64,000 bases of DNA from Candidatus Berkiella sp. (GTDB taxonomy: Bacteria; Pseudomonadota; Gammaproteobacteria; Berkiellales; Berkiellaceae), in NCBI GenBank assembly GCA_050252335.1, contig JBFWLB010000007.1, positions 2,261 to 66,260 of the forward strand. The letters are read 5' to 3'. How positions within the stretch are numbered: position 1 is the first letter of the stretch; every line of letters begins with the position of its first letter. A model generated the notes under the pieces. It had not been told where the DNA came from. It saw only the letters and a program-made list of their open reading frames with translations, and searched no databases. Positions 1 to 64,000 of this stretch are shown piece after piece. Both the position numbers and the translations under genes were made by a program.

Positions 1-1
1 C

Positions 2-1660
2 GTGCAAGAAGCAGAATTAGACTTTAAAAAAGGTATGACTGTTATTACAGGCGAAACAGGTGCCGGTAAAAGTATATTATTAGATGCTTTAAATCTGGTC
101 TTAGGACATCGTGCCGATATTGATCTCATCCAACCCGGACAAGAAAAAGCCGAAGTAACTGCACTCTTTGATGTAAGTCATCTGCCAAGCGCTGTTTTAT
201 GGTTAACAGATTTAGAGCTAAACAGCGAAGAAATGGAAAGCTGTATTTTACGGCGTACTATTTATCAAAATGGTCGCTCACGTGCTTATATCAATGGTAT
301 TCCCACAACGACACAACAATTAAGGCTCTTAGGCGAATATCTCGTCCAAATGCATGGTCAGCATAAACATCAAGTACTACTACAACCACGCGAACAACTC
401 CGTATATTAGATGTGTATGGCAAACATACACAGGAAGTCGAGGCATTAAAAACACTTTATTATAAAGTAGAAAAATTATTACATCACAAACAAAAAATTA
501 CCGCTACAGATGGTTCTGCGGACTATCAAATTGAACTATTACAATATCAAATTGAAGAAATTGATAACCTACAACTACTTCCCAATGAAGTTCAAAAGCT
601 TTATCAAGAACATGATCAGTTAGCGCATGCAGATAATACGCTACAAGCTTGCCAAACAGCGCTTGACTCTCTGGATAATGAAGAATGTGGTAATGCGCTG
701 CAACTTGTTCATCAAGCAAAGCAGTCTCTCAGTAGCCTATTTGATAAATATGAAACACTTAAAAATGTAAAAGAATGTTTAGAGAGTGCTTGTATACAAC
801 TGAATGAAACCGTATCAGAGCTTTCTCATTTCATGGATAATTTAGAAATTAATCCAGAAAAACTCAGTGATATCACGCAAAGACTAGAAAGAATTCACGA
901 CATTGCAAGAAAACATAAGATTGAGCCAGAGCAGCTTTATGCTTACCATGAAACACTAAAAACCAAACTTGCCACCTTGATTGAACAAAATCAATCTATT
1001 GATGAGGTAGATGCTCAAATTGATATATTAACCAAAGAATATCTTAAAATTGCTAAACAGCTCCGCCAAAAACGCAAACAAACTGCAAAAAAACTTGAAA
1101 ATGAAATTACCAAGCATATTCAAACCTTGGCCATGCAAGGTGCAGAATTCAGCGTTTTATGTGAGGCGACACCAGAAGCGAATGGCTTAAGCCCTTCTGG
1201 CTTAGATGAGGTAACCTTTTGTATTTCGGCAAATATTGGACATCCACCCAAGCCCATTCACAAAGTTGCTTCAGGCGGCGAACTATCCAGGATCAGCTTA
1301 GCGCTTGAATTAACAACACTGAAAGACTTACCCTCCCCTACTTTGATCTTTGATGAAGTGGATGTAGGCATTGGCGGTAAAACAGGCGCCATTGTCGGAC
1401 AATGTTTACACACGCTCAGCCATAATCAACAAGTGATCTGTATCACTCATTTACCACAAGTAGCAGCCTTTGGCGATCAACATCTTTATGTATCCAAGAT
1501 GAAAACAAAGCAACAAACCCAAACCACTGTGCATGAATTAACGGAAGATGAACGCGTTGATGAAATTGCCAGAATGCTGGGGGGAATTGATATTGGTGCA
1601 GAAGCACGTGCTCAAGCCAAACATTTACTTAAACAGGAAAAGCAGGCTGTGGGTGTTTGA
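2..1660 (+). CDS. recN: DNA repair protein RecN (5' end truncated by window)
   Basis: Walker A GETGAGKS, long coiled coil, signature ASGGELSR, Walker B LIFDEVD; the recN-fur-bamE-smpB context fits. Confidence 0.97.
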   Translation: MQEAELDFKKGMTVITGETGAGKSILLDALNLVLGHRADIDLIQPGQEKAEVTALFDVSHLPSAVLWLTDLELNSEEMESCILRRTIYQNGRSRAYINGIPTTTQQLRLLGEYLVQMHGQHKHQVLLQPREQLRILDVYGKHTQEVEALKTLYYKVEKLLHHKQKITATDGSADYQIELLQYQIEEIDNLQLLPNEVQKLYQEHDQLAHADNTLQACQTALDSLDNEECGNALQLVHQAKQSLSSLFDKYETLKNVKECLESACIQLNETVSELSHFMDNLEINPEKLSDITQRLERIHDIARKHKIEPEQLYAYHETLKTKLATLIEQNQSIDEVDAQIDILTKEYLKIAKQLRQKRKQTAKKLENEITKHIQTLAMQGAEFSVLCEATPEANGLSPSGLDEVTFCISANIGHPPKPIHKVASGGELSRISLALELTTLKDLPSPTLIFDEVDVGIGGKTGAIVGQCLHTLSHNQQVICITHLPQVAAFGDQHLYVSKMKTKQQTQTTVHELTEDERVDEIARMLGGIDIGAEARAQAKHLLKQEKQAVGV

Positions 1661-1678
1661 TTCATTTTTGTAGACTTT

Positions 1679-1745
1679 AACCCTCAACTGCTCTTCGAGC
1701 ACCCTCTCCCAAAATTGGTAGAGGGAATTCATTCGCTATGCGAAT
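1679..1745. repeat. Short REP-like palindromic element (copy F)
   Basis: Shares an identical 22-bp core cctctcccaaaattggtagagg with 55737-55804 and ends in the palindrome attcgc-tat-gcgaat; lies between convergent recN and fur. Confidence 0.75.
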
Positions 1746-1793
1746 GTGACATAGATGAAGACAACAACACCTAACAATCAAAGAGGAAGCCTG

Positions 1794-2216
1794 CTACTGA
1801 CACTCTTGGCAAGTGCCGTATAAATAGAGGCAATGATCTGTAATTTTAAAAGAAAGCTTTTCTGCTATTTCTTGTTGGCGTTTTTCAATGATATCGTCGA
1901 CAAATTCTTGAACATGACCACATTTAATGCAAACCAGATGATCATGATGCTCACCTTGATCCAATTCAAAAACAGCATGTCCAGTCTCAAAGTGATGTCT
2001 TACCACTAAACCCGCGGCTTCAAATTGTGTAAGCACACGGTATACGGTAGCCAAACCCACATCATCTCCAGATTCTAATAACTGCTTATATACATCTTCA
2101 GCACTGATATGACGCGTAGTAGAATTTTCCAAAATATTTAAGATTTTGATCCGAGGCAAAGTTACTTTTAAACCTGCTTTACGTAATTCGGTATTTTCTA
2201 GTTTGACATCTGTCAT
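1794..2216 (-). CDS. fur: Ferric uptake regulator
   Basis: LRKAGLKVTLPRIKIL, GLATVYRVL, HHDHLVC motifs; start moved to ATG 2216. Confidence 0.97.
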   Translation of the reverse strand: MTDVKLENTELRKAGLKVTLPRIKILNILENSTTRHISAEDVYKQLLESGDDVGLATVYRVLTQFEAAGLVVRHHFETGHAVFELDQGEHHDHLVCIKCGHVQEFVDDIIEKRQQEIAEKLSFKITDHCLYLYGTCQECQ

Positions 2217-2397
2217 ATCGCTAATGCCCTTGCTTAAATATTCGCTAAAAACACAGAGTAAGCTATCACAATTATTTATTAGCTGCAAGATAAGCAGATA
2301 ATGCAAATGTGGAGGATATATAGTAGTTGATTGATGCAGTTCAGCATGTTAGCCTTTGCATGCTTAAAAAATAATTAACTATATACCTAAAAAAACT

Positions 2398-2742
2398 ATG
2401 AAAAAACAATTAATAAAAGCGATTTTCGTTGGATTAACCGTGTTACTTTTAAATAATTGTGCTTTTAAGCCCTATCGCTTTGCAATTCAGCAAGGCAATA
2501 TTATATCTGAAGAGAAAGTTGCTCAACTTCAGCCCGGTATGAATGAAGACCAAGTGCGTTTCATCATGGGAACACCTTTGCTGCAAGATGTATTTCATAA
2601 TCAACGCTGGGATTATGTTTATTATTTAAAGCCTCGACATGGCAACATTGAGCGCAATCATCTTGCTGTTTTCTTTGTGAATGGCAAAGTTGATCATCTT
2701 GTTCACGATCAAGCTAATCCTGTAACGAAGAAAAACGTGTAG
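2398..2742 (+). CDS. bamE: Outer membrane assembly lipoprotein BamE
   Basis: Lipoprotein signal with Cys, IQQGN and GM-x-x-x-QV-x-x-x-MGTP motifs, RWDY; divergent from fur. Confidence 0.93.
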   Translation: MKKQLIKAIFVGLTVLLLNNCAFKPYRFAIQQGNIISEEKVAQLQPGMNEDQVRFIMGTPLLQDVFHNQRWDYVYYLKPRHGNIERNHLAVFFVNGKVDHLVHDQANPVTKKNV

Positions 2743-3067
2743 GTCGTATTTTTTTGTGTCTGACTTTTTGGCGCGCTTTCTTCTGTTGCACTCTTGCTTT
2801 ACGCGCATCGATAGCACTTTGTTTTAAGGGCAAATAAATTTCTACTCTGTCCCCATCTTGTAAAACAGTATCCATTGTCGCTGCTTTACTATAGATACCA
2901 ACGGAAAAGCCACAAGCTTCAAGCAATGCAACGGTAGGAAAGTCTGTAAAGTAAGACAAAATATCTGATAATTCTATCGCTTGGCGTATATTCGCGTTGG
3001 CATCTATCTCTATTGCAATTATTTTTTGTAATTGGGTAGTCGCAGCAGCAACTTCAATCTTAATCAT
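2714..3067 (-). CDS. ratB: RnfH/RatB ubiquitin-like protein
   Basis: VGIYSK...LQDGDRVEIYLPL...DARKAR; downstream of ratA. Confidence 0.88.
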   Translation of the reverse strand: MIKIEVAAATTQLQKIIAIEIDANANIRQAIELSDILSYFTDFPTVALLEACGFSVGIYSKAATMDTVLQDGDRVEIYLPLKQSAIDARKARVQQKKARQKVRHKKIRPTRFSSLQD

Positions 3068-3488
3068 ATAATTTTTTCGCTCTTTTACTAAAAATTTCAA
3101 CCATGCTATAAGCAAGGGCACTAAAGACAGGACCTAACGTCAATTTCAACAATGTGTTCTTCATCTCAAAATCAAGCCTCAAATTAACCTCTGAGCCTTG
3201 AGAACGCTCAGTAAAGACCCATTTACCTCTCAAATACTCAAAAGGCCCATCTAACAAATGCATTTCTATTTGCGTATCTACAATTAAATGATTTCTCGTT
3301 GAAAAGCTAAACTGCAAAGGCCCTTTTTGAATAAATAAGGTAGCGCAAAGCTCATGCTCTGTCTTAGATAAAACCTTTGCGTCAACACACATAGGCAAAA
3401 ACTCAGGATAACGTTCAACGTCATTCACGAGCGCATACATGTCAGCCGCACGGTAAGGTAATATTTGTTGTTGTGTAATGATAGGCAT
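3060..3488 (-). CDS. ratA: RatA (Coq10/START-domain) ribosome association toxin
   Basis: MYALVNDVERYPEFLP, GPFEYLRGKW; divergent from smpB. Confidence 0.92.
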   Translation of the reverse strand: MPIITQQQILPYRAADMYALVNDVERYPEFLPMCVDAKVLSKTEHELCATLFIQKGPLQFSFSTRNHLIVDTQIEMHLLDGPFEYLRGKWVFTERSQGSEVNLRLDFEMKNTLLKLTLGPVFSALAYSMVEIFSKRAKKLYD

Positions 3489-3654
3489 AGGATTGAAAAT
3501 GTAAACTATTGTGTTTTTTGCAGAGAATGAGCTTTATCTTCTTTACGAGAAGCTCAACGCTTAGCCTTATTGTACTATTTTCTTTGATTGTTATATAGTT
3601 TAAAATCGCTTAAAGATTTAATTTAGTTCAACGGCTTAATCCGGCAGATACATT

Positions 3655-4122
3655 ATGAAAAAGAAAAAAACTGAAGAAAACAATCAAATTGCCGTAAACC
3701 GCAAAGCAAAATTTGAATATAGTTTTGAAGACACCTTAGAAGCCGGTATTGCGCTCGCAGGCTGGGAGGTCAAAAGCCTTCGCGCAGGAAAAGGCAATAT
3801 TGCGGATAGCTATGTTATTTTAAAAAATAATGAAGCATGGCTCCTAGGCTCTCAAATTGTCCCATTAAATAGTGCATCAACCCACGTCACAGCTGAGTCA
3901 CAACGTACACGAAAACTGCTCTTAAATAAACGCGAAATAAGAAAGCTGATCGGCGCAAAAGAAAGAGACGGGTATACCATCGTCCCATTGAAAATGTACT
4001 GGAAAAATAGCTTTGTCAAAGTACTCATCGCAGTTGCGAAGGGTAAAAAGTTGCATGACAAGCGTGAAACCATCAAAGAACGCGATTGGCAACGCAGTCG
4101 TCAACGCATCTTAAAGAAATAA
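3655..4122 (+). CDS. smpB: SsrA-binding protein SmpB
   Basis: [48 protein letters not shown]. Confidence 0.98.
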
Positions 4123-4123
4123 T

Positions 4124-5224
4124 CTATATCTTAATTTTGATTTTTTCTTGCGGCATAGCACTTAAAAGCACTCGAATCTCTGCAATAGCGTCAGATAAAC
4201 TAGGTCTATCTTTAGGATCTAGCGCCACCATCCTTCGAACCATTTCACACCAAGGGGTATCAGACTGCAATCTCAATTTTTCTAAAATTTCCTGATAATG
4301 TTGCTGATATGCTTGCTTATAATCAACAAATTTTTTATCTCGATATGCATCAAATACATCTTTAGTTAATAATTCATATAATAACATGCCTGCGGCAAAC
4401 ACCTCTGTTTGTTGCGTAAAACTACAAAAAACTGATGTCTCATCCTGTAAAAATAATTCAGGTGCAATATGTGTACCTCTGATTTGTCCTTGTGCTGGCT
4501 TCTCCATATTATTTTTGAGTGCGCATCCAAAATCAATGATATGTACGGATGAAAGCGTTTCCTCTCTTTTAGGTGAATATAAAATATTCCAGAGATTTAA
4601 GTCTCCATGATAGTAACCAAGGCTATGTAAATTTTGTAATGCTTCTAAAACTTGCAACCCAACTTCAAGGCTTTCTGTGTACGAAGAAAGCATATGATTT
4701 TGCTCATAGAGATTTTGTGCATCCACATAGTCAATAAACAAGTAACGCTTACGCATAGCTTGTGCGTTTGTTCGATATAAAGAACCATGAAATCTGCCCA
4801 AAGCTTTATTGACTTGCTCTTCAAGCATAAGCTGCTCTTGTACTGTATTCTCAATCCGAGTTCGTGCTTTTTCTAGCTTTAACTGAATTTCTGCCTCTTC
4901 TCTCTTTTGCGAAATCAATTTTGAATAATATAACGCTTGGCAATACGCAACTGTATCGTCAATACGCTCTATTTTTACAACCACTGTCTGCTGCGAGTGC
5001 AGATCAAGTGCTTTTTTTACCACGCCATAAGCGCCAGCCCCTAAACGTTTCAGCAATGCAAAATAACGCTCATTATTTGCAATGACAATTGAATGCTCCA
5101 TTGCAGCTGTTGTATCAACATGATTCATACTATCTGCACGCTCAACGACAGGAGAGGCTCGATAACGATGAATTTTTAAGATATCCGGGTAACTATTTTT
5201 AATTTTACGCGCAAACTCGAGCAT
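4124..5224 (-). CDS. Eukaryote-like (Hanks) Ser/Thr protein kinase, candidate effector
   Basis: Gly loop LGAGAYGVV, VVVK, HGDLNLWN, IDFG, GTHIAPE, DPKDRPS. Confidence 0.88.
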   Translation of the reverse strand: MLEFARKIKNSYPDILKIHRYRASPVVERADSMNHVDTTAAMEHSIVIANNERYFALLKRLGAGAYGVVKKALDLHSQQTVVVKIERIDDTVAYCQALYYSKLISQKREEAEIQLKLEKARTRIENTVQEQLMLEEQVNKALGRFHGSLYRTNAQAMRKRYLFIDYVDAQNLYEQNHMLSSYTESLEVGLQVLEALQNLHSLGYYHGDLNLWNILYSPKREETLSSVHIIDFGCALKNNMEKPAQGQIRGTHIAPELFLQDETSVFCSFTQQTEVFAAGMLLYELLTKDVFDAYRDKKFVDYKQAYQQHYQEILEKLRLQSDTPWCEMVRRMVALDPKDRPSLSDAIAEIRVLLSAMPQEKIKIKI

Positions 5225-5412
5225 ATATTTTTTACAAACCTATCCAGTGTTTAAATAAATTGTATTTTAATTCAAGAATGGCGGGCAAGTTTTCATCATA
5301 ATCAATACAAAGTTAAACAAGCATAGAAAATTAGATGACTGACATCATTAAGATCCCTTAGAGTATAATAAAAATTAGAAGCTGTATTAATATAATCTAC
5401 AAGGAAAAATCC

Positions 5413-6513
5413 ATGCTAAACGGCACAAATATTTCTAAAGATGCAGAAGAAACAAAGCCAAATGATGATACAAACCCTTATGCCATCGTGCCATATGTAG
5501 CTCAACCATCCATAGCACCTACAATACTTGATGCTGAAGCGGATGCTTCCTTTTTTGCCAAATTTCAATATGGATTCACTTTCTACGCTGTGTCTGTTCT
5601 TCCACGTATGTTACCTATTTTGAAAAATAATCGACCTTGGTGGTCTAATATCATTCCAGGTCTTAAGCTTGGCGCAATTCCCATTGCAGACTGGGAACAT
5701 GGCTCTTTATTATTGGAAGAATCATTCTTAGAAAATAGAAAGCTTGGCTTGATTGTTTCTTGTTGCGGAGATTTTGAATTAAAAGGCAATGGGCTAATCA
5801 CACTCACACCCGTATCACCCCACTTTTGGGTAGAGAAAAATGTCACACATTTACAAGTTAAAATGCGTGACTTTGGTGGCGATGTACCATTAGATCAAAT
5901 TCGTATTGCAGTAGAACAAATGCATCAATACATCCAAAGTGGAAAAACCGCTTATGTGCATTGCAAAGCGGGAAGAGGTCGCAGTGTCGTTATGGTGATT
6001 TGCTATCTCATGCAATTCCTGGATTACACACCTGATGAAGCAATCGCCTTTGTACGAGAGAAACGTCCTGAGATCTCTTTGTCAAAAGCACAATATGATT
6101 TTATTGAACAATACAGAGCAGAATATAGATCTGACCTCACACCACTTTATTCAAAAGCTACGCAACAAGACATGATGCTTCGTCCTTTGCATACATCTCC
6201 TTCTTTTGTAAATGCACCTTCTTGGATCGCAAGCACGCTTTGGTATATTGTGACGCTCTTTAATCGCAAGACCATTGACCAACATTGCCGAACCTTGGAA
6301 ACCTATTTAATCCAAGATTTTAGCGCGCTATTAAGAAATTTAAATGCAGGCCAAATACGAACTTTGCATGCAAGTCTGACCGGACAAAGGCCTTATACAC
6401 AAGATCTCGTTTGGTATTACCCCATTTATGCAGCAGGACAAGCAGCCAGAAACAACAACGCGCCACAGATCGAAGAGCTTACTTTAGAATTAGATAAGAA
6501 ATTAAAACTATAA
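5413..6513 (+). CDS. Dual-specificity/PTPMT1-like phosphatase with C-terminal extension
   Basis: CX5R motif HCKAGRGRS; WWSNIIPGLKLGAIP resembles the PTPMT1 N-terminal region; DFGG acid loop. Confidence 0.85.
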   Translation: MLNGTNISKDAEETKPNDDTNPYAIVPYVAQPSIAPTILDAEADASFFAKFQYGFTFYAVSVLPRMLPILKNNRPWWSNIIPGLKLGAIPIADWEHGSLLLEESFLENRKLGLIVSCCGDFELKGNGLITLTPVSPHFWVEKNVTHLQVKMRDFGGDVPLDQIRIAVEQMHQYIQSGKTAYVHCKAGRGRSVVMVICYLMQFLDYTPDEAIAFVREKRPEISLSKAQYDFIEQYRAEYRSDLTPLYSKATQQDMMLRPLHTSPSFVNAPSWIASTLWYIVTLFNRKTIDQHCRTLETYLIQDFSALLRNLNAGQIRTLHASLTGQRPYTQDLVWYYPIYAAGQAARNNNAPQIEELTLELDKKLKL

Positions 6514-6607
6514 AATATTTTTCAATAGATGCTTTACTTTTCTTAACAGTATGTCTAGAATTTTCAAACGATAGCCATCGTCACTTCAGTTAAGTGACAA
6601 TGGCTTA

Positions 6608-6700
6608 AACTCTCGGGGTGCACTGTTGTGCTGAGATAATCAATTTATTTGATTGGACCCGCTGAACCTGCTCTGAATAATATCTGCGGAGGGAAGAGAA
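6608..6700 (+). ncRNA. TPP riboswitch aptamer
   Basis: ctcggggtgc...gctgaga...accc-gctgaacctg...ataat...gcggaggga matches the THI-box; upstream of thiamine genes. Confidence 0.92.
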
Positions 6701-6836
6701 ATGTTTGACTATACTCTATTTTTATCAATATCACTTATTCAATACTTACCTTATTTATTTCACATCCCCGATCGTTGATCACACCTTTATTATTTTGAAA
6801 TTTTCAGGCAATTAGTACATTGTAACATTATTTTTT

Positions 6837-6992
6837 ATGAGCGAAGCGAATAAGATCCCTCTTTGTAAAGGGGGACGGTGCGTAGCACCAGGGGGATTTA
6901 TGCCACAAATGAAAGTCAAAACAGCTAAATCTCTCTTGCGCTACGCGCTTTCTCCCTTTACAAAAGTGAGAAACCTAATTCGCTGTGCGAAT
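6837..6992. repeat. Long REP/MITE-like element (copy A)
   Basis: Ends atgagcgaagcgaat / attcgctgtgcgaat; inverted arms ctttgtaaaggggga / tctccctttacaaaag; homologous to 39517-39665 and 48057-48231. Confidence 0.8.
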
Positions 6993-7118
6993 TGAAAATT
7001 CTACTAAAAACTAAGGTTACAATACACTGCGTTTTCTTTCGTTTTTATTTTGCCTTGCATTTCAAAATATTATTTTTTTTTTCATTAGAAATTTTCTTAA
7101 AAATAATAAGAGGTGCTT

Positions 7119-8009
7119 ATGCACGTCCCTTTTTTACTCAATTGGTATCTAAATCCTTATCATACGCCTTTAGTGGTTGCTAAAGAGATGGGATTTTTCG
7201 AACAATATGACATTGATCTTGCCATTATAGAGCCAACCAATCCCAGCGATGTCACAAAAATCATTGGAACGGGCGCTATTAAATTAGGCTTAAAAGCCAT
7301 GGTGCATTGTTTCGCAGCACGCGCACGCGGTTATGCAATTCAATCTATCGCTACTCTACTAGATGAGCCTCCTACAGGACTCATTTCTTCTTTAGAAAAA
7401 CCGATAAAACACATCGCAGATATTCAAAATAAACGCATTGGTTATGTGGGTGAGTTTGGAAAAATAATGATTGATAATCTTGTGCAAGAAGCAGGTTTTC
7501 CAGCTAATTGCTATGAGGCCATACGCGTTGGTATGGATGCAGCACACGCTATTTTAACAGGTCACGTTGATGCTGCGATTGGTATTGCTAGCTTTCAACA
7601 AATAGAGCTTGAAGAAGCGGGTATGCCTTCTTATTTAATGCGTATTGATGAAATGGCTCAATTAGGATGTTGCTGTTTTTGCTCTATTCAAATCATCGCA
7701 CATGATTCATTTTCTCAAGACAACCATCCAATGATGCATTGCTTTTTACAAGCATTACAACAAGGTTTGCAAATAACAAAAAAAGACCCCGCGCAAGCAT
7801 GGAAATGTTTAATAAAAACGAAACCTAGATTGGATACGCCTATCTATCAGAAAATCTTTCAAGCAACACGCCATTATTTCTCTTCAGATTTAAAAAATGT
7901 TGATAGAGATTGGCAAAAAGTAAGAGATTATGCACAACGACTCAAGATCACTGAGTCTCAACTCCCACTCTCAGCGTGCTATACCAACCGTTTCTTCTCT
8001 CCCATTTAA
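7119..8009 (+). CDS. thi5: THI5/NMT1-type HMP-phosphate synthase
   Basis: FLLNW start, GLKAMVH (PLP Lys and His of THI5), [14 protein letters not shown] motif; under TPP riboswitch. Confidence 0.92.
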
Positions 8010-8031
8010 TCATTGCAGTACAAGGAAACAA

Positions 8032-8829
8032 ATGATGTTTACACAGATTGATGAAAAAGAAATTACACGTGCTATCATCCGTGAATACCATGATCAACTA
8101 GACTCAGCGGTTGAATCAGATGTAATTATCGCTGGCGCAGGCCCTTCTGGACTCGTTGCAGGTCGATATCTGGCACAACGTGGCTATAAGGTAACTATCA
8201 TAGAAAGAAACAATTATCTAGGTGGTGGCATGTGGATCGGTGGCTACTTAATGAATAAAGTCACTTTGCGCGCACCTGCTCAAGCGATTTTAGATGAGTT
8301 GAATATTGCCTATAAAGAATATAAGCCTGGACTTTTTGTTGCAGACTCAGCTTTTTTTGCATCTGGTTTAATACGAGGTGCTTGTGAAGCGGGTGTTACA
8401 TTTTTAAATATGACCATTGTTGAAGATGTTGTGGTTAAAAATAAAGTATTAACTGGCTTGGTGATTAACCCTATGCCTGTCACACAGTTGCCCAGAATGA
8501 TCACTTGCTTAGATCCCATCATCATTGAATCTAAACTCGTCATCGACGCAACAGGACATGATGCAATTATTTGTAGATTGCTCGGTAAAAGACAAATGCT
8601 GGAATCTAAAGGGATGGGACCTTTATGGGTGGAAGCCTCTGAAAAAGAAATTGTAGCGCGCACAGGAGAGGTATTTCCCAACCTAATCATTTCCGGGATG
8701 GCTGTATCAGAAAAATGTGGCCTACCACGCATGGGACCTACATTTGGTGGTATGTTGCTTTCTGGTAAACGCGCGGGAGAAATTGCTTGTGCGGCACTAG
8801 AAGCCAAACAACGAGAAAAAACTGAGTAG
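8032..8829 (+). CDS. thi4: THI4-type thiazole synthase (Cys-type)
   Basis: [45 protein letters not shown]; RBS aaggaa before ATG 8032. Confidence 0.92.
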
Positions 8830-8902
8830 GATATCTATACAAGTTAGACAAAATGTACCTGCTTTGCATACTTATACGCAAAGCAGGTACACAAGTAATT
8901 AT

Positions 8903-9004
8903 TTACTTGCCTTCTTTCTTTTCTTTTTTAGCTTGACGCTTTTCTTTCAAGGTTTTTGTTGGTTTCTTTTTTTCTTCTTTTTTCTTATCTTGACCTTTTG
9001 CCAT
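8903..9004 (-). CDS. 33-aa lysine-rich small protein (not in ORF track)
   Basis: Hand-translated MAKGQDKKKEEKKKPTKTLKEKRQAKKEKKEGK*; strong SD GAGGAG upstream of ATG. Confidence 0.75.
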   Translation of the reverse strand: MAKGQDKKKEEKKKPTKTLKEKRQAKKEKKEGK

Positions 9005-9122
9005 AATAAGCTCCTCATTAAATCATTTATAACGAAACTAATCTTGATATTTTAACCATTATAAAATAATTTATCTAGCCATACAGGATTTCATGTTTAG
9101 TTGTTAAACTAAAGGTAGCATT

Positions 9123-9548
9123 ATGCCCTATCAAATTTCCTTTGAATCTACCCCTTCTCAGCAAGATATCCAAGTACTCTGTGACGGTATTTCTGCACAT
9201 GCCAAGAAAATGAAAGATCTGAAGGTCATCGATTTTTTTGCATTTTTTATTCGTGATGCCCAAGGAAAAATTCAAGGGGGCTGCAATGGCGATAATTTAT
9301 ATGGCTGCTTATACGTTGGACAACCTTGGGTTGCAGAATCCTTACGCGGACAAGGCTATGGCACAAAACTAATGCACGCAGCTGAACAATATGCAAAAGA
9401 GCAGAATTGTAATTTCATGGCTGTAAACACTATGGATTGGGAAGCGCTCGAATTTTATCAAAAACTCGGCTTTGAGATTGAATTTGAACGACATGGCTTT
9501 GCAAAAAACTCAATTTTCTACTTTTTGAGAAAAAATCTTGTTATCTAA
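9123..9548 (+). CDS. GNAT family N-acetyltransferase
   Basis: WVAESLRGQGYGTKLM acetyl-CoA motif, ALEFYQKLGF. Confidence 0.9.
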   Translation: MPYQISFESTPSQQDIQVLCDGISAHAKKMKDLKVIDFFAFFIRDAQGKIQGGCNGDNLYGCLYVGQPWVAESLRGQGYGTKLMHAAEQYAKEQNCNFMAVNTMDWEALEFYQKLGFEIEFERHGFAKNSIFYFLRKNLVI

Positions 9549-9663
9549 AAAGTCTGTATCACTATACCAAGGCTTCAATATAGAATCGTTCATAATAACC
9601 AACATGTTTACAGCTATAATACAAACAGGTTAGAAATAAGATAATTTAAAAAAGCTGGATAGC

Positions 9664-9837
9664 TTATCTTTTCTTAGGTGTTGTTGCATTTTGGCGATCA
9701 CGTTCTTTACGCACACTCTCGCGCTCTCTATCACGCCTTTTTTCACGCTCATGGTCATGATCATGACCTGTTTCTTCTTTATGATAGTGATGACTTTCTG
9801 TTCGCTCATCATGATCAGGAATATTGCGATTGCCCAT
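9664..9837 (-). CDS. 57-aa His-rich, highly charged small protein (not in ORF track)
   Basis: Hand-translated MGNRNIPDHDERTESHHYHKEETGHDHDHEREKRRDRERESVRKERDRQNATTPKKR*; SD AAGGA upstream. Confidence 0.68.
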   Translation of the reverse strand: MGNRNIPDHDERTESHHYHKEETGHDHDHEREKRRDRERESVRKERDRQNATTPKKR

Positions 9838-9969
9838 AACCGTCCTTTCCCCATATAAATTACACTTACTATTTATATCGTCATTTAAAGGATTTATTAA
9901 AGAGGATAATTAAAGCGTCAAAAAAGAGCCGCAAATATACAGCTTGTTAATTTGCACAGATATTTGAGA

Positions 9970-10557
9970 TTATCGATACAGATAAATGGTGAAATCATGA
10001 GGCATATAATCTTGCCTTAATACTACATTTGAAGTAATCTTCTTACAAAATTCAAAAACACTCCTTGGATCTGGATAAAATATTTCTGCCTCTTTTTCTA
10101 TCGCAAAAGCACTCAAACTATTAAAAGCGACTCCCTTTTTAGAACATAAAAAGAGCTTTTCAATTGTACTTTGCATAGAAGGCCAGTTTACAAAAGTAAA
10201 AATCCCACTTGCAATAACATAATCATATGCGGCATTCTGCATGGAATCCAAAACATTGGTTTCAAAGTCAAATAAGGGATAACGCTTTTTAGAGGCAACA
10301 ATCATTTGATCAACGGTATCAATACCTTTGTATAAACCACTAAATTGATTACTTAGTAAATAATCAATCAAGTGCCCTAAACCGCAACCAACATCTAAGA
10401 TTGAAGATTTAAAAAAATCTTCAGCAATTTTGCACAATACTTCAAACCTGATACGCTGAGATTCTGCACTTGCCCACTTTACACCACGATGATCAAAAGG
10501 ATAAGCCTTAGCGCTCTCAAAATATATAGCATTATTCCGAGTAATCAATTCAGTCAT
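9970..10557 (-). CDS. Class I SAM-dependent methyltransferase
   Basis: SILDVGCGLG motif I, YKGID, YDYVIASGIF. Confidence 0.88.
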   Translation of the reverse strand: MTELITRNNAIYFESAKAYPFDHRGVKWASAESQRIRFEVLCKIAEDFFKSSILDVGCGLGHLIDYLLSNQFSGLYKGIDTVDQMIVASKKRYPLFDFETNVLDSMQNAAYDYVIASGIFTFVNWPSMQSTIEKLFLCSKKGVAFNSLSAFAIEKEAEIFYPDPRSVFEFCKKITSNVVLRQDYMPHDFTIYLYR

Positions 10558-10587
10558 ATTTTTCTCTCTTTCTTAAAAACTAGTCTT

Positions 10588-11640
10588 TTAGCTTCTTTTG
10601 CAGTATCTTTTTGATATGGTTTCTTTAGAAAAATATTCAAATCCCAATGGATCTAGATCTTCTAAATAGTATTGATTAATCTTCTGCATCATCTTGCCAA
10701 ATTGACTTTTCTTAAATTTGCCAAAGTTACCTGAACTGATACTGGATGTACTTTTACGAAATGCCTCTTTTTCACTTTCATCTAAATCTATGAAAAGAGA
10801 AGATACAACATCTGATATTTTCATTCTGAGTGTATTTGTGCCAGTTTCATTGATAGCGCGCGCTTTGGTTAAAATCATATGTAATGCAACAAAACGAGAA
10901 AGCTTTGTCGATTCTTTTCTAGATGATAATAAGCTATTTAATGTACCCAATGAGTCAAAATTTATATCTTGAAATTTAAGTGCTAATTTATCATAACGTG
11001 TTTGCAATATTTGCATAATTTCTGAGCAAATCCCTGCATTTGTTATCATTTCTTCTGAAGATTCTACAAGTGACTTTTTTGATTTTTTTTTGACCACAGA
11101 AAAATGTGGTAGCATTTCTGCTATACCATAGTATTTCTTGCATTCATCAAACATATGTGCAATTAAAAATTCAATATGATCTCCACTTTTGGCAGAGATC
11201 TCTATTGCAGGCAATCCAAGTTTTGACGCCATGATACCTAATTCTACTCTTTTTACCTTCCACTCTACTTCTGAGATATCAGATTTAGCAATAAGCAGAA
11301 CTTTATAGATTGTATCTCCTATATATCTATTTGTATCGTTCAACCAAAATTCTGCATTCTGCACGGATGCCTTGTCGCAAGGATCAACAACCAATAATAC
11401 AGCATGCATGCCCTTTGGATACAAAATGGCATTCACTCTACTAATACCTTCCGATGGGACAAAATGAAAACACAATCTGATATCTTTATGCACATGCATC
11501 TGACCTTGTGCAAAATCATCTGCTAATAATTCATTATATTGTCCCTCTACCATCCTTTGAATGAGATGCTTCTTACCAACCTTAGGGTCTCCAGCAAGAT
11601 ATACATTAAAGAAAAGCTCTCTAGGTCCAGATACACTCAT
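10588..11640 (-). CDS. Rab/Ras-like small GTPase domain (degenerate) fused to an unknown C-terminal domain
   Basis: GDPKVGK P-loop, GMHAVLLVVDPCDKAS, AKSD, EISAKSG align by eye to the Rab fold. Confidence 0.8.
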   Translation of the reverse strand: MSVSGPRELFFNVYLAGDPKVGKKHLIQRMVEGQYNELLADDFAQGQMHVHKDIRLCFHFVPSEGISRVNAILYPKGMHAVLLVVDPCDKASVQNAEFWLNDTNRYIGDTIYKVLLIAKSDISEVEWKVKRVELGIMASKLGLPAIEISAKSGDHIEFLIAHMFDECKKYYGIAEMLPHFSVVKKKSKKSLVESSEEMITNAGICSEIMQILQTRYDKLALKFQDINFDSLGTLNSLLSSRKESTKLSRFVALHMILTKARAINETGTNTLRMKISDVVSSLFIDLDESEKEAFRKSTSSISSGNFGKFKKSQFGKMMQKINQYYLEDLDPLGFEYFSKETISKRYCKRS

Positions 11641-11696
11641 ACAACCACCCTAGTTGACAATCAAATTTCTCTAGAAGCTCTTTTAATAAAAATCAT

Positions 11697-12389
11697 TTAA
11701 TTTGGAGTCGGCAATTTATTCAAACAATTTTCTACTTTTTGTAATGTCATTTTCACAAAAAGATCCTCATCATCATGTTCAAAATATTCCTCATCTCCAT
11801 AGAGTGCCTTCATCCACTCTTTTGTTAAGTATTGTGGGCTATATATTTCTGAAATTGTGCAATATGAAATGTAATTTGGATGCTCTTTGTTATATACCGA
11901 TAGTTGATATATGTAGGCGGTGCCTTTACTCCTCTTGGCCTCATGCATCCACTTCATCACGGGTGCAGATAAACTTATCTCTCCAAAATAAATAGGTGTT
12001 TTTAGAATTTCCCAACCCGCTTCTTTCAAAGCTCTTCCAATAGATTCACCAGATAGAATCTTTTGATCATGCACGGTACGCAATAGTTCAGGAATAGGCG
12101 AAACATAATCAACAACTGCAAAAGTTCTCATGATTTTCTGTTTATCATGTGTGGAATATAAATTTGATATACGGCTGTCTGGGAAAATATCACTACATGC
12201 ATTAATGGTTTCCACACCATAGTTACCAAAAAAATGCTCAATACGTTCACTATTTAATTTGGGTTTTAATGCTGTTGCTGTTTTATCATTCGGTGAAGGC
12301 AAAGAAGTAGCACTTAGCATGATTGGAGAAATGAGCGCTAAACAAAAAACAGAGGCAGATATATATTTATTGATAATTTTTGTACGCAT
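11697..12389 (-). CDS. Hypothetical exported protein
   Basis: 230-aa ORF with N-terminal signal-peptide-like segment; no recognised family. Confidence 0.7.
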   Translation of the reverse strand: MRTKIINKYISASVFCLALISPIMLSATSLPSPNDKTATALKPKLNSERIEHFFGNYGVETINACSDIFPDSRISNLYSTHDKQKIMRTFAVVDYVSPIPELLRTVHDQKILSGESIGRALKEAGWEILKTPIYFGEISLSAPVMKWMHEAKRSKGTAYIYQLSVYNKEHPNYISYCTISEIYSPQYLTKEWMKALYGDEEYFEHDDEDLFVKMTLQKVENCLNKLPTPN

Positions 12390-12457
12390 GATCGTGCTTA
12401 TTGCAAATAAAAAGATGATTATATCAAATTAAGTCCCGTAAAAAAGCGGCATGATGT

Positions 12458-12520
12458 CTTTAAAATTCAACCAAACAAAATTGTCATCCAACTTACTTTT
12501 TGTTTGGTTGAATTTTAAAG
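12458..12520. repeat. Perfect 23-bp inverted repeat, 17-nt loop
   Basis: ctttaaaattcaaccaaacaaaa (12458-12480) / ttttgtttggttgaattttaaag (12498-12520). Confidence 0.9.
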
Positions 12521-12702
12521 CAAAGACTCCAAAGACAACGATAATACTGCAGATATCTAATTAATTACTTTCAACCGTATAGAGATTGATCATGCGATGC
12601 AAAATATAGGCAACGCCGCCACTCAGCCTCTTAACTTCTCCTTGCACGCATAACAGTTTCCTAGTAAACTATTATGCTTCTATTCGAATTAAAAACAAAT
12701 AA

Positions 12703-13179
12703 ATGAAACCTAAAAAGAGCAACACAGAGATAAGCAGCCTAGAAGCACATATTGGCTTTTGGTTGAGACTCGTTTCTAACCACGTTTCTTATGCATTTGC
12801 ACGCAAACTGGATGCCAGTGGTGTTACCGTGGCTGAATGGGTGGTGTTACGAGAAATGTATGGTTATGAGGCAGCTATGACTTCTCCAAGCACTGTTGCT
12901 ACGCTTACAGGCCTCACCAGAGGAGCCGTATCCAAACTGATTGATAGACTTCTCAATAAACAATTAGTCACACGCACAGAATCTAACGATGATAGACGTT
13001 TTCAAAATATTCAACTTACCAAAGAGGCGATTCGCCTTGTACCCAAACTTACCGCACTTGCAGATGAAAATGATGAAGCTTTCTTCTCAATGCTAAGCAG
13101 TGCAGAACAAAATACGCTGAAAAAAATTCTTAAAAAAACCGCTCACTTTCATCAACTAAAAAAGATACCTATAACATAG
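12703..13179 (+). CDS. MarR family transcriptional regulator
   Basis: GVTVAEWVVL, GLTRGAVSKLIDRL, DDRRFQNIQLT. Confidence 0.92.
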   Translation: MKPKKSNTEISSLEAHIGFWLRLVSNHVSYAFARKLDASGVTVAEWVVLREMYGYEAAMTSPSTVATLTGLTRGAVSKLIDRLLNKQLVTRTESNDDRRFQNIQLTKEAIRLVPKLTALADENDEAFFSMLSSAEQNTLKKILKKTAHFHQLKKIPIT

Positions 13180-13191
13180 AAGAGGAAAAAC

Positions 13192-13584
13192 ATGAATATA
13201 TCCGTCATCCAAAATATCATTCAACAATCTCTGCAGGGCACACTCTCTTTTCCAGAAGTGGTTATGAAACTCAGCGCACTCGACGTTGAATCCTATCATG
13301 TCGATCTGATTCGTTCAGAAAATCGTTATTATTTGGCCAATGGCAAAACGCATGTTGAATCTGTTTCCCATGAGCACATGACAGCAGAAAAACAATTTTC
13401 TGGCCATCTGGTTGCAGAAGCCATTCGCACAATTCAAGCGAATAAAATTAACTATCAAGAATTTTTGAACAGAATTATGGCTGCAGGCACAGTTTATTAT
13501 ATTGCTTACCTCTCAGGAAAAAAAGTCATTTACTTTGGACGAGATGGTGACTTTCATGTAGAACACTTTCCACAAGCTCAATAA
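13192..13584 (+). CDS. DUF1398-like protein
   Basis: LSFPEVV...VESYHVDL and YQEFL...AGTVYY duplicated pattern; follows MarR. Confidence 0.65.
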   Translation: MNISVIQNIIQQSLQGTLSFPEVVMKLSALDVESYHVDLIRSENRYYLANGKTHVESVSHEHMTAEKQFSGHLVAEAIRTIQANKINYQEFLNRIMAAGTVYYIAYLSGKKVIYFGRDGDFHVEHFPQAQ

Positions 13585-13608
13585 CTTATCCTTTAGGAAA
13601 ATATACCA

Positions 13609-13845
13609 ATGACCTTCATTCAACCAGGAAAATATCGTCATCACAAAACCCAGAAATTATATGAAGTCATTGGTATGGCCATACACAGTGAAACATTGGA
13701 AGAATTAGTCGTCTATAAAGCGCTCTATACATCCGAAAGATTTGCCATGGGTCAACTATGGGTACGTCCTGCTACATTGTTTCTTGGAAAGATAAAAACT
13801 CAAAATAATGAAGAGGTTACAAGGTTCGAATACTTGAGAGAATAG
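13609..13845 (+). CDS. DUF1653 domain protein
   Basis: GKYRHHK, YEVIG-A-HSETLEELVVYKALY, WVRP, RF motifs. Confidence 0.85.
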   Translation: MTFIQPGKYRHHKTQKLYEVIGMAIHSETLEELVVYKALYTSERFAMGQLWVRPATLFLGKIKTQNNEEVTRFEYLRE

Positions 13846-13865
13846 CGTATAAGTGACGAATTTTT

Positions 13866-13959
13866 TTAATTTTCTTTCTTTGTTATCAAAAAAAGAAGCC
13901 CCTTTAGGTGCAGAGAAGGATTTTTAAAATAAAGCTTAAAAAAATCCTTCTGCAGTCAC
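13866..13959. repeat. Partial inverted copy of repeat at 45141-45303 (copy E)
   Basis: ttaattttctttctttgttatcaaa...cctttaggtgca.agaaggatttttaaaataaa matches the reverse complement of ~45200-45290. Confidence 0.8.
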
Positions 13960-14162
13960 ACAACTAGAAATAGATTTTTCACCTCATTACTAGAATTGGA
14001 TAGTCGCTCAGCTCCTATATAGGAAATTTCTACAAACTTCTTCTAGAATTCACAACTCTCATATCCGGCATATCATTTTCAGATTCAGGAGTGAAGGTTG
14101 TAATTCATTACTCAGTTCTGAATCTCTACGCAACATTTATAACGCCTATAAAGAAATAATTT

Positions 14163-14498
14163 TTATTTCTTTCTTCTTCGCTCTCTTGGAGGCATTGGAG
14201 ACTGGGACTGGGACTGAGGCTGAGGCTGAGGCTGAGGCTGAGGCTGAGAAGATATACTAATCATTGGATTACGAGAATGTAAAAAAGAAAGTAAAACAGC
14301 AGGAATAGGTCTTGCTAACACATTTTCTTGATTTACCGGCTCATTTCCTTGGTTCTCCAGAAGATTTCCAATATCTCGTCTCATATTTCCTCTATTTGCA
14401 CGAACAGGTACAAATGCTTGCAACAATTCACGCTGTGCTACTGGATCCATACCTGGTAGAACATCTTCTACATTTACTATTTGAGTTTTATGCGACAT
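14163..14498 (-). CDS. Hypothetical 111-aa protein with (PQ)n tract and basic C-terminus
   Basis: ATG 14498 with SD GGAGA; ends SQPQPQPQPQPQSQSQSPMPPRERRRKK. Confidence 0.6.
   Translation of the reverse strand: MSHKTQIVNVEDVLPGMDPVAQRELLQAFVPVRANRGNMRRDIGNLLENQGNEPVNQENVLARPIPAVLLSFLHSRNPMISISSQPQPQPQPQPQSQSQSPMPPRERRRKK
14196..14249. repeat. Hexamer tandem repeat (ctgagg x5 plus variants)
   Basis: ctgagg at 14214, 14220, 14226, 14232, 14238, flanked by ctggga x2 and ctgaga; in-frame in the ORF. Confidence 0.9.
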
Positions 14499-14623
14499 AT
14501 TTTTCATCTCCAAATATAAAAAAATTGAATATTTCGGTGTTTTTAAAAAAAAACAAGATAACATATATAATAAAAATTTATTAGATGATATAATTAGAAC
14601 AAATTGTTTGATTAAGTAATATA

Positions 14624-15511
14624 ATGATTGATGAGTTACGTGCACTTGCAATCTTTGCCAAAACGGTAGAGGCTGGCTCATTTCGAACAGGCGCTAAAGA
14701 GCTAAAGTTATCCCCTTCTGTTGTCAGCCATCATATTTCCCAGCTAGAAGAGCGATTAGGCGCCACTTTACTGTATCGCTCCACACGTCATCTTTCTCTA
14801 ACGCAAGATGGCGAACAACTCTTTCTTGCGGCAAAAGCAATGGTAGAGGCTGCTGAAAGTGGACTGAATACCATTATGCATCAATCTCCTGAACCTTCAG
14901 GCAAATTAGTGGTTACTATTCCTGCTGCACTCACCCGCAGTGCATTAGTTAAAGATCTGATCGATTTTGCCAAGACTTTTCCTAAAATCGGATTATCTAT
15001 TAGCTTTACAGATCTACAAGAAGATTTGATCCGTCAAGGAATCGATCTTGCAATACGCATCGGGGATTTACAAAATAATACATTAAAGGCGAAAAAACTT
15101 TCTGAGATGAAGCGCACGCTGATTGTGGCGCCAAGTTATCTGAAAGGCCGGAAAAATCCAAAGAAGCCACAAGAGCTCATTGACTTGGACTGGATTGGAT
15201 TGAAAACACGCCCTGATCAGCGGACATTAGTAAATAGCGCTGGAAAAAGCTTTGAGATCAATTTTAAGCCTAGAATTGTTGTTGATAGTCTGGATGCTGT
15301 TCGAGAATTTGCCATCGCGGGCTTAGGGCTTGCCACCCCTCCCACCTTTCTCGTTGAAGAAGATATATGTCAAGGTTTGCTTGTTGAGCCCTTACCTGAA
15401 TGGGGTATCGAGTCACTGGGTGTTTACGCGGTTTGGCCCCCCAATGCCTCTAAAGAGTCTTTAACCTTCCGACTGATCGATTTCTTAGAAATGCGAAAAA
15501 GCGGTTTGTAA
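14624..15511 (+). CDS. LysR family transcriptional regulator
   Basis: FAKTVEAGSF...LSPSVVSHHISQLEERLG-TLLYRSTR; DLAIRIG. Confidence 0.95.
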   Translation: MIDELRALAIFAKTVEAGSFRTGAKELKLSPSVVSHHISQLEERLGATLLYRSTRHLSLTQDGEQLFLAAKAMVEAAESGLNTIMHQSPEPSGKLVVTIPAALTRSALVKDLIDFAKTFPKIGLSISFTDLQEDLIRQGIDLAIRIGDLQNNTLKAKKLSEMKRTLIVAPSYLKGRKNPKKPQELIDLDWIGLKTRPDQRTLVNSAGKSFEINFKPRIVVDSLDAVREFAIAGLGLATPPTFLVEEDICQGLLVEPLPEWGIESLGVYAVWPPNASKESLTFRLIDFLEMRKSGL

Positions 15512-15544
15512 TTTTAGGCACAAGATTTTGAAACACAAACCAAA

Positions 15545-15838
15545 CTATTTTTTCAATTTCTTAAAATACTCATTTAATTCAATGGGTGCAAGAATTTCTG
15601 GCTTACCATCTTTTGTAAATTCAGTGCCTTGATATATCTCACACTTTGAGAAAGATCTATTTTTCCAAGGATTATGGATCTGTTTGCCTATTTTAGATTT
15701 TTCACTGTTGAAGGTAACCAGATTAACCAGATCTCGCGCCTTGGTTTCAGAAACAGCACGCACAATAATAGAATCTAATTTTTTAAATTCTGCAGTGGGC
15801 CACTTTGGATTAAACGGTGTTAAAATAAATAGCTGCAT
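15545..15838 (-). CDS. Hypothetical protein
   Basis: 97-aa ATG ORF filling the intergenic gap; no recognised motif. Confidence 0.55.
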   Translation of the reverse strand: MQLFILTPFNPKWPTAEFKKLDSIIVRAVSETKARDLVNLVTFNSEKSKIGKQIHNPWKNRSFSKCEIYQGTEFTKDGKPEILAPIELNEYFKKLKK

Positions 15839-15877
15839 TTCTCTTCTTATTTAAGGTAGGTAGTACGTCAATATTTT

Positions 15878-16459
15878 TTAATAGCCTGGATGGCTTTCTA
15901 AGAATTCAATCTCCGCCCTTGTGCTTTCACGAGACAATATTTTATTGCGATGTGGAAAGCGCTGAAATTTTTGAATAATTTGGTGATGATCTTCGGCATA
16001 GCTCAAGAAGATCTGCGCAATATTCTTGTATTCGGCTGCAGTCTCAAGAAAAAGCTTTTCGTATAAAGCAACACTCTTTTCCTGATCGTCAATATTTTCA
16101 GAATGCTCGAATGGCAAATATATAAAAACACGTTCTGTTAGAGTCAGTTTTTTATCAAGACCTTGTTCTATTGCTGCTTTAGCAGCGTTTAGAGCCAATG
16201 TATCATACTCAAACATATGGGGTGTATTTCTAAAGAGGTTACGTGAAAATTGATCGATTAAGATAATATAAGCTAAAGTGCCTTTGGAAGATTTCAACCA
16301 ATTATTTAATTCACCTTGTATGGCTTGCTCTCTTCGTAAAGCAAATTGCTTACGAATAGTATTATCTATTTTCTCATCTTTTAGCCACCATAAATTTCGA
16401 TTGTAAATAGGTGCCTTTTCATGTTCATAATCGAACCAAAAATTTAATATTTCATCCAT
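15878..16459 (-). CDS. DUF924 family protein
   Basis: ILNFWF, LAYIILIDQFSRNLFR, FIYLPFEHSE, FQRFPHRNKIL-REST. Confidence 0.92.
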   Translation of the reverse strand: MDEILNFWFDYEHEKAPIYNRNLWWLKDEKIDNTIRKQFALRREQAIQGELNNWLKSSKGTLAYIILIDQFSRNLFRNTPHMFEYDTLALNAAKAAIEQGLDKKLTLTERVFIYLPFEHSENIDDQEKSVALYEKLFLETAAEYKNIAQIFLSYAEDHHQIIQKFQRFPHRNKILSRESTRAEIEFLESHPGY

Positions 16460-16948
16460 TGTTTTGTCTTTTCCTCAAGTTTGATGTTTCACTATACTAT
16501 CGATTATACAAAAATACATACCTAAATAGATTTCTTAATACCCATTTATTGGCTTATCTATCTAAAAAAATGCTGTGATTTTAAAAAGTTCTACCATATA
16601 AAATTTATGATAAGCATCAAGTAGGCATAAGATATTATAAATCAAAACCCTTAGCTAACAAGGCTTCTAAGATGATGTTGGATTTGCTTGACAATGAATT
16701 TTCTGTGACAGCAGGAATTGAACGATCATATTAATCAATCATGTGTATAGGATGGTAGGGACAATATTCTAAAATGGAATTCCATGAATATAAAATGAGT
16801 AATTACATCATTTAATCAGTGTAAACACGGGCTCAAAGAGGGTTGGATGGGGCGATCAAACACATAAATATTGACAATACAGATTTCTAACTATAATCTT
16901 TCTGAAGTTATAAAACGCTCAATATTTATTAAAATAGGAACTTTGCAA

Positions 16949-17902
16949 ATGCCTTTCAATCTTGGTTTAGCACGCGTAACCACTGAATTTACCATTAATG
17001 AGCAGGATAATATGCAAGCAAATCCTGAAGATAAAACAGCTTTGGTAAATGCGTTATTGGAAAATAAAAATTTGCTAAAAGTAAATAATCTTGGGCATAG
17101 CTTTGACGAACAGGCAAGAAAAAGACTAGATATACATTTAACAAGTAACACTCGCGCACTTCTTGACCATACTAAGATAGAAGTTATTTTTTACAGCAAT
17201 GATAATACTAAAAAGACTCGTAAAGATAACTTTCGTTTTGATGATCCTGCCTTTTATCAAGCTAAAAAGATTATATTCTTAAAATTTAGACTTGCTGAAG
17301 GGGTTAGTGAAGCAGCTTTAAAGCTTGCAACATTAAAATCCTTTATGTTAAAAGAACTCCTAAAATGTCATCATTTGCAATACTGTTATTTTTGGGGATT
17401 AATAAATAGACCCACGCCATTCTTAAATCATCAACAAGAAAATTTATTAGAGCGAATTATATATCGAAACAAAAGATATCTTTCAAAATATCAATTCGAT
17501 TGGCCTCGTTGGACAGGAATAGCATTTGGCGTGGTAGGCTTAAGTGCCCTCTTTTTACCTGGGTTTGGTATATTAAAAGGCTTACTTTCAGCAGCTACTC
17601 TTTTTGTAGGTGGTGTTAATGTAGGGGCTGCTATTTCATATTTTCGTGAACAATTTTTATTTAAAGTTGGCTATAATAAGCTGCAAGACTTAAAAGAAAA
17701 CAAAATCCCTAATGATGAATCAATAAAAGAATGTTTAATAGCTGGCCAGAATTCGAAACATTGGAAGGGATATTTCAATAGCTTTTTGAATTGGAAAAGC
17801 TATTCACCCAAAAATTACCCCGCTTATGCAGCGGGACTCTATACCGGCGTTCATCGTTTAAAGGATCAGAAAGAAGCTATTAAGAAATTGCGTCCTAATT
17901 AA
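16949..17902 (+). CDS. Hypothetical membrane protein, effector-like orphan
   Basis: ATG 16949 with SD; Gly-rich double hydrophobic segment in the C-terminal half; no family recognised. Confidence 0.6.
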   Translation: MPFNLGLARVTTEFTINEQDNMQANPEDKTALVNALLENKNLLKVNNLGHSFDEQARKRLDIHLTSNTRALLDHTKIEVIFYSNDNTKKTRKDNFRFDDPAFYQAKKIIFLKFRLAEGVSEAALKLATLKSFMLKELLKCHHLQYCYFWGLINRPTPFLNHQQENLLERIIYRNKRYLSKYQFDWPRWTGIAFGVVGLSALFLPGFGILKGLLSAATLFVGGVNVGAAISYFREQFLFKVGYNKLQDLKENKIPNDESIKECLIAGQNSKHWKGYFNSFLNWKSYSPKNYPAYAAGLYTGVHRLKDQKEAIKKLRPN

Positions 17903-18045
17903 TATTTATTCAAGCACTAAAAATGTGCTCATCAAAATGAGCAAAGAGAAATTGAGAGACAAAATTTAAGTGTGGCTATTTCACTCAAATATTTGGGGTC
18001 GGATTCTAGTGGACCTAGTAAAACAACTTGGGACAGGTTATAAAG

Positions 18046-18120
18046 TGTAGTAGCTCAGACTTAATCTGACCGTTACCTGTTTTATTAAGGTGTCTGTTAG
18101 ATTAGATTTGGGCTACTACA
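18046..18120. repeat. 75-bp imperfect hairpin (25-nt arms) with TGTAGT...ACTACA ends
   Basis: tgtagtagctcagacttaatctgac pairs with gttagattagatttgggctactaca at 20/25 Watson-Crick positions, with four G-T pairs. Confidence 0.75.
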
Positions 18121-18296
18121 AATTATTTTCCCTGATGATTTTTAAGGATATTTATTAAATTTTGATAATAAATAGAAAAAATATCTTAAGTAGCTTAAGA
18201 AAACTTTGATGATCCCCAAAATATGTTATTTCTATTCGAAAACTCAAAATTTCAAAGCAATCCACTTTCACTAATGGTGTTACGATATGTGAGTAA

Positions 18297-19817
18297 CTAT
18301 TCCATTTCTACCAATCCGCCTAAAAAATGACAAAATGGTTCAATATTGTGCCTAACACTAGCTTCCTCCAACGCCACCATATAAGCGGTACGTTGCTCAA
18401 CTGGAATAATAGTCCATGAATAGCCACCTGATGCACACATAGTGTTCATCAAGAAGCGACCAATCCGTCCATTACCATCCATATAGGGATGTATATATAC
18501 AAAAAAGAAATGACCAAGCACAATTCTGACAGATGCTTCTTTCTCTTCTTTCAATAAATCGAAAAAAGCCGGCATTAGCTCTCTAACTGCAGCAACATTT
18601 GGTGGAACATGGTGAGACCGGCGTATATAAACCTGGCTTCCTCGATAACCAGCTAAATCTGTTCTTTGCAATATATTTGCTGTAACACTTGGACCAAATA
18701 ACTCACGGTACCAATCGCCATGGGACTGCCATACAACTTGACCTGCATTTTCCCCTTGAATAATTTTTTCTATACTTTGCCTAACTACTTGAAAAGCTTG
18801 CCAATATCCACGCGCAGCTAATGCATCTTTTTGCTTTTGATCATTTTCATTTGTGTCCGGGTTCCAAGTCCCGCTCCTTACCTTTTCAATAAGGTCTAGA
18901 CTAACACGATAACCTTCGATAGAAAGAGAGTGATATGCATCCTGTACATATTTCTCATCAACATTGCTTAAATATGCTGTTACATTCAAAGATTGTAGTG
19001 GAGGGGGTGGAAAATTTCTGAGAATGACTTCCCGCATTTCATGCCACAATATTTTAATGCGACTAACGCAAGGAGATTCTGATCGTTGAGATAATAAAAT
19101 GGGTGCGGCATTTTCAAATGGATCACTTTCTCGCACATCATATTCTGCTAACTGCATAGCTTTAACGATATCATCAGCTATTTTATCTCGACCGATGTTT
19201 CTAAACGCCCCAGCTAAACGTCCTGCAATTGTACTGTGTCCGCCTTCTAGTAAAAGGGATAAAACTTGTGATGCATCATGAATCATAGCAACACTAGCTC
19301 TTGCATCTGTTGGATATTGTCTAAAAAATTTCTGAGAACAATTTAACAATGCTGGAACGAAAGAGTAAATTCTTAGCCCCTTTTTTTCTTCAGTTTCTTT
19401 TTGCTCTGGAAGATTATATCTTACGTTTAAAAATGAGGTTTCAAAGGGCAATGAAATGATTTTATTATCACCTTTTGTAGAATACACTAATAATTGTTTG
19501 GGTACTGTCCAATTATCTGCGTGCAATAATAAGGATTGCTCTGGCGACAAACACCATTCTTGGTTAAATCGTTGATTTAAATAAGATGCACAAAAATCCC
19601 AATACGAAGCATACCAAGCCGTGCTTTCTCCGGTGGATTCGTCTGGGCGCGATGGTATATACCACCCCTTCATCACTTCTTGGATAAAACCATTTTTTTG
19701 CAGGCGCTCTCTATGCACACGAGTCAAATCCCGAGATCTAATTGCCACAAGTCCTTGGTCTTGTAATACTTTTAACGATTCAAGTGACTGAGCTAATTTC
19801 TCGGATGGGGTTGCCAT
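18297..19817 (-). CDS. Fic-domain protein with extended N-terminus
   Basis: HPYMDGNGRIGR Fic motif; inhibitory SLSIEG (S/TxxxEG) motif. Confidence 0.92.
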   Translation of the reverse strand: MATPSEKLAQSLESLKVLQDQGLVAIRSRDLTRVHRERLQKNGFIQEVMKGWYIPSRPDESTGESTAWYASYWDFCASYLNQRFNQEWCLSPEQSLLLHADNWTVPKQLLVYSTKGDNKIISLPFETSFLNVRYNLPEQKETEEKKGLRIYSFVPALLNCSQKFFRQYPTDARASVAMIHDASQVLSLLLEGGHSTIAGRLAGAFRNIGRDKIADDIVKAMQLAEYDVRESDPFENAAPILLSQRSESPCVSRIKILWHEMREVILRNFPPPPLQSLNVTAYLSNVDEKYVQDAYHSLSIEGYRVSLDLIEKVRSGTWNPDTNENDQKQKDALAARGYWQAFQVVRQSIEKIIQGENAGQVVWQSHGDWYRELFGPSVTANILQRTDLAGYRGSQVYIRRSHHVPPNVAAVRELMPAFFDLLKEEKEASVRIVLGHFFFVYIHPYMDGNGRIGRFLMNTMCASGGYSWTIIPVEQRTAYMVALEEASVRHNIEPFCHFLGGLVEME

Positions 19818-19826
19818 TTCATGTAT

Positions 19827-19892
19827 TAATCCTAGGTTATTATGTTGTTTTAATTATAGGTTATTATGTTGTGCTAATTCTAGGTTATTATG
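19827..19892. repeat. Three direct repeats, 24-bp period, just upstream of the Fic gene
   Basis: taggttattatg at 19833, 19857 and 19881. Confidence 0.85.
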
Positions 19893-20088
19893 CGATAAAT
19901 AAAAATAAATACATAAATATCAATAAATTATGAAATTTAATATATAGAAAAATTCTTTTTTAAAAATGAAATATTATGCGAAAAAGAGGATTTAGTGGTG
20001 ATTAATATAGCTGTACATACAACTAATTATCGCATCTTATTAGGTGGAGATTAAACTAGGGTACTAGTTTAGCCGGCTACACATCATG

Positions 20089-20167
20089 AAAGCCCGTAAC
20101 TTCTTAAAATTAAAGGCTTTTTAGTCGTTCTAGTTTTTCGTTGGATTTAAAACTGGGGCGGCGGGAA
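20089..20167 (-). repeat. Distal att site: displaced, damaged tmRNA 3' fragment plus duplicated downstream arm
   Basis: ggcggcgggaa (20157-20167) = 33067-33077; tgga is missing relative to ssrA; homology continues ~65 bp (ggctttttagtcgttct...tttcgttggatttaaa) with 32995-33059. Confidence 0.88.
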
Positions 20168-20408
20168 CTGATTTAAGCACCTATCTAATTGATATTATAT
20201 GACTTTATCAAAACACATTTTTCACGATACTACTATCAGTACAGCTAAAATGAAAAGTCATGCATTTTAACATGGTGTACTTACAACAAAATGGGCTGGA
20301 TGTTTACCCCCCAAGATGTCCTTTTTTAGTTAGCTCGTGTAATATACTTAATATTTAGACTAAGGTGTTCTAGGCGGTACTATATACCCCTAGGGGGTAC
20401 TGTAAAAG

Positions 20409-23400
20409 GTGAAGTTCAACGAAGATTCAAGAGTGAAGATACCCACAATCCTGCATTTGATGCGGTTGGGTTATGGCTATCTGTCTCTAAAAGACCCAAA
20501 GCTCAAACGGGACGAATCTACAAACATCTTTACAGAAATCTTTTTACAAAGCATAAAGCGAATCAACCCTTCCCTAAACGACCTAGAAGCCCAGCAGCTA
20601 CTCTCTGACGTCTCGCTTACCCTAGAGAACGAAGATCTAGGCAAAGCCTTCTATGAAAAGCTCATCGACAAATCTGGTGTTCGCCTCATAGACTTAGAAG
20701 ACTTTAATAACAACTCATTTAATGTTGTCACTGAGCTAACCTACAAAAAAGACGAAGAGGAATTCCGACCGGATATTACTCTGCTCATTAATGGCCTGCC
20801 ATTAGCATTTATAGAAGTTAAGCGACCAAACAACCGCGATGGTATATTAGCTGAGCACAAGCGTATACAAACACGCTTTCAGAACAAGAAGTTTAGAAAT
20901 TTCATTAACATTACCCAGCTAATGGTGTTCTCCAATAATATGGAGTATGACGACAGCACGCCCAGGCCTATTGAGGGGGCATTTTATGCTACGCCATCTT
21001 ATAGCAAGCCCACATTCAATTATTTTCGTGAAGAGCATGTTTTTGACTTAAATGTTTTACTTTCAGATGTGGATGACGAAGAAGAAACTGCATTACTTAA
21101 AGATACTAACTTGCTAAGCATAAAGCAGTCACCAGAATTTGCAAATAACAAAAGTCCTGATACCCCCACAAACCGTATTTGTACTTCACTATTCCAGCGT
21201 GAACGAATTGCTTTTTTACTTGAGTTTGGCTTGGCCTATGTGAAAAAACGAATAGGTGTTGAAAAACATATAATGCGTTATCCGCAAATTTTCGCCACTA
21301 TGGCTATAGAGCAAAAACTTTCTGAGGGTGTAAAAAAAGGCATTATCTGGCACACGCAAGGTAGTGGTAAAACAGCATTGGCTTACTACAATGTAAAATA
21401 TCTCTCTGACTACTTTCAGAATCAAAACATTATCGCTAAATTCTATTTTATTGTTGACAGACTCGATTTGCTTGTTCAAGCAGGCCGTGAGTTTAGATCG
21501 CGTGGATTAGTTGTACACAACATCAATTCAAAAGAAGATTTTGCCAAGGACATCAAAAAAACTACGGCCATACACAACGTTAGTGGCAAAGCTGAAATTA
21601 CAGTCGTCAATATTCAAAAATTTAAGGATGATCCAAACGTTATAAAAAGCGGTGACTATAACGTCAATATTCAGCGAGTATTCTTTTTAGATGAGGTTCA
21701 TCGTAGCTATAATCCAAAAGGCAGCTTTTTAGCCAATTTGGAGCAAGCCGACCGTGATGCAATCAAGATTGGTTTAACTGGTACACCGCTGTTGGGTGAA
21801 GAATATAACTCCAAATTGTTGTTCGGTAATTACATTCACAAATACTATTACAACGCATCCATTAAAGATGGGTATACACTGCGATTGATTCGTGAGGACA
21901 TTGAAACCAGTTATAAACTTGATTTGCAAAAGACTCTCGCAGCAATCTATGAAGACACTGAGATTCTAAAAGGGAGCGGCAACAAAAAACTAGTTTATGC
22001 ACACAAAAGATTTGTAGAGCCAATGCTCGATTACATCATAAAGGATTTTGAGCAAGCCCGTATATCCTTCAACGATAACACTATAGGCGGTATGGTTATA
22101 TGTGATTCTTCAGAGCAAGCTAAAATGATGTTTGATATTTTTCAAGCACAATACGCTAAACCACAAGGCCTAGAGGAGCAGTCAGGATCTGATAACTTGA
22201 CCTCAGAACCAGCCTCATATAAAGCCAAGGAGAAACTAAATAGCCAGGTTACTAATGCCGCCGTTATCTTGCACGATGTTGAAACTAAGGATGAACGCAA
22301 AAAACTAGTCGAAGACTTCAAAGAAGGTAAAATTGACCTCTTGTTCGTATATAACATGTTGCTTACCGGATTCGACTCTCCACGCCTTAAAAAGCTATAC
22401 ATAGGGCGTGTAATTAAAGCCCACAATCTATTGCAAGCCCTTACGCGTGTAAACCGTACCTATCACAATTTTAACTATGGCTATGTGGTGGACTTTGCCG
22501 ATATAGAAAGTGAATTTGAGAAAACAAACAGAGACTATTTTAGAGAACTTCAATCTGAGCTAGGTGATGAAATTGAGCACTATAGTAATCTGTTTAAATC
22601 TCAAGATGAAATCTTAAAAGAAATACAAGAGATCAAAGAAACCCTATTCCATTTTGACACCACTAATGCCGAAATATTTTCGGGTCAAATTTCGCAGATC
22701 AATTCCCGTAGTGAAATGTTAAAAATCACACGCGCCTTAAACAATGCCAAGAGCCTTTATAATCTTATTCGCTTGGCAGGCGATTATGAAATGCTTGAAA
22801 GGCTAGACTTTCAAATGCTCACTGTATTATCTAGGGAGGCAGATAGGCGTCTAGCCCTTATCAATACCAAAGAAGCGTTAGAAAGTAGCGTTGATACCTC
22901 AAACTTGCTTAACGTTGCCTTAGAAGATGTTATCTTTGCGTTCACCAAAGTCAGTGAAGAAGAAATGATTTTAGCTGATGAGCTAAAAAACACGCTTCAA
23001 AGAACACGTGAAGGCCTAGGTGAGAATTTTGATCCCCGTGATCCTGAGTTTGTTTCACTAAAAGAAGAACTTGAACGTCTATTTAAGAAGAAAAACTTAA
23101 GCGAGATCACCAAAGAGCAGATGGAAAGCAACATTAAGGCTTTAAATGATATATATAAACGGGCCAAAGAGCTAGAAAGAAAAAACCAGCTATTAAGGGC
23201 TAAATATGACAATGATGAAAAATATGCTCGTTTACATAAACGTCTCATGGAAAAAGATCCTTTAACGGATAGTGAGAGCAAACTTTTTGAGGCCCTAAAA
23301 AGCTTAAAAACTGAAGTTGACAATAAAATACAACAGAACTCAAAAATGTTAGAAAATGAAAACTATGTTAAAAAAATGGTTACTAAGCTTGTTATCAATC

Positions 23401-23516
23401 AGTTCAGAAACAAGCACATACCTTTAACCCCAGATGCAACCAGACGCATCAACGGTTTAGTGGTAAATGAATATATGAACGAATACTATGGGGGAGCAGG
23501 TACAGCTCGTCTGTAA
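20409..23516 (+). CDS. hsdR: Type I restriction enzyme subunit R
   Basis: RPD...IEVK nuclease motif, HTQGSGKT Walker A, DEVH, GLTGTP, MLLTGFD. Confidence 0.95.
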   Translation: MKFNEDSRVKIPTILHLMRLGYGYLSLKDPKLKRDESTNIFTEIFLQSIKRINPSLNDLEAQQLLSDVSLTLENEDLGKAFYEKLIDKSGVRLIDLEDFNNNSFNVVTELTYKKDEEEFRPDITLLINGLPLAFIEVKRPNNRDGILAEHKRIQTRFQNKKFRNFINITQLMVFSNNMEYDDSTPRPIEGAFYATPSYSKPTFNYFREEHVFDLNVLLSDVDDEEETALLKDTNLLSIKQSPEFANNKSPDTPTNRICTSLFQRERIAFLLEFGLAYVKKRIGVEKHIMRYPQIFATMAIEQKLSEGVKKGIIWHTQGSGKTALAYYNVKYLSDYFQNQNIIAKFYFIVDRLDLLVQAGREFRSRGLVVHNINSKEDFAKDIKKTTAIHNVSGKAEITVVNIQKFKDDPNVIKSGDYNVNIQRVFFLDEVHRSYNPKGSFLANLEQADRDAIKIGLTGTPLLGEEYNSKLLFGNYIHKYYYNASIKDGYTLRLIREDIETSYKLDLQKTLAAIYEDTEILKGSGNKKLVYAHKRFVEPMLDYIIKDFEQARISFNDNTIGGMVICDSSEQAKMMFDIFQAQYAKPQGLEEQSGSDNLTSEPASYKAKEKLNSQVTNAAVILHDVETKDERKKLVEDFKEGKIDLLFVYNMLLTGFDSPRLKKLYIGRVIKAHNLLQALTRVNRTYHNFNYGYVVDFADIESEFEKTNRDYFRELQSELGDEIEHYSNLFKSQDEILKEIQEIKETLFHFDTTNAEIFSGQISQINSRSEMLKITRALNNAKSLYNLIRLAGDYEMLERLDFQMLTVLSREADRRLALINTKEALESSVDTSNLLNVALEDVIFAFTKVSEEEMILADELKNTLQRTREGLGENFDPRDPEFVSLKEELERLFKKKNLSEITKEQMESNIKALNDIYKRAKELERKNQLLRAKYDNDEKYARLHKRLMEKDPLTDSESKLFEALKSLKTEVDNKIQQNSKMLENENYVKKMVTKLVINQFRNKHIPLTPDATRRINGLVVNEYMNEYYGGAGTARL

Positions 23517-23563
23517 TCTAACCTTGAAGCCTGGTTTCAGGCCATCTACCTAGAGAAGAAAAA

Positions 23564-25198
23564 ATGACAGAATCTAAACAATTTGAACAACAAACCAAAA
23601 TGCTCATAGATGATTTAAAAACTGTCTGCGCCAACTATGGTTTGGGCAACGATGGTAATGAATTTAAAATTATCGCTCAAGTATTTTTGTATAAATTTCT
23701 GAACGACAAGTTCGTTTATGAAATTAAGCAATTAGACAAAAAGATCGCCAAGGCAAAAAAATGGGAAGATGCGCTTAACAAATTAGATAAAGATGAATAT
23801 GAAATGTTAATGATGCAGCTAAGCGAAAGTACAGCTCATATAAGGCAAGAGCATTTTATTTCAACTTTATTTGCAAAGCAAAACGAACCAAATTTTGCTG
23901 ATATTTTTGATAACACGTTAGTTGATATTGCCCGTGACAATAGTGATATCTTCTCAGTGCTCACGGCAGGTGGTGAAAAAATAGTACTATTTGATACTTT
24001 AAGTAGATATGTCACTGACAACCGCGATGATTTTTGTAGGGCTATCATTAATAAACTCACAGGCTTTAGCTTCGAACATATTTTTCATCAAAAGTTTGAT
24101 TTTTATGCCACTATTTTTGAGTATCTGATTAAAGATTACAATACTAACAGTGGCGGAAAATATGCAGAATACTTCACCCCACATGCTGTATCTAAAATTA
24201 TGGCGCGTTGCTTAGTCCCCAAAAAGAAAGGGGCAAAAGTTCAAAATGTGACCTGTTACGATCCTTCAGCAGGCTCTGGCACCTTGCTAATGAACCTAGC
24301 CCATGCGATAGGCGAAGACAAATGCACCATCTATTCTCAAGATATCTCACAGAAATCCTCAAGTTTATTGCGTTTAAATCTAATCCTTAACGATTTAGTA
24401 CACTCCATACACAATATAATTCAGGGTAACACTTTACGGGATCCCTTCCATAAAAAGGATAATGGCGAGTTAGCACAATTTGACTATATCGTTTCAAATC
24501 CGCCATTTAAACTCGACTTTTCTGGCTACCGTGATGAACTAGAAAGCAAAGAAAATCATGACCGGTTTTTTGCAGGTGTCCCCAGTGTACCGAAAAAGAA
24601 AAAAGAGTCCATGGCAATTTATTTAATGTTCCTACAGCATATTATCTATTCATTAAAGGCTAAAGGTAAGGCCGCTGTTGTTGTACCAACAGGGTTTATT
24701 ACCGCTCAAAGTGGAATCGATAAAGCTATTCGACAAAAACTGGTAGATGAGAAAATGCTTGCAGGGGTGGTAAGTATGCCTTCAAATATTTTTGCCAATA
24801 CTGGTACCAATGTTTCGATTATATTTATCGATAAAACAAATAAAGAAGATGTGGTATTGATAGATGCCTCAAATCTTGGTGAAACCATTAAGGATGGCAA
24901 AAATCAAAAAACTGTTTTGTCACATGCTGAAGAAGATCAGATTATTAACACGTTTAATGATAAAAAGCCGGTTGATGATTTCTCAGTGGTGGTTAGCTAT
25001 GCCGATATTGCATCGGAAAACTATTCACTAAGTGCAGGACAGTATTTTGAGGTAAAAATCGAGCATGTAGATATTTCACAAAAGGAATTCTTGAATAGGC
25101 TGAATGAGTTTGAGGTGAACATTAGACAGTTATTTAAAGATTCTAAAAGCCTAGAAAATGAGATTATTCAAAATATTAAAGGATTAAATTTTAAATGA
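23564..25198 (+). CDS. hsdM: Type I R-M N6-adenine methyltransferase subunit M
   Basis: EYFTP, YDPSAGSG motif I, NPPF motif IV. Confidence 0.95.
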   Translation: MTESKQFEQQTKMLIDDLKTVCANYGLGNDGNEFKIIAQVFLYKFLNDKFVYEIKQLDKKIAKAKKWEDALNKLDKDEYEMLMMQLSESTAHIRQEHFISTLFAKQNEPNFADIFDNTLVDIARDNSDIFSVLTAGGEKIVLFDTLSRYVTDNRDDFCRAIINKLTGFSFEHIFHQKFDFYATIFEYLIKDYNTNSGGKYAEYFTPHAVSKIMARCLVPKKKGAKVQNVTCYDPSAGSGTLLMNLAHAIGEDKCTIYSQDISQKSSSLLRLNLILNDLVHSIHNIIQGNTLRDPFHKKDNGELAQFDYIVSNPPFKLDFSGYRDELESKENHDRFFAGVPSVPKKKKESMAIYLMFLQHIIYSLKAKGKAAVVVPTGFITAQSGIDKAIRQKLVDEKMLAGVVSMPSNIFANTGTNVSIIFIDKTNKEDVVLIDASNLGETIKDGKNQKTVLSHAEEDQIINTFNDKKPVDDFSVVVSYADIASENYSLSAGQYFEVKIEHVDISQKEFLNRLNEFEVNIRQLFKDSKSLENEIIQNIKGLNFK

Positions 25199-26502
25199 AA
25201 TTGTTAAAATTAAAATCTGTTTCAAATGTTATAACGGGGTTTCCATTTAAAGGTAATGAATATACTGATCGAGGAGTTAGGACAGTTAGAGGTGAAAATG
25301 TTACTGAAGGTAGGCTTCGTTGGGATTCTACAAAACATTGGAATCAACCTTTTGATAAATTTGAGGAATACAGTTTAAAAGCTGACGATATAGTAGTTGG
25401 CATGGATGGGTCAAAAGTTGGGAAAAATAAGGCTAGAATATTTGAAAAAGACTTACCGCTATTACTTGCTCAACGAGTCGCATGTATAAGAGCTAAAAAA
25501 GGAACTGACCAAGTTTTTTTATATTACTGTATAAATAATAATAGATTTGAGGATTATGTTTACCGTATTCAAACTGGATCGGCTGTACCCCATATTAGCA
25601 AAACTCAAATTGAAGAATATTCAATTCCAGCCTTTGATCTTGACACGCAAAAAAAATTATCTAAGACTCTTTCTGATCTAGACAGAAAAATAGAAATCAA
25701 CAACAAAATCAACACCAAACTAGAAGCCATGGCCAAGCTCATCTACGAATATTGGTTTGTACAATTCGACTTCCCTGATGCTAAAGGCAAACCTTACAAA
25801 TCCTCTGGTGGCAAAATGGTTTATAACGAAGCGCTAAAGTATGAAATTCCTGAAGGATGGGAAGCTAAAGAGCTAGCTTCAATATTAAAATGTAATTATT
25901 CTTCAATTGGAAAGAATGGCTCGTTTGATGTGATTGAATATTTGGATACAGGAAGTTTAACAAAGAATGTCGTTAAAGGCACTGAACGAATATATCCTTT
26001 AGAAGATAAAGTACCCAGTAGGGCGAAAAGAATCGTTGGTAAAGATGATATTTTATACTCTACAGTGCGGCCAAACTTGTGCCACTATGGAATAATCAAA
26101 AAACCATTACATAACATGGTGGCTTCAACTGGATTTGCGCAGCTTGCTAGTAGAATAGGCTGGATTAGCAACGATTTAATTTATACGTTTTTAACCTCAC
26201 CTTGGGTTACGAGCAAGTTACACCAAATAGCTACATTATCGGTATCTGCATACCCTTCAATATCACCAAATAATATTTTGGAGTTAAATATAGCTTTACC
26301 AAAAGATAAAAAATTTTTTGAGCCTATCAATTTAATGTTTGCCACAATCTATTCAAAAATTTCACTTAATCAACAAGAGAATATAGAATTGTCCGCGTTA
26401 AGGGACTGGCTCCTCCCCATGCTAATGAACGGGCAAGTTACAGTGAAAGGAACGCACCATAGTAAAAAAGGGAAGTTAAAACATGGCAGCGCAATACTCT
26501 AA
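25195..26502 (+). CDS. hsdS: Type I R-M specificity subunit S
   Basis: Two TRDs separated by the conserved WFVQFDFPD...EIPEGW spacer; LRDWLLPMLMNGQV C-terminal motif; ATGA overlap with hsdM. Confidence 0.93.
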   Translation: MKLLKLKSVSNVITGFPFKGNEYTDRGVRTVRGENVTEGRLRWDSTKHWNQPFDKFEEYSLKADDIVVGMDGSKVGKNKARIFEKDLPLLLAQRVACIRAKKGTDQVFLYYCINNNRFEDYVYRIQTGSAVPHISKTQIEEYSIPAFDLDTQKKLSKTLSDLDRKIEINNKINTKLEAMAKLIYEYWFVQFDFPDAKGKPYKSSGGKMVYNEALKYEIPEGWEAKELASILKCNYSSIGKNGSFDVIEYLDTGSLTKNVVKGTERIYPLEDKVPSRAKRIVGKDDILYSTVRPNLCHYGIIKKPLHNMVASTGFAQLASRIGWISNDLIYTFLTSPWVTSKLHQIATLSVSAYPSISPNNILELNIALPKDKKFFEPINLMFATIYSKISLNQQENIELSALRDWLLPMLMNGQVTVKGTHHSKKGKLKHGSAIL

Positions 26503-27679
26503 CCGTCATTTTTTCAGAAAAACACCGAATTGGTATCTGGCTAAATATTTTGAAGACAAGGGTATTCAGCTTGGCATAAAGGTGTACGAACTACAGGAAA
26601 ATGATGATGAAGCCTTGCAAAATGCCTTGAACCAACTACAGCCCGACCAAATAGCGAGCATCGAAGCAGAGTTTCAAGATGTAAATGCCTTGGCCTGTGA
26701 GGGAGGTATTATAGCTCTGGTTGACGAAGCAAGTTTTCACAATGACCAAGGCTTTATTAAAGAAATTGCTGCTATAGATGGCATGCACGCAAAAGCTATG
26801 TATGCATTTCTCAATAAACCTCAATATTGGCGAGGTGCGGCGATGTTTTTACATGCCGACAATGTAAGTCCATCATATTGGAAGAAACGCAACGATTTCC
26901 TCAATTTACCACCACACCTTGAAAATGATGATACCGACGCTTTTGCCGAAGCAATTAGTGAGTATTTTTCAGGTAAGGAAGGAAGGGGTAAAAATTGTAT
27001 TGTTGAGTCCTATCGCCGCAACCAAAAAGAATATCTCTTTGCTCATCCAGAGGATTTTGGGCAAACCGCTATTGAATGGGTAGGTGGAACTTTAACAAAC
27101 CAAGCGCATCATCCAGCTTTTGAGATTATTTTTGTATACTGTGAAACGGAAGGTTCGCTAGACATATACGCCCCTAGAAATGGGAAAGCAGTACCAGATT
27201 TACAGGCACTATTTGCTAAACATATTTTAAAGCTAGATAGTTTGTCCGAATGGCAAAAGGATCAACGTGTTTATGAGTTAAACACCATATTAGAGAAAGG
27301 TTTTGAATTTAAAATAGAGCCAACGTCAGGCATTTCTAGCGTATTAATCACTAGCCTTCGAGTAACGTTAAAAGAGGATCGAAAAAAGCGCATTATGGTG
27401 GAAGCTGATGCGTATAAAGATGATAAAGCCGTCTTTAGATTACTAGATCGATTGAATTTGCCCCCGTATGACGTAACCCAACTAAGTTTAAAAGTAACCT
27501 TTGAGCCAGTGGGTGGTGCAAAGGCCAAATCTAAGCGAGTAAATATTACTTACCCCAATTCATGTGCGTTGAATCACGATGGCAATGATCTAAAAATACG
27601 CCAAATGCTTGCTCGGTCTGGGCTTGAGCCCAAAGCGGTCGAGGTTAAAACGGTTGAGCCAGAAGCGATAATGGCTTAA
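26483..27679 (+). CDS. Hypothetical island protein (orfA, 398 aa)
   Basis: Long ORF with SD aaggga, overlapping the hsdS end by 20 nt; no family recognised. Confidence 0.8.
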   Translation: MAAQYSNRHFFRKTPNWYLAKYFEDKGIQLGIKVYELQENDDEALQNALNQLQPDQIASIEAEFQDVNALACEGGIIALVDEASFHNDQGFIKEIAAIDGMHAKAMYAFLNKPQYWRGAAMFLHADNVSPSYWKKRNDFLNLPPHLENDDTDAFAEAISEYFSGKEGRGKNCIVESYRRNQKEYLFAHPEDFGQTAIEWVGGTLTNQAHHPAFEIIFVYCETEGSLDIYAPRNGKAVPDLQALFAKHILKLDSLSEWQKDQRVYELNTILEKGFEFKIEPTSGISSVLITSLRVTLKEDRKKRIMVEADAYKDDKAVFRLLDRLNLPPYDVTQLSLKVTFEPVGGAKAKSKRVNITYPNSCALNHDGNDLKIRQMLARSGLEPKAVEVKTVEPEAIMA

Positions 27680-28471
27680 ATGACACTTGATGAAAATCAG
27701 CTATTAATCGAAATATTAACCCGCTTAAGCACTGTTGGCAATTCTATAAGCCTTAGTTTTGATGAGGTTGAGCAATGGCCTAGCGGCTTGTTAAATACGC
27801 TTGTGCAGGCAGGATTGCTTGTTAAGGACGTACAAGCTCAGTCACTTCAGTGTACAGGTTGTGAGTATGGCTGTTTTATGCCGGTAGTTTTTGCTGAGGA
27901 CACCCTTCGGGCTTTTATTGTGTGTGATCATTCTGAACAGCAAGATCATATGGGGCGTATTGCAGTTAATTTATCACGACTTAGTCAGTGGCAGCTAAAT
28001 ACCAAACAAGTGGCTACTGTGCTTGCAAAGCTATTGAAGGTGGAAGCTAAGCCCTTGTATCAAGCAAAAACTGGTAGCTATGCCCTTGGCATGCTTAAAA
28101 GCCCAAAGGGGCGATGTGCGGCGGTATTAGCCTCCACACCTCTGTCTGTTGTAATCAATCAGCATTCAGTACTTATTAGCGACTTGTTATATATTGAAGC
28201 TAATCGCTTGGTTATTGATTCTCAAAAAATTGATACTGTTCTTCACGCCAAACCATTGAGTAAAGGAAAAGTTTACACTGCCCATTCTGATAAACAGCAA
28301 GATAGAAAGTGGGCTACTCAAGCAATGTATGCTGATTGGCAAGACCAGTATAAAAAGCTAAAGCGGGAGCACCCAACAAAATCTGACCTGTGGATTTCAC
28401 GTCAAATATCAAAGATGGCTATTGGTAAAGGTAAAAGCCCAGAAACCATTAGAAAAAATATGAAAGACTAA
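27680..28471 (+). CDS. Hypothetical Cys-cluster protein with possible C-terminal HTH (orfB, 263 aa)
   Basis: Starts immediately after the orfA stop; CTGCEYGC...CD cluster; basic C-terminus SRQISK...PETIRKNM. Confidence 0.75.
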   Translation: MTLDENQLLIEILTRLSTVGNSISLSFDEVEQWPSGLLNTLVQAGLLVKDVQAQSLQCTGCEYGCFMPVVFAEDTLRAFIVCDHSEQQDHMGRIAVNLSRLSQWQLNTKQVATVLAKLLKVEAKPLYQAKTGSYALGMLKSPKGRCAAVLASTPLSVVINQHSVLISDLLYIEANRLVIDSQKIDTVLHAKPLSKGKVYTAHSDKQQDRKWATQAMYADWQDQYKKLKREHPTKSDLWISRQISKMAIGKGKSPETIRKNMKD

Positions 28472-28476
28472 AAAAG

Positions 28477-28623
28477 TTGTGCGGAAATTTTTCGCACAAA
28501 TAACCTATTGATTGACAAAGAATTTGTTCGCTAGGATTCGTTTATTTATTATTGTTTCTTTAGCCCGTGTCGTTGAATCCATTGCACTTGTGGCATTGGT
28601 TGCCTGCCTTTTTTCGCACAAAT
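28477..28623. promoter_or_regulatory. Putative operator sites upstream of alpA
   Basis: Palindrome ttgtgcgg-N7-tcgcacaa (28477-28499) and 14-bp direct repeat tttttcgcacaaat (28488, 28610). Confidence 0.5.
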
Positions 28624-28674
28624 CGCCCAATCATCATGGAACCTCATTCCCAGGAACGTTAAAGAGGTTTCAAA

Positions 28675-28875
28675 ATGTCGCATAAAATTTTAAGACTTCC
28701 CGAGGTGATTAAACAAACCGGTTTATCACGTAGTTCAATTTATCTGCGTATAGCTAACAATGAATTCCCACAACCTATTTCATTAGGTGGGCGTTCAGTT
28801 GGATGGTTACAGCAAGAAATAGATGACTGGTTACTCAACAAAATTGAAACAAGCCGAATCAACGACAATGGCTAA
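28675..28875 (+). CDS. alpA: AlpA family regulator/excisionase
   Basis: ILRLPEVIKQTGLSRSSIY...FPQPISLGGRSVGW. Confidence 0.93.
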   Translation: MSHKILRLPEVIKQTGLSRSSIYLRIANNEFPQPISLGGRSVGWLQQEIDDWLLNKIETSRINDNG

Positions 28876-29314
28876 TTATAATCCCAACAAGGTAAAGATC
28901 AATCGTAGCTATACCTATGAAGAATTGGCTGCTGTGTTTGGAGTGCATAAAAACACGGTAGCCTCTTGGGTAAATAATGGCTTGCCTTGCATGAAAGATA
29001 TGCGGCCGTACCTTATTTTGGGGGCGGATGCAAAGCGATATTTACAAATGAGACAACAAGCAAAAAAACACAAATGTAAGTCAAATGAATTTTATTGCAT
29101 GCGATGTAAAAAGCCAACACGAGCCGCTGAGAACTTCGTGGAATATTTTCCACTGACTGCAACCAAGGGGCGTTTGAGAGGCTTCTGCTTAGCATGCGAA
29201 GGAGTCGTGAATAAGTTTATTGCCAATACGAGTTTAGAAAAATATTCACTGATTTTTGATCTCGTAAAGCCGAAGGGATTAGAACATATAAATGACAGTG
29301 ATAACCCTCTCTAA
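28868..29314 (+). CDS. HTH domain protein with Cys cluster
   Basis: YTYEELAAVFGVHKNTVASWV HTH; YCMRC...CLAC; overlaps the alpA stop. Confidence 0.8.
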   Translation: MANYNPNKVKINRSYTYEELAAVFGVHKNTVASWVNNGLPCMKDMRPYLILGADAKRYLQMRQQAKKHKCKSNEFYCMRCKKPTRAAENFVEYFPLTATKGRLRGFCLACEGVVNKFIANTSLEKYSLIFDLVKPKGLEHINDSDNPL

Positions 29315-29344
29315 AACAGTGGTCTTAAATAGTGAGTTTAAACA

Positions 29345-30445
29345 ATGAGAAGACACAATGCTAATAATGAGCGAATCAAGCGCAAATACTTAGTATTTTT
29401 AAAACAAGCCAAGGGTCAAAATGAAGCTACTATTGATGCTGTGGCTAAAGCGATTGCCCGTTTTGAAAGCTATAACCAGTACAAAGATTTCAAGTCGTTT
29501 CACTATGAGCAGGCTATTGGTTTTAAAAAATACTTGGCTAAACAAAAGCATCATAAAACAGGTAAGCCACTAAGCTTATCTACTTTAAATGGCACGGTGC
29601 GACTTTTAAAAGCATTTCTTGAGTGGCTGTCACAAGAATCTGGTTATAAATCCCGTATTAAGTATTCTGATGCTCAATACTTTAACCTGTCGGAAAAGGA
29701 CACCCGTACCGCAAAAGCTAAACGCCAACAGCCTGTAGCCACAATAGAGCAGATAAAGCACGTGCTGAGAGTGATGCCTAGTACCACCCCCATTCAAAAA
29801 CGTGATAGAGCTTTAATTGCATTCACGCTATTAACAGGCGCTAGAGATAGCGCAATTGCCTCTATGAAGTTAAAGCACGTCGATTTTAATGCTGACACTG
29901 TTTATCAAGATGCTAGGGAAGTTAACACCAAGTTCAGTAAAACCTTTGTAACATGCTTTTTCCCCGTTGGTGATGATGTGCGCGCAATAGTTTTTGAGTG
30001 GGTGACATACCTTAAGACAGAGTGCTTGATGGGTAATGAGGATCCCCTATTCCCCAAAACAAAAATGATCCAAGATGAAGATAATGGCTTTAAGGCTGAT
30101 GGATTAACCAATGAACACTGGGTTAGCGCTGCGGCGATACGTAAGATTTTTAAATATGCATTTGAACTAGCAGATATGCCTTATTTTAATCCTCACAGTT
30201 TTCGTAATACCTTAGCAGCTTTAGGTGAAAGCTTGTGCCAGTCCCCTGAGGAATTTAAAGCATGGAGTCAAAATCTAGGCCATGAGGGCGTACTGACTAC
30301 ATTTTATAGTTATGGCGAAGTGCAAGAGAATAGGCAGGTAGATATTTTTAAACAGTTGAGGCAACCGCGTGCGAATAAGTTGGTTGCTAATGTGGATGAA
30401 TTGGCAAAAGCTGTTGCAAGAGAGATAGTGAAGCAGGGAACTTAG
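29345..30445 (+). CDS. Tyrosine recombinase (second integrase-family gene)
   Basis: TGAR, PHSFR, LGH and C-terminal Tyr catalytic residues present. Confidence 0.9.
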   Translation: MRRHNANNERIKRKYLVFLKQAKGQNEATIDAVAKAIARFESYNQYKDFKSFHYEQAIGFKKYLAKQKHHKTGKPLSLSTLNGTVRLLKAFLEWLSQESGYKSRIKYSDAQYFNLSEKDTRTAKAKRQQPVATIEQIKHVLRVMPSTTPIQKRDRALIAFTLLTGARDSAIASMKLKHVDFNADTVYQDAREVNTKFSKTFVTCFFPVGDDVRAIVFEWVTYLKTECLMGNEDPLFPKTKMIQDEDNGFKADGLTNEHWVSAAAIRKIFKYAFELADMPYFNPHSFRNTLAALGESLCQSPEEFKAWSQNLGHEGVLTTFYSYGEVQENRQVDIFKQLRQPRANKLVANVDELAKAVAREIVKQGT

Positions 30446-30833
30446 CTACTGGTTAACTTGATTACAATATCAATTTTTATAAAATTAGATCCCACTTTGT
30501 TAGCTTCAAACCAAGAGCAGCTCAGCTTAAGCAGTAGTCAAGTGCCGAGGCATTATAGAAAATGTTTGTTCTCATATATGACCCAGCCCATGTGTCTTGG
30601 TCTGATGAGATGTTATATTGTATGGGCTCGATGGCATGCCGATAACTACCTGTGAAATAGGCCAAATTTTGAAAGTTGTGAGCCGTAGGCAGCAATGAAA
30701 GGCTCGCCAGGTGGGGGGGTGTATACACTGGATGTAGATCGTTCCCTAGGCGCAAAATAGGCGATGAAAAGTGACGAAAGGCGTTGCTGCCTAAATATAC
30801 AAAGTTGAAACTGTACGACTAGAGTACTACAAT

Positions 30834-31226
30834 ATGAAGAAAGAACAAATCGAATATATTGCGTTTGAAGGATCAGCTTATACTATTGAGTGGTATTACA
30901 ACGAATCTAACCGGTCGGATGTGCTGGAAGATTTTGAAGAACTTTCAACCGGGGATAAGAAAAATTTATTTATGCTGTTCGAAAGAATGGGGAATGACGG
31001 AGTAATTTCGAATAAAACGAAATTTAGGAATGAAGGCGATGAAATTTGGGCCTTTAAACCGAAACAAGGTCGTTTTCTATGTTTCTTTCACGTGGGCAAA
31101 AAGATTATTGTGCTCAGCTCTTACAAAAAACAAGGTGATAAGCTGCCAAAAAAGGAAAAGAAAAAAGCTGAAAATCGCATGGCAGATTATAAAGCTAGGG
31201 TTAAAAAAGGTGATTATTATGGCTAA
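30834..31226 (+). CDS. RelE/HigB-like (Gp49-type) toxin
   Basis: FRNEGDEIWAFKPKQGRFLCFF...IIVLSSYKKQGDKLP; precedes an overlapping HTH gene. Confidence 0.75.
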   Translation: MKKEQIEYIAFEGSAYTIEWYYNESNRSDVLEDFEELSTGDKKNLFMLFERMGNDGVISNKTKFRNEGDEIWAFKPKQGRFLCFFHVGKKIIVLSSYKKQGDKLPKKEKKKAENRMADYKARVKKGDYYG

Positions 31227-31653
31227 ACCAGTATCAACTTACGAAAGATACATGCAGGATGCTGAATTCAAAAAGGAATACCAAAAAGAATACAAAAAAT
31301 TCTTATTCAGCGAATTACTCTGCGCTTTGATGGACAATGATCGCAAATCCGTTCGTGTATTAGCCGAACAATGTGGTGTTTCCGCCAAGATCATTCAAAA
31401 CCTTAGAACTGGCAAGCAAAAGGATTTAAAGCTTTCTACCTTTTTTAAAGTGATTGAAGTGTTTGGATACGAGGCTTTCATTGAAAAAGGAAACGAAAAA
31501 ATTCCTCTTTTTGATGTAATTGAAGAGGCCGAGGATTTTGAACCTGTTCTCCCTAAGAAGCGACCACCACGAGCTGCCTATACTCCAGTTCGGGCAGCTG
31601 CTGCTAAACATATGGCAAAGCATAAAGTGGCTGCAAAACGTAAGGAAGCTTAA
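31219..31653 (+). CDS. HTH (XRE/HigA-like) antitoxin with basic tail
   Basis: SVRVLAEQCGVSAKIIQNLRTG HTH; ATG 31219 overlaps the toxin stop. Confidence 0.75.
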   Translation: MAKPVSTYERYMQDAEFKKEYQKEYKKFLFSELLCALMDNDRKSVRVLAEQCGVSAKIIQNLRTGKQKDLKLSTFFKVIEVFGYEAFIEKGNEKIPLFDVIEEAEDFEPVLPKKRPPRAAYTPVRAAAAKHMAKHKVAAKRKEA

Positions 31654-32894
31654 TTAACAACTAATCTAAGTGCTCGTTTCTCAAAAAGTTTCATATGCCC
31701 AGAGGCTGCCTGCTCGATGTGATTGCTCCACCACTCCATAACAGGTTTTCGTCTTGCCAGATAATTTGCCCTATTGTAGGCATTTCGCACTTCGTCTTTG
31801 CCAGTGTGAGCTAAGGCAGCTTCTATTACGTCAAAGTCAAAGCCTTGCTCATTCAGAGTGGTACTTGCTAATGCTCTAAAACCATGGGAAACCAGTAAGC
31901 CACCATAGCCCATCCGTTTAAGAGCAACATTTGCGGTGCACGAATTGATATGGGTGCGTGGATCACGATCTGCTGGGAACACATGCTCTCTATGGCCACT
32001 TATAGGTTTCATGATCTCAAGTAGGGCAATGCATTGGTCGGTTAAAGGAACGATGTGTTCCTTTTTCTTTTTCATTCGTTCAGCAGGAATTGTCCAGAGT
32101 CGATTCTCAATGTCGATTTCTTCCCAGCGAGCACCTGCGGCTTCGCTAGGCCTAACCATGGTATGTAGTTGCCATTCGATTAGGCAACGTGTTGTTCGTT
32201 TAATGCTTGCTGTGAGGATTGTCCGCATTAATTCAGGTAATTGATCTGGCTTGAGTGTTGGGAGGTGTTGTTTTGTCGGTGCTTTGAATGCTTTACTGAT
32301 CCCCGCTAATGGATTAGCCGCGAGTATTCCAGAGTTAACAGCAAAGATCATAATTTCATTGAGTCGCTGGCAAAGTCGTTTGACGGTTTCTAGACTGCCT
32401 TTAGCAGCAATAGGCTTGATGGTATCGATAGTTTTGACGGCCGTAATCTTATGAATAGGTAGTTTTCCTAGGCTCGGGAAAATATGTAGCTCAAGCGAGC
32501 GCCATGTGTCGTCTGCGTGGTTGGCTGATACGCTAGACTTTTTGACTTCTAGCCATTGTGCAGCAATGTGTTTAAGCGTGTTTGTGTGCTCACGTTCTTT
32601 TTTAAGATCGTTTTCGTCACGGTATTCTTTGGGATCAATTTCTTTGGCTAGCAATTCTCTAGCAAATTTGCGTTTGCTGCGTGCGTCGGCAATAGATACT
32701 TCAGGATAGCTACCAAAACTGAGGCAGGTTCGCACTTTGGTGAACGGCCGGTAATAATCAAATAGCCAAAGCTTAGAGCCATTGGGTTTTACGCGAAGCT
32801 GTAAGCCTTCGCCATCTGATAGCGCGTAAACCTTCTTTTTGGGCTTTGCCTGTTTAACTTCAGTATTGGTTAAAGGTTTTGTTGTTCTGGCCAT
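31650..32894 (-). CDS. P4-like tyrosine integrase
   Basis: Arm-binding N-terminus LTNTEVKQAKPK...DGEGL; MVRPSE, HGFR, LAH, AY catalytic residues; adjacent to ssrA. Confidence 0.95.
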   Translation of the reverse strand: MARTTKPLTNTEVKQAKPKKKVYALSDGEGLQLRVKPNGSKLWLFDYYRPFTKVRTCLSFGSYPEVSIADARSKRKFARELLAKEIDPKEYRDENDLKKEREHTNTLKHIAAQWLEVKKSSVSANHADDTWRSLELHIFPSLGKLPIHKITAVKTIDTIKPIAAKGSLETVKRLCQRLNEIMIFAVNSGILAANPLAGISKAFKAPTKQHLPTLKPDQLPELMRTILTASIKRTTRCLIEWQLHTMVRPSEAAGARWEEIDIENRLWTIPAERMKKKKEHIVPLTDQCIALLEIMKPISGHREHVFPADRDPRTHINSCTANVALKRMGYGGLLVSHGFRALASTTLNEQGFDFDVIEAALAHTGKDEVRNAYNRANYLARRKPVMEWWSNHIEQAASGHMKLFEKRALRLVVN

Positions 32895-32895
32895 C

Positions 32896-32950
32896 TTAGT
32901 AGTACCACTTTTAGAGTATCGCTATGGTACTACTAAGTGAACTACTAAAA
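32896..32950. promoter_or_regulatory. Putative integrase arm-type sites
   Basis: 12-bp perfect IR ttagtagtacca / tggtactactaa plus actactaaaa; a similar 26-mer (18/26) at 20225-20250 at the other island end. Confidence 0.55.
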
Positions 32951-32990
32951 AAGTAGGATCTTATGAAATGCCTTAGAGTCTTATAGGTAC

Positions 32991-33028
32991 AAAAAAAGCC
33001 TATAACTCGTTAAAATTATAGGCTTTTT
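32991..33028 (-). terminator. Intrinsic terminator downstream of ssrA
   Basis: aaaaaaagcctataa-N10-ttataggcttttt hairpin with T tracts. Confidence 0.7.
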
Positions 33029-33059
33029 AGTCGTTCTCGTATTTCGTTGGATTTAAATC

Positions 33060-33408
33060 TGGTGGAGGCGGCGGGAATCGAACCCGCGTCCGAAGCATTT
33101 ACGCTGAAGGGTCTACATGTTTATCTAGACCATTATTTTAACTGGCCACACCCGGCCTAGCAGGGTATAAACAGCGAGTCTCTGAGTTTTAACCAAGGAC
33201 TTCGAAACAAAGCCATTGGCGATCTTGTAAAAGTTACCCCCTGTCTAACCGTACAAGCCCGGCTAGGAGAGAGGCTATCGCTTAAGCAGCGATTGCGTAG
33301 TTTTCGTCGTTTGCAATTATGACGATTGCAGTTAAGTTTAACGAGATTAATTGCCTACTCGACATGCACCTTAAGTTTCAAGTACCCCGTCGAAGCCTGG
33401 TCGCCCCC
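33060..33408 (-). ncRNA. ssrA: tmRNA; tag ANDENYAIAA* at 33282-33314
   Basis: 5' GGGGGCGACCAGGCTTCGAC, 3' GGGTTCGATTCCCGCCGCCTCCACCA, in-frame proteolysis tag. Confidence 0.98.
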
Positions 33409-33416
33409 AACTAATA

Positions 33417-33445
33417 ATCATAGCTAATATAGTTATTTGTGTCAA
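33417..33445 (-). promoter_or_regulatory. Sigma70 promoter of ssrA
   Basis: TTGACA-17 nt-TATGAT just upstream of the tmRNA 5' end. Confidence 0.8.
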
Positions 33446-33485
33446 TTTGTCTAGCAGTACAATTAGGCTAGGCGTCAAGCTTTTT

Positions 33486-35540
33486 TCAAGGCTTAATAGA
33501 ATATTTGGATGATTCCAGAGCTTCTTTCTCTAACTTTTCATTGGCAGCTTTATCTTTTTCGCCATCTTCAGAGACAAGTAACTCTGGCTCTGAATCTTTG
33601 TTGGCAACGGTTTCAAAATGCTTTATTAAAGAGCGTGTATTTCTGGGACCACTCTCTACCGCTTCTGTCTCTTTTTCAGCAGAAGTTAAATCAGCCTTAT
33701 CGGATGCTGCCTCTTCAACAACCTCAACTGCTATCTCCACTTCTGGATGTATAGGCGCGGATATCTCTATTTCTTTCTTTTTCCCCAAAAGACCAGAAAA
33801 GAAAGAGCCAATGGCATTCGCGGCACGTCTAAACACCCCAGGCGCTTCAGCAGCAGTCTGCGTTTTCTTCTCAACAAATTCTTCTACACTCGGAGAAACG
33901 GCATATTCTACTTGCCCTTGCACATTCTCAACTTTTTTATTTAATTTATACCCTTTCCAAGCGAGTTTTGTTCCCTTATATGCAGCAACAGCAGCTGGTA
34001 AAGCCGCAATGGCACTTAAAGCGCCATAAACAGGTACGGCTGCAGGTGCGGCAGGGGTAGCCAACATAATCATTGGCACAAAGGTCGCGACTGCACTCAA
34101 TAACACAGCAACCACATTCCAACCAATAATCTTTAAACGAGTACTCGCATTTTCTGATAAGCTATGTAATCGTTGCCTTCTCTTAAACAAATTCATTACT
34201 TCGCCATAATCTTCTTTAAACTGCTTTTCAGTATTTTCTTGGCGCCATTTTGTTGCTTTTGTCATCCAATCGCCAATATTTGTGAACTTAATATCTGGCG
34301 ACTCAAAAACAAGTGTATACATTAATGAGGATTTATCTGCGTTAGGAGAATTTATAAAATAATCTGCAAATTTTACAATGAAGTCTCCTGCTTTTTTCTT
34401 ATCTTCTGGTGTATTTAAATTCGTCAAATTTTCTAAATATATTTTTAATTCCGCTTTAAAGTCATCGGGCAAACGATATTGCTCTACCAGTTGATATTGA
34501 TTATGTGCATAGCGTAACGTCGCTGCGTCAGCTTTATCAAAACCTTTATCCAATAGCTCTTTTTCAAAATCAGCATGTGGTTGTTTCAACCAATCTGGTG
34601 ATAAATTTTTTCCAACCAACATCATCATGATTTCATTTTGCAAATGTGCATTATTTAAGAACTCCCGATGCGGCTCTAACTTATCTGCGGGCAAAGAAAG
34701 TAAATCAAGCGTATTTTCAAAATTTTCTTTTGAAGCATGTGGGATCACAGACATGATGCCACGAATTTTTTCTTGCTGAGCTTGGTTTATATTAATAGAG
34801 TGATTGAGCACACGAACCATCACATCACGCATTTGTCTTTCAGACATATGCTTTTTATCTTTTCTGTAAATAAGAATATCTTTTATTTCATTTCGTAAAT
34901 TTTCTGGCAATTGTGCTGCGGCAATTCTTTTTCGGATTTGGCTTGCTTCTTGGAATGTCTTAATTGTTTGCTCATTTATATTAGCAATTTTACACATTTC
35001 TTCAATGGCATCAGGTTCTGACTCAAAAAGTTTTGAAGGTAAATGACGATATGCTTTTAAAAGTGAAGTCGCCTTTTCAAATTTCTCATATTCAGCTTGT
35101 AAATCTTTAGGGACACCTAATTTATCTATCAGATTTTCTATTTTATCTTTATCTTTAAAATCTTTTTTGATGCGTCTTTTTTCCCATTTTTCAGAGAAAT
35201 ATACCGCAATATTTCGTACTAATGTAACCGTTGACCCCACAAAGGCCAACACAGGCACTGCTGCCGCTAAGGCAAGTGCCATGATCACACCCGTTGCGAT
35301 AGATAATGCAGCCGAAATACCAAACAAAGTGGCCGGAAACAATTTCTCATACCAGGATAATTCTTTGTTTCGCAGTGTTTCCACCATAGAATAGGCAAAC
35401 ATACCTGCACCAACAAAATGGAAAATGTTCCCAAAGGCAGCACCTAAACTACCTGACGCACTGCCAACATTACCAGCACCTAATGCACTAATACCTTGCC
35501 TTAAGTTCGTTACGAGATCTCGAGCGCCTGATAATGCCAT
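33486..35540 (-). CDS. Hypothetical 684-aa membrane protein, effector-like
   Basis: Two Ala/Gly-rich hydrophobic blocks flanking a charged helical core; acidic C-terminal tail. Confidence 0.8.
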   Translation of the reverse strand: MALSGARDLVTNLRQGISALGAGNVGSASGSLGAAFGNIFHFVGAGMFAYSMVETLRNKELSWYEKLFPATLFGISAALSIATGVIMALALAAAVPVLAFVGSTVTLVRNIAVYFSEKWEKRRIKKDFKDKDKIENLIDKLGVPKDLQAEYEKFEKATSLLKAYRHLPSKLFESEPDAIEEMCKIANINEQTIKTFQEASQIRKRIAAAQLPENLRNEIKDILIYRKDKKHMSERQMRDVMVRVLNHSININQAQQEKIRGIMSVIPHASKENFENTLDLLSLPADKLEPHREFLNNAHLQNEIMMMLVGKNLSPDWLKQPHADFEKELLDKGFDKADAATLRYAHNQYQLVEQYRLPDDFKAELKIYLENLTNLNTPEDKKKAGDFIVKFADYFINSPNADKSSLMYTLVFESPDIKFTNIGDWMTKATKWRQENTEKQFKEDYGEVMNLFKRRQRLHSLSENASTRLKIIGWNVVAVLLSAVATFVPMIMLATPAAPAAVPVYGALSAIAALPAAVAAYKGTKLAWKGYKLNKKVENVQGQVEYAVSPSVEEFVEKKTQTAAEAPGVFRRAANAIGSFFSGLLGKKKEIEISAPIHPEVEIAVEVVEEAASDKADLTSAEKETEAVESGPRNTRSLIKHFETVANKDSEPELLVSEDGEKDKAANEKLEKEALESSKYSIKP

Positions 35541-35753
35541 ATATGCACACTTAAGTTAATTATGGTACTTATAATATAGTTTATTACATTTTCAAGTTAA
35601 TTTACTAAAATATATTTTATATAGAATTCAAAGCATTAAAATGCTACTTTGTCGCATGTACACACAATAAAATTATGCTTAAAATAAAGATTGTTCTATG
35701 TAGTCGCAGCACATGACTATATCCAGCTTGTTTTTTATCTAAATAAGAGCCTC

Positions 35754-37115
35754 ATGAAAAGTATCAGTCCTGTTAGTGCCGAACTCATCTGCATTTTTCA
35801 AGCACATACAAATGCAGAAATAGAAAATGCAATTATCAATGCACACAATGCCTTTAAAACATGGCGCAACTATTCCTTTGAGAGACGTGCAAGCTGTTTC
35901 AAAAAAGCAGCCACAATACTCAGAGATAACGCAGTAGAGCATGCCACAATGATTAGCCAAGAAATGGGCAAGTCATTTAAAGAAGCGCTGGCAGAAATTG
36001 AAAAGTGTGCCGTATGTTGCGATTATTATGCTGAGCATGGCGCTACACTATTGCAAAATGAAAGCATCTCAACAGCAGCACAAAAAAGTTATATCAGCTA
36101 TCAACCTTTAGGCGTTATTTTATCGATTATGCCTTGGAATTTTCCCTATTGGCAGGTATTTCGTTTTGCAGCCCCCACACTTATGGCTGGAAATACTGCT
36201 CTTTTAAAACATGCCTCTAATGTATCGGGCTGTTCTGTCGCTATTGAAAAAATATTTATAGATGCTGGTTTTTTAGAGCATACTTTTCAATCACTGTTGG
36301 TAAAATCTACAGATATAGAACCCATCATTGCTCATCCTTTGGTTCAGGCTGTCACGCTCACTGGCAGCACACAGGCTGGCAGCAGTGTGGCTCAATTGTG
36401 TGGAAAATATATCAAAAAATCTGTCTTAGAATTAGGTGGCAGTGATCCCTATCTCATTTTAGAAGATGCTGATTTAGAAAGTGCCGCTGAATTATGTGTA
36501 CAAAGCAGAACTTTAAATGCAGGACAAAGCTGCATTGCAGCAAAGCGCTTTCTAGTGATGGAATCTGTTTATGAAAGGTTTGTCAGCTTATTTGTAGATA
36601 AAATGCGCGCCATCCGAATGGGCGATCCCTTTTCTGCACAAACACATATTGGTCCAATGGCAACACATGCATTACGTGATGAGTTACATAAGCAAGTAAC
36701 TCGCTCTATCCAACTAGGTGCAAACTGTCTATTGGGGGGGGAACTTCCAGATAATGTGGGCGCTTATTATCCTGCCACTGTACTTAGCAATGTAAAACCT
36801 GGCATGCCTGCCTTTGAAGAAGAATTATTTGGTCCTGTTGCCAGCATCATCAAAGTCAAAACACAAAAAGAAGCGATTGAAATTGCCAATGCCAGCCATT
36901 TTGGTCTAGGAAGTGCTGTTTTTACACAAGATATTGCAAAGGGACAGCATATTGCTGAGCATGAACTCCAATCTGGCAACTGCTTTGTAAATGATTTTGT
37001 ACGCTCTGATCCTCGCTTACCTTTTGGCGGCATTAAACAAAGCGGCTATGGCAGAGAATTAGCGCATTGTGGTATACGAGAATTCTGCAATATTAAAACT
37101 GTTTATATTAAGTAA
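35754..37115 (+). CDS. NAD(P)-dependent succinate-semialdehyde dehydrogenase-like ALDH
   Basis: IMPWNFP, LKHAS, TGS, LELGGSDP, AGQSC, EELFGP, LPFGGIKQSGYGRE. Confidence 0.93.
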   Translation: MKSISPVSAELICIFQAHTNAEIENAIINAHNAFKTWRNYSFERRASCFKKAATILRDNAVEHATMISQEMGKSFKEALAEIEKCAVCCDYYAEHGATLLQNESISTAAQKSYISYQPLGVILSIMPWNFPYWQVFRFAAPTLMAGNTALLKHASNVSGCSVAIEKIFIDAGFLEHTFQSLLVKSTDIEPIIAHPLVQAVTLTGSTQAGSSVAQLCGKYIKKSVLELGGSDPYLILEDADLESAAELCVQSRTLNAGQSCIAAKRFLVMESVYERFVSLFVDKMRAIRMGDPFSAQTHIGPMATHALRDELHKQVTRSIQLGANCLLGGELPDNVGAYYPATVLSNVKPGMPAFEEELFGPVASIIKVKTQKEAIEIANASHFGLGSAVFTQDIAKGQHIAEHELQSGNCFVNDFVRSDPRLPFGGIKQSGYGRELAHCGIREFCNIKTVYIK

Positions 37116-37125
37116 AACACTATTG

Positions 37126-37911
37126 ATGAACACGCAAATACAAAATAATACTGCAGAAAATACTTGGCTATCAAAACTATACAAATATGGTAAGTCTGTT
37201 AATAGTCACGATGCGCTCAAAATAGTCGCTATTACTTTGATGTTTGTCGATCATATAGGTTACTACCTTTTTGACAATAACAGTGTCATGCGCTTGATAG
37301 GTAGAAGTGCCGCTCCTCTTTTTTATTTTCTAATTGGCTATACAGGAAAAGTAAATTGTAAACCCAGTTTATTGATCTATGGGGGCATCTTATCATTAAC
37401 GGGTTTACTATTTGGCCATACCTTCTGGATTAATATACTTTATACCTTTATTTTTGCCTATTTAATCTTGCTGTATATCCCAACAACCAAGCTACCTGTT
37501 TTTGTCTCTATAGGATTAATAGTTGCTTTGATTGTGGCAAATTCTTTTCTCTATCCTTATGTAGAGTACGGCACGCTAGGTATTATCATTGCAATTACTG
37601 CACATTGGCTAAAAGAGAAAGTGCCTTTAGCGGGGCTCTGGCTTGCCTTAGCCTTAGGTTTACATATGTTTTGGCAAGCATTGGTATTCAATCTCTTTCG
37701 AACGCCCGCATTTACCTATGGTACTCTTTTTATAACATTGTCACTTTGGCTAGCGTTATATAACTATAAGCTGATCAACCTTAAGATCCCACAGCTGCTC
37801 ATTCTCCCCAGCCTGTTTATTTCCCGCTATTCTTTGGATATTTATTTTTATCATGTGTTCTTGTTAAAAGCCTACCATCTGGCACATAAGTACGGTTATT
37901 TATTTTTTTAA
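37126..37911 (+). CDS. TraX-like integral membrane protein
   Basis: DALKIVAITLMFVDHIG...GRSAAPLF motif typical of the TraX family; multiple TM helices. Confidence 0.7.
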   Translation: MNTQIQNNTAENTWLSKLYKYGKSVNSHDALKIVAITLMFVDHIGYYLFDNNSVMRLIGRSAAPLFYFLIGYTGKVNCKPSLLIYGGILSLTGLLFGHTFWINILYTFIFAYLILLYIPTTKLPVFVSIGLIVALIVANSFLYPYVEYGTLGIIIAITAHWLKEKVPLAGLWLALALGLHMFWQALVFNLFRTPAFTYGTLFITLSLWLALYNYKLINLKIPQLLILPSLFISRYSLDIYFYHVFLLKAYHLAHKYGYLFF

Positions 37912-38147
37912 GGTCTTTTCATGTGCTGCATAATACCGACTTTAATTTCAGTCTTTTTGTGAATATTGAATGAGATCATATTCTTAACGTTTCGTGAAAT
38001 ATCACTTTTGTTTCGTTATAGTGCCTAAAGATGTAGCGCCTTGTCTTTACAGCAAAAAACCTCAGCATTGACTTCATTTTTAGGATTTAGTTTAATAACT
38101 AAATACACTCTTTTTTTAACTTTCTGATGTCGTTAGGTGTCCTCGTC

Positions 38148-48056: not shown

Positions 48057-48231
48057 ATTCGCGAAGCGAATAAGAAATCCCACTTTTTGAAGGGGGACGC
48101 GCACTGACAAGTGCGCAAGGGGGATTGATGCTGAGGATTTAAGGTCAAACAGCTAAATCCCTCTGCTTGGCGCAGCTACGCTGCTACCAAGCTTCTCCCT
48201 TTACAAAGTGAGAACATGTTCGCTTTACGAA
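48057..48231. repeat. Long REP/MITE-like element (copy C)
   Basis: gcgaagcgaat...agggggac...acagctaaatc...ttctccctttacaaagtgagaa...ttcgctttacgaa; homologous to copies A and B. Confidence 0.78.
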
Positions 48232-48335
48232 CGAAGGAAGAACAAGACAGTTCCTCGCTCATTGTCAACTTGTGTAGAGAAGACTACTTTACACTGTTAA
48301 TAAATACTTAAAGATTTTATCAAGCGAGAAAAGTA

Positions 48336-48989
48336 CTAAACAGTACCAAACATACGGTCGCCTGCATCTCCCAACCCTGGTCTGATAAATCCATGCTCAT
48401 CCAAACCTTGGTCTAAACAAGCAGAGAAAACGGGCACATCAGGATGCTGTTTGAAGAAGGCTCTTAATCCTTCAGGTGCGGCTAACAAACAAACCACCGT
48501 AATATCTTTTACTTGATTCTCTTTTAAAGTATCAACAGCACGTATTGCAGATCCACCTGTTGCTAACATCGGATCACAGACATAAAAAGGTCTTTGATGA
48601 CTCGTTTCTGGCACTTTAAAATAATAGCCTTCTGGTTGCAGCGTTTTCTCATTGCGGAATAAACCAATATGCCCCACTTTAGCAGAAGGCAAAAGAGACA
48701 ACATTGCTTCCACCATACCAATGCCCGCTCTTAAGATTGGCAAAATAACGGGTGCAGGACCTGATAAGACAGGTGATTGCATCATTTCCATTGGCGTCTG
48801 GATGTTTTCTAATGTGAGTTGTAAATTTTGTGTTGCTTCATAAGCAATTAACAATGTCAGCTCATGCACCAATTCACGAAATAATTTGTATTCTGTATCC
48901 CTGTTTCTCAGCAAAGATAATTTACTAGAAACCAATGGATGCTTTACTTGAAAAAAATGTGGAAATTCATGATTCTGAATAAGTGCCAT
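48336..48989 (-). CDS. upp: Uracil phosphoribosyltransferase
   Basis: HPLV, ILRAGIGM, DPMLATGGS, PGLGDAGDR. Confidence 0.97.
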   Translation of the reverse strand: MALIQNHEFPHFFQVKHPLVSSKLSLLRNRDTEYKLFRELVHELTLLIAYEATQNLQLTLENIQTPMEMMQSPVLSGPAPVILPILRAGIGMVEAMLSLLPSAKVGHIGLFRNEKTLQPEGYYFKVPETSHQRPFYVCDPMLATGGSAIRAVDTLKENQVKDITVVCLLAAPEGLRAFFKQHPDVPVFSACLDQGLDEHGFIRPGLGDAGDRMFGTV

Positions 48990-49001
48990 TTTCCCCTCTC
49001 T

Positions 49002-49208
49002 TTAATGATAAATTCGTTTGTCTTCCAGCAATAAAGAAGCAGCTATAGAGGCTTTATACAAGATAAAAGGATCAGAATGATTTAAACCATCTTGAATGTC
49101 TTCAATATAAGGATGTCTACGACCAATTTTTTCCCAATATTGAGATAAAAAGCTTAAAGTTTCTCTGAGAAATACTATGTATTCATTAAAAGACTGTTCA
49201 GTTCTCAT
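49002..49208 (-). CDS. Hypothetical small protein
   Basis: ATG 49208 directly after the DUF445 stop; 68 aa. Confidence 0.55.
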   Translation of the reverse strand: MRTEQSFNEYIVFLRETLSFLSQYWEKIGRRHPYIEDIQDGLNHSDPFILYKASIAASLLLEDKRIYH

Positions 49209-49210
49209 CT

Positions 49211-49933
49211 TTATATAAAACTCTTCATAAAGCCAATCAATCCACCAAATACACCACCCCAAACAACCAACCACCCCAAATGCTCTCTGATCATTCTTTG
49301 AATGATTTGCTTGATATGCTGAGGTGTTAATTCTTTTAAGCGGTCGTCTATCATAGACTCTACTGTATCTCGGAATGCTAAACGCGTGCCCTCATTCATC
49401 TGCGTATTTGATGACTGAAAATCTTCAATGAGCTTCTCTAATGCAATTTTAATTTTTTCTTGAAGTGGTGCTTTCAATTTATCAAGGGCATTTGCGCCGC
49501 CAAACATACTCAACATAGCGCCAATAGAAGAATTCTGTATTTCTTGCATTAAAGACTGATAGATTTTTTCATAATCGATTTGTTCTTTAAAATGTGTAAC
49601 CGTTGTTTGAGAAAGCGCAGCCAAAGGATTTGCTGTAATATGTGGCGCATCAAAAAACTCGCCCATCATAAGTTGCTTTATACCAGCTTTAAATTGATTA
49701 AATTGAGTCGGAATAACGCCCGAACCATATAACCCAGGTATCTTTTCAAATAACATGTAAATTGCAAGCCAATTGGTCAAAGCACCGGAAAAGGCAAAAT
49801 AACCTATATTACTTAAACATGCGGCAGATGCCTGGTTACTGATGACAAAACTAGCAGCAATACACAGCAAGGCCACAGCATTGGTGGCAAAGCTTTTATT
49901 AAAGAAAATAGCTGTAGGAGATACTGCTTGCAT
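49211..49933 (-). CDS. DUF445 family membrane protein
   Basis: GALTNWLAIYMLFEK-PG-YGSGVIP; HLGWLVVWGGVFGGLIG. Confidence 0.88.
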   Translation of the reverse strand: MQAVSPTAIFFNKSFATNAVALLCIAASFVISNQASAACLSNIGYFAFSGALTNWLAIYMLFEKIPGLYGSGVIPTQFNQFKAGIKQLMMGEFFDAPHITANPLAALSQTTVTHFKEQIDYEKIYQSLMQEIQNSSIGAMLSMFGGANALDKLKAPLQEKIKIALEKLIEDFQSSNTQMNEGTRLAFRDTVESMIDDRLKELTPQHIKQIIQRMIREHLGWLVVWGGVFGGLIGFMKSFI

Positions 49934-50052
49934 TTATACACTAATTACTGCTCATTTAAGTAGTCAGGAGTGTACCACAAGCATCAATGCAATTGAATCC
50001 AAACCAAGACAGGGTGATTGAAATGACTGACAAGGCAGCAATATTTTGCTGT

Positions 50053-50688
50053 CTAACTACGAAGGTGCTTCTTACTTGCTCGTAATAGCTCCACTTCACG
50101 TTTGATTACATGCTGAATAAGTCTTTCTGAATCTTCGCCTCTTATTTCAACGAAATTCACAGCAATTCGAAAGGGGTTTTCAGCTGAATAGCTGATATTT
50201 TCAGATAAAGCTACTTTTTCACTACTAACAATCTCCCCCAAACAGACAATATACTGCCTACTAGGCAGTAATATTATTTCAATCTGTACTGTTTGCCCTT
50301 TTTCAATGGGAGTGGGCGCCATAAAGCTAATACCACAACCACTGAGGCTGACTGTCACCGGCTCTCTATTGAAGATACTGCTATTTTTTCTTCGATCGTT
50401 AGGAAGGCCTTTTGCTATAACATTTAATTTTCGGTTCAATAATTCTATTGCTTGCGAAAGTAAAAGATTTTCTTTCTTAGATTTTTTAATAAGATCTTGG
50501 ATATCTGATTCGAGCATTACAAAGATATGGTAAAGATCTGGACATAAATCTTCTCCAGATTGCAATTTTCGACTCTGAAGTTGCTTCTCTTCTTCAGACA
50601 AAGTTTTATAGCTAAGAACAACTTTATCTTCAATGCGAAAATAGCGACGACGCTCTACATCATTCCTGGGGGCTTTAGGTGCAGTCAT
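50053..50688 (-). CDS. PilZ domain protein
   Basis: ERRRYFRI (RxxxR) and SLSGCG (D/NxSxxG-like) c-di-GMP motifs. Confidence 0.8.
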   Translation of the reverse strand: MTAPKAPRNDVERRRYFRIEDKVVLSYKTLSEEEKQLQSRKLQSGEDLCPDLYHIFVMLESDIQDLIKKSKKENLLLSQAIELLNRKLNVIAKGLPNDRRKNSSIFNREPVTVSLSGCGISFMAPTPIEKGQTVQIEIILLPSRQYIVCLGEIVSSEKVALSENISYSAENPFRIAVNFVEIRGEDSERLIQHVIKREVELLRASKKHLRS

Positions 50689-50882
50689 GATATTCCCTAA
50701 AAATTGTGTCCACTATCCCTGCGTTTTTACCATTAAATTATAGAAATTTAATTCAATCTATATTTTAAAAAGAAATTGTTTAAAATTATACCTCAAAAAT
50801 TGATATTGACAAAAACTTAGTGAATATGCATTTTCCATCTATTTAAATTCTTCATTTTTTAGTCACTCAACAAAAATTTCGA

Positions 50883-51002
50883 TCAACTTCTTGAGATTTT
50901 AATAGAAACTCTTCTTTTATCTAAGGTACTCTTCGGATTATTTAATAACAGATGCGCCACGCTGGCTGCACGCACAATAGAAAGATCCCAATTAGATAGC
51001 CA
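50883..51002 (-). pseudogene. motB: motB/pomB remnant (OmpA-like C-terminal fragment)
   Basis: Hand-translated WLSNWDLSIVRAASVAHLL...KRRVSIKI; no start, internal deletion. Confidence 0.7.
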
Positions 51003-51115
51003 CTTGCTCTATTCTCTCTTCTCTTTCTTCTCTTTCTTCTCTTTTACTTTTTCAAAAATAGCTTCATCCAGCTCTATTTGATTGGGCACAGCTACTGTTT
51101 TTTTCTTAATTTCAT

Positions 51116-51611
51116 TTTTGGATCAGACATGTTACCAAGCATCAAGACTAAACCAATCAATGTGCCTATCATACCCATTGCAGGCGCAACTTCTGCAGTG
51201 GCGCTCAAATGCCAGATTCATATCTTTTGATAACATTAATTTGACAACATCTGGCTCATGGCCATCTATCATTCATTGTACGCCTCTCTTCATAAAATGA
51301 TTTTTGACTTCAATGCCCTCTAAGGCTACCAAACCACTTTTTCGTGTAGCTGTTGCAATTTTTACAGCCTCATCAATACATTCTGCAGGATTAAATTTCT
51401 TAAGAATAAATATTTTACCCGCTGATTTAAAAGCGCCAAGAAACTGCTTTAAACCAAACTTTGTCATTACAACTAAAATACTGCCTAAAACAACAATAGA
51501 AATAGAAGATATATCGAAAAATGAAGCTATGCCTCCCCCTATCACCATGCTATAGGCAATAATGGCAAAAGAACCAATCAGACCAATAAACGTTGCTAAA
51601 TCCACGCCCAT
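51116..51611 (-). pseudogene. motA: motA/pomA pseudogene
   Basis: DLATFIG...GVQ*MIDGHEPDVV...ERH, then frameshift to AEVAPAMGMIGTLIGLVLMLGNMSDP, then truncation. Confidence 0.88.
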
Positions 51612-51823
51612 TCTTCAAGATAAAAACAGATGTTTTACTCCACATTTAGCCATGAAAAAGCATGCTTGCTGCAAATACGCTGTCCTTGCCCCTCTTACTG
51701 ATTTGGATGATTCACGCTTTTTTGGAAAATCAACTAAATCATTCATTTGCTGATTTTGTAGATAATGACTCTAAATATTGACCGCAGAACAACATTTAAG
51801 TTATTTTTGGCGTTTATTTTCGA

Positions 51824-52060
51824 TTGATGAATCCTGTGGCTAACAAAAAAATATCTAAATCCGTTGATTTTGAAGGTTCTTTGAAAGAACTGGAAGAAAT
51901 TGTCGCTAAAATGGAAGGACAAGAACTTAGCTTAGAAGCTGCACTTGCTCAATTTGAAAAAGGCATTTCTCTAGCTAAACAATGTCAAATCACTCTACAA
52001 AATGCCAAACAACGAGTCGACAAGCTCATTGAAGAAAACGACGACAATAGCGCTCAATGA
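51824..52060 (+). CDS. xseB: Exodeoxyribonuclease VII small subunit
   Basis: FEGSLKELEEIVAKME...LSLEAALAQFEKG; upstream of ispA. Confidence 0.93.
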   Translation: MMNPVANKKISKSVDFEGSLKELEEIVAKMEGQELSLEAALAQFEKGISLAKQCQITLQNAKQRVDKLIEENDDNSAQ

Positions 52061-52962
52061 AAGTATTGAATGTGTTATCAGGTTCATTCGAAGACAAGCT
52101 TTTTCAAGTACAAGCTCGGCTACCCGAATTATTAAAAAGATTTCTCCCCCCGCCCAATACAACTTTGCATGAAGCAATGCATTATGCCTGCTTAAATGGC
52201 GGTAAACGCTTAAGGCCATTACTGGTCTATGCCACTGCAGAAGCTTATGCACTTCCTTGGGAGGCGCTAGATATTTTGGCGGTCGCTGTAGAGCTGATCC
52301 ATTGCTATTCCCTAGTGCATGACGATTTACCCGCGATGGATGACGATGATCTCAGACGCGGTAAGGCAACCTGCCACAAAGCTTTTGATGAGGCAACAGC
52401 GATTCTCGTGGGCGATGCACTACAAACACTCGCTTTTGAAATTCTATCTGACACTACAAAATCGTGTATTTCCTCTGATTATTTATTAGCAATTATTCGC
52501 ACCCTTGCCCAAGCGATAGGGCCTCAGGGCATGGTTCTGGGACAAGCCTTAGACATGGCAGCAACCGCTCGAACCATTTCTGCGCAAGAATTAATCACTT
52601 TACACCACGCTAAGACTGGGGCATTGATCAATGCTTGTGTACAATGTAGCGCTATCGCATGCGGTGAAACAGATCTTAATAAGTTAGCTTTGTTGCAAAA
52701 TTATGGTCGTTCGATTGGATTAGCATTTCAGATACAAGATGACCTCTTAGATGTTACGGGAGAGAGCTACGTGCTTGGCAAACAAACAGGTATGGATAAA
52801 GAAAATCAAAAAAATACTTTTGTGTCTATATTTGGCCTTGAACACGCTAAACGACATGCAAAAACACTTTTTATAGAAGCAACACAATATCTAGAAGCCT
52901 TCAATAAACCGAGTCAAACATTACATGACATCGCTTATTATTGTGTCGCGAGGGTTATGTAA
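52057..52962 (+). CDS. ispA: Farnesyl diphosphate synthase
   Basis: GGKRLRP, HDDLPAMDDDDLRRG, KTG, FQIQDD. Confidence 0.96.
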   Translation: MKVLNVLSGSFEDKLFQVQARLPELLKRFLPPPNTTLHEAMHYACLNGGKRLRPLLVYATAEAYALPWEALDILAVAVELIHCYSLVHDDLPAMDDDDLRRGKATCHKAFDEATAILVGDALQTLAFEILSDTTKSCISSDYLLAIIRTLAQAIGPQGMVLGQALDMAATARTISAQELITLHHAKTGALINACVQCSAIACGETDLNKLALLQNYGRSIGLAFQIQDDLLDVTGESYVLGKQTGMDKENQKNTFVSIFGLEHAKRHAKTLFIEATQYLEAFNKPSQTLHDIAYYCVARVM

Positions 52963-54876
52963 ATGACGCACAATGTAAATCATGTTTCATTGGATGATAT
53001 TCATTCTCCTGATGATTTAAAAAAGGTACGGGCCCAAGATTTACCCATATTAGCAGAACAATTACGCCGTTTTTTATATGAAACCCTCAATCAAACAGGC
53101 GGTCATTTCGCTGCAGGTCTAGGTGTGGTTGAACTAACGCTTGCCCTACATTATGTGTTTAAGACACCGGAAGATAAAATTATATGGGACGTGGGTCATC
53201 AAGCTTATCCTCATAAAATACTCACAGAAAGACAATCTCTATTACACACGATCCGCCAGAAAGATGGGCTAGCCCCCTTCCCTGTGCGAGAAGAAAGTCC
53301 CTATGATGTCTTTGGCGTAGGACATTCAAGTACCTCTATCAGTGCAGCCTGCGGCATGGCGCAAGCCAACCAGTTGCTGGGCAAAAGCGATAAAGTGATT
53401 GCTGTGATTGGCGATGGCGCCATGACAGCGGGCATGGCTTTTGAAGCACTGAATCATGCGGGTGATTTGAAAAGCAATATGTTAGTTATTTTAAATGACA
53501 ATGATATGTCTATTTCAGGCAACGTTGGCGCACTTTCTAATTATTTTGCACGTATCTTATCGAGCAAAATGTACACTTCAATGAAACAAAATTCAAAACG
53601 CGTACTCTCTCGCATCCCTCCTGTGTGGGAATTTGCTAGAAAAACAGAATCACATTTAAAAGGTATGATAGCGCCTGGTACGCTCTTTGAAGAATTAGGC
53701 TGGAATTATCTAGGACCTATTGATGGGCATGACATCCCTACTTTATTAAAGACTTTATCGAATCTAAAAGCATTACCAGGCCCACAATTACTGCATGTGA
53801 TCACGCAAAAAGGTAAGGGCTATCCCCTTGCAGAGCAAGATCCTATTAAGTATCACGCCGTTAACAAAGGGTTTTATAAATCCTCAACAAGCTGCTCCCA
53901 ATCTTCCAGCAGTACGAGTCCATCCACTGAAAAATCCATGCCCTCTTACTCAGATATTTTTGGTGCATGGCTATGTGAAATGGCAGAAAAAGACGATCGT
54001 ATTGTGGGTATCACACCAGCCATGTGTGAAGGCTCAGGCATGGTGAACTTTAAAGCAAAGTTTCCAAACAGGTACTTTGATGTCGGCATTGCAGAACAAC
54101 ATAGTGTTACCTTTGCCGCAGGCTTAGCTTGCGAAAATATCAAGCCAGTTGTGGCAATCTACTCAACCTTTCTGCAACGCGCCTACGATCAACTGATCCA
54201 CGATGTGGCTTTACAAAATCTCCCTGTGCTCTTTGCTTTAGATAGGGCAGGATTGGTAGGAGATGGTCCCACACACTCTGGCAGTTTCGATCTCAGCTTC
54301 TTACGATGCATCCCTAATATGATCATCATGGCGCCTAGCGACGCAAATGAGTGTAGACACATGCTTTACACCGGCATCGTGGCCAATAGTCCAAGTGCAG
54401 TACGCTATCCACGTGGTTCAAGCCATTGGGTGGAATTAGATAAAGAATTAAAAGCTTTACCCCTTGGCAAAGGCGAAATAAAGCGCCAAGGTAAGCATAT
54501 TGCTATCTTAAGTTTTGGCAGCCTCTTACAAACCGCCTTAGAAGTGGGAGATGAGCTCAACACCACTGTTGTAAATATGCGCTTTGTAAAGCCCTTGGAT
54601 GAAGCATTAATCCTCCAATTAGCTGAAACACATAGCACGATTGTGACACTTGAAGAAAACGTCGTGATTGGTGGCGCAGGACAAGGCGTAAGTGCATGTT
54701 TAAATCAGCATGGCTTAAATGTTAAGATAATAAACCTAGGATTACCAGACTATTTTGTAAGTCATGGGGATCCTAAACTCCTGTTAGCCAGCTGTGGACT
54801 TGATAAAAAAGCTATCATTCATCGCATTATGCAGGAAGAAGCTTGTCAAAAGGTAGTAAGTACCGTAAATTCTTAA
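52963..54876 (+). CDS. dxs: 1-deoxy-D-xylulose-5-phosphate synthase
   Basis: [38 protein letters not shown]. Confidence 0.97.
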
Positions 54877-54886
54877 ACTTTCTGTG

Positions 54887-55723
54887 ATGCTAAGGTTTCT
54901 TAAGTTGAATAACACATTTGAAGATATCCAAAATTGGCCTGATAATCGCAACATTTCTGTTGATAGAGTTGGGATCCGTGGTATCAAACACCCTGTTCGA
55001 TTCGAAGATTGGGTAGAACAAGGCAACATTGCTAGTCAACATCTGACTGCAACCATTGATATGATGGTGAATCTACCCAAAGATGTAAAAGGCACACACA
55101 TGTCGCGTTTTGTAGAAATACTTAATGCACAAGAAGTTGTACTCAGCATTGCAAATATGCCTTATTGGTTAGATGCTATGGCGACTAAATTAGAAGCGCA
55201 ACATTGTTTTTTCAAAGCAAATTTTGACTATTTTCTAACGAAAACGGCGCCTATTTCCAAAGTCAAAAGCTTAATGGACTACCAAGTAACACTCAATGGT
55301 GTTCTGTATGAAGGTGTTCCTCAAACCATTGTAACGGTTGTTATTCCTGTTACCTCATTGTGCCCATGCTCTAAAAAACTCTCAAAATATGGCGCACATA
55401 ATCAACGCTCACATATCACGCTTACCTTAGAAGCACGTCCAAATCTTTCATTACAAAAAATCATTCAATTGGTTGAAAGCAATGCTTCTTGCGAACTTTA
55501 CGGTATTGTAAAACGCAACGATGAAAAATATATCACTGAAAAAGCTTATGAAAATCCGAAGTTTGTTGAAGATATGGTGCGAGACGTGGCACACGCTTTG
55601 AGCAAAGAAGATACCTTATTGGGCTATAAAGTTGCTTCAGAAAATTTTGAATCAATACACAATCACTCTGCTTACGCTGAAATTGATTGTTTAACACTCC
55701 CTGCTATGATACGGACTCTATAA
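54887..55723 (+). CDS. folE2: GTP cyclohydrolase FolE2
   Basis: KGTHMSRF, TSLCPCSK, GAHNQRS, ENPKFVEDMVR, ESIHNH. Confidence 0.95.
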   Translation: MLRFLKLNNTFEDIQNWPDNRNISVDRVGIRGIKHPVRFEDWVEQGNIASQHLTATIDMMVNLPKDVKGTHMSRFVEILNAQEVVLSIANMPYWLDAMATKLEAQHCFFKANFDYFLTKTAPISKVKSLMDYQVTLNGVLYEGVPQTIVTVVIPVTSLCPCSKKLSKYGAHNQRSHITLTLEARPNLSLQKIIQLVESNASCELYGIVKRNDEKYITEKAYENPKFVEDMVRDVAHALSKEDTLLGYKVASENFESIHNHSAYAEIDCLTLPAMIRTL

Positions 55724-55736
55724 GAAAATTTTAAAA

Positions 55737-55804
55737 AACCCTCACCAGGCTTTCAGCCCGCCTCTCCCAAAATTGGTAGAGGCATTATGATTCGCATAGC
55801 GAAT
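55737..55804. repeat. Short REP-like palindromic element (copy G)
   Basis: Core cctctcccaaaattggtagagg identical to copy F; attcgc-ata-gcgaat end; between convergent folE2 and csrA. Confidence 0.75.
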
Positions 55805-55907
55805 CTAAATTTTTTCTCATAATTCTTTAGTCTAAAAACACGAAGAGCCAAGTTCCAGTTATTATCCTGAAATTGGCTCTCATTTGAGAAAGTTACTTCA
55901 TCAGCAA

Positions 55908-56117
55908 CTACTCTCCTGCGTCTGATGAATGACCTTCGTGTGAACCTTGTTCTTTTTCTTTTTGGATACGCTGGTAAATTTCTTCACGATGTACAGAAAT
56001 TTCTTTAGGCGCATTCACCCCGATTCGAACTTGGTTGCCTTTAACACCTAATACCGTAACCGTGACATTGTCTCCAATCATGAGGGTTTCACCGATACGA
56101 CGCGTCAAAATGAGCAT
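55908..56117 (-). CDS. csrA: Carbon storage regulator
   Basis: [10 protein letters not shown]...[22 protein letters not shown]; SD AAGGAG. Confidence 0.97.
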
Positions 56118-56189
56118 TGTCAATCTCCTTTACAACAAAACAAGACGCCTTAAGCGTCTTGTTAAAAATAATCTTTTTATTAAACGCTA

Positions 56190-57443
56190 CTAGGCACGTA
56201 TGCGTGATGGGTATTCCTCTTGTACAGGCGCTTTATGCAATTCAAAGGCATCATGCAACGCCCTAACACCCAACTCTAAGTACTTTTCGTCCATCACCAC
56301 AGATACTTTAATTTCTGAAGTTGAAATTAACTGGATGTTTATACCTTCTTGTCCAAGAATTTTGAACATAGTACTTGCAATACCAGCATGTGATCGCATG
56401 CCTACACCGACAAGCGAAACTTTCGCTATCTTTGTGTCTCCGACCACACTTTTTGCTTTCATCTCTTTGGCTACTGCTTTCAGAATCTTTAAAGCTTGAT
56501 CATAATCTCGGCGGTGAACGGTAAATGTAAAATCAGTCGTACCGTCGTCCCCAAGATTTTGAATAATCATATCAACTTCAATGTTTGCATCACTGATGGG
56601 CATTAAAATTTTGGCAGCGACTCCCGGTACATCAGGAACCCCCCGAACAATTAACTTCGCTTCATCCCGACTAAATGCAATGCCCGAAACCACCGCATGT
56701 TCCATATTATTATCCTCGTAGGTGATTAAAGTGCCAGGCCCCTCAACAAAGGTTGAAAGCACTCTAAGCGGCACATTATATTTCCCAGCAAACTCAACGG
56801 CACGGATCTGTAACACGTTCGCTCCCAAACTTGAAAGCTCCAGCATCTCTTCAAAAGTGACGCAAGACATACGCCGAGCATCAGGTACCGTTCTTGGATC
56901 GGTAGTATATACACCATCGACATCCGTATAAATCTGGCACTCATCTGCTTCTAAACGCGCAGCCAACGCTACAGCGGTCGTATCTGAACCACCACGCCCT
57001 AAGGTCGTAATGTCCCCGTTTTCATCAACGCCTTGGAATCCTGCAACCACGACAACAAAGCCCGCCTTGAGATCACGACGAATATTTTCTTCGTCTATAG
57101 CAACAATGCGCGCTTTATTAAATTGGCTGTCCGTTTGAATAGGTACCTGAAATCCCATATAGGATTTCGCTGGGCATCCGATGTCTACCAGAGCCATACT
57201 GAGTAGCGCAATCGAAACTTGTTCACCTGTAGATAATAAGACATCCATTTCTCTGGGATGAGGATGTGTACATAAATTGGTAGCAAGTTTCTCTAATCTA
57301 TCTGTCTCATGTCCCATAGCAGAAACAACTACTACAAGATCATGACCTTGCTTCCTCGCCATCATGACTTTTTTGGCCACATAGCGAATAGAATCCAGAT
57401 CTTTTACTGAGGTACCACCGAATTTTTGTACTATTAAGCTCAT
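56190..57443 (-). CDS. lysC: Aspartate kinase
   Basis: VQKFGGTSV, TLGRGGSDTTA, DVDGVYTTDPR, two ACT domains. Confidence 0.96.
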   Translation of the reverse strand: MSLIVQKFGGTSVKDLDSIRYVAKKVMMARKQGHDLVVVVSAMGHETDRLEKLATNLCTHPHPREMDVLLSTGEQVSIALLSMALVDIGCPAKSYMGFQVPIQTDSQFNKARIVAIDEENIRRDLKAGFVVVVAGFQGVDENGDITTLGRGGSDTTAVALAARLEADECQIYTDVDGVYTTDPRTVPDARRMSCVTFEEMLELSSLGANVLQIRAVEFAGKYNVPLRVLSTFVEGPGTLITYEDNNMEHAVVSGIAFSRDEAKLIVRGVPDVPGVAAKILMPISDANIEVDMIIQNLGDDGTTDFTFTVHRRDYDQALKILKAVAKEMKAKSVVGDTKIAKVSLVGVGMRSHAGIASTMFKILGQEGINIQLISTSEIKVSVVMDEKYLELGVRALHDAFELHKAPVQEEYPSRIRA

Positions 57444-57572
57444 CAACTTATCCAAACAAGGCTGAATTCTAACATGTTTAAAATTTTAGGCAAAATTTGA
57501 AGATTTTCCACTATTAGCCTATCCGCTTTTTTAGCCACTTTCTACAAAAAGCTGACAAATCCATGATTTTTC

Positions 57573-64000: not shown

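Follow-up and report, generated by a model that had tools for sequence, protein, structure and literature searches.

A THI5–THI4 gene pair behind a TPP riboswitch in Candidatus Berkiella and its predicted yeast-like role in making both halves of thiamine

The window analysed here is a stretch of 64,000 nucleotides (contig JBFWLB010000007.1 of assembly GCA_050252335.1, positions 2,261 to 66,260 of the forward strand). It belongs to a 99.4%-complete genome of an amoeba-associated bacterium, a sister species to Candidatus Berkiella cookevillensis. The sequence features predict a two-gene operon, THI5 followed by THI4, behind a TPP riboswitch (Table 1). The THI5 reading frame starts with an ATG preceded by a ribosome-binding site, AAGAGG, at positions 7108–7113. 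The longest THI4 reading frame (7930–8829) overlaps THI5; judging from the sequence, the real start of THI4 is most likely the ATG at 8032, which has AAGGAA 6 nt upstream and lies 22 nt beyond the THI5 stop. The boundaries given in an earlier note on this DNA, 7119 for the start of THI5 and 8829 for the end of the pair, are both correct. The TPP riboswitch that this note had placed over the pair was located as an RF00059 aptamer upstream. The neighbors found by ORF and family searches of the locus were THI4, a phosphatase, and a GNAT. No remnant of a third gene, ThiD2/ThiE, was found 3' of THI4 with tblastn, the sole match being ThiE on contig C9. The hairpin at the end of the operon was called on the minus strand, where a T-run follows; on the plus strand, its stem lies 23 nt past the THI4 stop.

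Table 1. Features of the predicted thiamine operon and its leader (positions in the window).
Feature	Position	Strand	Basis or remark
Promoter-like candidate TTTACT-17-TAGAAT	6533..6561	+	Upstream of riboswitch; consensus scan
TPP riboswitch aptamer (RF00059)	6604..6711	+	69.7 bits, full model length
G-poor conserved leader, candidate expression platform	6712..6835	+	
Insertion of ~200 nt with dispersed REP/MITE-like repeat	6836..7039		Between riboswitch and thi5
Predicted THI5-type HMP-P synthase, 296 aa	7119..8009	+	PF09084, yeast THI5 alignment
THI5 residues Lys59; His63; CCCFC (184–188)	7293–7295; 7305–7307; 7668–7682	+	
Predicted Cys-type THI4 thiazole synthase, 265 aa	8032..8829	+	PF01946, Arabidopsis alignment
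THI4 residues Cys159; Asp161; His176	8506–8508; 8512–8514; 8557–8559	+	GAGPSG dinucleotide loop
Terminator-like hairpin, 18-bp stem	8853..8892		End of operon

THI5 matched PF09084 at 195.7 bits and the yeast THI5 structures 4h65 and 4h6d at 270–273 bits; in the 273-bit alignment, residues 3–294 were placed on yeast residues 6–303. A segment of 15 residues is aligned with yeast GLKAMIHTLAAKARG, with KAMVH opposite yeast KAMIH. This means that Lys59 and His63 stand opposite the PLP-binding Lys62 and the consumed His66 of yeast THI5. In addition, CCCFC of THI5 is opposite CCCFC of the yeast enzyme. The lysine, the histidine, and CCCFC showed no variation across the 21 related THI5 loci that were checked, and the pattern K-x-x-x-H plus CCC[FWY]C was found in 118 of the 120 best THI5 homologues. 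In comparison with B. cookevillensis (dS of about 0.40), the dN/dS value was 0.14, and THI5 is under purifying selection.

THI4 covered positions 1–235 of the PF01946 profile with a score of 236 bits, and its GxGxxG dinucleotide-binding motif is present as GAGPSG. A 15-residue segment is aligned with Arabidopsis HHTQSCMDPNVMEAK, so that ITCLDP stands opposite Arabidopsis QSCMDP; its cysteine is opposite the histidine of methanococcal LHIDP. The active-site Cys216 of the Arabidopsis enzyme is desulfurated in planta and has been equated with yeast Cys205 (bioRxiv 10.1101/2020.04.29.067249). Cys159 is therefore equivalent to yeast Cys205 by transitivity through Cys216. The counterparts of Asp161 and His176 in 7rk0 lie in VDP and GHD, and the two residues match the metal ligands Asp160 and His175 of the T. 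ammonificans enzyme. The Cys, Asp, and His residues were invariant in 12 of 12 THI5-linked THI4s; together with their counterparts in the 21 THI5 loci, this places the motifs of both enzymes far above chance. THI4 is also under purifying selection, with a dN/dS value of 0.03 at the same dS. Both motif assignments of the earlier note, namely K/H (KAMVH) and CCCFC in THI5 and TCLDP with the active-site cysteine in THI4, agree with these alignments. The nearest solved structure to THI4 was 7rk0, a catalytic sulfide-using THI4 (201 bits; 108 bits for yeast THI4), and the top NCBIfam model carries the name "sulfide-dependent". The placement of THI5 and THI4 on known structures was free of ambiguity, and nothing here argues for binding between the two proteins.

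The aptamer is on the same strand as the thiamine genes, exceeds the gathering score of 54.3, and ends 407 nt from the THI5 start codon. An RF00059 element was present upstream of THI5 in all 12 THI5–THI4 loci tested and in two Legionella-type loci. Between 6580 and about 6815, the leader was approximately 90% or more identical to that of B. cookevillensis (alignment, by eye), which is far more conserved than the synonymous sites of the coding regions. The promoter-like sequence is conserved in B. cookevillensis as well; promoter-like sites in the region were no more numerous than in shuffles, so it is regarded as a candidate only. The repeat-bearing insertion is missing from the B. cookevillensis leader, which is otherwise collinear. 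In four metagenomes, contigs are interrupted at 6786–7037, and their summed depth in this stretch reached 10–40 times the value of the flanks.

Abundant TPP would cause the aptamer to turn the operon off, probably by premature termination inside the conserved G-poor leader. From its composition, this tract would fit Rho-dependent termination. No intrinsic terminator was called or convincing on the plus strand at 6712–7118 in a terminator scan. The fold of 6596–6840 (245 nt) was not more stable than shuffles (z = 0.74), and no clear SD-sequestering helix was seen in the fold analysis of the leader. An ORF of 25 codons past the aptamer (6701–6778) gave no coding signal either way, having three synonymous and three nonsynonymous changes relative to B. 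cookevillensis (by eye).

As for the other thiamine genes, family searches of the 99.4%-complete genome gave no match for ThiC, ThiG, ThiS, or ThiO; tblastn or phmmer detected none of these four in the genome either, nor ThiM, TenA, ThiL, or the ThiF E1 domain. The genome search for thiC and thiG suggested in the earlier note thus returned neither gene. PF02597, used in the search for ThiS, had zero matches in the genome. The only match to ThiL in the genome, a weak one, was PurM. DUF6775 gave no match in the genome at E <= 10 with our own HMM, which was built from seven DUF6775 proteins adjoining related THI4 genes and which detected 34 loci as a positive control. Sulfite reductase was not found in the genome, and therefore no assimilatory sulfide is expected. 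Thiamine pyrophosphokinase (TPK) is present, as is PdxJ for PLP supply, and an intact riboswitch-thiE-thiD arrangement lies on another contig. Since the alternative genes were not found, no route to the two moieties other than THI5–THI4 is visible. Judged from the gene content, the operon is probably the sole de novo source of both in this organism.

The gene pair would supply the two halves of thiamine via the route known from yeast. THI5 would convert PLP and a histidine of its own, His63, to HMP-P, using Lys59, CCCFC, Fe(II), and O2. THI4 would make ADP-thiazole from NAD and glycine with sulfur taken from its own Cys159, and Asp161 and His176 would hold the metal. ThiD and ThiE, which are encoded behind the second TPP riboswitch, would phosphorylate HMP-P and join the halves into thiamine phosphate. 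Because ThiL was not found, the last steps, leading to TPP, are assigned to a putative phosphatase and TPK; hydrolysis of ADP-thiazole would fall to a likewise putative enzyme.

The same two ring-making families are represented by the yeast enzymes (S. cerevisiae THI5 and C. albicans THI13, structures 4h65 and 4esw; THI4, 3fpz) and by plant THI4 (1rp0). Like these enzymes, the Berkiella proteins keep Lys, His, and CCCFC in THI5 and the active-site cysteine in THI4. As in yeast, ThiC and ThiG were not found, and the last step would proceed via TPK instead of ThiL. Unlike in yeast, the Berkiella genes lie in one predicted operon under a TPP riboswitch, with ThiE and ThiD encoded separately by genes of bacterial type, and THI4 is much nearer to the prokaryotic THI4s, as seen in the scores against 7rk0 and the yeast structure.

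Among bacteria, Lpg1565 of Legionella pneumophila is a THI5 with the same motifs and about 49% identity, and Legionella-type loci have a TPP riboswitch upstream of THI5, as in Berkiella. Horizontal transfer has been proposed as the source of Legionella THI5 (PMC4256840). The Legionella-type operon has the order THI5-ThiD-ThiO-(ThiS)-ThiG-ThiE-ThiF, which is in line with the ThiG/ThiO thiazole route that the earlier note had ascribed to Legionella. In Berkiella, unlike in Legionella, THI4 stands in for the entire ThiO/S/G/F set.

The distribution of these genes was surveyed in 36 Berkiellaceae genomes, a family-level set; an order-level search gave the same 36. Adjacent THI5 and THI4 genes were found in six, and ThiG and ThiC are missing from all six. 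Another combination, THI5 with ThiG, occurred in 6/36, and ThiC with ThiG also in 6/36. Other MAGs and contigs from metagenomes also have THI5–THI4 with the riboswitch, in most cases as THI5-THI4-ThiD2/ThiE. This means that the pairing, described as unusual in the earlier note, is indeed a minority state in the family but a recurrent one, extending to other MAGs. In the three-gene cassettes (MAGs/contigs L124, L126, L128, and L131), the orthologous THI5s have 54–61% and the THI4s 69–79% identity to those of Berkiella, and the gene order, riboswitch, and motifs are common to both. A dual-specificity phosphatase gene lies upstream in both L128 and Berkiella. Unlike the cassettes, Berkiella and B. 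cookevillensis are without the third gene; their thiE-thiD pair is canonical and sits on another contig, where a separate riboswitch precedes it.

The 14 THI4-linked THI5s, including that of Berkiella, all fall on one side of a fully supported split in the THI5 tree, opposite the ThiG-linked, Legionella, and eukaryotic sequences; the eukaryotic sequences sampled came from oomycete, Chromera, and protist transcriptomes, with no fungal sequence included. In the THI4 tree, 13 THI5-linked THI4s and three others are separated from 72 other THI4s by a split that is likewise fully supported. THI5 and THI4 have been co-inherited as a pair. Both genes, as placed by the trees, appear to belong to prokaryotic clades and not to be fungal imports. 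The term "fungal-style" used in the earlier note is therefore apt as a functional analogy; the nearest relatives of THI4 are prokaryotic THI4s, and THI5 is in a bacterial clade. It should be mentioned that the bacterial THI5s form two deep clades, only one of which groups with eukaryotes, a pattern relevant to where eukaryotic THI5 came from.

Two readings would remove the predicted role from the operon. In one, the THI5 homologue would serve pyrimidine salvage as a solute-binding protein of the ThiY/NMT1 type instead of synthesizing HMP-P. THI5 and ThiY share the family PF09084, the B. cookevillensis orthologue is named "ABC transporter substrate-binding protein" at NCBI, and THI5 weakly matches the SsuA family (45 bits; cut-off 163.5). 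This reading seems extremely improbable, however, since THI5 scored only 79 bits against ThiY (3ix1) but 273 bits against yeast THI5, and its catalytic K, H, and CCCFC are invariant. Furthermore, its N-terminus coincides with that of the yeast enzyme, which leaves no room for a signal peptide, and no permease or ATPase genes were found near THI5 by ORF and family search of the neighborhood. The THI5 homologue of L. pneumophila is reported as an HMP-P synthase in PMC11705809, which refers to Paxhia et al. 2021. The other reading takes the operon as a decaying remnant in a host-dependent bacterium that obtains thiamine from the amoeba and only pyrophosphorylates it by TPK. No de novo thiamine route was found in 17 of the 36 family genomes, several of which retain TPK, and a repeat element is inserted in the operon leader. 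In a strain of approximately 99% identity, present in three metagenomes (wastewater, aquatic, and bioreactor), THI4 is frameshifted by a 5-bp duplication of TATAA, and THI5 has three synonymous and six nonsynonymous changes, one of the latter being P39T within EPTNPSD, a conserved motif. The pathway can thus be dispensable, because so close a strain has a frameshifted THI4. Nevertheless, decay is very unlikely for the operon described here: both ORFs are full-length and intact with all catalytic residues kept, the long-term dN/dS values are low (0.03–0.14), thiE-thiD is intact behind its own riboswitch, and the leader is strongly conserved on either side of the repeat insertion.

THI5 and Cys-THI4 are textbook self-destroying enzymes that yield one product molecule each. 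For yeast THI5, PMC10848271 describes a single-turnover enzyme that consumes its His66. By analogy, strict single-turnover behavior of both Berkiella enzymes is fairly likely. The suicidal nature of prokaryotic Cys-THI4s was reopened as a question in 2026, when clusters of prokaryotic Cys-Thi4 with DUF6775, ThiS, ThiF, and sulfur-relay genes were described (Oliveira-Filho et al. 2026; PMC13325395); Thi5, NMT1, and pyrimidine have zero occurrences in the text of that survey. Like these clusters, Berkiella combines a Cys-type THI4 with the lack of a ThiG match; unlike in most of the prokaryotic Cys-THI4s surveyed, the partner of its enzyme is THI5 and not DUF6775, ThiS, or ThiF. A non-suicide mode was proposed there for prokaryotic Cys-THI4s, with pilot data. 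THI4, and perhaps THI5, of Berkiella might accordingly not be truly single-use: sulfide or persulfide sulfur, the latter for example on cysteine desulfurase, might be passed on with Cys159 as a relay, or dehydroalanine might be repaired. Berkiella THI4 retains the metal ligands seen in catalytic THI4s, its top PDB match is such an enzyme, and its closest prokaryotic relatives are Cys-type in 75 of 80 loci, many of them in likely anaerobes. Still, re-use of this kind is unlikely here, since it rests on ThiS, ThiF, and DUF6775 as partners, and these were neither neighbors of this THI4 clade nor found in the Berkiella genome. The published association with DUF6775 was reproduced in 34 of the 72 related THI4 loci outside the clade versus 0 of the 16 inside it. 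Together with the lack of a match to sulfite reductase, and thus of assimilatory sulfide for THI4, these genome searches point toward true donation from the cysteine, which is invariant in the 12 THI5-linked THI4s. A further possibility, which we consider quite unlikely, is that THI5-THI4(-ThiD2/ThiE) spreads horizontally among amoeba-associated bacteria as a self-contained thiamine prototrophy cassette whose two ring synthases work without helpers and are both re-used. Re-use might then occur through regeneration or through an external donor, of sulfur for THI4 and of a histidine-derived fragment for THI5. If so, enzymes regarded as necessarily sacrificial would have catalytic counterparts in bacteria.

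To our knowledge, THI5 and Cys-THI4 have so far been discussed together for fungi only. A limited search of the literature on bacteria, Legionellales, and Berkiella gave no description of the THI4–THI5 pairing, which may nevertheless have been published; the Berkiella genome paper merely records the presence of thiamine genes. The operon is a real variant of a known pathway, in which a helper-free Cys-THI4 is linked to THI5. Because both enzymes seem to be relied on and the sulfur-relay and DUF6775 helpers were not found, the pair is a clean natural system in which to test prokaryotic Cys-THI4s for suicidal behavior, with tractable bacterial forms of both enzymes. It also suggests that a bacterial pathway of six to seven genes is replaceable by a riboswitch-controlled cassette of two to three genes, and this gene swap helps to account for the mixture of thiamine routes seen across Berkiellaceae and their relatives. 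As described above, annotation pipelines mislabel THI5 as a transporter protein and THI4 as a "sulfide-dependent" thiazole synthase. Reconstructing pathways from such labels would consequently yield a false thiamine auxotrophy or a wrong route for these bacteria.

Two ORFs run in the same direction through window 7119-8829, and Rfam places a full-length TPP riboswitch ahead of them on the same strand. The THI5-THI4 pair with its riboswitch, as read in the earlier note, is thus confirmed; no paper describing a bacterial operon of this kind was found in the literature searched. The interpretation of the operon is supported as well, with qualifications. A gene for a dual-specificity phosphatase lies upstream of the riboswitch and is syntenic with one in L128, a metagenome contig carrying a three-gene cassette. 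This synteny means that the phosphatase and the thi locus form an old neighbourhood.

Coordinates of the operon, its leader and related loci
Feature	Location	Strand	Remark
Phosphatase gene	window 5413-6513		dual-specificity; counterpart in L128 4378-5532
TPP riboswitch	window 6604-6711	+	full-length
25-codon ORF	window 6701-6778		right after the aptamer, within the G-poor tract
Insertion, about 200 nt	window 6836-7039		riboswitch-thi5 interval; REP/MITE-like
THI5 ORF	window 7119-8009	+	ATG to stop end; AAGAGG ribosome-binding site upstream
THI4 ORF	window 8032-8829	+	most likely ATG to stop end; AAGGAA 6 nt and THI5 stop 22 nt before
TATAA duplication site	window 8184-8189		THI4 codons 51-53; duplication after 8184
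Long hairpin	window 8853-8892		3' of THI4 ORF
ThiD2-ThiE fusion	L124 7738-8685; L126 7678-8601; L128 7694-8698; L131 7749-8708		PF17792 + PF02581; relatives' loci
thiE-thiD	contig C9 of the window's assembly (G000), L006 7830-9475		TPP riboswitch (64.8 bits) directly 5'
THI4 without THI5 link	L047 2416-6520		Rickettsiales MAG; ThiM-ThiL-ThiD-THI4-TenA
THI4 without THI5 link	L048 3593-5771		Proteobacteria MAG; ThiC-THI4

The THI5 product (296 aa) matches PF09084 with 195.7 bits. Yeast THI5 (4h65/4h6d) was aligned with it from end to end at 270-273 bits, and so was C. albicans THI13. The 'KAMVH' motif lies opposite 'KAMIH' of the yeast enzyme, which pairs Lys59 with yeast Lys62 and His63 with yeast His66, and 'CCCFC' lies opposite the same motif: the residues noticed earlier are indeed kept. 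The alternative that this protein is a ThiY-type binding protein was rejected, since the ThiY protein 3ix1 gave only 79 bits, the N-termini of this protein and of yeast THI5 coincide, and transporter genes are absent from the neighbourhood. Judged from these alignments, the protein is a THI5-type synthase.

The THI4 product (265 aa) matches PF01946 with 236 bits. Its best solved relatives are prokaryotic, namely the T. ammonificans enzyme (7rk0, 201 bits) and the methanococcal enzymes (4y4m/4y4n, 179/166 bits), and the eukaryotic structures scored 157 (Arabidopsis), 133 (Neurospora) and 108 bits (yeast). The Arabidopsis segment HHTQSCMDPNVMEAK, which contains Cys216, was aligned with a 15-residue segment of the window protein. 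Cys216, which corresponds to yeast Cys205, has been found desulfurated in planta (bioRxiv 10.1101/2020.04.29.067249); through it, the proposed active-site Cys aligns to the yeast residue. The methanococcal enzymes have His in place of this Cys. In the window protein, Asp in 'LDP' and His in 'GHD' match Asp160 and His175, which bind iron in T. ammonificans THI4. Cys occupies the active-site position in 75 of the 80 loci closest to this THI4 in the species-genome collection, which means that Cys-type THI4s are not in themselves rare among prokaryotes. It should be mentioned that public and automatic names mislead for both genes: NCBI calls the B. cookevillensis THI5 orthologue 'ABC transporter substrate-binding protein', and the best NCBIfam model for the window THI4, 'sulfide-dependent ADP-thiazole synthase', does not fit a Cys-type enzyme.

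Ca. Berkiella cookevillensis is a sister species within the same genus (identity of 88% for THI5 and about 97-98% for THI4). Between the two, dS is about 0.40, with dN/dS of 0.14 for THI5 and 0.03 for THI4. The assembly of the window's genome (2.79 Mb, 106 contigs) is rated 99.4% complete, and the search for thiC and thiG suggested earlier found neither. ThiC, ThiG, ThiS and ThiO were not found by family search; these four, ThiM, TenA and ThiL gave no tblastn match with related-locus proteins as queries. The sole weak ThiL candidate was PurM. Therefore, no source of either thiamine moiety is visible other than THI5 and THI4. PdxJ, for PLP, is present, and adjacent thiE and thiD genes follow a second TPP riboswitch on another contig, with TerC, DUF2062 and CNNM/CorC genes downstream on the same strand. 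Thiamine pyrophosphokinase (TPK) is also present; as ThiL was not found, the last step seems to follow the eukaryote-like TPK route. TPK occurs in 22 of 36 Berkiellaceae genomes and ThiL in only four. TPK is thus a trait of the whole family and did not arrive with the cassette. Members lacking a de novo route also carry TPK, which points to host thiamine salvage as the family baseline.

Whether such a THI4 is suicidal has to be weighed against a survey of more than 400 prokaryotic Cys-THI4 genes (Oliveira-Filho et al. 2026, PMC13325395), which found them clustered with DUF6775, ThiS, ThiF and sulfur-relay genes, proposed that they may not be suicidal, and never mentions THI5. The DUF6775 association was reproduced in 34 of the 72 THI4 loci outside the Berkiella-type clade, whereas it was seen in none of the 16 loci within this clade. 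In the window's genome, the DUF6775 HMM gave no match even at E<=10, the ThiF E1 domain and ThiS were not found by phmmer, and assimilatory sulfite reductase was not found. The window THI4 is therefore a stand-alone enzyme, as in eukaryotes, and donation of its own Cys would be the most economical reading. As for the earlier claim that suicide enzymes make both halves of thiamine, the genes, residues and riboswitch are confirmed, and single-turnover chemistry of THI5 and THI4 is inferred from homology.

The pairing is recurrent, not unique. Among the 36 genomes of the family (the entire order in this taxonomy), THI5 and THI4 are adjacent in six, none with ThiG or ThiC; six have THI5 with ThiG, six ThiC with ThiG, one ThiG only, and the remaining 17 none of the four. 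Outside the family, the pair was found in one 'Alphaproteobacteria' and two 'Gammaproteobacteria' MAGs. Metagenome contigs also carry THI5-THI4 followed by a ThiD2-ThiE fusion; the products of these three genes would together convert common metabolites into thiamine phosphate. The two-gene form looks derived, because the phosphatase gene upstream in the window is shared with L128. Other copies lie in unrelated contexts, one beside three tRNA genes and an AbiE/Fic module, which suggests mobility. In all 12 cassette loci tested, a TPP riboswitch lies 5' of THI5, and the THI5 K, H and CCCFC and the THI4 Cys/Asp/His are kept.

In the THI5 tree (65 sequences, no fungal THI5 among them), a fully supported split places all 14 THI4-linked proteins opposite every bacterial protein linked to ThiG, three Legionella species and the eukaryotic sequences (oomycete, Chromera, protist transcriptomes). 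In the THI4 tree (88 sequences), a fully supported split separates the 13 THI5-linked proteins and three others from the 72 remaining prokaryotic THI4s; of these three, one adjoins ThiC and one lies in a ThiM-ThiL-ThiD-THI4-TenA cluster, both being among the nearest relatives that have no THI5 link. Both splits indicate that THI5 and THI4 travel together as a unit. The "fungal-style" label thus seems to hold for functional resemblance, not for genealogy: by sequence comparison, the window THI4 is of prokaryotic origin and the window THI5 lies in a bacterial clade of a tree without fungal THI5.

The aptamer ends 407 nt upstream of the THI5 start codon. The leader is collinear with that of B. 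cookevillensis at roughly 90% or more identity (by eye), well above the synonymous-site level, except for the insertion, which is absent there. Its depth was 10-40 times that of the flanks in four metagenomes and contigs break there, a pattern that a dispersed repeat would produce. The leader yielded neither an intrinsic terminator nor a stable sequestering structure; Rho-dependent termination would be compatible with its conserved G-poor tract downstream of the aptamer. The short ORF within this strongly conserved tract differs from B. cookevillensis by three synonymous and three nonsynonymous changes, and thus gives no clear coding signal.

DNA nearly identical to the window was found in metagenomes from landfill, wastewater, aquatic, bioreactor, microbial-fuel-cell and compost samples; 14 runs contain at least half of the words sampled. 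Contigs from four runs were compared with the window. In three of them, from three studies (wastewater, aquatic, bioreactor), the operon contig carries about 15 substitutions and a tandem duplication of TATAA, which puts THI4 out of frame at codon 52, so that a stop follows after 55 residues. THI5 in these contigs shows six nonsynonymous changes, one of them P39T within the conserved EPTNPSD motif, versus three synonymous ones. This contig evidence, for which raw reads are needed as confirmation, suggests that a sister strain is losing the thiamine pathway, which would agree with how patchily the pathway is distributed.

Follow-up and report, generated by a model that had tools for sequence, protein, structure and literature searches.

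Does the Rab-like protein encoded in this stretch of Candidatus Berkiella DNA (64,000 nucleotides, hereafter the window) still possess the means to work as a GTPase switch, and is it a host-mimic effector held at membranes by a prenylated C-terminus, as the first-pass annotation had proposed? The gene opens with an ATG, a few bases 3' of a putative ribosome-binding site (AGGGTGG), and in the alignment the N-terminal start MSxSGP is common to all close orthologs. No paralog of the gene was found elsewhere in the window. The gene and the successive parts of its product are as follows:

10588..11640, minus strand: whole gene, with an ATG start, 350 codons and a TAA stop (350 aa)
11119..11616, minus strand: Rab1-derived G domain (aa 9-174), assigned by Pfam Ras and PDB Rab1B sequence matches
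11041..11118, minus strand: linker (aa 175-200) with the polybasic run VKKKSKKS, low model confidence and a dN/dS of 0.31 (relaxed constraint)
10666..11040, minus strand: orphan helical domain (aa 201-325), basic (net +7) and Ser/Thr-rich
10591..10665, minus strand: tail (aa 326-350), with an acidic-aromatic patch D-x-D-x-x-G-F-E-x-F followed by a basic end K-x-x-x-K-x-S

Sequence comparisons trace the N-terminal domain to a eukaryotic GTPase of the Rab1/Ypt1 type. The resemblance of the first ~170 residues to Rab1-type GTPases, initially noticed by eye, was borne out by the Pfam Ras profile (PF00071; aa 15-167, E 5e-10, with 39.6 bits where the cut-off is 21.6) and by searches of the PDB, where Rab1B was matched both with the single sequence (phmmer, E 6.9e-14) and with the family profile (E 1.4e-19, 73.6 bits). 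In the profile search the best 21 PDB matches were all Rab1, about 20 bits ahead of the first non-Rab1 family, with Rab26 and yeast Ypt1 scoring ~53 bits each, and the 60 PDB matches listed were all Rab, Ypt or Sec4 proteins, which places the domain nearer to Rab than to the Ras, Rho, Arf or Ran branches. The HMMER alignment pairs the N-terminal stretch GMHAVLLVVDPCDKASVQNAEFWLNDTNRY with Rab1A, and identity to Rab1B (PDB 4i1o/3nkv) amounts to 25-28% over ~165 aa. The β4-α3-β5 and α4-β6-α5 core comprises the parts best conserved with respect to Rab1 (32-36% identity to Rab1B), compared with 12% in switch II; the equivalents of Rab1 F45 and Y77 are retained, W62 is replaced by H59, and most of the hydrophobic triad is changed. 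Structure prediction followed by Foldseek, the check suggested with the first-pass annotation, matched only Rab proteins, at TM values of at most 0.47 and from a full-length AF2 model (six sequences, pLDDT 45) that recovers only β1, β4-6 and α3-5. As this full-length model is poor, the Ras fold is carried by sequence homology together with the weak Foldseek matches.

The family to which the protein belongs is small and confined to one lineage. Some eight protein clusters were recovered among 15 billion proteins, and all named members are Berkiella (B. cookevillensis and an uncultured Berkiella MAG); Legionella proteins were absent from the family search matches, the nearest named relatives being those of Berkiella. 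The window protein is 87% identical to its B. cookevillensis ortholog, and the two loci are syntenic; with the named matches, this identifies the source as Berkiella, not Legionella. When a genome-contig collection was searched, the single-protein query gave no match and the profile query nothing but the copy of P0008, a distant family member, carried by the Berkiella MAG; close relatives appear to be absent from, or masked in, this collection. Close copies (57-100% of sampled 31-mers shared) were detected in landfill, aquatic, wastewater, compost, bioreactor and microbial-fuel-cell metagenomes, and the search for RNA-seq runs containing the gene returned none. All family members have an intact reading frame. 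In comparison with B. cookevillensis, the dN/dS ratio is 0.17 overall at a dS of 0.39; taken separately, the Ras domain gives 0.156 and the C-terminal domain 0.133, values that place both under purifying selection.

The nucleotide-binding motifs were mapped onto native Rab1B numbering, and in this alignment each of the peculiarities pointed out in the first-pass annotation was recovered, namely GKK at G1, no DxxG, AKSD at G4 and SAK at G5:

11569..11592, minus strand: G1 P-loop, G17-D-P-K-V-G-K-K24, in which Lys replaces the Mg2+-binding Ser/Thr (S22->K24)
11449..11463, minus strand: degenerate G3 and start of switch II, F60-V-P-S-E64, as against D63-T-A-G-Q67 of Rab1
11278..11289, minus strand: G4, A118-K-S-D121, NKSD->AKSD (N121->A), with Lys and Asp kept
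11188..11196, minus strand: G5, S149-A150-K151, without variation in the cookevillensis-like clade but missing from the distant members P0007/P0008

The P-loop departs from the Walker A consensus GxxxxGK[S/T] in having Lys24 at the Ser/Thr position, and this GxxxxGKK form is invariant throughout the family, down to 27% identity (GTKNSGKK in P0007 and GAPQSGKK in P0008); Y74-P75 is also invariant, down to 27-30% identity. The switch I Thr of G2 is missing, since T40 either aligns with Leu38 or sits in a 4-aa deletion, and G3 combines D63->F60, G66->S63 and the replacement of the catalytic Gln (Q67->E64), with neither DxxG nor Gln left. Elsewhere in the family, G4 reads AQAD in P0004 and TKSE/TKSY in P0007/P0008. 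With all three Mg2+/γ-phosphate ligands and the catalytic Gln gone and switch II rewritten, a switch cycling between GTP and GDP would not be workable, and the N-terminal domain may be classed as a pseudo-GTPase whose loss of hydrolysis we infer. The earlier description of a catalytically dead Rab therefore stands as regards the canonical catalytic and switch residues, which are gone, while the loss of GTPase activity itself is what their absence predicts. The retained GxxxxGK, G4 Lys/Asp and G5 SAK leave room for nucleotide binding and even for unconventional catalysis.

Behind the Rab domain and its linker, the protein continues into the uncharacterised region of ~170 aa that had been noticed earlier, and it is indeed without any Pfam or NCBIfam match over aa 176-350. 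The orphan domain in this region was modelled with confidence by AF2 as helical (pLDDT 78, pTM 0.77) and contains the conserved motifs LQxRY, STKLSR, DKxAFxxSTSxxSSG and KxSxFxxMxxKI. Neither the PDB nor BFVD contained a fold relative (best E 0.9 and 1.6, TM at most 0.34), and armadillo, V-ATPase and HEPN entries in the fold search were dismissed as noise (E of at least 0.9, TM at most 0.34). Scanned in full with HMMER, 1.84 billion representatives gave matches to the domain in family members only. A plant-type PPR/E+/DYW repeat protein, P0006, also came up with the C-domain profile (E 2.5e-10, in 12 short stretches); its match is confined to the low-complexity stretch FIDLxExxKE and was therefore rejected as spurious.

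The prenylation proposal concerns the very end of the protein:

10591..10602, minus strand: C347-K-R-S350, the proposed CaaX box; the protein ends RYCKRS, with the Cys codon TGC at 10602-10600

Cys at position -4 is present as claimed (C347), and by itself it is unremarkable: Cys makes up 1.2% of residues in the window ORFs, so that Cxxx ends are expected by chance in ~1.2% of proteins, or ~0.6 of the 47 ORFs of at least 140 aa, with one observed. The last 13 residues of the tail are predicted to be disordered, its dN/dS (0.29) is about twice that of the two domains (0.13-0.16), and the distant members P0007/P0008 lack the 25-aa tail altogether. Among six aligned sequences, the window protein and five cluster representatives, the C-terminal ends are CKRS, CKRS, YKLS, CKRS, SKRS and TKKS, so that Cys occurs in 3/6 (the window protein, its cluster of at least 90% identity represented by P0001, and P0003), and three orthologs have Tyr, Ser or Thr instead as a result of single-base changes (in place of TGC, B. 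cookevillensis has TAT and L006 has TCT). Within the tail, conservation falls on K at -7, K at -3 and S at -1, and the Cys is not among the conserved positions. Lys348 and Arg349 occupy the a1 and a2 positions, where aliphatic residues are expected. Both CaaX prenyltransferases strongly disfavour a charged a2, and Ser at the X position is compatible with farnesyltransferase. The CC/CxC (or CaaX) motif that Rabs carry after a short hypervariable tail is absent, and in its stead there is the 175-aa extension with a single non-conserved Cys. Host CaaX prenylation is exploited by Legionella effectors (PMC13081727; PMC2916131), and in such prenylated effectors the CaaX box is highly conserved and needed for localisation (PMC13081727). 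The Berkiella protein shares Cys at -4 with AnkB and the Pel proteins, CaaX-prenylated effectors of Legionella, but its Cys is variable and followed by Lys-Arg. Membrane targeting through a CaaX prenylation anchor is not supported by this sequence pattern. A di-lysine ER-retrieval motif at the C-terminus (KKxx/KxKxx, as defined in PMC5506055) was also considered and rejected, as only the Lys at -3 is present and none at -4/-5, and the conserved GFE[DY]F patch gave no consensus fit by eye to FFAT-like, FxDxF or FGDF-type motifs.

Several observations bear on delivery into a host. A Dot/Icm system has been reported in both B. cookevillensis and B. aquae (PMC6507137; PMC9803151), the Rab-like ortholog has been predicted bioinformatically as an effector (PMC9803151 S4), and Berkiella is sister to Legionellales sensu stricto (PMC8896642); none of the window ORFs scanned was a dot/icm gene. 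The Rab1-type domain is a eukaryotic-like domain rare in bacteria, and the family is found only in Berkiella-type contigs. Residues -25 to -11 of the tail form an acidic patch, and its end is basic and contains Ser; such a tail, which P0007/P0008 lack, is compatible with an E-block signal. According to PMC5506055, translocation can require lysines at the C-terminus. A Rab domain deprived of its switch residues and fused to an orphan domain, in a bacterium of the Legionellales bearing Dot/Icm, makes a reasonable candidate for a host-mimic effector, and the protein is probably injected into the host.

The Rab-like gene is flanked on the same strand by two closely spaced genes:

11697..12389, minus strand: upstream gene (230 aa), 56 nt from the Rab-like gene, with a Sec-type signal peptide recognised by eye
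9970..10557, minus strand: downstream gene for a class I SAM methyltransferase (195 aa), 30 nt from the Rab-like gene
9927..9944, minus strand: terminator-like hairpin with a T-run, directly 3' of the methyltransferase stop

No terminator-like hairpin was found inside this trio, so its co-transcription is possible. The order of the 230-aa gene, the Rab-like gene and the methyltransferase is retained in 4/4 cookevillensis-like genomes with differing flanks, and purifying selection acts on each of the three genes. The 230-aa protein has no Pfam or NCBIfam match, and a Berkiella MAG is the sole named match of its family; upstream of its gene, inspection by eye for a PmrA-type tandem box revealed a single TTAAT half-site only. 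The loci of P0007/P0008 have other neighbours, with neither the methyltransferase nor the 230-aa gene nearby, and distant homologs of the 230-aa protein adjoin no Rab-like family member. An obligatory three-gene functional module was rejected on these grounds, and the trio is regarded as local synteny of close relatives. As a separate observation, such a conserved and possibly co-transcribed trio could hint at a role inside the bacterium.

The explanation we favour, with a probability of about 60%, is that the gene encodes a Rab1-derived pseudo-GTPase joined to an orphan helical domain, which would be delivered by the Dot/Icm system and act on Rab1-dependent ER/nuclear-envelope traffic with no CaaX anchor. 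The carrier would be an amoeba-associated, nucleus-invading Berkiella belonging to Legionellales sensu lato and endowed with a Dot/Icm type IVB system, through which the protein would most likely enter the host cell. There, the pseudo-GTPase domain would most likely serve as a constitutive, regulator-independent binding module of Rab1 shape, holding a nucleotide as a structural cofactor or none at all; the basic helical C-domain may add a second binding or targeting function, and Rab1-dependent ER/nuclear-envelope membrane traffic would be interfered with or put to use. A simpler decoy that merely binds Rab1 partners is weakened by the alterations of switch II and the hydrophobic triad, which lie at contacts of Rab1 with its host partners.

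Other explanations share parts of this evidence. A decaying, functionless relic of an acquired Rab gene would account for the degenerate G motifs and for so tiny and lineage-restricted a family, but it is scarcely credible, because the low dN/dS and the motifs kept invariant at 27-30% identity mark the gene as functional, in agreement with the intact frames and the closely similar copies across varied metagenomes. Very improbable, too, is a dead Rab decoy anchored by farnesylation or geranylgeranylation of Cys347: the Cys carried by half of the aligned tails, the acceptable Ser at X and the Legionella precedents speak for it, whereas the charged a1/a2 residues, the substitution or loss of the Cys in the other members, its absence from the conserved tail positions and the chance frequency of such endings speak against it. 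Some bacterial Ras-like proteins act within the bacterial cell, and the Rab-like protein might likewise stay inside Berkiella and work with the 230-aa secreted protein and the methyltransferase; the retention of the trio, its short gaps, the single hairpin after the methyltransferase and the purifying selection on all three genes fit this, but the distant loci without the arrangement, the eukaryotic Rab1 proteins as the closest relatives of the domain and the effector prediction for the ortholog make it rather improbable.

Two further possibilities turn on the P-loop. A nucleotide-dependent protein with non-canonical chemistry might, for instance, bind GTP/GDP independently of Mg2+, with Lys24 replacing the metal, and alternate between two states with possibly slow or partner-stimulated hydrolysis. 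The invariant GxxxxGK with its extra Lys implies selection on the phosphate-binding loop, the cookevillensis-like clade retains G4 Lys/Asp and G5 SAK, and a precedent is offered by LegA15, an atypical GTPase effector of Legionella with an unusual mechanism (PMC9757750). Nevertheless, this is improbable in view of the missing metal/γ-phosphate ligands and catalytic Gln and the 4-aa deletion in switch I; moreover, the G4 Lys is Gln in P0004 and P0007/P0008 have lost the G4 Asp and G5 SAK, so that guanine recognition is not conserved across the family. Quite improbable is a bolder proposal of a metal-free Rab1 mimic, in which the invariant Walker A Lys and the loss of Mg2+ ligands would allow a guanine nucleotide or phosphate ligand to be held without metal or hydrolysis, the surface would be frozen against host GAPs, GEFs and GDI, and, together with the new basic helical fold, the protein would capture Rab1-dependent ER/nuclear-envelope membrane for the nucleus-invading Berkiella. 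If this held true, pseudo-GTPases would gain a new biochemical class, and a first functional clue would be at hand as to how members of Berkiella enter the host nucleus.

Set against known systems, the family appears, from its sequences, to be a variant of the Rab-like effector class, with predicted translocation and possible nucleotide binding. Eukaryotic Rab1/Ypt1 is of the same family and is the closest sequence relative, sharing the P-loop Gly/Lys, the G4 Lys/Asp and the G5 SAK; in contrast, the Berkiella protein is bacterial, differs by S22->K, the loss of T40, DTAGQ->FVPSE, N121->A and W62->H, has no CC/CxC geranylgeranylation motif and carries the 175-aa extra region. Eukaryotic pseudo-GTPases include CENP-M, the pG domains of p190RhoGAP and Rnd/RhoH. 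The Berkiella protein seems to resemble them in that a Ras-like fold is kept, catalytic or nucleotide motifs are lost and the domain is used as an interaction module; its pattern of losses differs, however, from theirs and from that of Entamoeba EhRabX3 (PDB 5c1s, among the family-profile PDB matches), in that the Walker A Lys is invariant and G4/G5 are partly kept. The Rab-domain effectors of Legionella are reported to preserve what is structurally typical of eukaryotic Rabs, and their occurrence was described as quasi unique to that genus (10.1101/350777). As with these Rab/Ras-domain Dot/Icm effectors (10.1101/350777), a Rab domain, often fused, occurs here in an amoeba-associated bacterium and is likely translocated, but the Berkiella family has lost the G1 Ser, G2 and G3, and its partner domain is a different, orphan one. 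It is an apparently independent and specifically Rab1-derived example outside Legionella, in a lineage sister to Legionellales sensu stricto, and, unlike the Legionella proteins, a predicted pseudo-GTPase that is under purifying selection, has an unusual P-loop (the invariant GxxxxGKK) and is fused to a domain without detectable sequence or fold relatives. If translocated, it would show, as a natural experiment, what can be achieved with a Rab scaffold devoid of its nucleotide switch, and it would offer a way into Rab1/ER traffic during nuclear invasion. The mimivirus Rab is canonical, and it likewise is a Rab gene captured by an amoeba-infecting entity, although without an extra domain; its structure (PDB 5xc3, GDP bound according to the entry title) was found among both the sequence and the fold matches of the Berkiella protein.

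The Rab-like gene has an ATG start, preceded by a plausible ribosome binding site (AGGGTGG), and 350 codons; the N-terminus of its product, MSxSGP, is common to all close orthologs, and the C-terminus is RYCKRS. The gene is separated by 56 nt from a 230-aa gene and by 30 nt from a methyltransferase gene, all three on the minus strand with a terminator-like hairpin only after the latter, and eukaryotic-like genes are abundant nearby:

4124-5224, minus strand: Ser/Thr protein kinase gene of the effector-like/eukaryotic-like cluster
5413-6513, plus strand: dual-specificity phosphatase (DSPc) gene of the same cluster
9970-10557, minus strand: gene for a 195-aa class I SAM methyltransferase, downstream of the Rab-like gene
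10588-11640, minus strand: Rab-like gene
11697-12389, minus strand: 230-aa gene, Sec-type signal peptide (by eye), no family match
18297-19817, minus strand: Fic gene of the same cluster, 506 aa, C-terminal Fic domain

Residues 15-167 belong to the Ras family (Pfam; E 5e-10, 39.6 bits against a cut-off of 21.6), and Rab1B and Rab1A are the top matches to residues 9-174 among all PDB sequences (phmmer; E about 1e-13), exactly as the first-pass annotation had aligned the N-terminal stretch. A family-profile search recovered Rab1B from the PDB at E 1.4e-19 (73.6 bits); since Rab1 proteins fill the first 21 places among PDB sequences, with Rab26 and yeast Ypt1 about 20 bits below, the G domain is specifically Rab1-derived. 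Mapping to native Rab1B numbering found every alteration previously read from the sequence (GKK in G1, no DxxG in G3, AKSD as G4) and the SAK of G5:

G1: Rab1B G15/G20/K21 retained as G17/G22/K23
G1: S22 (Mg2+ ligand) replaced by K24
G2: T40 replaced by L38, or inside a 4-residue switch I deletion
G3: D63-T-A-G66-Q67 replaced by F60-V-P-S63-E64
G4: N121-K-S-D124 replaced by A118-K-S-D121
G5: S151-A-K153 retained as S149-A-K151

Switch II is 12% identical to Rab1B, switch I 22% and the P-loop/alpha1, beta4-alpha3-beta5 and beta6-alpha5 segments 32-36%; in the hydrophobic triad, F45 and Y77 are retained as F43 and Y74 and W62 is replaced by His. GxxxxGKK is invariant family-wide, including the distant members P0007 (GTKNSGKK) and P0008 (GAPQSGKK), as is Y74-P75. 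G4 is variable within the family (AKSD, AQAD, AKAD, TKSE, TKSY), and the G5 SAK is found in the cookevillensis-like clade only. Metal/gamma-phosphate sensors and a catalytic Gln are needed for GTP-driven switching in the established Ras-superfamily mechanism; because all of these canonical residues are lost, such a switch is, by analogy, very unlikely.

As had been noted, an unknown domain follows: neither Pfam nor NCBIfam has a model that matches residues 176-350. The full-length AF2 model was poor (pLDDT 45, 6 sequences), and residues 199-350, modelled from a 7-sequence alignment including the distant members, reached pLDDT 78 and pTM 0.77, with six helices and the last ~13 residues predicted to be disordered. 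Foldseek found nothing significant for this model in the PDB (best E 0.92) or BFVD (best E 1.6), and the C-terminal half is an orphan domain. It is basic (net charge +7), contains 20% Ser/Thr and carries the invariant motifs LQxR, TKxSR, K-x-AF-x-x-ST-x-x-x-SSG and K-x-S-x-F-x-x-M-x-x-KI; our guess is that it provides a second module for binding or targeting, with acidic lipids as a possible ligand. The interdomain linker (11041-11118, minus strand) holds a short, conserved polybasic run, VKKKSKKS, that resembles either a monopartite NLS or the kind of polybasic membrane patch found in K-Ras.

The closest named homolog is CC99x_002670 of Candidatus Berkiella cookevillensis (87% identity), with synteny across Pkinase, DSPc, NMT1, Thi4, GNAT, methyltransferase, Rab-like and 230-aa genes, which corrects the earlier reference to Legionella; as the gene's nucleotide identity is 88.8%, the window represents another Berkiella species. 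Members of this genus are obligately intracellular, live in amoebae and invade the nucleus of the host. The identical protein is recorded from NCBI and Logan, on a 73.8-kb contig, and landfill, aquatic, wastewater, compost, bioreactor and microbial-fuel-cell metagenomes contain almost the same DNA. Searching 5.8 billion cluster representatives with a word index identified 5 clusters that are 67-98% identical. When 1.84 billion representatives were scanned in full by HMMER with a profile of the C-terminal domain, only the family itself, P0007 (288 aa) and a plant repeat protein, dismissed as spurious, were returned; profile searching added P0008 (290 aa), encoded in the MAG 'Uncultured Candidatus Berkiella sp.'. 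Both distant members share the two-domain architecture at 27-30% identity to the window protein and lie on bacterial contigs beside housekeeping genes, large orphan proteins and a 1437-aa ankyrin-repeat protein. The family comprises about 8 clusters in two subfamilies, and all members with a named organism are Berkiella.

Our preferred reading, to which we assign a probability of about 0.6, is a putative Dot/Icm-delivered, Rab1-shaped pseudo-GTPase that carries a new helical domain and lacks prenylation: the Dot/Icm system would deliver the protein, which would work by binding instead of switching. Invariance of the Lys at the Ser/Thr position shows the P-loop to be still under selection, and it might bind a nucleotide without metal; that the protein keeps an unconventional nucleotide chemistry is considered unlikely. 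Action inside the bacterium together with the operon neighbours is quite unlikely. The trio of 230-aa, Rab-like and methyltransferase genes is kept in all four cookevillensis-like genomes; the 230-aa family extends further, to 16 clusters (none of its members has a Pfam domain, and the sole match with a named source organism is a Candidatus Berkiella sp. MAG). Since no distant 230-aa homolog adjoins a Rab-like gene and the neighbours of P0007 and P0008 differ, the trio is local synteny and was rejected as an obligatory module. A decaying relic is hardly credible: Nei-Gojobori dN/dS against the B. cookevillensis ortholog is 0.17 for the whole gene (dS 0.39), 0.156 for the G domain, 0.133 for the C-domain, 0.31 for the linker and 0.29 for the last 25 residues, with 0.095 for the methyltransferase and 0.086 for the 230-aa gene (strong purifying selection), and the Rab-like gene is taken to be functional.

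The first-pass annotation had also proposed a prenylated decoy, which we regard as highly improbable. The translated ORF does end in CKRS with Cys at -4, as do P0001 and P0003; the other close homologs end in YKLS (B. cookevillensis), SKRS (P0004) and TKKS (P0005), the codon being TGC, TAT or TCT. Prenylation is not supported, because the Cys is not conserved, Lys and Arg fill the 'aliphatic' CaaX positions, the tail is wholly absent from P0007 and P0008, and chance alone would give ~1 protein in 80 a Cxxx ending (Cys frequency 1.2%; observed in 1 of 47 long ORFs of the window). In prenylated Legionella effectors, by contrast, the CaaX is highly conserved and its Cys needed for localisation (PMC13081727). 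In the tail, K at -7, K at -3 and S at -1 never vary; also conserved are an acidic-aromatic patch, [ED]D-x-D-x-x-GFE-x-F, about 14-23 residues before the C-terminus, and then a basic end (10591-10665, minus strand), features that would be more in keeping with a short linear motif or a C-terminal Dot/Icm signal than with prenylation.

Legionella-genus genomes encode 184 small-GTPase-like proteins, 71 of them Rab, termed quasi unique to Legionella; 16 of 16 assayed were Dot/Icm-translocated, and Rab features are conserved (10.1101/350777), whereas the Berkiella family has lost the G1 Ser, G2 and G3. A Ras-superfamily effector candidate in Berkiella is already on record, the adjacent RhoGAP and the kinase being likewise in the predicted effector list (PMC9803151 S4); the text of the Berkiella comparative-genomics paper does not mention Rab, Ras or GTPases, and our literature search found no paper linking pseudo-GTPases with Legionella-type effectors. 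New here are the G domain's derivation from Rab1 in particular, its pseudo-GTPase state and invariant GKK P-loop, the orphan status of the helical domain, the confinement of the family to Berkiella, the analysis of selection and the CaaX rejection. The family represents a clean variation on a known class of effectors, in a nucleus-invading lineage that has been little studied, and its unusual P-loop merits biochemistry.

A RhoGAP gene lies directly downstream of the trio in B. cookevillensis (L001 12205-13449, 414 aa) and in the P0004 genome (L006 6131-6760, incomplete at the contig end); it is absent from the window (9549-9969) and from the related locus L007, and tblastn found no remnant in either. 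A second effector candidate directed at small GTPases is therefore polymorphic at this locus, present in some genomes and missing from others.

The GC content is about 37-38%, and the remainder of the window is ordinary chromosome, with RecN, AlaRS, a PBP, ManC and a type I R-M island. Between a MarR-family gene (12703-13179, plus strand) and the divergent 230-aa gene, the intergenic region contains a perfect inverted repeat of two 23-nt arms around a 17-nt spacer (CTTTAAAATTCAACCAAACAAAA / TTTTGTTTGGTTGAATTTTAAAG; 12458-12520); it could serve as an operator or a bidirectional terminator, or be what is left of a small mobile element. In a 172-aa ORF that has no Pfam match (14163-14681, minus strand), a (PQ)n/(SQ)n repeat precedes a C-terminus that is strongly basic, PPRERRRKK, which looks NLS-like and is of note in a nucleus-invading bacterium. 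After the type I restriction-modification genes (HsdR 20409-23516, HsdM 23564-25198, and downstream ORFs) comes a phage-type integrase (31650-32894, minus strand); as GC rises to 0.40-0.43 over 20409-32894, this segment is probably a genomic island. Two ORFs without a Pfam match (16871-17902, plus strand, 343 aa; 33486-35540, minus strand, 684 aa) may be additional lineage-specific proteins or effector candidates.

What the first reader, a model, noticed from the sequence alone, without database searches (positions are those of the whole stretch)
18297..19892. AbiEi-like DNA-binding region fused to an auto-inhibited Fic domain, with triple 24-bp repeats upstream
Seen: C-terminal HPYMDGNGRIGR plus the inhibitory SLSIEG motif (class II Fic). 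The N-terminal ~250 aa (FIQEVMKGWYI, WCLSPEQSLLLH..WTVPKQLLV) resemble type IV TA antitoxin AbiEi patterns by eye. Three taggttattatg repeats at 24-bp spacing lie just upstream of the start. Known: AbiEi autorepresses via promoter repeats, and single-gene Fic anti-phage systems exist. Inference: a one-gene, self-regulated toxin or defence unit beside a defence island.
Basis: partly seen in the sequence, partly recalled or inferred. Interest (0 to 1): 0.65.

Follow-up and report, generated by a model that had tools for sequence, protein, structure and literature searches.

The report
Self-repressing AbiEi-like Fic enzyme gene
A single mobile gene encodes a self-inhibited protein-modifying (Fic) enzyme fused to a DNA-binding module shaped like the AbiEi antitoxin. 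Its product very probably binds the three 24-bp repeats over its own promoter; the package recurs across many bacterial phyla, and I found no paper describing it.

Summary
ORF 18297-19817 (-) encodes 506 aa with an intact Fic motif (HPYMDGNGRIGR) and a class II inhibitory motif (SLSIEG). Three 24-bp tandem repeats end 4-9 nt before its ATG.

The by-eye AbiEi guess holds at fold level. A confident AlphaFold model of aa 1-265 has AbiEi (6Y8Q) and Rv2827c (1ZEL) as its top PDB matches. Sequence models of AbiEi do not match.

The repeats are a hallmark of the family. In 73 of 78 homologous loci from many phyla, 24 bp is the best upstream period (3-6 copies). The core is CAnAATAAnC(T/G)AA.

Base 15 of the repeat changes in step with protein residue 117: G with Arg, A with Gln/Lys/Ser/Thr, C with Gly/Asp/Asn. 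This held in all 6 well-supported independent comparisons, so the protein probably reads its own repeats.

The gene has no conserved partner. It is patchy among relatives, occurs on plasmids, and here lies in variable DNA inserted next to the tmRNA gene. The adjacent type I restriction island is a separate insertion.

Toxin or defence activity is untested. Unexpectedly, phased pairs of the same operator motif also occur in phage genomes that lack the gene.

The parts
18297..19817 (-). AbiEi-fold::Fic fusion gene, 506 aa (stop codon included)
   Evidence: ORF. More than 8000 full-length homologs; the 120 listed are 63-99% identical, and 80 genome loci from many phyla are 58-65% identical. AF2 pLDDT 91.9, pTM 0.89.
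19023..19817 (-). N-terminal AbiEi-like DNA-binding module, aa 1-265. It holds a winged HTH (H4-20, short strand and helix, H33-41, hairpin 45-55) and an alpha/beta second subdomain.
   Evidence: AF2 pLDDT 91.4. Foldseek PDB top hits: 6y8q_A AbiEi at E 7e-5, 1zel_A Rv2827c at E 1.2e-3 with TMq 0.51 over 268 columns. hhalign to AbiEi alignments gives E 0.0023 over H3 plus wing, and E 0.11 over 112 columns. No Pfam or PADLOC hit.
19455..19484 (-). Hairpin loop aa 112-121 (YSTKGDNKII). Residue 117 (Asp here) is the candidate base-reading position.
   Evidence: Residue 117 co-varies with repeat base 15 at MI 1.24 bits; the next-best column scores 0.72. All 6 independent pairs on supported branches are concordant, p 0.031.
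18912..18929 (-). Inhibitory motif SLSIEG (aa 297-302; Glu301), class II Fic
   Evidence: Aligns with FICD TVAIEG. S297, L298, S299, I300, E301 and G302 are invariant in 41 homologs.
18456..18491 (-). Fic active-site motif HPYMDGNGRIGR (aa 443-454)
   Evidence: Pfam Fic E 1.5e-13. H443, P444, Y445, D447, G448, N449, G450, R451 and R454 are invariant. FICD structures are the best PDB matches.
19822..19898 (-). Operator array: three 24-bp direct repeats (TTATCGCATAATAACCTAGAATTA / GCACAACATAATAACCTATAATTA / AAACAACATAATAACCTAGGATTA) ending 4-9 nt before the ATG. The middle unit holds a TATAAT.
   Evidence: A 24-bp period is found in 73/78 homolog loci. Consensus from 287 units: CAnAATAAnC(T/G)AA.
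20088..20168 (+). Distal copy of the tmRNA 3' end plus terminator. It is the left boundary of the separate restriction/integrase island (partner copy at 32994-33078), so fic lies outside that island.
   Evidence: 36/38 identity in the core and ~80 bp aligned. The island has zero depth in four other metagenomes.

Best explanation
This is a self-contained, horizontally mobile one-gene module.

The N-terminal 265 aa adopt the two-subdomain fold of AbiEi/Rv2827c, the antitoxin and autorepressor of AbiE systems. I infer that this half binds the 24-bp direct repeats that cover the gene's own promoter and 5' leader. One monomer would sit on each repeat, as proposed for AbiEi on its 23-bp half-sites. 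The result would be self-repression.

Base recognition involves the invariant winged HTH. It also involves a hairpin loop (aa 112-121) in the second subdomain, where residue 117 reads repeat base 15.

The C-terminal half is a class II Fic AMP-transferase. It has an intact catalytic motif and is held off by its own inhibitory glutamate (Glu301).

The most likely role is a single-chain toxin-antitoxin-like or anti-phage/addiction unit, with the AbiEii toxin of AbiE replaced by a fused Fic enzyme. Some trigger would relieve promoter repression, enzyme inhibition or both, and a conserved cellular protein would then be AMPylated.

Shown: the architecture, the fold, conservation of the repeat array, and protein-DNA co-variation. 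Inferred: repression, stoichiometry, toxicity, trigger and target.
For: Fic motif, inhibitory motif and FICD-like fold. AbiEi and Rv2827c are the top structural matches for aa 1-265, and 1zel is the only non-Fic hit among the 50 listed for the full-length model.

A motif-free scan gives 24 bp as the best upstream period in 73 of 78 loci from Pseudomonadota, Acidobacteriota, Verrucomicrobiota, Desulfobacterota, Nitrospirota, Bacteroidota and Vampirovibrio. 72 of 76 loci have 3-6 units, and the last unit ends a median 12 nt before the ATG. In 30 of 72 loci a -35-like T(C/T)GAC in one unit is followed by a -10-like TAnAnn hexamer in the next.

Repeat base 15 tracks residue 117: G with Arg in 30/32 loci, C with Gly/Asp/Asn/Ser, and A with Gln/Lys/Ser/Thr. 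The DNA state changes 13 times on the tree, and 6 of 6 independent pairs on supported branches are concordant. The phased pair is unique in the genome.

The gene has no conserved neighbour and the orientation of flanking genes is random. The N-terminal profile is found only in 516-545-aa frames, one copy per genome, in 12 of 401 genomes. Distribution is patchy (8/61 relatives), and same-genus copies are only 68-69% identical. The family sits on 80 plasmid records, 41 of them conjugative, and no full-length copy appears in 50,697 phage records.

Precedents from the literature: AbiEi is monomeric and covers 23 bp per site over its own promoter (PMC3985639). CccR is a Fic protein that represses its own promoter through a fused HTH (PMC9755527).
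Against: There is no experiment: no binding, repression, toxicity or protection data for any member.

Sequence-level AbiEi membership fails. Pfam and PADLOC give nothing for aa 1-265, and hhalign is weak. Foldseek TM-scores are modest (0.37-0.51).

The consensus promoter scan did not call a promoter inside this window's array. The window's -35/-10 equivalents are weak, apart from a TATAAT in unit 2.

The co-variation test rests on 6 supported independent pairs (p 0.031), and the units were picked with a weight matrix.

The family is 58-75% identical across phyla, which is unusually conservative for a toxin or defence gene and fits a regulatory enzyme equally well. Class II Fic proteins with an intact glutamate are often weak AMPylators or de-AMPylators.
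Confidence: 0.6

Rival explanations
1. The protein is a regulatory enzyme rather than a toxin or defence gene. It would be a DNA-tethered, bifunctional AMPylase/de-AMPylase like FICD. The repeat array would act as a scaffold that sets its oligomeric state and so its activity towards a conserved host protein, to the benefit of the host or the mobile element.
For: FICD is the closest solved relative by sequence and fold, and the inhibitory Glu is retained. Conservation across phyla is very high. There is one copy per genome. Many loci sit among housekeeping genes.
Against: Distribution is patchy and driven by horizontal transfer. The gene occurs on plasmids and islands. The neighbours that recur most often are integrases, AbiEii, DUF4143/AAA_14, HipA and Mrr. 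No conserved substrate gene sits nearby.
Confidence: 0.2
2. The module is an addiction or maintenance unit for mobile elements. Loss of the element would stop synthesis of the repressor-enzyme and shift the balance towards toxicity, stabilising plasmids and islands rather than defending against phage.
For: 80 plasmid records carry it, 41 of them conjugative. Here it lies in variable DNA at the tmRNA gene. AbiE itself stabilises plasmids (PMC3985639).
Against: A single polypeptide has no obvious unstable-antitoxin/stable-toxin asymmetry. Many chromosomal copies are not inside recognisable elements.
Confidence: 0.12
3. The repeats are not this protein's operator. They could be chance tandem duplications, replication iterons, or sites for another host factor.
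For: No binding data exist. The promoter scan is silent in this window. Orphan arrays exist without the gene.
Against: The 24-bp period is conserved in 73/78 loci, always directly upstream of the gene. One base co-varies with residue 117 on independent branches. Off-phase and reversed controls give 0 hits.
Confidence: 0.04

Closest known systems
AbiEi / Rv2827c (COG5340), antitoxin-autorepressors of AbiE/MenAT systems (PDB 6Y8Q, 1ZEL; PMC3985639)
   Same: Two-subdomain fold: wHTH plus a second domain. A monomer-sized DNA site of 23-24 bp. Repeated sites covering the gene's own promoter. Found on mobile elements and in defence or toxin-antitoxin neighbourhoods.
   Different: No sequence-model match. 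No AbiEii/DUF1814 partner gene; the 'toxin' is a fused Fic domain. The sites are 3-6 head-to-tail direct repeats, whereas AbiEi has two inverted 23-bp sites.
FICD/HYPE and other class II Fic proteins (PDB 4U04, 6I7G; BT_2513 3CUC)
   Same: Fic core, canonical catalytic motif, and an N-terminal inhibitory helix with [ST]xxxE[GN] aligned to FICD Glu234.
   Different: The N-terminal partner is an AbiEi-like DNA-binding module, not a TPR domain. The gene is bacterial, mobile and carries its own operator array.
CccR (Yersinia pseudotuberculosis) and SoFic-type Fic proteins with a C-terminal wHTH (PDB 7XUX, 3EQX; PMC9755527)
   Same: A Fic enzyme fused to a DNA-binding domain. In CccR that domain represses the gene's own promoter.
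   Different: In CccR/SoFic the HTH is C-terminal, small, and binds a palindrome as a dimer. Here a 265-aa AbiEi-fold module is N-terminal and the sites are phased direct repeats. The PADLOC SoFic model matches only the Fic core.
A second AbiEi_4-like::Fic family in a related genome (L096:3484-4986, 500 aa)
   Same: The same order of modules. Its N-terminus hits AbiEi models directly: Pfam AbiEi_4 at 22.6 bits, and PADLOC AbiEi at E 8e-6.
   Different: Only the Fic core is alignable to the window's protein, at 33% over 69 aa. It is a separate lineage of the same design.

Membership tests
Fic/Fido AMP-transferases | Catalytic motif HxFx(D/E)GNGRxxR | tested here: met
   HPYMDGNGRIGR at aa 443-454, with Tyr in place of Phe. 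Pfam Fic E 1.5e-13. The motif residues are invariant in 41 homologs.
Fic/Fido AMP-transferases | Fido fold | tested here: met
   Foldseek of the full-length model: FICD at E 1.6e-9, plus BT_2513, CdFic and SoFic.
Class II Fic (intramolecular N-terminal inhibition) | [ST]xxxE[GN] on a helix N-terminal to the core, in the same chain | tested here: met
   SLSIEG at aa 297-302 lies within helix 279-300 of the model. It aligns with FICD TVAIEG.
Class I Fic toxin-antitoxin (FicTA/VbhTA) | Separate small antitoxin gene supplying the inhibitory helix | tested here: not met
   No partner ORF in the window and no conserved neighbour in 80 loci.
AbiEi (COG5340) antitoxin-repressors | N-terminal wHTH plus C-terminal domain fold | tested here: met
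   6y8q_A at E 7e-5 and 1zel_A at E 1.2e-3 over 234-268 columns are the top PDB hits. The secondary-structure order H1-S1-H2-H3-S2-wing-S3 is seen.
AbiEi (COG5340) antitoxin-repressors | Match to the family's sequence models (Pfam AbiEi_1-4, PADLOC AbiEi) | tested here: not met
   No Pfam hit at E up to 10 and no PADLOC hit at 0.01. PF13338 is absent from the genome. hhalign gives only E 0.0023 and 0.11.
AbiEi (COG5340) antitoxin-repressors | Operonic partner AbiEii (DUF1814) nucleotidyltransferase toxin | tested here: not met
   No such gene is adjacent in the window. AbiEii appears in only 4 of 146 neighbour proteins from 65 loci.
AbiEi (COG5340) antitoxin-repressors | Binds repeats over its own promoter and autorepresses | tested here: inconclusive
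   Indirect support only: a conserved 24-bp array and residue 117/base 15 co-variation. No binding assay is possible with these tools.
SoFic single-gene defence (PADLOC) | Full-length match to the SoFic model (Fic_N, Fic, C-terminal wHTH) | tested here: not met
   The PADLOC SoFic model matches only aa 291-500, to model positions 58-257 of 361. NCBIfam SoFic scores 26 bits against a cut-off of 550. The protein ends right after the Fic core.
Anti-phage defence system (any) | Protection against phage on expression | not testable with these tools
   Only context is available: a restriction island next door, defence and toxin-antitoxin genes among the recurrent neighbours, and operator-like sites in phage DNA.

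The most novel reading that the evidence does not exclude
The DNA-binding half may recognise invading DNA as well as its own promoter. Phased 24-bp pairs of the same operator motif sit in phage genomes that lack the gene, including two complete jumbo phages. They lie in front of diverse phage genes. Two contigs carry sites of two specificity classes side by side. The module would then be an infection sensor: phage DNA would draw the repressor-enzyme off its promoter, or recruit it to phage DNA. Alternatively the phage sites are decoys that neutralise it.
Probability: 0.2. Interest if true: 0.85.

Novelty: new variant of a known kind. Interest (0 to 1): 0.68.

Why it matters
The family is large. 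It is strongly conserved, and I found no paper on it in three literature searches.

It joins two well-studied parts, an AbiEi-type repressor/antitoxin and a class II Fic enzyme, into one chain that carries its own operator array. This would be a compact model for how promoter occupancy and enzyme inhibition can be coupled.

The residue 117/base 15 rule (Arg-G, Gln/Lys-A, Gly/Asp-C) is a concrete, testable piece of a recognition code for the poorly understood AbiEi second domain.

If the operator-like sites in phages are real targets, this would be a defence or counter-defence mechanism based on shared DNA sites.

Tried and rejected
- **Pfam, NCBIfam and PADLOC on aa 1-265:** no hit.
- **Profile-profile comparison with AbiEi alignments built from related genomes:** weak, E 0.11 and 0.0023. 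The AbiEi link therefore rests mainly on fold.
- **Consensus promoter/terminator scan:** no promoter called inside the array. The only strong hit (20406-20379, -) lies inside the neighbouring island.
- **Transcript evidence:** only DNA metagenome runs hold this sequence, so no transcription start could be read.
- **Second co-variation (repeat base 17 against residues 84, 113, 114, 119):** too few independent pairs, not supported.
- **Conserved partner gene:** none found.
- **fic as part of the restriction island:** rejected. The island has its own direct repeats and is absent where fic is present.
- **Phage-encoded look-alikes of the N-terminal fold in BFVD:** none significant.
- **Strict phased motif in 401 bacterial genomes:** 0 hits. 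The pattern is too strict even for this window's own array, so no enrichment statistic for phage against bacterium could be made.
- **Literature** (Fic+AbiEi; Fic domain+winged helix+direct repeats+autoregulation; Fic+COG5340): no description of this fusion.

Full report
**1. Observation**

The ORF at 18297-19817 on the minus strand is real and encodes 506 aa.
- The Fic motif HPYMDGNGRIGR is aa 443-454. The motif SLSIEG is aa 297-302.
- Pfam Fic matches aa 389-460 at E 1.5e-13.
- The best solved relatives are FICD/HYPE structures. The alignment places SLSIEG on FICD's inhibitory TVAIEG.
- The repeat finder reports three 24-nt tandem copies at 19822-19893, at 88% and 83% identity.
- The 12-mer CATAATAACCTA occurs exactly three times at 24-bp spacing. 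Allowing one mismatch, the window holds 5 matches against 0.64 expected, and no shuffle reached 5.
- The phased pair is unique in the 2.79-Mb genome.
- There is no small partner ORF on either side.

**2. The protein**

The family is very large and conservative.
The 120 listed are 63-99% identical to the window's protein.
- Eighty loci from named genomes are 58-65% identical. They span Gamma-, Alpha- and Betaproteobacteria, Desulfobacterota, Acidobacteriota, Verrucomicrobiota, Nitrospirota, Bacteroidota and Vampirovibrio.
- The N-terminal 265 aa are as conserved as the Fic half. They match nothing in Pfam even at E 10, and nothing in PADLOC.

AlphaFold2 gives confident models: pLDDT 91.9 and pTM 0.89 for the full length, and pLDDT 91.4 for aa 1-265.
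- Foldseek of the N-terminal model against the PDB returns, as its only hits at or near E 1e-3, AbiEi of Streptococcus agalactiae (6y8q, E 7e-5 and 4e-4) and Rv2827c of M. tuberculosis (1zel, E 1.2e-3, TMq 0.51, 268 columns).
- Rv2827c is also the only non-Fic hit among the 50 listed for the full-length model.
- The secondary-structure order (H1, short S1/H2, H3 33-41, hairpin 45-55) is that described for the AbiEi wHTH (PMC3985639).
- Profile-profile comparison with AbiEi alignments taken from related genomes is weak but consistent in topology. It gives E 0.0023 over H3 plus wing, and E 0.11 over 112 columns that continue into the second subdomain.

The module is not a member of any AbiEi sequence model.

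A related genome holds a different 500-aa protein of the same design. Its N-terminus does hit AbiEi models: Pfam AbiEi_4 at 22.6 bits, and PADLOC AbiEi at E 8e-6. AbiEi-head::Fic is therefore a recurring architecture.

The N-terminal domain of this family seems to exist only in this fusion.
- phmmer against 1.8 billion representatives finds 1351 clusters. Among the 150 listed, the longest are mostly about 470-600 aa, the fusion's size; many shorter entries (129-400 aa) are probably fragments, which I did not check.
- A profile search of 401 Pseudomonadota genomes finds it in 12. Each has one copy, always in a 516-545-aa frame.

**3. The repeats are a hallmark of the family**

- For each of 78 homologous loci I took the 150 nt upstream of the start and asked which period between 12 and 36 bp gives the best three-copy self-match, using no motif. 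The answer was exactly 24 bp in 73 of 78.
- A weight matrix refined on these regions collects 287 units from 76 loci. Of these, 72 loci have 3-6 units, with a mode of 4.
- The conserved core is C7-A8-n-A10-A11-T12-A13-A14-n-C16-(T/G)17-A18-A19.
- The last unit ends a median 12 nt before the ATG.
- One unit per locus usually carries TCGACA or TTGACA at positions 3-8. In 30 of 72 loci the next unit carries a -10-like TAnAnn hexamer at 17-nt spacing. The array therefore spans promoter to ribosome-binding region.
- In this AT-rich window the equivalents are weak. Unit 2 contains TATAAT, but the consensus scan called no promoter there.
- The Bacteroides plasmid p5482 copy (50% identical) still shows a 24-bp period with a diverged unit.

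**4. The protein reads the repeats**

Repeat position 15 varies between loci (C, G or A). Among all alignment columns of the protein, residue 117 (window numbering; Asp here) has by far the highest mutual information with it: 1.24 bits against 0.72 for the next column.
- G goes with Arg in 30 of 32 loci.
- C goes with Gly, Asp, Asn or Ser.
- A goes with Gln, Lys, Ser or Thr.

These pairings fit the usual Arg-guanine and Gln-adenine contacts (general knowledge of protein-DNA recognition).

I built a maximum-likelihood tree without columns 108-125. On it the DNA state changes 13 times. Independent-pair sampling gives 6 pairs on well-supported branches (11 on all branches). All 6 supported pairs are concordant (sign test p 0.031).

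Residue 117 lies in the hairpin loop between strands 108-113 and 119-123, in the second subdomain and not in the wHTH. This fits the published proposal that an AbiEi or Rv2827c monomer contacts about 23 bp along a basic surface running across both domains (PMC3985639).

A second candidate pairing, base 17 against residues 84, 113, 114 and 119, was not supported.

**5. Context**

No gene family recurs next to the gene in 80 loci, and flanking orientation is random.
- Among 146 neighbour proteins from 65 loci, the most frequent families are DUF4143/AAA_14, AbiEii and phage integrase (4 each), then HTH_3, then transposase, HipA and Mrr. Many housekeeping genes also appear.
- The family is present in 8 of 61 relatives. 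Same-genus copies are only 68-69% identical.
- It sits on 80 plasmid records, 41 of them conjugative. No full-length copy appears in 50,697 phage records.

In this window a tmRNA gene lies at 33060-33408.
- An imperfect repeat of about 80 bp, covering the tmRNA 3' end and its terminator, recurs at 20088-20168.
- It bounds an island with two integrases, a Gp49/HigB-like gene, an HTH_17 gene, two unknown genes and hsdRMS.

Contigs from four other metagenomes of the same organism add three points:
- The flanks are at full depth.
- The restriction island is absent.
- fic is at equal or lower depth.

There are empty-site joints from 18044 to 33041/33046. In one run fic is followed by 13.7 kb of different cargo. 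So fic lies in variable DNA inserted at the tmRNA gene, and the restriction island is an independent insertion beside it.

**6. Unexpected: the operator motif in phages**

- It occurs in 11 viral contigs.
- The same motif at periods 23, 25 or 27, and the motif read backwards at period 24, each give 0 hits.
- Only one of the 11 contigs has the fic gene behind the array.
- No fic or N-terminal homolog was found anywhere in nine of the other ten records; one was not held. The nine include two CheckV-complete jumbo phages.

Among the first 120 metagenome hits, 75 arrays are followed by fic within 200 nt and one more at 272 nt. A further 36 are orphans, with at least 400 nt of room downstream and no fic.
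- ORFs around the orphans hit phage terminases, portal, head morphogenesis, methyltransferases, endonuclease VII, Sak4 and primase/helicase.
- The genes directly behind the orphans are diverse.
- Orphans are mostly two full units that include the flanking unit consensus. Two contigs carry two GCG-class and two CCT-class units in tandem.
- No phage protein with the N-terminal fold was found in BFVD.

I could not compute an enrichment against bacterial DNA, because the strict pattern gives 0 hits in 401 genomes.

This remains unexplained. It is the basis of the novel reading: sensing of phage DNA, or a phage decoy.

**7. Mechanism and comparison**

The best-supported reading is a one-gene module.
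- The AbiEi-fold half occupies a head-to-tail array over its own promoter, one monomer per 24-bp unit. I hold this part at roughly 0.85.
- The Fic half is an auto-inhibited AMP-transferase.
- The biological role (toxin, abortive infection, addiction or regulatory enzyme) is inferred from relatives and context only. I hold toxin or defence at roughly 0.4.

It works like AbiEi in regulation and like class II Fic proteins in catalysis. It echoes CccR, a Fic protein that represses its own promoter through a C-terminal HTH (PMC9755527).

It is not a member of AbiE (no AbiEii partner, no sequence-model match). It is not a member of the SoFic defence family either, because only the Fic core matches.

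Three literature searches found no description of this fusion.

Other follow-up notes of this scan reached the same reading for relatives in other genomes. These are not independent evidence.

Noticed in passing
window 20088-33078: A ~12.9-kb island is integrated at the tmRNA gene (33060-33408, -). It is bounded by ~80-bp imperfect direct repeats that include the last ~19 nt of the tmRNA gene and its terminator. It carries a P4-type integrase (31650-32894), a second integrase (29345-30445), a Gp49/HigB-like gene (30834-31226), an HTH_17 gene (28823-29314), two ORFs with no family hit (26483-28471) and type I hsdRMS (20409-26502). It has zero depth in four other metagenomes of the same organism.
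   Followed up: partly
window 18001-18200: Other metagenomes show empty-site joints from 18044 to 33041/33046. One 16-kb cyclic contig holds fic followed by 13.7 kb of different cargo and returns to 18001-18044. A 40-nt stretch (18160-18201) is replaced by 78 other letters in two runs.
   Followed up: partly
L096:3484-4986 (-), a genome of the same family: A different 500-aa AbiEi_4-like::Fic protein (HPFDDGNGRLSR, SNFIEG). Its N-terminus hits AbiEi models directly. It lies next to large ankyrin-repeat proteins.
   Followed up: partly
aa ~86-225 of the protein (window 19143-19562): After AbiEi and Rv2827c, the next Foldseek hits of the N-terminal model are nucleotidyltransferase folds: JHP933 (described there as a putative nucleotidyltransferase) at E 8e-3, then MenT1, ANT(2'')-Ia and viral poly(A) polymerases. 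The AbiEi-type second subdomain may be a degenerate NTase-like fold.
   Followed up: no
L109-L119 (IMG/VR) and L120-L239 (metagenome contigs): Phased 24-bp pairs of the operator motif occur in phage DNA without the fic gene. L109 has four perfect tandem units. L112 and L115/L118/L119 have the pair next to tRNA genes of jumbo phages. L225 and L239 carry two GCG-class plus two CCT-class units in tandem.
   Followed up: partly
own genome, contig C40 (L002, L003): Two further Fic-motif ORFs (391 and 381 aa frames) match only the Fic core of the query (E 4e-6 and 1e-5). They are unrelated to this family's N-terminus.
   Followed up: no
L108 (Bacteroides thetaiotaomicron plasmid p5482, 28902-30410): A 50%-identical family member sits on a 33-kb conjugative plasmid between a recombinase and RhuM genes on one side and an ArdC-like gene on the other. 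Its upstream region keeps a 24-bp period (ACGAGTA at 2931 and 2955 of the locus) with a diverged unit.
   Followed up: partly

Follow-up and report, generated by a model that had tools for sequence, protein, structure and literature searches.

The window, i.e. the whole stretch of DNA that was analysed, comprises 64,000 nucleotides of a Candidatus Berkiella sp. genome (GCA_050252335.1 JBFWLB010000007.1:2261-66260). It contains a small mobile island of about 12.9 kb, which is integrated at the tmRNA gene and bracketed by an att repeat of 68 nt or longer. The features of the island and of its integration site are as follows.

20089-20175, no strand: left island boundary, att repeat made of the displaced ssrA downstream region and about 17 nt of the tmRNA 3' end; 68-nt direct repeat, the alignment of which reaches GGCGGCGGGAA.
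20409-23516, + strand: hsdR, type I restriction subunit, cargo; HSDR_N, SWI2_SNF2, ResIII and T1R_D3-like domains, PADLOC REase_I.
23564-25198, + strand: hsdM, type I methyltransferase, cargo; N6_Mtase (3.6e-66), PADLOC MTase_I (3e-274).
25195-26502, + strand: hsdS, cargo, specificity subunit that is extended at its C-terminus by a read-through of 17 residues; Methylase_S, PADLOC Specificity_I (2e-85).
26483-27679, + strand: orfA, 398 aa, first backbone gene, member of a large uncharacterised family and proposed partner or sensor of orfB (homologs, synteny, AF2 model).
27680-28471, + strand: orfB, 263 aa, second backbone gene, proposed DNA-binding regulator of the alpA promoter (alignment A2, AF2 model).
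28477-28499, no strand: conserved palindrome TTGTGCGGAAATTTTTCGCACAA directly 3' of the orfB stop, operator-like or a hairpin (spacer alignment).
28615-28629, + strand: tandem half-sites CGCACAAATCGCCCA, candidate operator of the alpA promoter, with the alpA ATG 60 nt further downstream.
28675-28875, + strand: alpA, AlpA-family regulator or excisionase-like protein; Phage_AlpA (1.8e-21), 42% identical to ICEclc AlpA.
28868-29314, + strand: 148-aa protein with an HTH_17 hit (1.5e-4) that stays below the Pfam cut-off, perhaps a recombination directionality factor; phrog_141 (3e-6, weak, small-terminase-like); syntenic in all complete loci.
29345-30445, + strand: Int366, conserved tyrosine recombinase of the backbone, which lacks an arm-binding domain; Phage_integrase (9e-11), 60-88% identity across loci.
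30834-31226, + strand: toxin gene of the Gp49/HigB type, in an accessory toxin-antitoxin module that lies between the two recombinase genes; Pfam Gp49 (1.1e-12).
31650-32894, - strand: P4-type integrase with an arm-binding domain, adjoining ssrA, exchangeable targeting integrase; Arm-DNA-bind_3, Phage_int_M, Phage_integrase.
32995-33079, no strand: right end of the island, where the att repeat overlaps the tmRNA 3' end (direct repeat alignment).
33060-33408, - strand: tmRNA gene (ssrA), integration target; ARAGORN, tag peptide ANDENYAIAA.

The left copy of the att repeat is 88% identical over its 68 nt to positions 32995-33062, and the alignment of the two copies continues into the tmRNA 3'-end sequence. 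A single contig spans the island at uniform depth, and neither excision nor an empty site was seen in the source metagenome. A search for RNA-seq found the island sequence in DNA metagenome runs only. The P4-type integrase at the ssrA end of the island is a swappable component: its identity is 72-89% where islands are integrated at tmRNA genes and 25-35% where they are integrated at tRNA genes. The related locus L017 carries a HigB gene at the position matching that of the Gp49 gene in the source island.

The first-pass annotation had described the region as a type I restriction-modification (R-M) operon extended by two genes. The R-M assignments are confirmed by the Pfam domains and the PADLOC type I models, and the ORF coordinates on the + strand bear out the order hsdR-hsdM-hsdS-orfA-orfB with all five genes co-oriented. 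The translation of HsdS does extend 17 residues beyond the '...NGQVTVK' end, and hsdS does overlap orfA by 20 nt in the source genome. In three relatives with the same R-M type (L001, L002 and L007), hsdS stops at '...VTVKD*' and is separated from orfA by a 25-35-nt spacer with a ribosome-binding site. The overlap is due to a stop codon that hsdS has lost locally, in the source genome, which also causes the HsdS read-through, and is not the operon coupling for which it had been taken. The other junction had also been read correctly: the orfB ATG directly abuts the orfA TAA, and this junction is tight in all related loci, with extremes of 26 nt of overlap and a gap of 12 nt.

The comparison of related loci separates a constant part of the island from a changing one. 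The block of orfA, orfB, alpA, the HTH protein gene and the tyrosine recombinase gene is kept and syntenic in ten or more unrelated genomes (including loci L001, L003, L006, L007, L009, L011, L014, L015, L016 and L017), with identities of 56-83% for orfA, 38-75% for orfB and 60-88% for Int366. In the source genome, where the distance is 203 nt, and in all related loci, orfB lies directly upstream of alpA and is co-oriented with it. The region upstream of orfA contains three kinds of type I R-M systems, which differ in their families and gene orders, or type ISP plus Mrr (L011, L016, L017), or an 802-aa unknown protein (L015); in one element, R-M plus GmrSD cargo is found on the strand opposite to orfA and orfB, and L019 has the pair without any adjacent R-M cargo. 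No steady association of the pair with hsdR, hsdM and hsdS was found across the homologs. The order orfA-like, orfB-like, alpA is retained even in distant relatives with 26-39% orfA identity, in which alpA is followed by ParA-BisD-BisC (the ICEclc-type element L019) or by a DnaG-type zinc-ribbon primase gene (L020). The upstream cargo changes while the downstream linkage to alpA, the HTH protein and the recombinase stays; orfA and orfB belong to the conserved backbone of the island and not to the R-M operon, which is exchangeable cargo. The idea that the pair extends the operon is thus not sustained, as its steady neighbours are those of the alpA block, and the pair bears none of the marks to be expected of a defence or R-M accessory module. 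The cargo is mostly co-oriented with orfA and lies 25-40 nt away from it, so that transcription running through from the cargo is possible, as is some functional coupling of the pair to the cargo.

Both proteins are without a match in the Pfam, PADLOC and NCBIfam scans, in agreement with the earlier impression that orfA has no recognisable motif and that the two genes form an uncharacterised, tightly coupled pair. At E <= 0.01, neither orfA nor orfB matched any family of PADLOC-DB v2, nothing was found for either protein when PDB sequences were searched with profiles, and 34 divergent members of the orfA family, including 610- and 667-aa variants, had no match in Pfam. The family is large, with 588 homologs and 1,868 representatives at 50% identity, and the mean column identity of orfA is 74%. 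The sole orfA match in PHROGs is phrog_37634 (1e-26), which is of unknown function. A tblastn search of plasmid records with orfA gave one distant match only (24% identity), the neighbour gene of which is not an orfB homolog.

The AF2 model of orfB (pLDDT 86.7) has no significant Foldseek match in the PDB, the best E-value being 0.15. For the orfA model (pLDDT 75.6), the best PDB matches are weak ones to CENP-N (E 7e-3 to 4e-2), with a TM score of 0.19-0.25 normalised to the query and up to 0.42 normalised to the target, and a probability of up to 0.98 for an N-terminal domain entry. A CENP-N-like DNA-binding fold of orfA, if real, may be tied to RdgC. The Cys cluster previously noted in orfB corresponds to four invariant cysteines (C58, C61, C65 and C82 in alignment A2), and its C-terminus is indeed conserved, basic and helical, with ETIRKNMK as the final residues. 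Pfam, NCBIfam, PDB sequence profiles and Foldseek detected no recognised DNA-binding domain in orfB or orfA, which speaks against a regulatory role of the pair.

The spacer between orfB and alpA contains two conserved elements built of a CGCMCAA half-site, which occurs four times in about 150 nt around a middle that is A+T-rich in the source. The palindrome TTGTGCGGAAATTTTTCGCACAA is kept in 8/8 aligned spacers and also in L019 and L020. Each locus has exactly one copy of the 15-nt tandem motif CGCMCAAAWCGCMCA in its strict form, which is on the + strand in every case and whose distance to alpA is 60 nt in six elements, 62 nt in L019 and 80 nt in L020 and L021. No further copy was found on either strand of the 421 kb searched. 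The motif is present upstream of alpA only where orfA and orfB are present, and it is missing from the authentic ICEclc bisR-alpA spacer. Its position and this co-occurrence suggest that it is a regulator binding site, but AlpA variants co-evolving with the pair could just as well bind the motif, or it could represent the iterons of a replication origin. A promoter and terminator consensus scan performed no better than on shuffled sequence and was set aside.

The place of orfB in the island has a parallel in ICEclc of Pseudomonas knackmussii B13. There, experiments have shown that BisR, encoded directly upstream of alpA, strongly activates the alpA promoter, and this activation starts excision and transfer of the element (Carraro et al. 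2020, PMC7423338). Like BisR, orfB has about 250 aa, lacks a Pfam domain, and is located directly upstream of alpA and co-oriented with it. However, BisR is a single gene whereas two coupled genes are found here, and the operon downstream is a minimal HTH-recombinase set instead of parA-shi-bisDC. The 251-aa BisR reference (CAE92957.1) was recovered from contig L023, in which six published ICEclc primers match exactly. Homology to BisR was rejected both for orfB, whose profile aligns to BisR with an hhalign probability of 0.24% (E 0.26), and for the orfB-like protein of L019 (BLASTP E 0.71). This latter element, whose ParA, BisD and BisC are 46%, 34% and 22% identical to those of ICEclc, carries its orfA-like and orfB-like genes in the exact slot of bisR. 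That orfB may activate the alpA promoter as BisR does has indirect support in the conserved motif at its set distance from alpA.

The island also resembles several other kinds of known elements. Like the tmRNA- or tRNA-integrated, non-self-transmissible defence islands I23, I44 and I55 (Zhao et al. 2025, PMC12595487), it is inserted at the tmRNA 3' end between direct repeats, encodes a tyrosine integrase of the P4 type as well as AlpA, carries defence cargo and lacks transfer genes; the 'phage defence elements' that PMC12595487 cites from Hussain et al. 2021 belong to the same context. Unlike them, however, the source island measures 13 kb and not the 23-55 kb of I23, I44 and I55, has orfA, orfB, the HTH protein and a second recombinase in its core, and has no known helper. 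Its att sequence differs from the 23-bp 3'-end sequence of the I55 type, and the domain scan of its ORFs found no YqaJ, RadC or inovirus Gp2-like protein, which the I55 core contains by its description, together with an HTH protein. GMT islands are likewise small gammaproteobacterial mobile islands with few backbone genes, including two tyrosine recombinases, and variable defence cargo, but their backbone consists of GmtY, GmtZ and the StbA-like GmtX, their insertion sites are inverted repeats and they have no AlpA (bioRxiv 10.1101/2023.03.28.534373). Going by that published description, the presence of AlpA and a tRNA/tmRNA target set the source island apart, the gene trio is a different one, and the two appear to be analogous only. 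The P4-type integrase, AlpA, defence hotspot and tRNA/tmRNA site are also found in P4-like satellites and Gram-negative PICIs, from which the source island differs in having no primase or replicase, no Psu, Delta or Sid and no capsid-redirecting genes. In the Pfam scan of island ORFs, which covered all those of at least 100 aa plus alpA, there were no primase, helicase, capsid or terminase domains, the weak small-terminase PHROG match of the 148-aa HTH protein being the sole hint of such genes; the distant relative L020, unlike the source island, has the DnaG-type zinc-ribbon gene after alpA.

The most likely explanation is that the pair is the switch of the island's AlpA excision operon. Put more specifically, we see about an even chance that orfA and orfB are an undescribed pair of regulators that controls the alpA promoter and hence island excision. 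In such a mechanism, orfB, with its basic helical tail, would bind zinc and work in a complex with its translationally coupled partner orfA. It would bind the CGCMCAA half-sites, i.e. the palindrome at the orfB stop and the tandem pair that precedes the alpA ATG by 60 nt, and the binding would set the transcription of the alpA operon and thereby govern excision and transfer of the island. The pair would thus hold the position of BisR in the ICEclc circuit without kinship to it. Both activation and repression of the alpA promoter would fit this model. The earlier suggestion of a sensor-regulator comes close to it insofar as island induction is concerned, but the proposed coupling to R-M status does not, since nothing links the pair to that status.

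The pair could instead serve to replicate or maintain the island after excision, orfA or orfB being an initiator and the CGCMCAA sites origin iterons, which we consider unlikely. The four half-sites in the spacer and the A+T-rich middle in the source would suit an origin, PICIs and P4 usually replicate after excision, and the domain scans of the source island gave no candidate for a replication gene other than orfA and orfB. However, no primase, helicase, Rep or P-loop signature was found in the two proteins by sequence or fold, and the pair is present in elements that have their own machinery, namely the DnaG-type primase in L020 and the ICEclc-type core in L019. Furthermore, the spacer middle is neither conserved nor A+T-rich in GC-richer hosts, and the fixed distance of the tandem site to the alpA start suits a promoter element better.

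Rather improbable is a role in the interaction with a helper phage, by sensing or interference, in which the 148-aa HTH protein would be a small-terminase-like packaging factor. AlpA is a helper-induced activator in Gram-negative PICIs, and the match of orfA to phrog_37634 and the weak ones of the HTH protein to small-terminase PHROGs point in this direction. So does the demonstration that phages transduce comparable islands at tmRNA genes, which combine an integrase and AlpA with defence cargo (PMC12595487). Against it, a tblastn search of 50,697 phage records with orfA gave no match and the orfA model has no significant Foldseek match among the viral structures of BFVD, the pair is found in a conjugative-type element as well, and there are no capsid or packaging genes. 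A phage-sensing regulator would fit both this explanation and the preferred one of a switch at the alpA promoter.

That the pair is a new two-gene anti-phage defence system or an R-M accessory, as the first-pass annotation had proposed in the form of a backup defence, is quite improbable, although it adjoins defence cargo and is co-oriented with it in most loci, has no family match, and has a distant plasmid homolog of orfA that adjoins a multiubiquitin-JAB-ThiF cluster. The pair is constant while its defence neighbours change, which is the opposite of what hotspot defence genes do, and its strict linkage to alpA persists even in the ICEclc-type element without adjacent R-M genes; the R-M cargo of one element is on the opposite strand. 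Neither orfA nor orfB matches a PADLOC model, and no nuclease, ATPase, TIR, protease or other enzymatic or effector domain was detected in them by sequence or fold. We conclude that orfA and orfB are not a defence module. An addiction, stabilisation or establishment module, either toxin-antitoxin-like or anti-restriction, is very improbable: the two genes are tightly coupled and belong to a mobile element, and stabilisation genes are common on islands, but this island already has its Gp49/HigB-type module, proteins of 398 and 263 aa and the high column identity of orfA are atypical for a toxin-antitoxin pair, and no toxin-like domain is present.

Beyond control of the alpA promoter in this island, we give a modest chance to a bolder version, in which orfA and orfB would be a widespread, undescribed, signal-sensing master switch of defence islands, ICEclc-type conjugative elements and satellite-like elements bearing a primase, with orfA sensing a cue such as phage infection or DNA damage and releasing or activating orfB, as a zinc-binding DNA-binder, at the alpA promoter. 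If true, the switch would match BisR/TciR or SaPI Stl in function without homology to them, and would make the island excise and spread its defence cargo just when it is needed. Small defence islands at tRNA and tmRNA genes are a major route of immune-gene exchange, and how their excision is decided is largely a puzzle; here, a very common, unannotated pair with a candidate operator sits where ICEclc has a proven activator. Also of note is a caution against taking conserved genes beside an R-M system for new defence genes, since in this island such genes form the vehicle, with the R-M system as its passenger.

The genes from hsdR to orfB are arranged in the window as follows:

20409-23516, + strand, hsdR
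23564-25198, + strand, hsdM
25195-26502, + strand, hsdS
26483-27679, + strand, orfA (398 aa)
27680-28471, + strand, orfB (263 aa)

The three hsd open reading frames carry the expected domains and give strong PADLOC type I matches. All five genes are co-oriented at the positions proposed by the first-pass annotation, and both junctions it described are present in the window sequence: hsdS shares a 20-nt stretch with orfA, and the orfA TAA is followed by the orfB ATG without any intervening base. The hsdS/orfA overlap is not conserved among the relatives compared. In the loci L001, L002 and L007, hsdS ends in ...VTVKD*, and orfA is preceded by a ribosome-binding site within a spacer of 25-35 nt. 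The window HsdS (25195-26502) has lost the usual stop codon, and its 17-residue extension GTHHSKKGKLKHGSAIL is encoded by the orfA ribosome-binding region. The orfA/orfB junction is tight in all loci, the extremes being an overlap of 26 nt and a gap of 12 nt.

The surrounding features are those of an integrated island:

33060-33408, - strand, tmRNA gene
31650-32894, - strand, P4-type integrase with an arm-binding domain, directly adjoining the tmRNA gene
20089-20156 and 32995-33062, 68-nt direct repeat, 88% identical
203-nt spacer downstream of orfB, ending at alpA
28675-28875, alpA, downstream of orfB (Phage_AlpA, 1.8e-21)
28868-29314, HTH148, a 148-aa HTH_17 protein, downstream of alpA
29345-30445, Int366, a tyrosine recombinase of 366 aa that lacks an arm domain, downstream of HTH148
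30834-31226, Gp49/HigB-type toxin gene, between Int366 and the P4-type integrase

The direct repeats, whose similarity reaches into the final ~17 nt of the tmRNA 3' end, bound an island of ~12.9 kb that contains hsdR, hsdM, hsdS, orfA and orfB. No excision junction was seen in the source metagenome, where the island lies on a single contig of uniform depth. All sequencing runs that contain this sequence are DNA metagenomes. Over the HTH148 gene (28920-29390), the assembler word depth in the source run rises to 36, compared to ~10 across the remaining island, which suggests that related elements from other organisms are present in the same sample. HTH148 could be a recombination directionality factor or, judging by a weak PHROG match, a small-terminase-like protein. 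Just outside the left att repeat, a 506-aa Fic-domain protein is encoded on the - strand within 18297-19893 (Pfam Fic 1.5e-13; PADLOC SoFic 3.5e-21), with three tandem 24-nt repeats (19822-19893) immediately upstream of its start codon. Two divergent ORFs of equal length (366 aa each; 4124-5224, - strand, and 5413-6513, + strand) lie ~15 kb to the left of the island.

Comparison of the neighbourhoods in ten independent genomes or metagenome contigs shows that the block orfA-orfB-AlpA-HTH148-Int366 is present wherever the locus is complete (tblastn synteny), with identities of 56-83% for orfA, 38-75% for orfB, 55-83% for AlpA and 60-88% for Int366. The genes upstream of orfA vary:

L001, L002, L007: type I R-M of the same family as in the window
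L009: type I system of another family, in another gene order
L011, L016, L017: type ISP enzyme, with or without Mrr
L015: 802-aa unknown protein
L014: IS-disrupted remnants
P0190 context: type I R-M plus GmrSD, encoded on the opposite strand

The flanking P4-type integrase is 72-89% identical at tmRNA sites but only 25-35% at tRNA sites (L009, L014, L016). Hence, the five-gene block forms a stable core, whereas the targeting integrase and the cargo can both be exchanged. The earlier reading of orfA and orfB as an extension of the R-M operon is not supported by this comparison. It is very probable that a tmRNA-integrated island carries hsdRMS as its cargo, that orfA and orfB belong to the backbone of this island and not to the R-M system, and that the overlap of hsdS with orfA is incidental.

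Of the two tyrosine recombinases of the island, Int366 belongs to the conserved core and the P4-type enzyme is swapped according to integration site. In the closest named relative, Legionella antarctica (AP022839.1; L007 4626-8703), an IS21-family insertion with rve/Mu-transposase C and IstB genes splits the island hsdM into 159-aa and 403-aa fragments; this R-M cargo is probably inactive, and the backbone is intact. Two island copies are decaying. In one (L014 5339-11984), an ISL3 transposase lies among fragments of R-M genes and orfB carries a frameshift; in the other (L005 11968-13275), hsdR fragments and a YgjP-like gene replace the alpA-recombinase part 3' of orfB. The sole distant orfA homolog on a plasmid, at 24% identity, comes from Ca. 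Tenderia electrophaga (CP013100.1; L018 10214-12661). After it come, in order, an unrelated protein of 305 aa, a multiubiquitin-JAB-ThiF cluster for ubiquitin-like conjugation, and a tyrosine recombinase.

More divergent contexts were reached via P0337, a distant family member 26% identical to orfA. The order in locus L019 is P4-type integrase, 110 aa, orfA-like (410 aa), 266 aa, AlpA, ParA, 538 aa, DUF2857 and AcaB, and that in L020 is a 1,162-aa cargo protein, orfA-like (401 aa), 259 aa, AlpA and a DnaG-type zinc-ribbon protein. By hhalign, both the 266-aa protein (E 4.8e-55) and the 259-aa protein (E 2e-29) are homologous to orfB. The pair thus keeps alpA while the element shifts from a minimal island to a conjugative-type or primase-bearing one. 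Judged by gene order, the conserved unit is orfA-orfB-alpA.

The L019 genes 3' of alpA are homologs of ICEclc ParA (46%), BisD (34%) and BisC (22%). In ICEclc, bisR lies directly upstream of alpA and encodes a 251-aa protein without Pfam domains, which potently activates the alpA promoter, starts the transfer-competence cascade and is regarded by its authors as the founding example of a new family of regulators (PMC7423338). This position, together with the DUF2857 domain carried by BisC, made orfB a candidate BisR homolog. A primer from the table of that paper (PMC7423338), used as an exact probe of a metagenome collection, retrieved contig L023, which matches six ICEclc primers exactly and encodes the 251-aa BisR, AlpA, ParA, BisD and BisC in the published order. 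The island AlpA is 42% identical to this ICEclc AlpA (E 2e-15). Neither the orfB profile (probability 0.24%) nor orfA nor the L019 orfB-like protein matches BisR, which places orfB outside the BisR family. The BisR slot is taken by orfA and orfB through non-orthologous displacement.

The orfB-alpA spacer contains two conserved elements that share a half-site:

28477-28499, palindrome TTGTGCGGAAATTTTTCGCACAA, directly 3' of the orfB stop
28615-28629, tandem pair CGCACAAATCGCCCA

Each locus has exactly one copy of the strict pattern CGCMCAAAWCGCMCA, on the + strand in every case. Six independent elements have it 60 nt upstream of the alpA ATG; the distance is 62 nt in L019 and 80 nt in both L020 and a further locus, L021. 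It was found nowhere else on either strand of 421 kb (naive expectation ~0.006), and degenerate copies are visible in the other loci. The authentic ICEclc bisR-alpA spacer has no motif of this type, hence the motif goes with orfA/orfB rather than with AlpA itself.

Neither protein matches Pfam, PADLOC or NCBIfam, in agreement with the initial impression that orfA lacks a recognisable motif. The cysteine cluster and basic tail noted in orfB were substantiated by alignment: C58, C61, C65 and C82 are invariant and the basic C-terminus, ending in ETIRKNMK, is conserved. A word-indexed search gave 588 orfA homologs; the 120 matches listed are 60-83% identical and 'hypothetical' wherever a name exists. 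An exhaustive profile search expanded the orfA family to 1,868 representatives at the 50%-identity level, and 70 orfB homologs were detectable. The orfB model is confident (pLDDT 86.7, pTM 0.75) and has no significant match among PDB structures (best E 0.15). The orfA model is moderate (pLDDT 75.6); it matches PDB structures only weakly, in the CENP-N N-terminal region (E 7e-3 to 4e-2, TM up to 0.42), and no viral structure significantly. Profile searches of PDB sequences were empty for both proteins, and in neither model is there an enzymatic fold, such as that of an ATPase, nuclease or primase.

We propose, with about an even chance of being right, that orfB, together with orfA, binds the spacer half-sites and controls the alpA promoter, either by activation, as BisR does, or by repression, as the SaPI repressor Stl does, and would in this way govern island excision. 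This proposal is based on four observations: orfA/orfB are invariably linked to alpA in elements that otherwise differ greatly, they stand in place of BisR in a core of ICEclc type, the motif accompanies them at a fixed position, and orfB has a cysteine cluster and a basic tail. Alternatively, the pair may be a replication module with the repeats as iterons, a helper-phage interaction module or a stabilisation module. The weakest reading is the defence or accessory system originally suggested, since the pair stays the same where defence genes change, and is found with alpA even when no defence gene is adjacent.

The window island belongs to a broadly known kind, namely islands that are integrated at tRNA or tmRNA genes, are not self-transmissible, and combine a P4-type integrase and AlpA with defence cargo (PMC12595487). 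Its core genes differ from those described for that kind. It is also analogous to GMT islands, but their published description sets it apart as distinct in architecture. Regulators upstream of BisDC vary among ICEclc family members (PMC10732049, PMC13393423), and no description of an orfA/orfB-type pair was found in the literature searched. The finding reveals no new defence system but points to a very common, unannotated and putatively regulatory pair with a directly testable candidate operator.
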